Translations under genes and position numbers: made by a program | Assembly (NCBI GenBank): GCA_002256025.1 | Contig: NKIB01009726.1 | Coordinates: forward strand, 62,001-97,113 | Origin: Asterionella formosa | Taxonomy: Eukaryota | Length of the DNA: 35,113 bases | Direction: 5' to 3' | Notes under the pieces: generated by a model | What the model was told of the DNA's origin: nothing | The model's input: only the letters and a program-made list of their open reading frames with translations | Databases searched by the model: none | Shown here: piece by piece, positions 1 through 35,113 of the stretch | How positions within the stretch are numbered: position 1 is the first letter of the stretch | Layout: each line of letters begins with the position of its first letter

Positions 1-127
1 CTATCATGAAATTCTATGTTTAACTCTGTGGTCTTAGAAAGCGCGTTATAAGTGAGTCTCAATTTTAGTATTAAAAGTTTTAGTTCAGTATTAAACTTAA
101 ACTGTGATGCATTTGGCAAATTTAGGT

Positions 128-498
128 CCAAATCAAGGTACAGCTTGTATGGGCAAGTCCAAAACAAGGTACACCATAAATTGGAATTGATGATCTGATT
201 GGTTTACCAAAATACAAGGTGGATGCGAAAATAGTAAAACCCAATACAAGGTGCACCTCGTATTGGACATTTAACCCTATTTCGGAGAAACTATCCATTC
301 CTTGTACCGGAGGGCGGGTCATTTTGGAAATTACCTTGAATTTGAGAAAAAAGCTTAGATATTTCCTTTTATCGGCGAGAGCACGGATTTGCAACACTAA
401 CAACAAAGCAAGCCAATGCAAGGTCAGCCTTGTTTTGGTAAATTTCTTTTCACCTTGTAATGGATTCCAATACAAGGTATTTTCGTTTCCTGTGCAGT
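128..498. repeat. Cluster of 12-bp CCAATACAAGGT-like motifs in both orientations, several forming ~26-bp palindromes; probable DNA-transposon subterminal region
   Basis: Palindromic pairs at 128-153, 159-184, 241-266 (CCAATACAAGGT-GC-ACCTCGTATTGG) and 413-438; tail-to-tail pair 452-478; single copies near 209 and 332. The transposon interpretation is inference. Confidence 0.6.
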
Positions 499-1141
499 AA
501 GCACAGAGCTTACATGGACCTACCGAAGTGACAGAAAGACTACCAGGTAATTGATACAGAGGGGTAGACTCTACTAGTCTACAGGCATCAGTGGGGTTGG
601 ATTATTACCATCAATATCACAAGGTGGTATCAGACCAATTGTTTGTTAGGAATTTGTGGGCTTTGCCAGATCAGAAGTTACCTTGACTGCTGACCAGCAG
701 GGAGACACTATTTCTATACTATGATGAGAAACATTTTGTGAGGAAGAATATGAATGAAGTTCGTGGTATAAAAGCCAAGAATATTCTACTGGGGTGACAA
801 ATGGCATCTTAGGATAGCATTCGTCCACTTGCTTGCTTACAGCTACTTTGTGCCTTAGTGGTGGGAGCAAATATGAATAATGCTGGTACAATGACACTAC
901 GGGAGCATTTGTGCTCCTTATTTTCCTCCACAGAATGGTGAAGCATATCGAGAATATAATTTAAATCCATGACAAGCCAAGTGAGGACAATGATCTGGAC
1001 AGAGATATTTCCCTGGCGTTCGCACCACCTGATTTGGAGTCGAGGAGACTGCAGTGGGCATGGATTTTTGGATGTGCGGTCAAAGGATGTCAAAGGATTT
1101 CAAAGGAAGTTTAAGCTTCATGCTGTGTTAGAGTTAGAGAG

Positions 1142-4100
1142 CTATGTAAAAGCCGAGCTAGCCGAGAAAATGGCAACATCGCGATGAAGACGCTCGTTCT
1201 CCTCTCGCAACTCGTCGATGGCAGTTAGGAGGTCTTCGTTCTCCCGCTCGAGCATGTCTACCTTGCTCTCAGCTGCTTCGACCCGTGTCGATGCATCGGC
1301 GAGAGCTTTACCAATATTCACGGATTCCATCATTTCTCCAACCTGAGCACGCAAAGGTAGACTGTCAACCGTCAATAGCTTGCACAGGTAAGGGAAAAGC
1401 TCTATCATAAGCCCTTCGATATTTGCGCCTAGTTTCAACGCCCTCAGCATAGTCACAGCAATCTCTACGTTGACGTCATTCTCGCGAACTCCTTTGTCGG
1501 TAATAGAGTCAAGAGCACCCTGTATAGCATTCTTCGCAGTCGACCGAAGCGATACACTATTGGGTTGCAGTTTGCAAAGACCACCAAAACACTCTCTACC
1601 GATTGATAGGGCTTCATCATGCCTTTTCTTCGATCTTCGCTTTTCTGAGTCTCCCTTTCCTTCAAAGGCGTGCCCACGTGCAACATCCATTGATGAATTG
1701 ACAGACAAAGCGAGGAGAGAACAAAGATCCTCTTTCATTCGATCTGGAACATGAGCGACAGCAGATCTAATTAGATCAGCAAGGTTGGTAGTTTGAGAAA
1801 TATACGGAACCGTCGATGTACTCTGTATCGGTGTTAGCATATGCATCAACACCACATTCACTCTTTCCCAAAGAATATCGATTAACTGACTGAAAGCTGA
1901 ATCGTTCGCGACCCCATCCAATTTCGCAGCACTGGCTAAGCCAGCCTCCATCACCGGTACAAGCAAAGTGTAACTTCGCTTCTTTTTGTGTTCTTTCAAT
2001 TCCTTCTTCCCCGAAGATGAATCATCAGTATCTTTGTCATTCTCAACTATGAAGACGGAAAGGACGCGGCACAGCACCTGTACCTTCGTCTCATCGGCAA
2101 GCGCTACTTGGGAGATTTCTTCCGCTACAACTTTTGCGGCTTCCCGCCCAAGTGCCTCGAATACGGCGGCATTTACGTCAGTATCGTCGTCGTTTTCATC
2201 GCTGTCACCTTGCACAAATAGCCAGAAGAAAGATGCTCCAGCCATGCTTGCCAGCACCCTGAGTGCCTCGTTTGATGAGCCCATTACCATTGTGCGCAGC
2301 AGATCAAAAGCTTCTCTTTGCGCGTTTGTTAAATAACGCGAGCCCTGGTCTCCTACAGCCTTGCAGATAATCGTCGCAATGAGCTTCACAAAGCGACCCT
2401 CTAAGTCCTCTGCGTAGACTCTATCAACAGATCCAATTGCAAGGTATCGCTGCGCACTCGATGGCCTTCGGCGAAGGTCCCGATACCTTTCTGGCGATAG
2501 TTCATTTGTTTTGCAGCATTCGTAGAGCTTTCCTAGACCCGATGCAAGCCGCTGTAAGACCTGCACTTGAGTCGATTCCAAATAAACAAATCTTGTTTCC
2601 TTACTTCGTTCTTCGGCTTCCCCGACTTCCAAAACGGCTCTGTACTCATCGAGCATATCAAACGAAGCAACAAACATTTTCTTTTTCCATTCGTCGACTG
2701 TTTCTGAAGCAGGATTCTCCTTAGTTTGAATCTTACCAGTCGCATCTCTGACGCTCCTCAATGCTCCATTAACAACATCCATGTTTGTTCCCACTCGTGC
2801 AGGTGTGAGAGCTGCTTGGATACCTGCCTGGCAAGCGAGTTGGTTACAAAGAACGATCAAATCTGTTCCAGTGACACGAAGGTCAAGTGTATCCCGTCCA
2901 CCAAAATGCTTCGCAGCATTGAACGAATACTTTAGAATCTTGTTCCAGGCAATGACGAACCACGGAATATCTGAGTTGCTTAAACTTGTTCCAATTTCAA
3001 CTCGGGTGCTTTCTGTTGTAGCCAGCAACCGAGGAAAAAAATTGCGCAACACACGGATCAGCCCTTGAAGGACCAAAACTTCGGTTCCAGCCCATTGCTT
3101 GTCAACAGAGTCTCTCGAATGATGCACATTGACTTTGTATCGACTCCCCTTCTCCGCAGCTCCATTGGTTTCGGCAAAAGCAGCAGAAGTTGCATGTCTG
3201 CCACCCTTTGACAAAACGTTCTCATACACGTCGAATACAGTCTTGCATATGCAAGCTTCCCATTGATAGTCGGCGAAGCCCTGCCCGCGTCCTACAATGC
3301 AGGAGAAGAGCGTATGTACCGCACAGTTACGTACTTCTGTACGACTCTCTGAGGAAAGAAGGACAAGCTTTGAAAGCGCTCTATCGATAGATGAAGTGTC
3401 TGTGTCCTGGTCAGCTATCGTCCACAGCAAACCAATAGCCGTCAACGACGTATTTACATCGTGCCTTGAGCTACCGAAAGACGAGCAGCATTCTAACAAT
3501 GAAGTGCGAGGAGTCATCGAGGAATCGTCTGATGGAGGCGGGAGTTGGTCGAGGAAATCATCAACAACTAGCTTTAGACAACGGAATGCAACCATACTGC
3601 AACCCGACCAATCTGACCCGGTACGGTCAGGCTCACCCTCCAATGGTGGATCACCAGCCAGGGATGCCACCGCATCGATGACAATAGTCCATACCGCACC
3701 AGAGAGATTGTGACCAGTACTTTCTAGAATCGAATGAACTGCGGCAATTCCTGCGTCGGCAACTTCTGAACATTCGCATTGCCGAATCATGTCACCAAGA
3801 GGCCAAATTAGGTCAACTTGAGCGAGGGGTTCCTTAATATGTTTTGGCACTTCATTGGTAGCTATGTCCTTAGCAATCGAAACCACCGTCAATAATTCAT
3901 TCCTTTTCGGTAAGTCAGTGAGAAGTTTTCCCGGACCAACGAACCCGACCGGTAAAGGGCAATCCTCCGACAATTCATAAGCTACAATCATAGACAGCGT
4001 ATCCATAGCATAAGCTCTGACCTCTGACGTTGCTACAAGTTCGCAAAGGTGCGACGACAAAGTTGAGGCACACGACCGATATCGAAATGAGTTGATAAAT

Positions 4101-6536
4101 ATGACATCAGTAAGTACCATTAACGAGAAAGAAAGGCTTGGGCCTACTTCCTTGATGGCGCCTCGCTTGGATATTGCCAATCGTTGTAAAAATTCCCTGC
4201 GGTAGTCTCCGAAATACATCTTCTTGATACGCTTGGCAGCATCTGAAACAATTCCATATTCACCTAGATCAGGCGATTCAGTAGATTGGCTCCCCAATAA
4301 TGCACGACCTGCGATCCCTAAGAGTTTGCCTCCAATACTAGTGGAATCTTTTCCATCGGCTTGTCCCTTCCGAAGAACGTCATTGTCGTAAGCTTCGTCG
4401 TTGATAAAAGTCTTGTTGGTGGATACAGCCGCATTTTCAATCAGAGCATCCAATAGAAACGTAAGTGACTCTAGACTCATCGAGGAAGTCAATGGTGCTA
4501 TTCTTGAATAAACTGTCGAAATCGCAAGTGCGTCTTCATAACCTTGGTTTGAAAGCTTTGGTGATGCGACTGATAGCGTTGATAAGTCTTCCAAAGTCCG
4601 AATGACAATACTCCATTCCGCACAAAGATGGTCATAATTTTGATGAATGATGTTCAGTATGCAAAGCAATGCAGAAGTATGATGATCGTGCAACTGGCAA
4701 TTCACATCTTGCTTTCCCCACGACGGTATAGATAGTTTACAAAGTGACGACAATAGTACATTGCTTTGAACGACATTGTCGGTTTGAATGACTTGAGCCA
4801 AACTTGTGTATGCAGCCAGTGTTTTGTCAACAATTGCTCTCGACCCAGGAAAACGCTTTAAAAAATGTTGAAGGACCGCTAGAGTCGGCGCAAAAGAATC
4901 GGAAGAATTCTTTGCAATACAGGTAATGCAAGAATAAGCAATCCACAGGCATTCGCCAACATGGCATGACGTTGCTATTATAGCTTTTGAGTCCGCACCT
5001 TTATGACCAGTGGAGGCAGTGACCTGAATCTCTTCGGCTTTACGAATTAATGACGGGAGTCTGCCTTGAATCAGTCTACTTTCTGCAAATTGCAGCATAT
5101 GATCTCGACACGAAGCTCCAATGGTGGCAAAATCACTAATCGCTTCAGAAACCGTGATTCCGTGGTTGGTTGGGTTCTTTTCCAAAATTGTATGCAACGT
5201 TTCTAGAGCAAGACCAGCTCGCCACAATAACGAATCGGGTATCAGCGTAGCAAGTGCTTTGGTACCCTTAGCTTTTGGATCATAAACTTCATCCAAAAAG
5301 ACATATCCATCCTCAAAATCGTGATGTATCCGACATGCTTCTGTTGCCCTGGTAACTGACCGAACAACCTCGTCCATCAGCCCTGTTCTCCCCTCTTCAA
5401 CCTCAATCATCAGAATAGAGGACGCTAAAGCATAAGATCTCCATACCAATTCAAAGGACTTCACCTTTTCTTGTAGCATCGTTGTTACCGCCACTCTTGT
5501 ATCGACAACTACGAGCGGGTGCTGATCAAACCACGCCGAGTTCCCGCGCACCAGCCGATGCATAAGTTCCAAACACAGGGTTGGAGATGGAGACACGTTC
5601 TTTCCAGATTGAAAAGCTCCCATCATGTCAGAACTGTCTTCTAAAACCAAATGAATGAGATCAGTCCATGTATTGACCGCATGTTCCGTTTCCGATTTGT
5701 AGAGTATATCTAGCACTTGATGTAACGTTGTCATAGCAGCTTGCCTTACCACGTTGAGCCGGACACTTGCCAAAATACAGCACAGATGCACTGAAGCGGT
5801 CCATTGCTCATCGGTCACTTCCAAGTCCCCATTTTCCAATAATTGAATGAGACAACGTAATAAATCCAAGGCAACTTTCTCCGACGCCTCACGTTTATGC
5901 GACTGCGGCGCGGACGACGAGACATCTGGCGATGATGTACTCAGCATGCCTCCAAACCAACTGCTAGATACTGATGGCGTGGAGGGCCCTGGCATGGCTT
6001 TCTTCTCCGTCAAACTCGAGGCATAGACATTCGCTTGAATTGTCCAAACACGCACCATGTGCACGCCATCTCCATGACAGATCGCATCGCCTTGGATGAG
6101 TAGTGACATCCCCTTTAAGCTAATGTCCAAGAGACGCGGAGATGCATTGGGATAATTGGCGGCTAATAAAAAGGGTCGTAGCAGATCTTGGCTTTGAAAG
6201 AGGGCTGTTGTTGGATGCGGTTCTCCAGCTTGACTGGCTCGCCTCACGGCAATTACATATTGATTTTGCAGCGTTCTCAGCTGCAGAATAGCGCGTTCAG
6301 ACGCTTCCTTCACGCCTGAATCCATCAATCATTTTTTCATTTGGTTAGTCGATACGAATAAGGTAAGCTATGTGGTCCAGGACCTCAACGTTGTCTATCG
6401 GACTCAAAACCGTAAAAAGCACATGCAGTGACTGTTCGCGTCCAATGATATATAATACCGACCTACCTGGATGATTTTTGCGCGCTTCAGTACCCAAATC
6501 ACGCAAATGCTCTTCTACTTGAGCTACAAAGTTCAT
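1142..6536 (-). CDS. MON2: MON2 (Arf-GEF-like endosome/Golgi trafficking scaffold), ~1747 aa, 2 exons (6536-6467, 6315-1142)
   Basis: Spliced N-terminus DLGTEARKNHPGVKEASERAILQLR and QDLLRPFLLAAN match the MON2 DCB domain. DVNTSLTAIGLLW, EVRNCAVHTLF and VHHSRDSVDKQWAGTEVLVLQG match Mon2 C-terminal motifs. Intron 6316-6466 has CAG|GTAGGT donor, GACTAAC branch site and TTCAG acceptor, and restores the frame. Confidence 0.92.
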
Positions 6537-7099
6537 CTTGAGAGAAACAGAGAAGAATGCGGTTGAAGATCACCAACGGCTTGCTTCTTGTCAAACAATT
6601 GCCATTTTTTGCGGCGGCATGTTCTCCACGACAGAATGACGGTTGTATGTTAGTAAAATAGATACCGGGAAATTACCAAGTTCTTTGAGGCCCCCGTCTT
6701 GCGTACAATATCCGAAATACGAAGATTGCGTCGCCCGGATACCTGTTGGGCGTTTAATGTTCGTACTATTTTCTTTCCTTAAAGGGCTAAATAACTCTTC
6801 GTCCGCCCGAAGATTTCGGAGGTACCAGTATTTTCTTGAACCACAGCAAGCAATCTTGGTTTCCCATTTTTTTTAAAAATTGTTATTTATATAATTATCA
6901 TTACTTTAAAATATTTTTATTATGATAATAATTTGCAACATGACGACTCTGCCAACACTATTGTCAACATTCCTGATGCATTATCAAGAATGTGTGCAGC
7001 CATGGATGCAACAATGGTTGTGATGGCAACTACTACCAGCAGCAGCCTTGCCAGCTGCATTGCAAAACGAGCGGGTATCTCAGTTCAATTTGGAAGCTC

Positions 7100-7366
7100 A
7101 ATCTGAGAGAGGGAATCAGCAATCACCATCCAACAACATCTGCTAAGCGAAAAAAATTAAACAACCACTTTTGTCAAGGCTCGAGTCATGTTGCTTGGTG
7201 GAAGAAGTTCCTAACAAATGAAAAGCACATGATGTTAGTACAATTGGACATGAACACATGGGAAGCAAGACTCTTCCACAAAAAACGTTCAAACTTACAT
7301 TTCAAAAGAGATACACCCCAAATTTTTCATTCACTGGACTATAAATTTTGCAGAAAATTAGGATGA
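7100..7366 (+). mobile_element. Degenerate fragment resembling a PIF/Harbinger-type transposase N-terminal region
   Basis: WWKKFL...DMNTWEARLFHK, then after a 1-nt shift in the A-run near 7280, TFKLTF. This resembles the FRRxFR(L/M)PF motif of Harbinger-like transposases. No DDE core or TIR pair was found. Confidence 0.4.
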
Positions 7367-7927
7367 ATATTTCTACACACCACTGAGAGAGGAAGAGGAA
7401 GAACCGAGATTGAGCTGTGTTGTTATTGCACTATTAGGGACATCATGTTGGCATGAACGAAGCTAACCAGGAGTCATCCAGAATGGACCAATTGAAACTG
7501 GTGGCTGGACTAGAGGATGCTGTGTTTGTCCACCACTTGCAGTTGTGGTTCATAGATTCCGAGAACAAATCAAGGTCCCCGTTCAAAGATGGGATAATGG
7601 AATTCTTGTCACCATCATGGCTTCTATTAATTTAGTGACTGAATTCAATACATCAGGTTGCTGTTTGTTGGAATGCCCTGATCACATATCGAATAGGTAA
7701 ATAAACTTATCGGTTGGATGCATTATTTAGAACATCAATTTTGTCTTCGAATTGACACATCATAGTATGTTATGGTTTGAGAATCTCGAAAATATCAGAC
7801 AGAATGAAATGCATTCTACTAGTACCATAGAGATTACATTGTTATTAATAAAATCAAATCAAGTTTTATGGTGAACTAAAGCAAGAAACCTTGTCACTCT
7901 ATAAGCTTAGATTGTTCTGTGGTAAAT

Positions 7928-7975
7928 GTGTGATATTGCCCATTAAATTTCGTGTGATATCGCTTATTAAATTTC
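7928..7975. repeat. 24-bp tandem duplication
   Basis: gtgtgatattgcccattaaatttc followed by gtgtgatatcgcttattaaatttc. Confidence 0.85.
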
Positions 7976-8575
7976 GAAGAGTGGATCATTCTTTGTCAAT
8001 CAGATCATCCTCCAAATTCCAAACACAATTTTGAAACTTATGTTGGAACCAGATTTTCATTCACACAATCATACTCATACACTTTCTTCACCAAGAGCGA
8101 ATTCAAAATTTCAATTCCGAATTGCTTGAAAGCCTTCATGGCTGGCATCTGAATTGGCTTTAGTAACGAGCGACTGTTGGGGGGATTATCTCTATTGCTT
8201 GTTGACTTGCAAAAGACGTCTTGTATATTGTATACAAGCCTTCAATTCCACCTCCAAGGGTCATCAATGTGGAGGATGCTTCAATGATACCAAGATTCTA
8301 GAAACTGTTGTCGTGTCCAACTTGTAACATCCTTTTCCTGAACAAATAGAATCAATGCGTTGTCACACTTCTTCCTCATGCACATCATTGCCTGCTCCTT
8401 GTCATTGCCTCCTTGCATCCCCTAAAAATCGCGATGTGACATCATTTTTGTCCAGGAAATAAGAGACATTACTGCTATGTATAACAATTGTGGAATTCTT
8501 ACCTTTGAACAATGTGGCAATACCAATTGGGATTTACCAATGTGGAGAAGGTACTATAATGGGGGCATGGTACCG

Positions 8576-8766
8576 GGTACTTGGCACTCACAGTATGATA
8601 CATGCTTAGGATGAGAAGGGACTACGCCAACAAGCAAGCACCAAACGAAAACATCCGTAATGTACAATATACTAATAGGTACATGGCACTCATAGTATGA
8701 TGCATGCTTAGGATGAGAAAGGACTATGTATACGCCAAGCAAGCAAATGACAACGCACATCCTTAA
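8576..8766. repeat. Two-copy tandem repeat, period 102 bp
   Basis: ggtac(t/a)tggcactca(c/t)agtatgat(a/g)catgcttaggatgagaa(g/a)ggacta starts at 8576 and 8678. Confidence 0.85.
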
Positions 8767-9098
8767 ACATAAAATTTCCTGTCATAAAGGGTTGGCGATT
8801 ATTGCTGTTTTCCAATATCTGCATTCAATAACAGAAAACTCTTTAATCACGGCACAACATTAATGTACTTTAAGGTCAACAGCACTGTGAAAAAGCGGAG
8901 CAAAACATCCCAGTTAGCATTAGTGTAATTTTCACTTTAACCGAGCTCATCATAGGCTGTGACAATCCTTTGTATAGATGTGCAGCATTGTTTAACTTGT
9001 TCATCATGATGAAACTACTTCTACATGTTGTTCTATGTCAAAACATAGCTACTGGATCTAAAGGCCCGAAAAAATATGTTATTGTTACTTTGCGATTT

Positions 9099-9213
9099 TC
9101 AACTTCTTCATCTCTCAGCCAATCCTGGTCATATTTCAGACTTAAATTAGCCATATATACAATAGCTTAAGTTTGAAATGTGACCAGGATTGGCAGGGAA
9201 ATGAAGGAAATTG
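9099..9213 (+). repeat. Long inverted repeat / hairpin (40-bp core stem, 21-nt loop)
   Basis: 9106-9145 pairs with 9167-9206: 35 Watson-Crick pairs, 3 G-U pairs and 2 mismatches on the + strand. A weaker extension reaches 9099/9213. Confidence 0.85.
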
Positions 9214-10156
9214 ATTTCTTCCAATCAACCCCTCATTTCCTTTCTCAATTGCAGTGACAAAACAATATAAATTAAGCTTAAACATCAATGAAAAGAACTT
9301 AGAATTCTTTTAACCTCCAAATCAATTGCCCTTTTGGTCGCATGTAAATTGAAGCACAACATGTTGCATGTGCCTGCTGCTCATCAATTCTCGCTCTATG
9401 ATAAAATGTCGTGTAGTCAGCAGTGGTATACCGGCATATTTTTTATAGCTACTGGTGTATGTTGTATGCTACGTAGATTTACCTGATGATTTTATACTCA
9501 CATCAATAATTTAAACACCCAATCAATTTATGCACTTATACATTTTGCAATAGCTATAGTAGAATATGGTAAGAATCTGAAGGAAGAACTTCCGGTATAA
9601 ATTGTTTTTAGGGGTAGATTACTGTTAAAAGGTCACGTCCTTTCCGTCTGACGGGGATCATCTTACGTAGGTCTTACCTGTTGTACCACTAGCTAGTATT
9701 GTTATCTTCTTTGCTCCTAGCCTTTGTGCTAGCTAGTTTTTGCTATTGACCTTACAAAGGTCAATTCACACTGTCTCTTAATTATAAAAGCTTAAACTAA
9801 AACTAAGTTTCAATCCCATGCATCACACTTTGAGAACCTGTTCTTTGTGTTCCCTTTTCGTTGATGTAAACCTTCTTCTGATTGATCTAAAACATCAATC
9901 TTGTCAGCAAGCTTCTTGACATTGGAAAACACCATTTGACTCATTGGACTATAGTCGAGTCCACAATCCTTGTGACTCATTATAGCCATTGATGCTACCG
10001 GTATATTCTTGACAGAGTACTGGTACCGTTATATTGTTGAGGTTGATGGGGTTTTTTCGTCGAGGAGATGCAGCAGCGTGAGTCGATGGCTTCCAATCAA
10101 TTCACCTTCGTTCCTTCCTCTTCGCTGATGTTGAATGATTAAATATTAATAGAATC

Positions 10157-11434
10157 ATGGAATCAAAAGCATGCAGTAATTTCCAGCTACTTCCAATTCA
10201 TAATCGATTGTGTGGGAGGATGCTACCGCTTTCCATGGGGCGGAAGAAAATACTAACTTGGTGGTGGCAGGCATGTCCTTGTCAAGGGACTACAACGCGA
10301 ACACCATGTATACAATGTAGATTTCTCGCTGGAATTTCGCAGTCCTTGTCAAAAGCAATGTTCAACATTCAATCGGATGGTTTGATACAGATGTCACCTA
10401 ATAATCGAAACCCTGGTTTACTATGGATCAACGGCGATCAAGCCCACTGCATAGAATATTCAGGGAGACTCCAAGGCAACGATGTCATTAAGATTGGTAA
10501 ATCATACAAGGATGCTTGGATGACCTTTGTTGTTCAGGGGAGCACGGTTGTCACACCCGATACGGAAAAGTGGATATCGACTCGGCAAGTCAAGCCTCAG
10601 CGACGACGTTCCTTGTTTCATAGCAAGCGGAACCAACCGATAAAGACGGAATCAGACAATAAAACACAGTACGAAGAAGAAACGGAATATTTATGTTCGA
10701 AGGAATCGGTAAAGAGAAGACTTTATCTGCGAAAGGAACGAATTCTACCTTATGACAGATTTTGGTTGCAAACGGATCATGGAGCTGTAGTAGACCGAAG
10801 CGGAAATGAAGTCGCTGCTAAACGAAGCAAAACTAAATTACATTGTGTCAAGAGGAAACGAAAGCTTTCGTTATCTTCATCTCCAGAGATTATCCCAAGA
10901 GAAGAGAATTGTGAACGCTCAATTACCAGCCATGAAGGCGACGAAAGCCTTGAGTCAAATCAACTTGCCACTAGCGATGCAAACTATTTTGGCCAGAATG
11001 TTCCTACAGGGAATCGGCCAGCTCCTGCTGTCGAAACAAATCGGGAAACTGTCAAGAGTCAAGAAAGTGAGATTGTATCCGAGAGAAAGGATCTCATTCG
11101 ACCTAGCACGCAGCAAAGGACGATGCTCAGAATAGGTCCTTCGGACCAATCTTCCATTCTATCACTCCCCAAATGTCACAGTATGGAACACCATCAAGTT
11201 TTTCAACCATCATCAGAAGGGGATGTGATCCTTGAAACGTGTCAACGGCTGGAGGCGAGCGAGACATATAAAAGAGAGAAGCCACCCTATGTGCAAGAGT
11301 TGACAACGTCACAGTGGAAGGCACGGCAGGTAGAGCATCCATCGCGATTTCATCGGTCATTGGCATCCATAGTAGTTTGTCAAAGGGTCCGACGAAACGA
11401 TCATGGTTGGTTGCCAGAAATATTGCAAGGCTGA
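10157..11434 (+). CDS. Hypothetical protein, 425 aa; N-terminal FHA-like region with Cys-rich insert, basic NLS-like tracts
   Basis: Long ATG-initiated ORF. The spacing LSMGR...LSK...NPGLLWING...LQGNDVIKIG resembles FHA motifs. KRKRK tract present. The domain call is tentative (~0.4). Confidence 0.7.
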   Translation: MESKACSNFQLLPIHNRLCGRMLPLSMGRKKILTWWWQACPCQGTTTRTPCIQCRFLAGISQSLSKAMFNIQSDGLIQMSPNNRNPGLLWINGDQAHCIEYSGRLQGNDVIKIGKSYKDAWMTFVVQGSTVVTPDTEKWISTRQVKPQRRRSLFHSKRNQPIKTESDNKTQYEEETEYLCSKESVKRRLYLRKERILPYDRFWLQTDHGAVVDRSGNEVAAKRSKTKLHCVKRKRKLSLSSSPEIIPREENCERSITSHEGDESLESNQLATSDANYFGQNVPTGNRPAPAVETNRETVKSQESEIVSERKDLIRPSTQQRTMLRIGPSDQSSILSLPKCHSMEHHQVFQPSSEGDVILETCQRLEASETYKREKPPYVQELTTSQWKARQVEHPSRFHRSLASIVVCQRVRRNDHGWLPEILQG

Positions 11435-11849
11435 TAAATATTGACACTAGCGTACCAGTAGTTTTAATACTCAACCAGAATATAAACATATTATGGCTAT
11501 TCATTGTGTATGATTCCGTTGTACACATTGTAGCTAATAAGCCAGGTCTTAAACAGAGATACAAAAATTAAAAATATGTTGCCCGACACACATCCGGCTG
11601 GTATGTTGCTTCCAGCAACACATTTTTTGTTGCTCCAAAATGTTTATTTGTCATATGTATGATCACTCCTGGAGATACAGTGTAGCAACACTAAATTTAA
11701 TGTATGTCATGTAATAATATTAATCAACAAAGAACACCATTTTTATCTCTGATAGCAACAACAGAAACGAAATTTGGGATGAGCAATCAGCAGCAATTAT
11801 TATTGCTACTCATGAAATTATGCTTGTCACCATTTGTAAATGACTTGCA

Positions 11850-11850
<1 letters not shown>

Positions 11851-11940
<90 letters not shown>
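11851..11940. repeat. (TTG)20 plus mixed CTG/TTG trinucleotide microsatellite, 30 triplets
   Basis: Directly visible in the sequence. Confidence 0.98.
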
Positions 11941-11942
<2 letters not shown>

Positions 11943-12229
11943 ACTTTTCATCATGGCATCATTCGATTGAGAATCCCATGAGAAGACAAGCGATCATAAC
12001 AACCAACTGCATCGGTTAGATAACGAATCGCTTCTGGCGTCATCACTGAACTGATTTCGCTTCAGACCGGTCATGATGGACGATGATCGGCATGGTGAAA
12101 GGTGAATTGCCGGAGTCCACTTTTCAGGCGACGAACAAAAACAAGGTGAATACTAGATGTATTATACTCAAATCTGAAGAGTACCGGTATATAAAATGGT
12201 TATAACTGCCAATTTCGGCAATCCCAGGG

Positions 12230-12469
12230 CTGGAAAACCGAGGGGCAATTGTCGCAAATTGTATTCCCAAAATGCGAACATAGGAAATATTCAAGATATA
12301 TTTTAATGATGGGCAATATCGGACCCATTGCAAATTTCGATGTGAAGATAGGAAATATTCGAAAAATATTTTATATGATGGGCTATAGAAAGCTAAAATT
12401 GAGATTTAGGCTCAATAGTTGTCCAGGAGGTAAGGTAATGGCGCGACGATAGCTAGTTTGAGAATTGTC
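12230..12469. repeat. Repeat family A, copy 1: 68-bp-period tandem unit followed by a conserved terminus; probable DNA-transposon end
   Basis: ataggaaatattc...atgatgggc occurs at 12280 and 12348. Terminus atagctagtttgagaattgtc (12449-12469) aligns with 17631-17652. Confidence 0.6.
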
Positions 12470-12476
12470 TCAACAA

Positions 12477-12665
12477 TACCGGTACCCTTCTCGGTGGGTA
12501 CATGCCTTCTCGTGGACATGTGTACTCGGCTGGGATGGCACTCAAAGGGTGACCTTCTCGCAGCGCCGGGGGCGCCACTCGTACTGTCAAACCATTCGCG
12601 CCACCCAGCTTCGAACACATGTATACTCGCAGGCAAGAGACCACCTCGGGCGTGTAATGCCTTCA
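12477..12665 (-). mobile_element. Repeat family B, apparently full copy: ~190-nt GC-rich fold-back element with putative 6-bp target-site duplication
   Basis: CAACAA at 12471-12476 and 12667-12672. Extensive self-complementarity with G-U pairs on the minus strand. CGAGAAGG occurs three times. A second partial copy lies at 15534-15632. Confidence 0.6.
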
Positions 12666-12895
12666 CCAACAACGAAAACGAATTTTTGGAGGAGGGATCT
12701 TTTCTGAAGATACAAAAAAAATTAAATTGTATTTCTGTTCAGATCGCGCCTTTATATTAGTCATGAAATAAAAGTTAAAATCATATGTATTACCTGATGG
12801 TACCACAGGTACCTAGAACCATGATTCACAAACCGGTAATTCCGGGACCAGTTCCACTCAGATTGTTACCGGTACATCCATTTGCAAGGCCAACC

Positions 12896-14686
12896 ATGCT
12901 GCGCTCCTGTTTCTGTTTCCTCCTGTTTTCTTCCTTTACCCGTTCCACCCAAGCACTCCCCTCCCTTGATGGCATTCCAGCGCAAGCTTGGAAATCTGCA
13001 AACTTGGGTCAGATTGGTGAAGTCTTTCAAAGTACACGTAGACTCTTAGAGGCGAACTATACTTCGGAGGAGGCTTCGCCGCCCCAGCGCCAATGCGGCC
13101 AGGTAATCGGCACTGCTTCGGTTGATGAAATTATTTCGTTCTTAACCACTGGAATATTGAAGGTTTTTTCTAACAGTTCGGGTCTATCGACTTTCATCAC
13201 TTTGGGGATCGAATCGTTGATTCACGTTATAACCTTCTCCGTCCAAGCACAAGTTGTTTGTGGAAGCTGCGATGAGATATTCGAACTATACGCAGGAGAA
13301 GAGTTTCTGAATGCCAGAGGGACGAATTCCTTCTTCTCCTATTGTGGTCCCGAGCGAAATGGCCACGATGCCATGCACAGTGCCCTCTTGTTAGTCCCAA
13401 TTGATAACCTGACTTCTAGCCCACCAATGCGCCAGCTTCCGACCGCAGTGTTCATGCATGGAACAACGGTTTCCACGCAGCTTGTACCTTCCGAATATTA
13501 CCCAAGTGACTTATCTACCTTCATAGATCTAAACGCGGACGATCAGGAGCAGATTTCCCAGTTCCTAGGGTTGTACGATGTCGTGGCGGCTATTTTTGCC
13601 TCGGCGAATGGTGTCGTAAGCATTGCACCGGACTACATTGGGTACGGTCAATCATACCTCTCACCAAAAAGTTACGCTGTGATTAACATGTATCAACAAG
13701 CAGCTGGTGTCTCTTGGCTAAAGGCCAAAACTCAGGTCGAAAAGAATACTAATGGTTGCACTACTTTTCAGAAGGCCGTAACGATAGCGGGATATTCCGA
13801 AGGTGGATTCAGCGCTGTCGCTGCTGCTCTTGCGTTACAAGCCATGAATATTTCAGTTTTCGGTGTAGCAACTGGAGGTGCGCCATTCGATCCCGCTCCG
13901 GAGCTTCAATTCGTCCAGAATCAATTCGATAATAACCCCAACCATACATGGTATCTGAACGTGCTTGTTCCTTTTCTTGGCAATTCTTATTCTTCGACAA
14001 ATGCTGATCTAGTGAACAGCGATATGAGCCAAGATTTCCTTACCTCTGTATGGACGGAAGAAGGCAACTTTACCATGAATGTACTTGCTTGGATGAACTC
14101 AACTCAGACCCGACTTAGCATCTATGAATTGGTCCCAGCAGATCCAAGCTCCATGATAAACCAGGCTGCTGTGACAGCAATGAGAGGCAGCATCGCCGCA
14201 GGTGGCTATAACTTCTGTACAGACGGGGACATTGGGAGCAACATTAATCTCCTCTGTGACGCCTTGCAATCTAACTCATTGGTTGATGAGTTGCTTGCTA
14301 TTCCTTTTCCCGTTACTTTATGCCATTCCCCTGACGACGAGGTGATCATGCAACCAAGAAATATTTCCTCTAACCCAAATATTTCCTCATTCAACCTGCT
14401 TGGGATGGAAGCTAGTGGTAGTCATTTTGAGGCAGCCGTGTTTTGCTTACTTGGTTTCATTACCCCATTCACCAGTTTTGCAACCTTTGGAGGAATCGGC
14501 ATTACCAGCGGCAATCTCCCTTTGGGTGATACCAGTGTTTGTATGCGTGCCAGCAACATAAGTACCAATGCGCCGTCGTCAAATCCTCCAACTGCTACTT
14601 CCAGTGCACCTCTTTCCTTTGCACTTTCTACTACCGCCCTTCTGACAGTAGCATTTCTCGTGGTTCCCTTTGCTTTGTCCTACTAA
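12896..14686 (+). CDS. Secretory lipase-like alpha/beta hydrolase, 596 aa, signal peptide and probable GPI anchor
   Basis: Motifs FMHGT, IAPDYIGYG, nucleophile GYSEGG, acid HSPDDEVI and His GSHFEA. The start is placed at caaccATG 12896, which gives a hydrophobic leader. Ser/Thr/Pro linker and a hydrophobic C-terminal tail. No intron is needed. Confidence 0.88.
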   Translation: MLRSCFCFLLFSSFTRSTQALPSLDGIPAQAWKSANLGQIGEVFQSTRRLLEANYTSEEASPPQRQCGQVIGTASVDEIISFLTTGILKVFSNSSGLSTFITLGIESLIHVITFSVQAQVVCGSCDEIFELYAGEEFLNARGTNSFFSYCGPERNGHDAMHSALLLVPIDNLTSSPPMRQLPTAVFMHGTTVSTQLVPSEYYPSDLSTFIDLNADDQEQISQFLGLYDVVAAIFASANGVVSIAPDYIGYGQSYLSPKSYAVINMYQQAAGVSWLKAKTQVEKNTNGCTTFQKAVTIAGYSEGGFSAVAAALALQAMNISVFGVATGGAPFDPAPELQFVQNQFDNNPNHTWYLNVLVPFLGNSYSSTNADLVNSDMSQDFLTSVWTEEGNFTMNVLAWMNSTQTRLSIYELVPADPSSMINQAAVTAMRGSIAAGGYNFCTDGDIGSNINLLCDALQSNSLVDELLAIPFPVTLCHSPDDEVIMQPRNISSNPNISSFNLLGMEASGSHFEAAVFCLLGFITPFTSFATFGGIGITSGNLPLGDTSVCMRASNISTNAPSSNPPTATSSAPLSFALSTTALLTVAFLVVPFALSY

Positions 14687-14881
14687 CTTTTTATAGAGGC
14701 TAGAATTAACACTTCAGCTTCGATAGTCTCACATCATAGCTATGTTGTATAGGCACAAGGAATAGTCTACATCATAGGGCAAAGCATCTCAGGAGTCATA
14801 TTTTCAAGTCGGTGTTTCGTTCATTTTCAAAATCAGATATTGCCATCAGGTTCGCACTGTGAGGCATCGTCTCAAATAGCT

Positions 14882-15533
14882 AATGGTCGAGGATGGATAA
14901 TAGTTCAGTTTTATATGTAGGCGGATCTTTGGTCAGATCTTAACATAAATACAAAATGGAAAAATTTGTTGCTCGGCCAAATTTATTGTTTCTCACACAT
15001 CCTCAAAATCAACAAGGAAGTCTCTTTGTCTATTTTGAAGCAAATTTCTGCCAGAGAAGATATGATTGATAATGACTCTAGAACTGATTCGAAATTATTT
15101 CCTACCCTATTTTCTGCTTTGCAACACCCGTCGTCACCAATTTTTTATTAGATGATGACTCTGAAAAATCACAGATTATTAAGAAATGTGGATGACCTCA
15201 TAAGAAGAAAATACTTGCTGCAACTGCTCCCAACAAATATGTAAAAAAGCGCAGCACATGCTACAAAGTAATTGATATCTTCTTTGATGAGTAACATTTT
15301 CGAGATATTTTGGATCTTGAAAAGACTCCAACTATGAGTGAGGTTGATGCAAGGAAATTTCCCCGATGCATCCCTGAAAATTATTACGAGAATTTCTATA
15401 CTTTTGATGAAGTTACAAAATCACTGTACCTGACAAACAAGACCCCCGTTTCTCGTACTCTCAAAAGTGGGAGAGCATTTAGGGAATTGGCAATCAAATC
15501 TACAGTCGAAAGGCCAAGATGTGATGTAACTGC
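14882..15533 (+). pseudogene. Decayed ORF of unknown family (stops plus one frameshift), abutting repeat B copy 2
   Basis: ORFs 14966-15151 and 15310- can be joined through one shift near 15145 and readthrough of isolated TAG/TGA/TAA codons to give ~200 protein-like codons. No recognisable motif. Confidence 0.35.
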
Positions 15534-15632
15534 TGAAGGCAATACACGCCCGAGGTGGTCTCTTGCCTGTGAGTATACAAACATGTGTTCGAGGCTGGGT
15601 GGCGCAAGTAGGTTGACCGTACAAGTGGCACC
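15534..15632 (+). repeat. Repeat family B, truncated copy (5' arm only), inverted relative to copy 1
   Basis: Matches the reverse complement of 12571-12665 with 10 substitutions in 95 aligned nt and one 4-nt insertion. Confidence 0.92.
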
Positions 15633-16002
15633 AAAGTCAATCCTGGAGGAGCAGCAAATGATGATTGATCAATTAAGGAGGCGATGGTACTGTAGGAACT
15701 ATTACTTGGTGTGATAGTTGTGGAGAAGCACTGGTGAGTGTATACATTGGTTTTGTCAGTGCAGTGTGATGTTAGCATGTTGTAGGAGGAGGAGAAGGAT
15801 GACCCAGATGGCTGAAGTTTCAAGCAAGGAGCAAGATCAATAATAAAAGCTTGGTTGGCAATGTTACTGTAAACAGTGATGGAGTCAGTTTCAGCTGTAG
15901 GTTCAATTCAGAAAATTATAAGTTGAGATGACAATCAATCTGCCTTGTCGGTTGCGTTGGGTGTGGTGTAGCATTGGAGCATGATCCAGTGCAAAACATG
16001 CT

Positions 16003-16200
16003 GATCTTATTGAAAGAAAGGAAGTACAAATTAAGTACTCTCCAACAGATGCAATGTCAGCAGACTGCATGACGAAACCACTGGTTGGAACGAAATTTAT
16101 TCATTTTTGTCAGCAGATTAGTATGAATTCAAAGAGAGCATCTGTGTCCAGCAGGAGTGTGTTGGAGAAATTATTTTAGGAAAGAAAATCCCGGTATAAA
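16003..16200 (+). mobile_element. Ty1/Copia (CoDi-like) relic: RNase H C-terminus, polypurine tract and start of the 3' LTR
   Basis: Frame from 16003 reads DLIERKEVQIKYSPTDAMSADCMTKPLVGTKF (Copia ADxxTKPL motif). It is followed by CAGCAGGAGTG|TGTTGG, with the LTR starting at 16160. The LTR end was not determined. Confidence 0.85.
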
Positions 16201-17434
16201 TAACCTACTACATATTGAATTGAATGAATCAAAAAGAATATGGTACCAGAGAAAACTCAGAATTCGAAAACAATCTACATCACCAGTAAAACCCATAATT
16301 CTATTAAAATTCTTAGGAGCAATTACAATCGAATTCTGCAACATTGTTGTTCATTTCTACAGCCTATTTGGTCCCTGAGCGACGTGTCCTTACAGGATAC
16401 AAGAAGAAAGCAATAGAGTGCTTTGGGACGCAATTTCAACAGTACCACAGCTAGGGCATCATTTGAGGCGTTAGAAATACCTTGGATTATTGGAATGTGA
16501 TGAATTAAGTTATCATCGAGAGTTTCAATGTGGACAACAATAGTGTTACAGCATTGTTGGTATGACCGTGATTTGCTTGGAAGCGGCCAAACAACAATCA
16601 ACAAAACATACCACAGTGAACTAACCAGGACAACAGGAGCTGTTCACTGATTCCTGCTGTCCTCCTGGCTGGTGTTTCTCACCTTAAGCTGATAGTTCTT
16701 TTAGCACATCAGAAGTGGCTTCGAGCCCTCTTTGTGATTGTTGATTTATGATAATGTAGCAATGAAAATAATGGTGATTGAAAAACCTACAAAACAATGC
16801 CGTTTTAGAGCAGTGGAAAAAGCCAACAAATGACCACTAAAACATGCTGCCAAAATGATCTGATTTGAGATTGTTTAAGACACATAGAAAACATACTAAA
16901 GAATTATAGCTAAAATTTAATGGCTGATCATAACTGACGAAAATACTGTTCATTGACAATGGAAGAAGACTAACTGTTTTGAGTTTTGATAACAAATGAC
17001 CGATCAAGGTCGCTATTGAAGAATATTTAACTGACTGAGGAGGATGTGATCAGCAAGGCCTTTGGATTTCAACAGATGGGGAACCACAATTTTAGTGCCA
17101 CATCAATGAATCAAGTATGATGGGATGATATGAATCCCACAAGAAGTCAAATCATCTGACAACCAGACATATCCATTTGATGAAGAGTTCAGTATTTGAT
17201 TCATCAATGAACACAGTTTGTAGAAGGCTTGAAATGCTTGGTGATGATGAGCATTGCAAAGTGGAATTACTGTTAACACTTTACAGAAAGCCATCATTTC
17301 ATGCCTTCACCTGGTTCATCCTACACTCTTCCAGTTTTGGCAGCCCATTTTTCTTAAGTAAATGGCAGTTGTTTGAGGTGCTATAGGTATTAGTAATCCA
17401 ATTTCCTTAAATACATGGCTGTCCATTTCAGCAG

Positions 17435-17652
17435 GCAAACTAGGGGCTGTTGAAAGTAGTTTGGCAATCCAAAATGGAGCATATGAAATTTACAAAAAAT
17501 GGTTTTTTAAAAGGTAAAATTGCAGACTTGAGTAATCCAAAAACTGAACAAATGAAATATGCAAAATATGTTTTTTAAAATGGGCGAAAGGGGATAAAAT
17601 GGCAACATGTATGTCAATACATGTATGTCAATAGCTAGGTTGTGAAATTGTC
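17435..17652. repeat. Repeat family A, copy 2 (diverged, same orientation as copy 1)
   Basis: aatccaaaa...atgaaat...ttttttaaaa at 17466 and 17534 (period 68). Shares aaac..aggggc..ttg upstream and the terminus atagctaggttgtgaaattgtc with copy 1. Contains a 14-bp duplication, acatgtatgtcaat x2. Confidence 0.55.
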
Positions 17653-18052
17653 AAGTAAGACCCTACTTGGGAAGGGTCTGCCCATTCTCCCTACCAGCGC
17701 TGCAAGAAGGTCTACCTGCAAGGGGCTTCGAAGCCTCGAAACTCCACCCCTCAGTCATGTCTTTTCACCTTCAGCCAGTGCCACGTTGTGATCAACTAAA
17801 AATACTTCCCCTGTGCTGCCATTTGCTAACAAAACCAACAAATGTGGCACCAAGAAACGAAGCACAGGCCCACCATTTATGATGTGGGCATCATGAAAAA
17901 GAAACATAACGGTATGGATGTCTTATGATAGAGAAAAATGTTTATATATCAACTGACTATCATCAACACATTTCTTTCAAATTCGCTCTGCGTAAGAATA
18001 TTACTATTTTTTAAGAGGAGGTATATTAATCGAGTACCACGTAAAATAAGTG

Positions 18053-19178
18053 ATGATATCAAAACAAATATTTGCTTTATTCCATTATTTGCTTCACACG
18101 GAACTGAACGGCACGAAGATCCTTGTTCTTTCCGAGAGGCTTTCTGGCCTCTGGCTGCTGTCCCTAAATTGGCTACGTTTTCGTATAATGCGTGAAAAGG
18201 TTCCGGGAGTGGTGCTTCAGAACTTCGCAACTGCAGCAAGGCTATTCTTTTCAGGTCTGTTTACAGAACGAATTGCTCTCTGTATTGAGGCTGACTCGTC
18301 GACTTTGCTATAGCAATCAGTGATAGCTTGTCAGAATCTCACCGCCTTGCCTGCTCGCTCTAACTCTTTAGGGATCAGAACGCCTGCATCTTTTGTCGCT
18401 GGTTCGTCGCTTGCAGCACTCTTGACAACGACAAAAATTTATCAGAATCGGAGGAGTGCATGGGATCACTTTTTGATTAGACTTTATCATGCTTTGATGT
18501 TGTCATCCTTCACCCTAGGTTTCTTGGTTGTTGTCGTTTCTACGGGAGCTAGTACTTCGCTACTGCACGGAGAATTCAACGCAATGGCCACATCGGCTTA
18601 CAGCATGCTGCGACGAGAGTTCGAGTATGAATTTCTTGTAACGAGGTGGTCCTTGATGATGGCTTTGTTGTGCTTTGTTTCAGGGGCGATTATTCGGATT
18701 GTCTTGGAATTCGATCTCGGAAAGAAAAATCGACGTAATCACGCTTTCGCTTTTGTCTTTATTCTGATTTCACTTCTCACAAACATGCTTAGCTACATGA
18801 ATACGACTCTGTAAGTCCAATGACATCAACCCATAAATATTCTGGGCGTTCAAGCCGACTAACATCTAAAACGCTTTTCCTTACTTTCACAGGTATTGTT
18901 GGGACAACCTGTTTTCTATGACCACCTATTTATTTCAAGTGAGTTAGCGACGCAGTGGGGTCAAAACCCCACATATATACACGCTGCTCATCACCTTTGT
19001 GTTCCAGTTCATAATCAATCAGGTAATTGAAGAACATCGTCCATTACAAATTATATCGATTATTTCAGCAGTAATTGGTTACTTTTTCATGATCCAGGTA
19101 GTTGTATCAGGTAAACTATCTGACGAAGACGACAAGGGTGGGTCGGAAAATGCCTTGCAAAAGACAAAGAAAGAATAG
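18053..19178 (+). CDS. Multi-pass membrane protein of unknown function, 4 exons (18053-18254, 18372-18810, 18893-18938, 19008-19178); the start could instead be ATG 18188
   Basis: Three GT-AG introns (18255-18371, 18811-18892, 18939-19007) join the pieces in frame: FFSGIRTPASFVAGSSLAAL...MNTTLYCWDNLF...FQFIINQ...KKE*. About 5 hydrophobic segments. Confidence 0.75.
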
Positions 19179-19728
19179 GAGGAATCATATAAACGATGTA
19201 ATGGGCTGCTCCTGTCAATAAGTGCAATGTTTTGGATTTCAAAAAATTCAAGCAGGATCCTTGCTCTGATGATCAAACCATTTTGAAATTTCTCAATGTG
19301 AGGTTGGGAGAAAAAGAAAAAGATTTTTATCGTATTGTGTAGTTCCGATGAAGGTCCACATTATCATCAGTCACAATAGGAATCTTGATGTGATGCAATT
19401 TTCCGTTTTTAGGGGTGAGGCATCTACCCAGGCTGACGCGTTGCTATAAAATAACATGGTTTTTTAATTCTGATCATACGCTCCGGTAAAGAGATACTGT
19501 CATGAGTTGTGAGTACGCATCTAGGTGTAGCTAGGTCAAGTAAGAAACAATTTTGTTGACTCGATAAAATTGCATAAGCACTGATATGGGTTTTCAGCTA
19601 CGAAAAATGCTCCAACACTCATGTTCGCCGATAATTTTTCACTTTTTTAGTCTTCTACATCAGTAGAATGTAAACTGTAGTTAGCTTCAAAACTTCGTAG
19701 ATTGGTTTATTGAATGAGAACTAATTGC

Positions 19729-22700
19729 TTAGTTTCGAGGCCAGCCACCATGATCAAACATGGGAAGATGATCGTAACGTCGATCATCGTCGCCAAGATG
19801 AGCGGAGGCTTCGGAACAAATGAGACCAAGCCGTCGCTCAAGAACATTTGATGTTGGAAATTCAGAAGCGTTTACAGTAACCCACTGCTTTATTTCACTA
19901 GCAGATGCGTTTGTCGGAAGTTGTCGTGCGAATCTCGTGCGCAGATCCTCCTCAATATAAGCTTTAGAAAAGAATCCCAATTCATTTTCGCGGTTTCTGA
20001 TGATGCCGAAAATTCCACCGTGGGCAGCATGTAGAACTAGTCCAACATCGTGGATAGAAGGGTTCCACCAAAGAGGTAATCCTTGCATGGACTTCTGCAT
20101 CATAGCTGAGCGAAGAATTCCTAAACCCATTTCACTAACGATTTTGCCACTACGCACAAGGTATTGCGCAGTTCGAAGAAGACGGGCTCGCCTGAGAATA
20201 GCAGCGGCATTAGCGACAGCCTCAATCGAATGCTTGCGGACGGGGACTGATGGATCAGGTACAGGCGTCATCAGTTCCTCCGTTGGTTCCTGATAAAGAC
20301 TGTATCCAAGGGCTGTCTCATATCGCCCCTTACTCCATCGAGTATTTCGAGTAGTAGGGCCATTACCATACACGCATAGCTTAACGCAATGAGGAAGAAG
20401 GACGCACTCTATGTAATCCTTGATTGCTGCGGGAGTGGGTGTGTCTAGACCATCCCCCAAGGCACTTGCAGCAGAAATGAAACTCTCGAAATTGAAAAGC
20501 TGGACACCAGACTTTTCATTCCCAAGCCACTCTTGCACTGATGGATGCAATGAGCAGTCACTTGAATTGTCCGCAAGTGCACAGTACCCAAAGTGTAGCG
20601 CAGTGACAGCCAAACAAGCACGGAGTCTTGCCGATTGTTGAAAAGGAGTCGACAAAATGCTTTGGGGGACCAGTGCAGGATCGATACATCCTCTTGCTCT
20701 GTTCTTACTTGATTCGCCGCCTCCCTTTGAGTCGACATCATCCATTGCAACTGCTTTCACTTCCTGGATGTTGTCGCAGGCTATCTTGATAGTTTCTCCG
20801 TTCATGCTGTCAGAGGTGTTGTTGAATCCTTCTGTCAATGTTTCGGGCTTTGCTACCGCATTCTCGTTCCTTTCATGCGATATCATCGCATCAATAATAT
20901 CATTATCAGTAAGAGTGAGAGCCAAGATTGCATAACGAGTAAGATTCATGGGAACGCCAAGCGCTCGAAGGTATTTCGGCGCATCTGGTCCGTAACTGAC
21001 TTGTGCGAGTTCCGCGGAAGCCATACCGACAGCAAAATCACTGCCATCATCCAAACTTCGGTGAGAAGCACCGCACTGGTTGGAGCTCAAACCAGTACCT
21101 CTAATCCAATCATTGGCAATGGCCAATGAAGTCGAGGACCTAGAGACGACTTCGCGATGAACCATTGCTTCAGCGGTCTCGTCAACAGGCACGCAATCAT
21201 CCTCATATTCTGGATTTATGGTTCCTAGTCCAGTCGAATCGAGTGAAAAAACCAGTCTCAATAGGCGCTCGTCAAGTAATCTCGCATCTGGCATAGGCAA
21301 AGTGTGCATGGACGGCTTCTTTTTTGTTTTTGACGCTTCAGCATCATCGTCTGCTTCAATTGAATGTACACCGATACGTATAGCTGATTTCATTTTCTGC
21401 GCTAGCCTTGAGAGGGTAATCAAGTGCGCATGGTCCTGATCACCGTCAATAGAATAAACATTGTCAGTTTCTACAGTTACTTTCTCTTCTTCCGATGCCT
21501 TCTTTTGAAGTGCGACAGCTGCGGCGACAGCTGCCTGTGCCTCCTTTTGCTGCTTGAATTTCGCCGATTCCAACGCGTCTTCGAAAACCTGTCGTGCTGC
21601 CACTGTCGCGGAGTCAAACTTAAAGATAGCATCTGAGCAACCTTGTTCTGCTATCATACATCGTTCAATTAATCGGCCGAAGACCAGCTCAGTATCTGAG
21701 CACATGGACTCATAATTCCCATACCCGTGTACGAAAGCTCCGACAATCAAAGCAATATCACATGAACGATCCCACCAAGTCGATGGATTCCTTGCGTGAT
21801 TTCTCGATTTCAAACGAGAACCTACAGCTATTAAAAGTTCTTCGGTGGTTACATAGCGCATCTTGAGATCTGCGTCTAGACAGGAAACGTCCTTCGCAAG
21901 ACAACCCCTTCTCCCAAGCTCTTCGACACCCAGCGCCGCAAGGATGTCATGGAGGGAGTCTTCCATAATCATATTTAAGCGGTTGAGAATTCCCAAACGT
22001 CGCAAACCTCGAAAAGCAGGTCCTTTGCGGAGCTCGATCATGTAGTCGGGGTCCGCTAGAGCTTGCGGAATTCTCAACGACCTTTGATTAGTTTCGATTT
22101 CAACGTACAGCATTATGGCGCTGCGCACTGAATCACATATCCAGTCAACCTCGCCTGGGAATGCATTACCGAGCCAAGTTGAAATAACGGGTCGTAACTG
22201 CCCTTCAATACAGCCATCATCACCTGATTTTGTAGTCAAGCCTTTCTTCAGGTATGCCATCAATAACGAAGCAGCTTGCAGCGCAATTTGATAGATAAAA
22301 GCTCGCGCAAAGACTTCAAGATCTTGTAATGGCAAGCTTGTGAGGTTGGAGTCGTTTCGGAGTTTCGAGAAGCGCCCAAATCCAAACCTAAGGACCGCAC
22401 TAGCTGCACGATTTCTCTGGGGGACTTCCCACGCCTGGCGAAGCTTTTCCAAAATAGGGTCCTCGAATTCCGCTCGGCGACTTGCTCTTGACTTTTCAGT
22501 CTTTTTTAGCTTCTTGGGTCTCACTTCACCTACAACTTTTAACATTGGTTCTAGGGGGGTGAGTGGAGGCGGAGTGGGCGTCTGAATGTCATTGCTGTCG
22601 TCTAATTCATGTTTCTTCCTTTCTTTAGCGACAGACTTTTTCTGGCGCCTTGCCAATCGCTCCCGCTCTCGCTCATCCTTTTCCTCCTGGATTTTGGCAT

Positions 22701-25700
22701 TCACTTTGTCTTTCTTCTTCTGCTCGGCTTCCGTGAAAGCAGCGAAGGGATCGTATGTAATCACTTGTCTCCTCGTTCGCTTCACCCCGTCATCGATCAT
22801 GTTCTCGATTTCTTCGGATGTTTCCACAGGAGCATCAAGACCAATTGATTTCTTCCAGAAGTCGGGATCGTCCAGGTCAACATCTTGAGCTCCGTCTCCA
22901 GTATCGGCGACAAAACTGGCCTTACTGAAACTTCCTAAGCCACTGCTCAACGAGGACCCAGAAGTGTCTCCATATGTAACTTTTTTGGAGCTCTGCTCCA
23001 TCAGAGCGTCGATATCGCTTTCCATGAATTTTGTGGCTTCCGAGTCGTCTTCATCCTTGAATACATCGTAGGCACCCTTCTTCAAAAGCTCATCAATCTC
23101 CTTCGCTTGATTAGCTTTTTCACTCATATCTCTCGGTTTGGTTTCGTCGCCTTCGCCCTGTTGCTGTCTTGTATGTGCGAGCACTGCTCGGTCTAAACCA
23201 AGCTTCATACTAGCTGAATGAAACATGTGCATTTCATAAGTCTTCGCGGTCAGTAATCGGTAGACGCGGACGGCTCGTGTTTGTCCAATTCTGTGCGCCC
23301 GGGCCATTGCTTGCAAATCGTTTTGAGGATTCCAGTCCGAATCGAAGATTATGACGGTGTCCGCCGACGTCAAATTTAGTCCCAGGCCTCCCGCCCTGGT
23401 ACTGAGCAACATCACGAAACGGTCAAAAGACTTTTTGTTGAATCTTTCCACAGAAGCAGATCGCGACGAAGCACTCGTTGATCCATCGAGTCGCTCGTAG
23501 CGGTATTTCTTGATCTTGATAAGTTCCTCGAGTAGATCAAGAACCTTTACCATCTGGCTAAAAATCAATACTTTGTGACCTCCTGAAAAGAGCTTCGGAA
23601 GAAGCTTGCTTAGAAGTACCATCTTCCCGGAAGACTTGACTAACTGATCGCCAAAAATCTTTAGATAGTCTGTTGGTTCATGATGAATTATGTCGTCACC
23701 GTTTTCTTTGAGTAGACCCGCTGCCTCGGCTAGGATTCGCTCCTCGGCACCTCGAATCAAGAAAGGGTGATTGCAGCACTTTCGAAGTTCCATCATAACA
23801 TTCATAAGACTTGGGGCATTGCTTGCTTTGGCCCCCTTGAACAGGAATGACGTATTCTTTTCATATATTGCTTTGTAATACTTCTTCTGGATGGGGGTTA
23901 GAAAGACTTCGAAGATAGTCTCCTCTTTCGGTGGAAGGGACTTTTCAACGTCTTCCTTGACACGGCGAAGCAAGTATGGCTTCAAAACAGAATGCAAGTC
24001 ACTAACTTGTTTGGCATTTTCGAGTTGACCGAATTTTTCAATAAAATCTTCTTTGGATTTGAAAGCAAGTGGGTCTGAGAAATGAAGAAGAGCCCAAAGC
24101 TCCTCAGTAGAGTTTTGAAGTGGGGTTCCTGTTAACAACACACAAAAATCTCTAGGAACTGTTGCAAGTTCTTCAAAGAGTCGTGCCTTTGGATTCTTGA
24201 GCCGATGCGCCTCATCAACGATCAGAGCCTTCCATTTGATTTTTGATAAGACCGCAATATCCTTCAAAACAACTTCATATGTTGTAATCAGAATATGGAA
24301 CTTGGTCACATGTTGCTTCTTCAATTTTGTCGCATTTTGCTTTGGTATGAACTGGTCAGTGTAGTAAAACTCTTGTTGTACAAGAAAGTCTCGTGCATCA
24401 GCAGATCCATGGTAGAAAACAATATTAAGATCTGGAGCCCACGTTTGACTTTCTGACTGCCATTGCCCAATCAATGAAAGTGGGGCGACTACGAGGAACG
24501 GCCCGCGCACCTTTGTCGCATCGAGATGATGGAGTTGATGAAGGAACCCTACTGATTGGATTGTCTTTCCTAAGCCCTAAGAGAAACAGGTACGAAAGAG
24601 AGATTAGCAGGCACTTGAACCATTTCAACCGTCGTGGGCAACACGACCTACCATTTCATCAGCCAAAATACAAGAGCGTTTATTCCACCAGTTGAAGAGC
24701 AACCAGTTAACACCCTCTAACTGGTAGCTTCGCAAGAGAAACCCAGAACCTGGTTTCTCATCTAGTTCATCTTTGGGTTCTTGAAAGCCATCGTGCAAGT
24801 CAGCCACCCCTCGTTCTCTCGTTGAAATAGCAAAAGCAGGTGATTCAGTGAGCTTTCGAAACTCTCGGATATGAGGATGCGTTCTATTTTGTATTTCTCG
24901 TAATTCGTCCATACTTGGAGCTTTCTGCCGGAACCAGAAGTCCTCGGCCTCATTCACTGCTTCTCGTTTGATATCTTTCCAATATTCCCAAGTCATCTCG
25001 GAGTACTGTAGACTCTTCCATTTTACCACGTAGCGTACATAGTCTTCTGGATCCCATGCATCTTCGCCTTCCGAAATCAAAGGCAAGTTATCAAACAGGG
25101 ATTTTGGTTTGAGTCCCATGTCAGTTCCTTCCGCATCGCGTTTTCGAAGCATTTTTGCCTCTTCTCTCATATTGAGTGCCCTTTGCTTGGCAAATATACT
25201 CAAATTCATTTCGCTTTCGTCACAAGCAAGAATACGCTCAACCTCTGTATTCTGAGAAGGGAATATATCTTCCTCTGGGAGCCCACCTTCGGGTGTTGGA
25301 GTCGATCTTCCTCCTTCCAAAAAGCCTTTCCAGTCAATGCCAAACGTAACTTCCTGTGCTTGTAGGAAACGCCGAATTTTGTTTTTAGCCGTATTGTTCG
25401 ACTGATCAAACTTCTCCAAGTCTCTTTTGCGTTCCCATGAACAATGCATGTATGATCGCCCCCTCCACTTGACAAGCAATACCTCTTCGCGCTGATCTGA
25501 CATGGCGATGGAGAATTTGGCATTTTCGCCAGCCTTCTCCAGCTCACGTTTGGCAGCCAGATGAATCACCATGGGGCATTGAGCTGGATTAACCCGAGAA
25601 AATTCCATGCGCTGAGCCTGATCCTTCCAAACATCAGGGTCAATTAGTCCTTTAGTTGAGATTTGGTTGGCTAATGTTAGATCGAGTGTGTTCGGTTCCT

Positions 25701-26574
25701 TCCATTCAAGAGTCGTAATCTGACGGGTTCGCCACGCGATGATCTTTTCTATAACCCAAATATGTAACACTGGTTCTCTTGAATACCATAAATTCGCCAA
25801 CACTCCAGGAGGTGGTGCTTCTACACCATCGCCTATAATATCCACATTGGTAGCAGGTTCACTAGGTGTTGTTGCTGGAATCCCAGATGATGTTGAAATG
25901 ACTGCGTTCGCCTCAAAAGGCGCGACTACCTTTAGTTTCTTGAGACGCACACGAGAATCGGCTTCAACAACATCGTCATCCCCGCTGTCGGTCAAGAAAT
26001 CGTCCGGGTCTGATTCACCCAATTCTTCGTATTTCGGTCGCTTTCGTTTGGGAACAACTCGTGCTGACTTTGGTCGAATCCCTTTGTCTATGGGCAATCC
26101 CCGAGTCATGATTTTGATGACAAAGGGATGTTCGGATTGAATCTTAATGATTCTGGAAGGCGGAGGTGGTGGCATCGAAATAACAAGTTTTGGTGATTTC
26201 TTGTGAGGGACAGGGTGCTGGCTAGGTCGGGAAAGGAAGGAAGGAGCATTGCGATGGGAAACATTATCATTCCGTGGGGTAGTCAATTCCGAATTAACTG
26301 AGTTTGTCGCTCCTGCCGACAAGGACGACTCCTGTTTTCTAGGGACTGGGAGTGATGGACTTGGTTTCGATTTATGAGATGGAGATGGAGTGGGTAGTCG
26401 ACCAGCACCTGATGTCTGAAAAGGTTTGTTATGCATCGGCAGAGATGGTCGATGCTGAATAGGTGGTGGCTGAGAAAGTGGCTGAATGGGAGGAAGAGAT
26501 TTCTTTCGAGGAATTGAGAGACTCATGGGCTGGGGTGGCTCTGATCCATTTCCATTGTGGTGGTGATCCGACAT
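19729..26574 (-). CDS. Chromodomain-helicase-DNA-binding remodeller, CHD6-9/Kismet-like, ~2256 aa, 2 exons (26574-24652, 24576-19729)
   Basis: Tandem chromodomains (LVKWRGRSYMHCSWE, YVVKWKSLQYSEMTWE). Walker A ILADEM|GLGKT is split by 75-nt intron 24577-24651. DEAH box and helicase-C motifs (STRAGGLGLNL, DSDWNPQNDLQAMARAHRIGQ). Two WW...D..L segments as in CHD6-9. Confidence 0.95.
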
Positions 26575-27319
26575 ATTCGTTCTGTGTTTTCAATCGCTAT
26601 ACGGAGAGAGGAGTTGACAGACGGTGAGTCGAATAATTAATAATCGCATGTAATGGAGTGTTCTACCAGTATGCGTTTTTCAAATATGGATGCAATGACT
26701 CCCATGCCACCCTATTCGGATCTATTAGGTCGAACCCTCGCACCACAAGTAGTTCTGTCACGAGGTGGCGGCGACTTGTGTAGCGTCCAAAGGACCTGAG
26801 CGAGAAGTGCAGCCCTGGCAGCATTACACACATCGCTATTCGCTGTCTGACACCATAAAGTCCACATCGCGTGACCCAACTCACAACCAATGCACTTGAG
26901 CTCGACAATCTTTCGATCGATTTCATCATGGTGGCACATTGGCATTTGACATACCTGTAATTTGATTAGAGCTGTATGAATATAAGCGGTCCTCCGGAGA
27001 AGGAGCAGAGGCTATACAGTGGGCTTTGTTCGTTCCGTGCGGCATGACCGTAAGGAAGCAGATTCGTTTCGGACACATTTTGCGTAGATACTGTACTCGC
27101 ACGCGTGTAGAGACGGAAAGCATCATGGTCAGATCACAAAAACAGCCAAATGGAAGTTCTCGGTTTGGAAATCATAGAAACAGACAAACGAACTTGCAGA
27201 CAAGACAAAACACTTCTAATTGCACCGTCCCACCATGACGTCCGTGCGTCGCCGATCAAATGTATTGTACAAAATAATGATACAACAGCCCAGGTGCTAT
27301 GTCCCTAAATCTACACTGT

Positions 27320-27555
27320 GTACTGGTACCACGTACCTGGTACCATGGTACCGTACCGGTATTGTAAGTGGGACACATTCTCCCAATCTCCGCCTTGTAG
27401 ATTACCGGGACCAGGTACCTGGTACCTGGTACCAGGTACCTTGCACCTTGCACCTTGCACCTTGCACCTTGCACCTGGTAGTCTGTCTAGTACCTGGTAC
27501 CAGGTACTGCTGATCGGGAACAGGTGTTCCATCAGTACTGTACAGTACCGGTACG
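27320..27555. repeat. GGTACC-rich palindromic low-complexity tract containing a 7-bp tandem array
   Basis: About 10 units of GTACC(T/A)G grading into GCACCTT at 27408-27480, with further GGTACC / TACCGGTA units on both sides. Confidence 0.9.
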
Positions 27556-28197
27556 ACCTCAGGAATAACATATTTTTGATGCATAATAGCTATTGATAAA
27601 GTGACTGTTCTGAATGACAACGCACAATAATGACTGTAGCCATTTGCTACGACCCAGCAACATTTTCTCTCGTTTATTGATGGGGTACAGGGAACAGGTA
27701 CATGGTGACATTCGTGTTTATTTATTTATGTTTGAATACCGGTATTCGTACCGGTATGTATTATCTTACTGCGGTAATAATACCGGTAGTCAGGTTAAAG
27801 GACGATGATTTTTTTCATCATTATTGCTTTATTTGTTTGTTTGATACCACAACATCAGGCAATAAATACAGCCACACTTACCTACAATCACCATAATCAG
27901 GAGGTCGAAACATTGATTGAGGTATGCGATGGATGATGTGAGCCAACTTGATATGTTGCTGTTTTGTTTGGTGGTACCTGGTAGCAAGTTTGGTTGACAG
28001 TCACTTACTGCGAAACGAGCATTCATCGTCTGATTATCATTAGGGAAAAAGACCGACAAAACAACATGCCACTATACTTCATGTCTTTGTTGTGAGTCTA
28101 TTGTTCAATGCACGGTTGTCTCACCATCACCTGCTCCACACCCTCCTCTCTTGTTCTCTTCATAAAAAGTCGCTGCAACTCAGCGTTGGAATAGACC

Positions 28198-30293
28198 ATG
28201 GACGAAGGAGGCGAATCCAGGGCAACCAGACCAGGTGTGCAACACTCTGGTGGAAAAGCCGGAAGAACAAATCTTGACGAACGCATTGCTGCAAAGCAGA
28301 AGCAAGGTAGTTTGAAATCTGTATCCAATGGTGAGACACGTGTCACCCCCATGTCGTATTCTTCCAAGTCCTCGATTCGTCGGAATGAACCAGCGAGCTC
28401 CAGTGGAAGCCTTTCTACCCCTATTGGGGGTGACGGCTACGCTGCCTTCCGCTCGGATAAACGCACCAACGGTTATGTCGCCATGGATGTTGCATCCGAA
28501 CATTCTTACGCAGAGACTAACTATCAAAGTGAACCTATCGACAACGAAAGTGAGCATGGATGCGACAAAAGGAGCAATTTAGAATCTGGCCCTCCATCGA
28601 TTTTCACATCGCACGGTATGTTCAACGAACCTAACATCGTATACGGAACATCCGGTGGTTACGATCATGGATACGTGGATGAGGGACTTGCAGTTGCCGT
28701 TCCAATCGACGAGGACGAGGACGACATCTACTACCCTGCTGCCATTCAGTACGACCCTGATTCCAAGCCGCCGATTTATAAGAATCGTCGGGTTCGACTT
28801 TATGCTTGCATGGCTGTGATACTTCTTATTATTATTGTTGTTATCACAGTCGTTGCCAGTATGAATTCGGGTGGTGATCAATATCCTACGCTTTCACCAA
28901 GCACTATTCGTGAATCACTCGGAATATATACACAGATAGCGGCTGTTGTCGGAGAGGAATCACTCAACGACCCAAAATCTCCTCAGTCGATGGCTTTGGA
29001 ATGGATCGTCAACGAAGATCCAGTCATGCTTCCACCTGAAGCTGAAAACCTTGTGCAACGTTACCTATTGTCCCTTTTCTATTTCGCCACTACCAAGTTT
29101 CAGCCATGGCTTTCGTGCAACAAACCTGCAGAGGGCGAAGATGCTTCCTGTAAGTATCAAAAGCTTATCAAAACTTTCCCTAATGAGACTTACGAGGAGA
29201 TTGATTGGATTCGTTGGTTATCAGAAAATCACGAGTGTGAATGGGCTGGTGTATATTGCAATGATTTCAATCAGACGTTAGCTATTGAGCTAAGTAAGTT
29301 TTACTGTTGAAAATCCCATCTCTTGCTTTGAGTTTTGTCGTATTTGATCAAAATCTGACACTATCTGATCTTCGGACAGCTGGACAGCAAATCCGTGGTC
29401 CCTTTCCCGTTGATATCACAAAATTGTCATATTTGCAATCTCTAACCTTAGTCTGGAACGAATTCTACGGCCTGCTTCCATCTGAGTTGGGTAAAATGAG
29501 ACATTTACTCAACATTGAGTTGCAATACAACTTCTTCAGTGGCTTAGTTCCCATAGAATGGTACTCAGCTCAAGCCCTCCAGCGCATTAGCCTTTCCGGG
29601 AATATTCTCACCGGCCAGATTGCTACCGAGATCGGTCAACTCACTTCTCTGAAAGGTGTTTTCTTGGATGTCAACTTGCTCAATGGCACCATCCCCTCTG
29701 AAATTGGTAGTCTGAAATATCTAGCGTTCACACGTTGGGGAAGTAACTCTATGAAGGGTACTGTCCCTACCGAAGTTGGACTGCTCACCAACCTTAAAGA
29801 GCTTTGGTTGAGGGAGAACATGTTCACTGGCGTTATCCCTTCTGAATTGGGAAACCTCCAAAAACTGGACGATCTTCGTCTTAACCGCAATCTCTTTTCG
29901 GGAACCATCCCTGATGAGATCTATTCGTTGTCTCAGCTCCAACGCTTAGACGCCATGGACTCCAATCTTACGGGTACGATCAGTACACAAATTGGTAATC
30001 TGACAAACTTACAAATTTTACGCCTGCGGAGAAACAATTTCGAAGGCACCATCCCATCCGAATTAGGCAACATCGGAAATCTCAAGGTTATTTGGCTTCA
30101 TCTAAACAACATTCATGGTACAGTGCCACTTGAAGTCTGTGCACTTCGTGGATCCCAAGGTTTGTTATTTATTGACGCTGATTGCCGATCGGACAACCCT
30201 TCTGTTACCCCTCTTGTTGATTGTCACTCCGGTTGCTGCACAGATTGCTGCGATACCTACTCGGAGATCTGCCTCACTCCTATTACGCGATAG
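28198..30293 (+). CDS. Type II membrane leucine-rich-repeat protein (diatom-type, no kinase), ~669 aa, 2 exons (28198-29293, 29380-30293)
   Basis: Disordered N-terminus, single TM after KNRRVR, SPQSMALEW/QRYLLSLFY/WLSENHECEWAGVYC cap, plant-type LxxNxxxGxIPxExGxL repeats, and a Cys-rich C-cap. Intron 29294-29379 (GTAAGT...ACAG) restores the frame. Confidence 0.92.
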
Positions 30294-30446
30294 CATTCTG
30301 GATTTCAGGGAGGGGGGGTTAAGATTGGGTTCTTCACACATTTTGTTTGAGTTTATTTAGGTGCGGAATTACTTAGTGAGGCACTATAATTGGAAACGAC
30401 GGAATGAAGACTTTGATACATTTTGGCATGTGATATGAGCTTGACG

Positions 30447-32003
30447 TTATTCCTTAAAACTCTTTGTTCTAACTTTGGTTGGGAAATCCTTTCGTTCCAA
30501 TCCCTTGAGGGAGAACAATCGTTCGGCTCGTTCATGCGCAGATCCCCCACACTTGCAGTCCATCGCCATAAGTGCGCTTTTGAGTCTGTCGATACCCAAT
30601 GCTTCGAGCTGTTCTATAGTTTCATATTTGTCCAGGTTGAGTTCTTCCGGCAGGACAGCAACGGATTTGAAATCACTTTTTGGTGGCTTGGGACCATTAA
30701 CTGGAATGACATATAATTGTCGGGGTCCTTCGTTTTCTTCCCGTATTTCTGCCGCAGGTTTCATTTCGCCTTCGGCCTGGGTCATTAGTTCATGAACAGG
30801 CATACAGTCTTTTGGCATATGCTTCATTTGATCAAATTGCGAGTACAATTTCAGAATTTCACCTTGGTTGCAGCTTACAGATGGTACCAATGGCCTGCCC
30901 TTGTCTGTTACAAATGCCACACCCATGGAATTTCCATTTCTTGAATAGCTAATTTCTCCCGAACTAGCATCGTACAAACACCCAATCACATCACCCGCCT
31001 TCCACTCCTGGCCGTATGTTTCGTCCGTTCCGTCGTGAAACTTTCGTGTACGACTACCGTCGAAGGCAAAGCTTCCCGTGTCATCTCCAACTCCATCGCC
31101 GGTATCTGTATTCGGTCTAAAGTTCATCAAATCAGCCCATCCTACTTGCGATATGCCTGCCGTTTCCAGCTGCACTTCATAGTACACGGGTGCTTTTGGC
31201 TGCCTTTCCAAGACCAATACCATGGTACTGAAGTCCGACTTGGATTGCAAAGTCATATTTTGTTCCACAACAAAATCACCTGAAAGCGTCAGAATGGACT
31301 CATGTTGTGACACGTCTTTATCATCTGTAATACACGTCCGTTTGCGTTTCAATTTTTCGAGTCCTTGATGAATGGCAGCATTGACATTTAACGAATCAGT
31401 TGCATGTGTTGTCTGAGCGACATAGTCCTGCACTGCCGCAGCATGCTCACGTTCCCGCTCTTCCTTCTCAGAACGCTTTCTTGTCGTAGCTCTTTCCAAC
31501 ATCGCAGTCCTATGTTTGACCTGATATTGTAATTTCTTCGTAGCTTTTTGCCCCACATCAGCCCATGTAGGTATCATTAAATGCCAATTGTACAACCCGG
31601 ACGGTGTGTTCATGTACTCAGCATCTTCGTCGACCTTCTCGCCCGCCCTCTTTCGTTCTTGAATTTCGTGCCATTTTCGAAGCTTTATTTCATCATTGAC
31701 ATGCCGCAATCTTCGTCCTTGCAAATCGCGACATGCTCCAAAGTCGGTAGTAAGTTTGGCTCCCGCTTGTTTGGATTGTCCCTTGAGTAAGGTCCCGAAC
31801 CCTCCCTTCCCACCGAGAATGGAGGACCGTGTGGTGATAGTAACGAATGGGAAGGAAGAGTGTGTAATGACAAGGTGCTGGAGGGGCCAATCAGTATGGA
31901 CACCTAGGGTGTGGAGGAGTTCGCTGTCATCCTGTGCGCAGATGACATGTGTTTTGTTCTGGAAGCGGACAAGCCATTGATGGGGTTGAGCTTGTTGGAA
32001 CAT
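30447..32003 (-). CDS. SDE2: SDE2 homologue with internal SPRY domain and C-terminal SAP-like domain, ~518 aa
   Basis: ILGG|KGGFGTLLK cleavage motif and FGACRDLQGRRLRHVN. SPRY motifs YYEV...QVGWA...GVGDD..SFAFDG...WKAGDVIGC. C-terminus LEALGIDRLKSALMAMDCKCGGSAHERAERLF. First ATG is at 32003. Confidence 0.9.
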   Translation of the reverse strand: MFQQAQPHQWLVRFQNKTHVICAQDDSELLHTLGVHTDWPLQHLVITHSSFPFVTITTRSSILGGKGGFGTLLKGQSKQAGAKLTTDFGACRDLQGRRLRHVNDEIKLRKWHEIQERKRAGEKVDEDAEYMNTPSGLYNWHLMIPTWADVGQKATKKLQYQVKHRTAMLERATTRKRSEKEEREREHAAAVQDYVAQTTHATDSLNVNAAIHQGLEKLKRKRTCITDDKDVSQHESILTLSGDFVVEQNMTLQSKSDFSTMVLVLERQPKAPVYYEVQLETAGISQVGWADLMNFRPNTDTGDGVGDDTGSFAFDGSRTRKFHDGTDETYGQEWKAGDVIGCLYDASSGEISYSRNGNSMGVAFVTDKGRPLVPSVSCNQGEILKLYSQFDQMKHMPKDCMPVHELMTQAEGEMKPAAEIREENEGPRQLYVIPVNGPKPPKSDFKSVAVLPEELNLDKYETIEQLEALGIDRLKSALMAMDCKCGGSAHERAERLFSLKGLERKDFPTKVRTKSFKE

Positions 32004-32316
32004 GATGATAACGATTTCGTCAGTGAGATCAAGCAAAATGTATGGTATCTAGAGGGCTGGATGGTTGTCTCTATATACTATATCGTCGATTAGTCACAAC
32101 TGAACTGTTGGACACCTTTTAATTAACTGCTGATGATATGGTTTTCGTGTCTCCCTCCCTCCATCCATCACCCCCTGTTGTATCCTGTTTATGTATAAAA
32201 TACAGTATAGTAGCATTTTACTATAAAAGCAATAAATACCTCTTGGCGAATATTTCTTATGAATACCGGTATAGATGATACTCAGAATGTTTTTTTCTGC
32301 AGGCGGCGGAGCGCGG

Positions 32317-33659
32317 ATGAAACCGATCATCATCCTGCACACTTTGTTGCTGCTCCTTGTTTCTTTGCTAGTAGAAGTGTCAGCCTCCCCAGGAATAGCG
32401 ATACCGGTAGTTCTGATGAAAACAAGAGTATTAATTATTCGATCGTTGATTCCGTCCTTTCGAGATCATAAGATGTCAATAGGAAGGTGCCAAAGTGGTT
32501 TCGTCCTTCATTCCATTGGAATTTCGACCAACTCCATGGCTGGCTTTCCAATCAACATGTGCAAACCTGTTTGGGATCCTTGGTCATGGATGTACCAGAA
32601 TGCGCCTACATTCGCAATTGGAATATACTGCCAGCACTACCGGTACACGTTGTCGCAAATAAAATCGCAATGGAGGGAACGCTTAGAAAGAAATCTTTTA
32701 AAAAAACGTATGTATTGGGGATGAACGAAGGCGCGTTACACATTGATACCGCAGACAACGACTGGTTCCATGCTGCATGCTGACTTTGAGTGGGTTGAAG
32801 ATTCAAAAGATATTGCGATTTTGTTGCATGGTCTAGAGGCAAGTTCAGAAGCACTCCTTAGTATTGATATCGCTGAAGGCTATCGACAATTGGGCCTGGA
32901 CGTGGTATGTTTGAACTTTAGAGGTTGTTCGGGGAGTCCAGCCAACAAACTGGGTGGATATCATTTTGGATTTACACAAGATCTCAAACATTTTCTTACT
33001 TTATTAGAGCTTGAATGTACTGATCTGCCATCAATATACATTTCTGGATTCAGTCTTGGGGGCAATGTTGTATTGAAAACATTAAGAGAGCTTGGTATTG
33101 ATGCAGTCGATCGGTTCAACACCAAGGGAGCATCGATTGCATACCCTCCCATTGACGCTGAAAAGGACAATCAGTGCATCGATGCTAAAGGGCTCAACTA
33201 ACGAATATACGCTGGTGGTTTGTGTTCTGAAATCAGAAAAAGACAACAGAACTGTTGAGCCTATTTTTCGGCGGCGACATTAACACCACTCAATGTGGCT
33301 ATCCCTGTGTTATGAGGGCCAAGACGATTCAGGAGATCAACAATGCGTACATCGCACCAATTATTGGTTTCGAAGGAGCTATCGAATACTTTCGAAAATC
33401 ATTTTGATACTATTACTTGGACTAAATAGCATTGCCTACCTTTGTTTAAAGAGCCTGAGATGAAACATACCCTTTGAAAAGAGCCGGTTGAATGGTGGAT
33501 TTGCCCCAATCAAGTACAAATTAAGGCGGTCATTTAGGTTATTCATTCCATGAATTGAACAATGACGTCGCCAATGTACCGACGACAGGTTGGATGTCAT
33601 CCGAACTTGCAAGGTTCGTCAAGCATATCAGTGAGATCTCAGCATCTCTTATAGGATAA
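32317..33659 (+). pseudogene. YheT/ABHD1-3-family alpha/beta hydrolase pseudogene
   Basis: Motifs spread across frames: FRPTPW/LSNQHVQT, LLHGLEASS, LNFRGCSG, YHFGFTQDL, GFSLGGNV, TIQEINNAYIAP, GGHLG. Frameshifts at 32537-32544 and 32769-32782; stops at 33199, 33405, 33423 and further on. Confidence 0.88.
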
Positions 33660-33680
33660 CTTGTTTTAATTACAATGTGA

Positions 33681-34712
33681 TCATTTATTCGGTGAACCAA
33701 TTGTTCGACATTGCCGTAAATATTCAAAGAGGATGACACTCCCGCAAACTGCTGCATTCAGACTCTCAATTCCTACCTCCATAGGGACGTGAACACTCTT
33801 TATTTCGCCTGATACGACTTTGTCTCGAACCACATCACTTAACCCATTGCCTTCGCTCCCGATTACCATTGCAGTAGGACTTTGGGTCCAAGCCACATCG
33901 TAGTGAGGAACAGAAACCATGCCATCCTCCATTGTTGCTGCGTAAATCTCTCCTACATTCCACGCACTCAAGACTTTTTGGGCATGGTCCATAGATTCAA
34001 CCTGAAGCATGGGTACTTGGAACGAGCATCCCATAGCTGAACGTACTGCTTTTGGATTCCACACATCGCAGCAATGGGGAAGAAGCAACACACAAGCAAC
34101 GCCTGTGGCAACCGAAGATCGGAGTAAGGTACCAAGATTTCCAGGGTCTGCAACGCCGTCCAATACGAGGTAAAGTGGGAATTTTTGATTACAGAATGGT
34201 ATATTCTCTGCGGACGGTTCCGGTGGAATGGAGACTGTTGCCACAATCCCTTGAGGTGTTATTGTGTCACTGCATGCGGTCAACACTTCAGCAGAACCTT
34301 GACAAACCAACAATTCACTCCCATAGGTTTCAACCAGTTCCTCAGTCCACTCGGGTCGATCAATAGATACCACAACTTGCTGTACGAGCGAACGTGTTCG
34401 CAGATTTTTGAGCAAGTCGAAGATCATTCTGGGCCCTTCGACGACTGTTTGTTGGGCCTCGGTGCGTTTCTTTCGTTTCGACAATAATGCTTGAATTTTC
34501 TTGACTGTGTTGGATTTAGTCGATGTGATGATGTCTGAAGTGAATTGTGACAGTCGCAGCTGTGATGTAAATTGGTTCGTCGATCGTCGCGTAGCTGCAA
34601 AGGTATGGATTGTTGGTATTCTCGACAACATGACTATGGCGATGATGGATGCAAAGGACAGGAACAATTTCGTGTATCTGGTGGTGTTCCCTTTGTTCGC
34701 ACGTGAGATCAT
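33681..34712 (-). CDS. SpoU/TrmH-family (SPOUT) RNA 2'-O-methyltransferase, 343 aa, probably organelle-targeted
   Basis: VVEG, LVLDGVADPGNLGTLLRS, WNPKAVRSAMG, VIGSEGNGL and VPM...IESLNAAV SPOUT motifs. N-terminal hydrophobic plus Ser/Thr/Arg-rich extension. Confidence 0.93.
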   Translation of the reverse strand: MISRANKGNTTRYTKLFLSFASIIAIVMLSRIPTIHTFAATRRSTNQFTSQLRLSQFTSDIITSTKSNTVKKIQALLSKRKKRTEAQQTVVEGPRMIFDLLKNLRTRSLVQQVVVSIDRPEWTEELVETYGSELLVCQGSAEVLTACSDTITPQGIVATVSIPPEPSAENIPFCNQKFPLYLVLDGVADPGNLGTLLRSSVATGVACVLLLPHCCDVWNPKAVRSAMGCSFQVPMLQVESMDHAQKVLSAWNVGEIYAATMEDGMVSVPHYDVAWTQSPTAMVIGSEGNGLSDVVRDKVVSGEIKSVHVPMEVGIESLNAAVCGSVILFEYLRQCRTIGSPNK

Positions 34713-34863
34713 TTGCCTTCCCTTTTATCACCAAGGCAGACTGTTGGATATTTCTCTTTTATTGCTCTTGAAGGTTTATGGTAGGAGAACCTTTATCCTT
34801 GAAGCGAAGCGTCTGCTGTCTTGTTTGAATATATGAATGTGTGATGTTAGATATGGACAAAAT

Positions 34864-34926
34864 GTACCATGTACCAGAGGACCTGGCATGGTAACTGGTA
34901 GTGGTACCAGGTACCAGGTACCAGGT
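34864..34926. repeat. Short GGTACCA 7-mer array upstream of the SpoU gene
   Basis: ggtaccaggtaccaggtaccaggt preceded by degenerate units; same unit as at 27408-27480. Confidence 0.8.
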
Positions 34927-35113
34927 GAGCGATCTTGCGCATCAATACAGATGTATATAGGGTTAGTGTTATATCATATATGTATCAGAACTCAATAATG
35001 AGAGAACTCGACTAACCCTCATTGTATACTTTGGTGTCGACTTGGAGAACGAGTTACACACAAGGATTAACAAATAAGCTCATATATTCAACAAATACTA
35101 CTACTTCTAGTTA

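What the first reader, a model, noticed from the sequence alone, without database searches (positions are those of the whole stretch)
12471..12672. Candidate novel structured mobile RNA: ~190-nt rod with three repeats of one internal-loop motif and a target-site duplication
Seen on the minus strand: nested helices GGUGG/CCACC, UGCC/GGCA, ACAUGUGU/ACACAUGU, GCUGGG/CCCAGC, UGGCGC/GUGCCA, UGAC/GUCA and apical GUGGCGCC/GGCGCUGC. G-U pairs favour this strand. Three times a 5'-arm CGAG faces a 3'-arm CGAGAAGG, giving tandem G.A pairs next to an AA-containing asymmetric loop. CAACAA direct repeats flank it. There is no TIR, poly(A) tail, correctly ordered A/B box or credible ORF. Copy 2 starts at the same boundary (TGAAGGC); four of its 10 substitutions are CpG transitions and about three improve pairing with copy 1's 3' arm. 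The apical module (UGAC-AGUA / AGAA-G-GUCA) loosely resembles hairpin-ribozyme loop A, but no canonical loop B is present. Inference: a non-autonomous retro-mobilised structured RNA (SINE-, retrozyme- or viroid-like) with repeated protein-binding or catalytic modules.
Basis: partly seen in the sequence, partly recalled or inferred. Interest (0 to 1): 0.78.

Follow-up and report, generated by a model that had tools for sequence, protein, structure and literature searches.

The report
Hairpin end of diatom interspersed repeat
The flagged 190-base hairpin is real, but it is the conserved end piece of a roughly 700-base, very abundant non-coding mobile repeat in a freshwater diatom, not a small free-standing mobile RNA; its mirror-symmetric mismatch pattern is unusual and unexplained.

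Summary
The rod-like fold at 12466-12668 is real (RNA MFE -83.7 kcal/mol, z -3.5; a better-preserved relative folds at -106.5, z -10.4). It is not a self-contained unit. In 4 of 4 copies that show its inner end, it continues into the same ~500-nt sequence. It is the terminal module of a ~660-720-nt non-coding repeat family of a diatom, with about 1000-fold excess k-mer depth.

The window holds three family members: 11946-12668, a half copy at 15531-15632, and an old copy at 17117-17776.

However, the two whole copies are flanked by long direct repeats (28 nt and ~22 nt) that abut the sharp terminus.

The two arms are inverted repeats, except that at all five motif sites the four bases CGAG stand on the same strand in both arms. 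This gives five mirror-placed 2x2 mismatch loops.

No ribozyme, tRNA-like head or TIR was found, and covariation could not be tested.

Best reading (about 0.5): a non-autonomous retroposon copied by target-primed reverse transcription, with the hairpin at its constant end. Class, partner enzyme and the strand that folds remain open.

The parts
12466..12668 (-). Terminal palindromic module (the 'rod'). Arm A is 12668 down to about 12571, the apex is GGCGCC-CCC-GGCGC, and arm B is about 12567 down to 12466. CGAG faces CGAG or TGAG at mirror positions.
   Evidence: Folds; arm alignment; CGAG counts; homologous module in L005 folds at -106.5 kcal/mol, z -10.4.
11946..12465 (+). Rest of the same repeat copy ('remainder'). 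It holds a 68-nt internal tandem duplication (12272-12305 / 12340-12373). The far end is approximately at CATCATGG.
   Evidence: L005 22-714 aligns to 11971-12669 at 84% over 714 columns. L006 and L003 also align. Far-end alignment of 4 copies; tandem duplication.
12667..12694 (.). Right copy of the 28-nt flanking direct repeat. It begins at the sharp terminus, with 2-3 nt of overlap.
   Evidence: 23 of 28 identical to 11756-11783; 1 of 500, 0 of 500 and 0 of 2000 shuffles score as high.
11756..11783 (.). Left copy of the 28-nt flanking direct repeat.
11784..11945 (.). Extra sequence inside the direct repeats that other family members do not share: about 57 nt of unique sequence plus a (GTT/GCT)n microsatellite at 11841-11952.
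   Evidence: No match to L005 or L006 beyond the microsatellite. Read laying skipped 11841-11952 as a repeat.
15531..15632 (+). Half copy: arm A only, from the sharp terminus to the hairpin apex, in inverted orientation relative to copy 1.
   Evidence: It ends within a few nt of where L004 ends, and the sequences beyond the apex are unrelated. No flanking direct repeat. 4 of 4 substitutions are CpG transitions.
17117..17776 (+). Third, old and diverged family member: 61-63% identity to copy 1 in the remainder, with homologous far and near termini. Its hairpin module is decayed or rearranged.
   Evidence: Colinear blastn matches; termini alignments; module fold z +0.2 and -0.4.
17094..17116 (.). 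Left copy of the ~22-nt direct repeat flanking the third copy (AGTGCCAC...ATCAA). It ends 2 nt before the far terminus.
   Evidence: Alignment score alone is not significant (234 of 2000 shuffles), but an exact 8-mer sits directly after the near terminus and again just before the far terminus.
17777..17797 (.). Right copy of that direct repeat, starting directly after ...CCTTCAGCC.

Best explanation
The rod is the conserved terminal module of a ~660-720-nt, non-coding, very high-copy interspersed repeat of a freshwater diatom. Copy 1 (11946-12668) is an old insertion between two genes.

Most likely the family is a non-autonomous retroposon copied by target-primed reverse transcription. Copying starts at the constant end that carries the hairpin, which would be the 3' end of a plus-sense RNA. 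It runs towards a defined but less constant far end, and leaves long target-site duplications of variable length. Copying that breaks off at the apex would give the arm-A-only half copies.

The hairpin would be the structure by which the (unknown) partner reverse transcriptase recognises or primes on the RNA. Its five mirror-placed 2x2 mismatch loops would be the recognition features. These loops are C-UC-G facing C-UC-G in the plus RNA, and C-GA-G facing C-GA-G in the first-strand cDNA.

**Shown:** the fold, the family, the sharp end, the larger unit, the flanking repeats, the mirrored motif, and the stronger conservation of the rod.

**Inferred:** reverse transcription, the sense of the RNA, and the role of the loops.
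For: 1. **The rod is part of a larger unit.** L005 aligns to 11971-12669 at 84%. 4 of 4 copies showing the inner end of arm B continue into the same sequence.

2. **One sharp end.** 8 of 8 copies start ...TGCTGAAGGCAATAC with unrelated flanks. Loose ends of 63 (X1), 21 (X2), 3 (X8) and 5 (X11) contigs at 15531 have low consensus agreement, 0.37-0.55.

3. **Abundance.** Summed contig depth over 12502-12668 is about 880,000, against about 760 over the neighbouring gene in X1. In a second study, X2, the figures are about 11,000 against about 28. The tool states this is no copy number.

4. **Long flanking direct repeats at both whole copies in the window.**
- Copy 1: 28 nt, 23 of 28 identical, 0 of 2000 shuffles as high, right copy abutting the sharp end.
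- Copy 3: about 22 nt, with an exact 8-mer directly after the near end and just before the far end.
- From general knowledge of transposon classes, duplications this long and variable are typical of target-primed reverse transcription. DDE, LTR and Helitron insertion do not produce them.

5. **The far end is not an inverted copy of the near end** (score 7; 752 of 1000 shuffles as good).

6. **Two independent half copies** keep the sharp end and stop in the apical loop. This fits a 5'-truncation pattern.

7. **The rod is better conserved than the rest.** Copy 1 against L005: 183/198 against 417/498, Fisher P 0.002. The consensus-like copy also folds far better than decayed copy 1.

8. **Mirrored motif.** Arm B equals the reverse complement of arm A, except that all five CTCG read CGAG. 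L005 has 9 CGAG and 0 CTCG (P 5e-9). By my arithmetic on the positions, start plus end of facing motifs sums to 200 for four pairs and 199 for the fifth.

9. **Short-rod subfamily.** L002 and L003 share the same central deletion but lie at different loci, so the outer part of the rod suffices for spread.
Against: - No A-rich or simple-repeat tail at the sharp end: 0 of 8 copies.
- No Pol III head: ARAGORN found none and Rfam found none.
- Neither half copy has a flanking direct repeat: 0 of 2.
- Copy 1 carries 162-170 nt of unshared sequence, including a microsatellite, between its left direct repeat and the family's far end.
- The direct repeat of copy 3 is not significant by alignment score alone (234 of 2000), and I noticed it by eye.
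- Thermodynamics favours the strand opposite to the proposed RNA sense: -106.5 against -83.9 kcal/mol in L005.
- Summed depth does not rise towards the sharp end: 1.35, 1.20, 0.67 and 0.88 million from 12001 to 12668 in X1.
- L006 joins the remainder directly to arm A in the flipped orientation, which this model does not explain.
- No reverse transcriptase sharing this end was found, and none could be looked for. No whole genome is held and only 6 outside loci were obtained.
- Whether it is transcribed is not shown. All runs laid were contigs, and RNA contigs cross the terminus into flanks.
Confidence: 0.5

Rival explanations
1. It is the end of a DNA-level element that moves through single-stranded DNA (rolling-circle, Helitron-like, or another hairpin-recognising enzyme). 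The CGAG-bearing strand folds as ssDNA with five tandem sheared G.A pairs, and that fold is the end signal.
For: - The ends are asymmetric, with no TIR.
- A subterminal hairpin lies a few nt from a sharp end.
- The strand with G.A mismatches is clearly the more stable one.
- A precedes the end at position -2 in 7 of 8 copies and T at -1 in 5 of 8. This recalls the 5'-TT, A|T insertion and absence of TSD reported for a stramenopile proto-Helentron (PMC4067079, section 11 read).
- Helitron-like right ends are reported to be more constant than left ends, and one variant has a 5' stem-loop (PMC11417382, passages read).
- Palindrome-type variants occur: central deletions, apex breaks, and possible arm A joined to its own reverse complement (table 5c).
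Against: - Long flanking direct repeats at copies 1 and 3; Helitron-like elements make none.
- No CTRR at either end (read).
- The hairpin is about 190 nt, against 16-20 nt in Helitrons (PMC4067079 passages).
- The -2/-1 bases pair with GCAAT inside the element in the L005 fold, so they are probably element sequence, not target.
- No RepHel partner is known.
Confidence: 0.12
2. It is a solo LTR, or a fragment of one, of an LTR retrotransposon. The palindrome would be part of U3 or U5.
For: - The sharp end reads TG on one strand and CA on the other in 7 of 8 copies.
- The length of about 0.7 kb, the internal tandem repeat and the TATA-like stretches are LTR-like.
- Copia-type elements are present nearby.
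- Recalled, from no call: LTR elements dominate known diatom genomes.
Against: - Flanking repeats are 28 nt and ~22 nt, not 4-6 nt.
- The far end begins ATGATGG/ATATGG, with no TG..CA inverted ends.
- 0 of 8 outer flanks share a PBS, a PPT or any internal sequence, and the loose-end consensus at 15531 is near random.
Confidence: 0.07
3. The rod is a self-contained palindromic MITE or foldback DNA transposon. It sits, by nested insertion, at a fixed place in another repeat.
For: - Both arms are homologous right to their tips (TGCTGAAGGCAATAC against TGCCTCAACAATAC).
- L006 shows the module flipped at the same junction.
- Half copies and central deletions are typical of palindrome instability.
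Against: - 0 of 4 copies show the rod with an unrelated flank at its inner end.
- Beyond the outer end, the host repeat never resumes: 8 of 8 unrelated flanks.
- No short fixed TSD flanks the rod.
- The CGAG motif stands in direct, not inverted, orientation in the two arms. A duplicated TIR would not give this.
Confidence: 0.06
4. One reading: a ~190-nt rod-shaped, viroid-, retrozyme- or ribozyme-like RNA that is itself the mobile unit.
For: - There is a strong rod-like fold on the minus strand.
- The internal loops are repeated.
- RNA-library contigs hold rod sequence (X8 record 30, X11 record 13).
Against: - The unit is larger and the claimed TSD is internal sequence.
- No Rfam ribozyme at E up to 10.
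- RNA contigs run across the end into flanks.
- The AGUA of the apical module is not kept in L005, copy 2 or L004.
- Copies decay by CpG transitions like silent DNA.
Confidence: 0.04

Closest known systems
Non-autonomous non-LTR retroposons that share a 3' stem-loop with a 'stringent' partner LINE (for example the eel UnaSINE1/UnaL2 type; recalled, from no call)
   Same: - Non-coding and high-copy.
- One constant end carrying a hairpin.
- Truncated copies that keep that end.
- Long flanking duplications of variable length (28 nt and ~22 nt here).
   Different: - No tRNA, 7SL or 5S head.
- No tail at the constant end (0 of 8).
- The hairpin is ~190 nt with five mirrored 2x2 mismatch loops, not a short stem-loop.
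- The partner LINE is unknown.
- The sense of the RNA is not shown.
Helitron-like elements, especially the stramenopile proto-Helentron and the HLE2-reverse type (PMC4067079 section 11; PMC11417382 passages)
   Same: - Asymmetric ends.
- A subterminal hairpin next to a sharp end.
- One end more constant than the other.
- Abundant non-coding derivatives.
- A single-stranded intermediate would explain the strand-specific mismatches.
   Different: - Flanking direct repeats are present.
- No TC/CTRR ends.
- The hairpin is about ten times longer.
- No RepHel link.
MITEs and foldback elements
   Same: - An imperfect palindrome of about 200 nt that folds as a rod.
- It is common near genes.
- Variants arise by central deletion.
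   Different: - It is not mobile on its own here.
- The far end of the real unit has no inverted repeat.
- The motif stands in direct orientation in both arms.
Penelope-like elements and retrozymes (recalled)
   Same: - Target-primed insertion with variable TSDs.
- Frequent inverted or truncated arrangements at the ends.
- Structured RNA in the terminal repeats.
   Different: - No hammerhead or other ribozyme match.
- No pseudo-LTR pair was seen.
Imperfect hairpins whose mismatches mark one strand: integron attC sites and parvovirus telomere 'bubbles' (recalled)
   Same: An otherwise palindromic sequence with fixed, strand-specific unpaired positions. These make sense only in a folded single strand.
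   Different: - Different kingdoms and different enzymes.
- Here the loops are five regularly placed CGAG/CGAG sites.
- No enzyme is known for them.

Membership tests
SINE (Pol III-transcribed, LINE-dependent) | Head derived from tRNA, 7SL or 5S, with internal A and B boxes | tested here: not met
   ARAGORN found 0 genes in 11800-12800. There was no tRNA, 7SL or 5S match in 11500-16500 at E up to 10. A B-box-like GTTCGAGGC exists in arm A, but there is no matching A box (read; the consensus is recalled).
SINE (Pol III-transcribed, LINE-dependent) | A-rich or simple-repeat 3' tail directly before the TSD | tested here: not met
   0 of 8 copies have a tail at the sharp end. At the far end, only copy 1 has a microsatellite, and that is followed by 57 more nt before the direct repeat.
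Target-primed (non-LTR type) retroposon | Flanking target-site duplications of variable length, often over 10 bp | tested here: inconclusive
   2 of 2 whole copies in the window have them: 28 nt (0 of 2000 shuffles) and ~22 nt (234 of 2000 by score, with an exact 8-mer at both junctions). 0 of 2 half copies have one. No outside locus shows both flanks.
Target-primed (non-LTR type) retroposon | Constant 3' end with copies truncated from the 5' side | tested here: inconclusive
   The end is sharp in 8 of 8 copies, and 2 copies stop at the apex. However, the depth profile does not rise towards that end, and the sense of the RNA is unknown.
Target-primed (non-LTR type) retroposon | Partner element encoding a reverse transcriptase and sharing the 3' end | not testable with these tools
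   No genome is held. 6 short metagenome loci were obtained. ORFs on them gave only a tocopherol cyclase.
MITE / TIR DNA transposon | [quoted passage not shown] | tested here: not met
   Far end against arm A: score 7, with 752 of 1000 shuffles as good. The flanking repeats are 22-28 nt.
LTR retrotransposon (solo LTR) | TG..CA ends, 4-6-bp TSD, and PBS or PPT next to the ends in intact copies | tested here: not met
   TG is present at the sharp end only. The far end reads ATGATGG. Flanking repeats are 22-28 nt. 0 of 8 outer flanks are alike.
Helitron-like elements | 5' TC (or TT) and 3' CTRR, insertion between A and T (or T and T), no TSD, short 3' hairpin | tested here: not met
   There is no CTRR at either end. 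Direct repeats flank 2 of 2 whole copies. The A at -2 and T at -1 are probably element bases. Definitions are from PMC4067079 and PMC11417382 (passages).
Self-cleaving ribozyme-bearing elements (hairpin, hammerhead; retrozymes, viroid-like RNAs) | Match to a ribozyme core | tested here: not met
   cmscan of 11500-16500 against 4227 Rfam families at E up to 10 gave 3 weak hits, none in the rod.
Self-cleaving ribozyme-bearing elements (hairpin, hammerhead; retrozymes, viroid-like RNAs) | Circular or unit-length RNA | not testable with these tools
   All runs laid were contigs.
Kink-turn | A three-nt bulge 5' of tandem G.A pairs on the bulged strand (definition recalled) | tested here: not met
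   In CGAGAAGG the extra A's lie 3' of the G.A step (folds).

The most novel reading that the evidence does not exclude
The rod is a previously undescribed kind of transposon end signal. It is a ~190-nt hairpin whose two arms are kept complementary except at five mirror-placed CGAG/CGAG sites, so that one strand carries five tandem G.A loops and the other five tandem U.C loops. This pattern would be read by the mobilising polymerase. It could equally act in the first-strand cDNA, where snap-back at the GC-rich palindromic apex would yield the apex-truncated half copies, the arm-A-plus-reverse-complement palindromes and the flipped module of L006. If so, it would define a new diatom retroelement/partner system with hairpin-dependent priming.
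Probability: 0.15. Interest if true: 0.65.

Novelty: new variant of a known kind. Interest (0 to 1): 0.4.

Why it matters
Diatom genomes are known mainly for LTR elements (recalled, from no call). A thousand-fold repeated, non-coding, apparently target-primed retroposon would add a class that standard repeat pipelines probably leave as 'unknown'.

The element sits between and inside gene ends. Copy 1 fills most of an intergenic region, and a 2074-nt RNA contig of the downstream lipase-like gene starts inside its last 44 nt. It may therefore shape promoters and UTRs.

The mirrored-mismatch hairpin is a clean, testable case of a structure selected at the single-strand level. It gives a handle for finding the partner enzyme, by searching for a coding element with the same end.

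Tried and rejected
- **Whole genome.** None is held.
- **More copies.** One metagenome scan gave only 6 loci. Two viral and two prokaryote-genome scans gave 0.
- **Earlier findings of the scan.** Nothing by sequence or place, and nothing relevant by words.
- **Covariation.** 0 of 65 pairs have a change on both sides. Only 2-4 rows carry both arms, so the test says nothing either way.
- **TIR or direct repeat between far and near parts.** Not above shuffles.
- **Other copies of the 25-nt terminus (up to 6 mismatches) in the window and loci.** Only the 8 known copies.
- **Self-blast of the window.** At default scoring it found only copy 2. Copy 3 appeared only with permissive scoring.
- **Clusters of CGAG elsewhere.** One other cluster of 7 lies at 24701-25080, inside the CHD-type coding region. 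I did not follow it up.
- **Possible empty site.** One X1 contig joins ~11757 to 12669 (its 23 in-between letters match 11735-11750). Its shorter side is only 24 nt, which could lie wholly within the 28-nt repeat, and the left flank is itself repeated. I do not count it.
- **Parts without RNA cover, and the depth ratios of RNA to DNA runs.** These are contigs only, so I drew no conclusion on transcription.
- **A stretch near the far end resembling part of arm B in inverted orientation.** Score 23 against a shuffle maximum of 26. Not significant.
- **Module of copy 3.** It does not fold better than shuffles, so it gives no comparative support for the structure.
- **Literature.** Four searches (listings and abstracts only) showed no description of such an element. 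Repbase and Dfam cannot be searched here. The supplements of the Helitron papers were not opened.

Full report
**What is at the coordinates**

The minus strand of 12471-12672 folds into a single rod of -83.7 kcal/mol (z -3.47; 0 of 200 shuffles as good). The plus strand folds less well (-71.4, z -2.12). With DNA parameters the two strands differ little (-38.8 against -35.8). No Rfam family, ribozymes included, matches 11500-16500 at E up to 10. ARAGORN finds no tRNA-like gene.

**The organism**

The window is gene-dense, with very long open frames and ordinary eukaryotic genes: Mon2, a CHD-type SNF2 helicase, an LRR protein, SDE2/SPRY and a SpoU methylase. The named relatives of the methylase, at about 50% identity, are pennate diatoms: Cylindrotheca, Pseudo-nitzschia and Bacillariaceae. 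The public runs that hold the stretch are labelled algal, freshwater or lake metagenomes. No whole genome is held.

**The rod belongs to a high-copy family**

Contigs of four runs were laid on 11500-16500 at 80% likeness.
- In X1 the summed depth over 12001-12668 is 0.67-1.35 million, against about 760 over the adjacent single-copy gene.
- In X2, from another study, it is 6,900-21,000 against about 28.
- The tool warns that this is no copy number, but the excess is about three orders of magnitude.

A scan of metagenome contigs with a 22-mer of the 5' arm gave six loci, L001-L006. Scans of the viral and prokaryote collections gave none.

**The rod is not the unit**

L005 aligns to window 11971-12669 over 714 columns at 84%. 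L006 and L003 align to the same region. All four copies that show the inner end of the 3' arm (copy 1, L005, L002, L003) continue into the same sequence, and no copy has the rod alone. The left 'CAACAA' of the proposed target-site duplication is therefore internal, conserved sequence.

The outer end is sharp. All 8 copies read (A)(T)TGCTGAAGGCAATAC... and have unrelated flanks beyond it. Loose ends of 63, 21, 3 and 5 contigs in the four runs start at 15531 with near-random consensus.

With permissive scoring, a third and much older member appears at 17117-17776. It is colinear with copy 1, 61-63% identical in the non-hairpin part, and has recognisable far and near termini. Its hairpin module has decayed (z about 0). 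The far end of the family is about ATGATGG/ATATGG. It bears no inverted or direct likeness to the near end.

**Flanking repeats**

- *Copy 1.* The sequence directly outside the sharp end, 12667-12694, is repeated at 11756-11783. 23 of 28 bases are identical, and 1 of 500, 0 of 500 and 0 of 2000 shuffles score as high. Between the left repeat and the family's far end lie about 165 nt that other members do not share: 57 nt plus a (GTT/GCT)n microsatellite.
- *Copy 3.* AGTGCCAC...ATCAA follows the near end directly and also ends 2 nt before the far end. By alignment score alone this is not significant (234 of 2000). The exact 8-mer at both junctions is what makes it persuasive, and I found it by eye.
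- *Half copies.* Neither half copy has such a repeat.

One X1 contig looks like an empty site, but it is too short to count.

**Variants**

- Copy 2 (15531-15632) and L004 keep only the outer arm and stop within the apical loop. The sequences beyond are unrelated (score 25, equal to the shuffle maximum).
- L002 and L003 lie at different loci but share a deletion of the central ~100 nt between two ACATGT sites. A short rod can therefore still spread.
- L006 joins the non-hairpin part directly to arm A, so the module is flipped there. The plurality consensus before 15531 in X1 and X2 (...GGAAT) resembles that junction. This arrangement is unexplained.
- Table 5c lists contigs that seem to join arm A to its own reverse complement. 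I treat this as a lead only.
- Copies decay by CpG transitions: 4 of 4 substitutions in copy 2, 3 of 5 in L004 and 0 of 7 in copy 1.

**The motif**

Aligning arm A with the reverse complement of arm B shows 61-66 matching columns of about 100. At all five places where arm A reads CGAG, the reverse complement of arm B reads CTCG or CTCA, so arm B itself also reads CGAG or TGAG.

L005 has 9 CGAG and 0 CTCG in 200 nt, and copy 1 has 7 and 0. The expectation is 0.52 per 200 nt (P 5e-9 and 1.3e-6). By my arithmetic on the positions, facing motifs sit at mirror positions: start plus end equals 200 for four pairs and 199 for the fifth.

In the L005 fold the GA steps face each other, in four 2x2 loops and one 2x5 loop. 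L005's rod folds at -106.5 kcal/mol (z -10.4) on the CGAG strand and -83.9 (z -6.1) on the other. An inverted duplication cannot give this pattern, so it points to selection on a folded single strand. G.U counts do not favour either strand.

Between copy 1 and L005 the rod is better conserved than the rest: 92.4% against 83.7%, Fisher P 0.002. Covariation cannot be judged from 2-4 informative rows; 0 of 65 pairs show a double change.

**Interpretation**

The following points fit target-primed reverse transcription of a non-autonomous element better than a DDE, LTR or Helitron mechanism. The class properties are from general knowledge; the Helitron features are from PMC4067079 and PMC11417382, passages and one section read.
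- One constant end and a second, unrelated end.
- Long flanking duplications of different length at both whole copies.
- Half copies that keep the constant end.
- No coding capacity.

The half copies suggest that the constant hairpin end is the 3' end of the RNA. That would make the plus strand the sense strand, which is the thermodynamically weaker strand. That conflict, the missing tail, the missing duplications at the half copies and the flipped L006 module keep my confidence near 0.5. I could not test transcription, strand or partner enzyme.

**Comparison and novelty**

The closest known things are LINE-dependent retroposons with a 3' stem-loop, Helitron-like ends, and foldback elements or MITEs. 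The element fails the tested defining features of tRNA-type SINEs, MITEs, LTRs, Helitrons, ribozyme-bearing elements and kink-turns (see the membership table).

Four literature searches (listings only) showed nothing like it. Repbase and Dfam are not available here.

I rate it a new variant of a known kind. It is an ordinary sort of object, a non-autonomous mobile repeat, with an unusual and cleanly defined end structure.

Noticed in passing
window 15985-16441: This is the 3' end of a truncated Ty1/copia-type retrotransposon. A 64-aa frame matches the C-terminal tail of long proteins that carry PF07727. It is followed by a probable 281-nt LTR at 16161-16441 reading TGTTG...CAACA, with a sharp, multi-flank boundary at 16441 and very high summed depth. 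The LTR limits are my reading of the sequence.
   Followed up: partly
window 11841-11952: A (GTT/GCT)n microsatellite of about 110 nt lies inside the flanking direct repeats of copy 1. A poly(A)-library contig with 0 mismatches runs from 11500 into it (record 25). The 3' UTR of the upstream gene therefore probably ends in inserted sequence.
   Followed up: no
window 11543-11650 and 14934-14990: A further short repeat (79% over 43 nt, plus a 23-nt match) lies downstream of both neighbouring genes. Summed depth over 11500-11833 is also 80-170 times the single-copy level. This is possibly another small mobile or 3'-UTR element.
   Followed up: no
window 12793-12816; L001 and L005 outer flanks: GGTACC-rich stretches (GGTACCTGGTACC-like) lie 50-130 nt outside the sharp end in 3 of 8 copies. 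Copy 1 also has a CCGGTA insertion inside the rod. This may be a target preference or a separate simple repeat.
   Followed up: no
window 12625-14700: A 2074-nt metatranscriptome contig (X11 record 14, 31 mismatches) covers the lipase-like gene (Atlas lead) and begins 44 nt inside the element's end. The insertion is therefore shared with a lake population and may lie in, or supply, the gene's 5' UTR or promoter.
   Followed up: no
L006 (metagenome locus), last 55 nt: The non-hairpin part of the repeat is joined directly to arm A in the opposite orientation to the other copies, at the same junction (GGGAAT|TGC). This would mean the module exists in flipped form. It rests on a single contig, so it is unexplained.
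   Followed up: partly
window 24701-25080: A second local cluster of 7 CTCG in 200-nt windows lies inside the CHD-type helicase coding region. It is probably a codon-usage effect.
   Followed up: no
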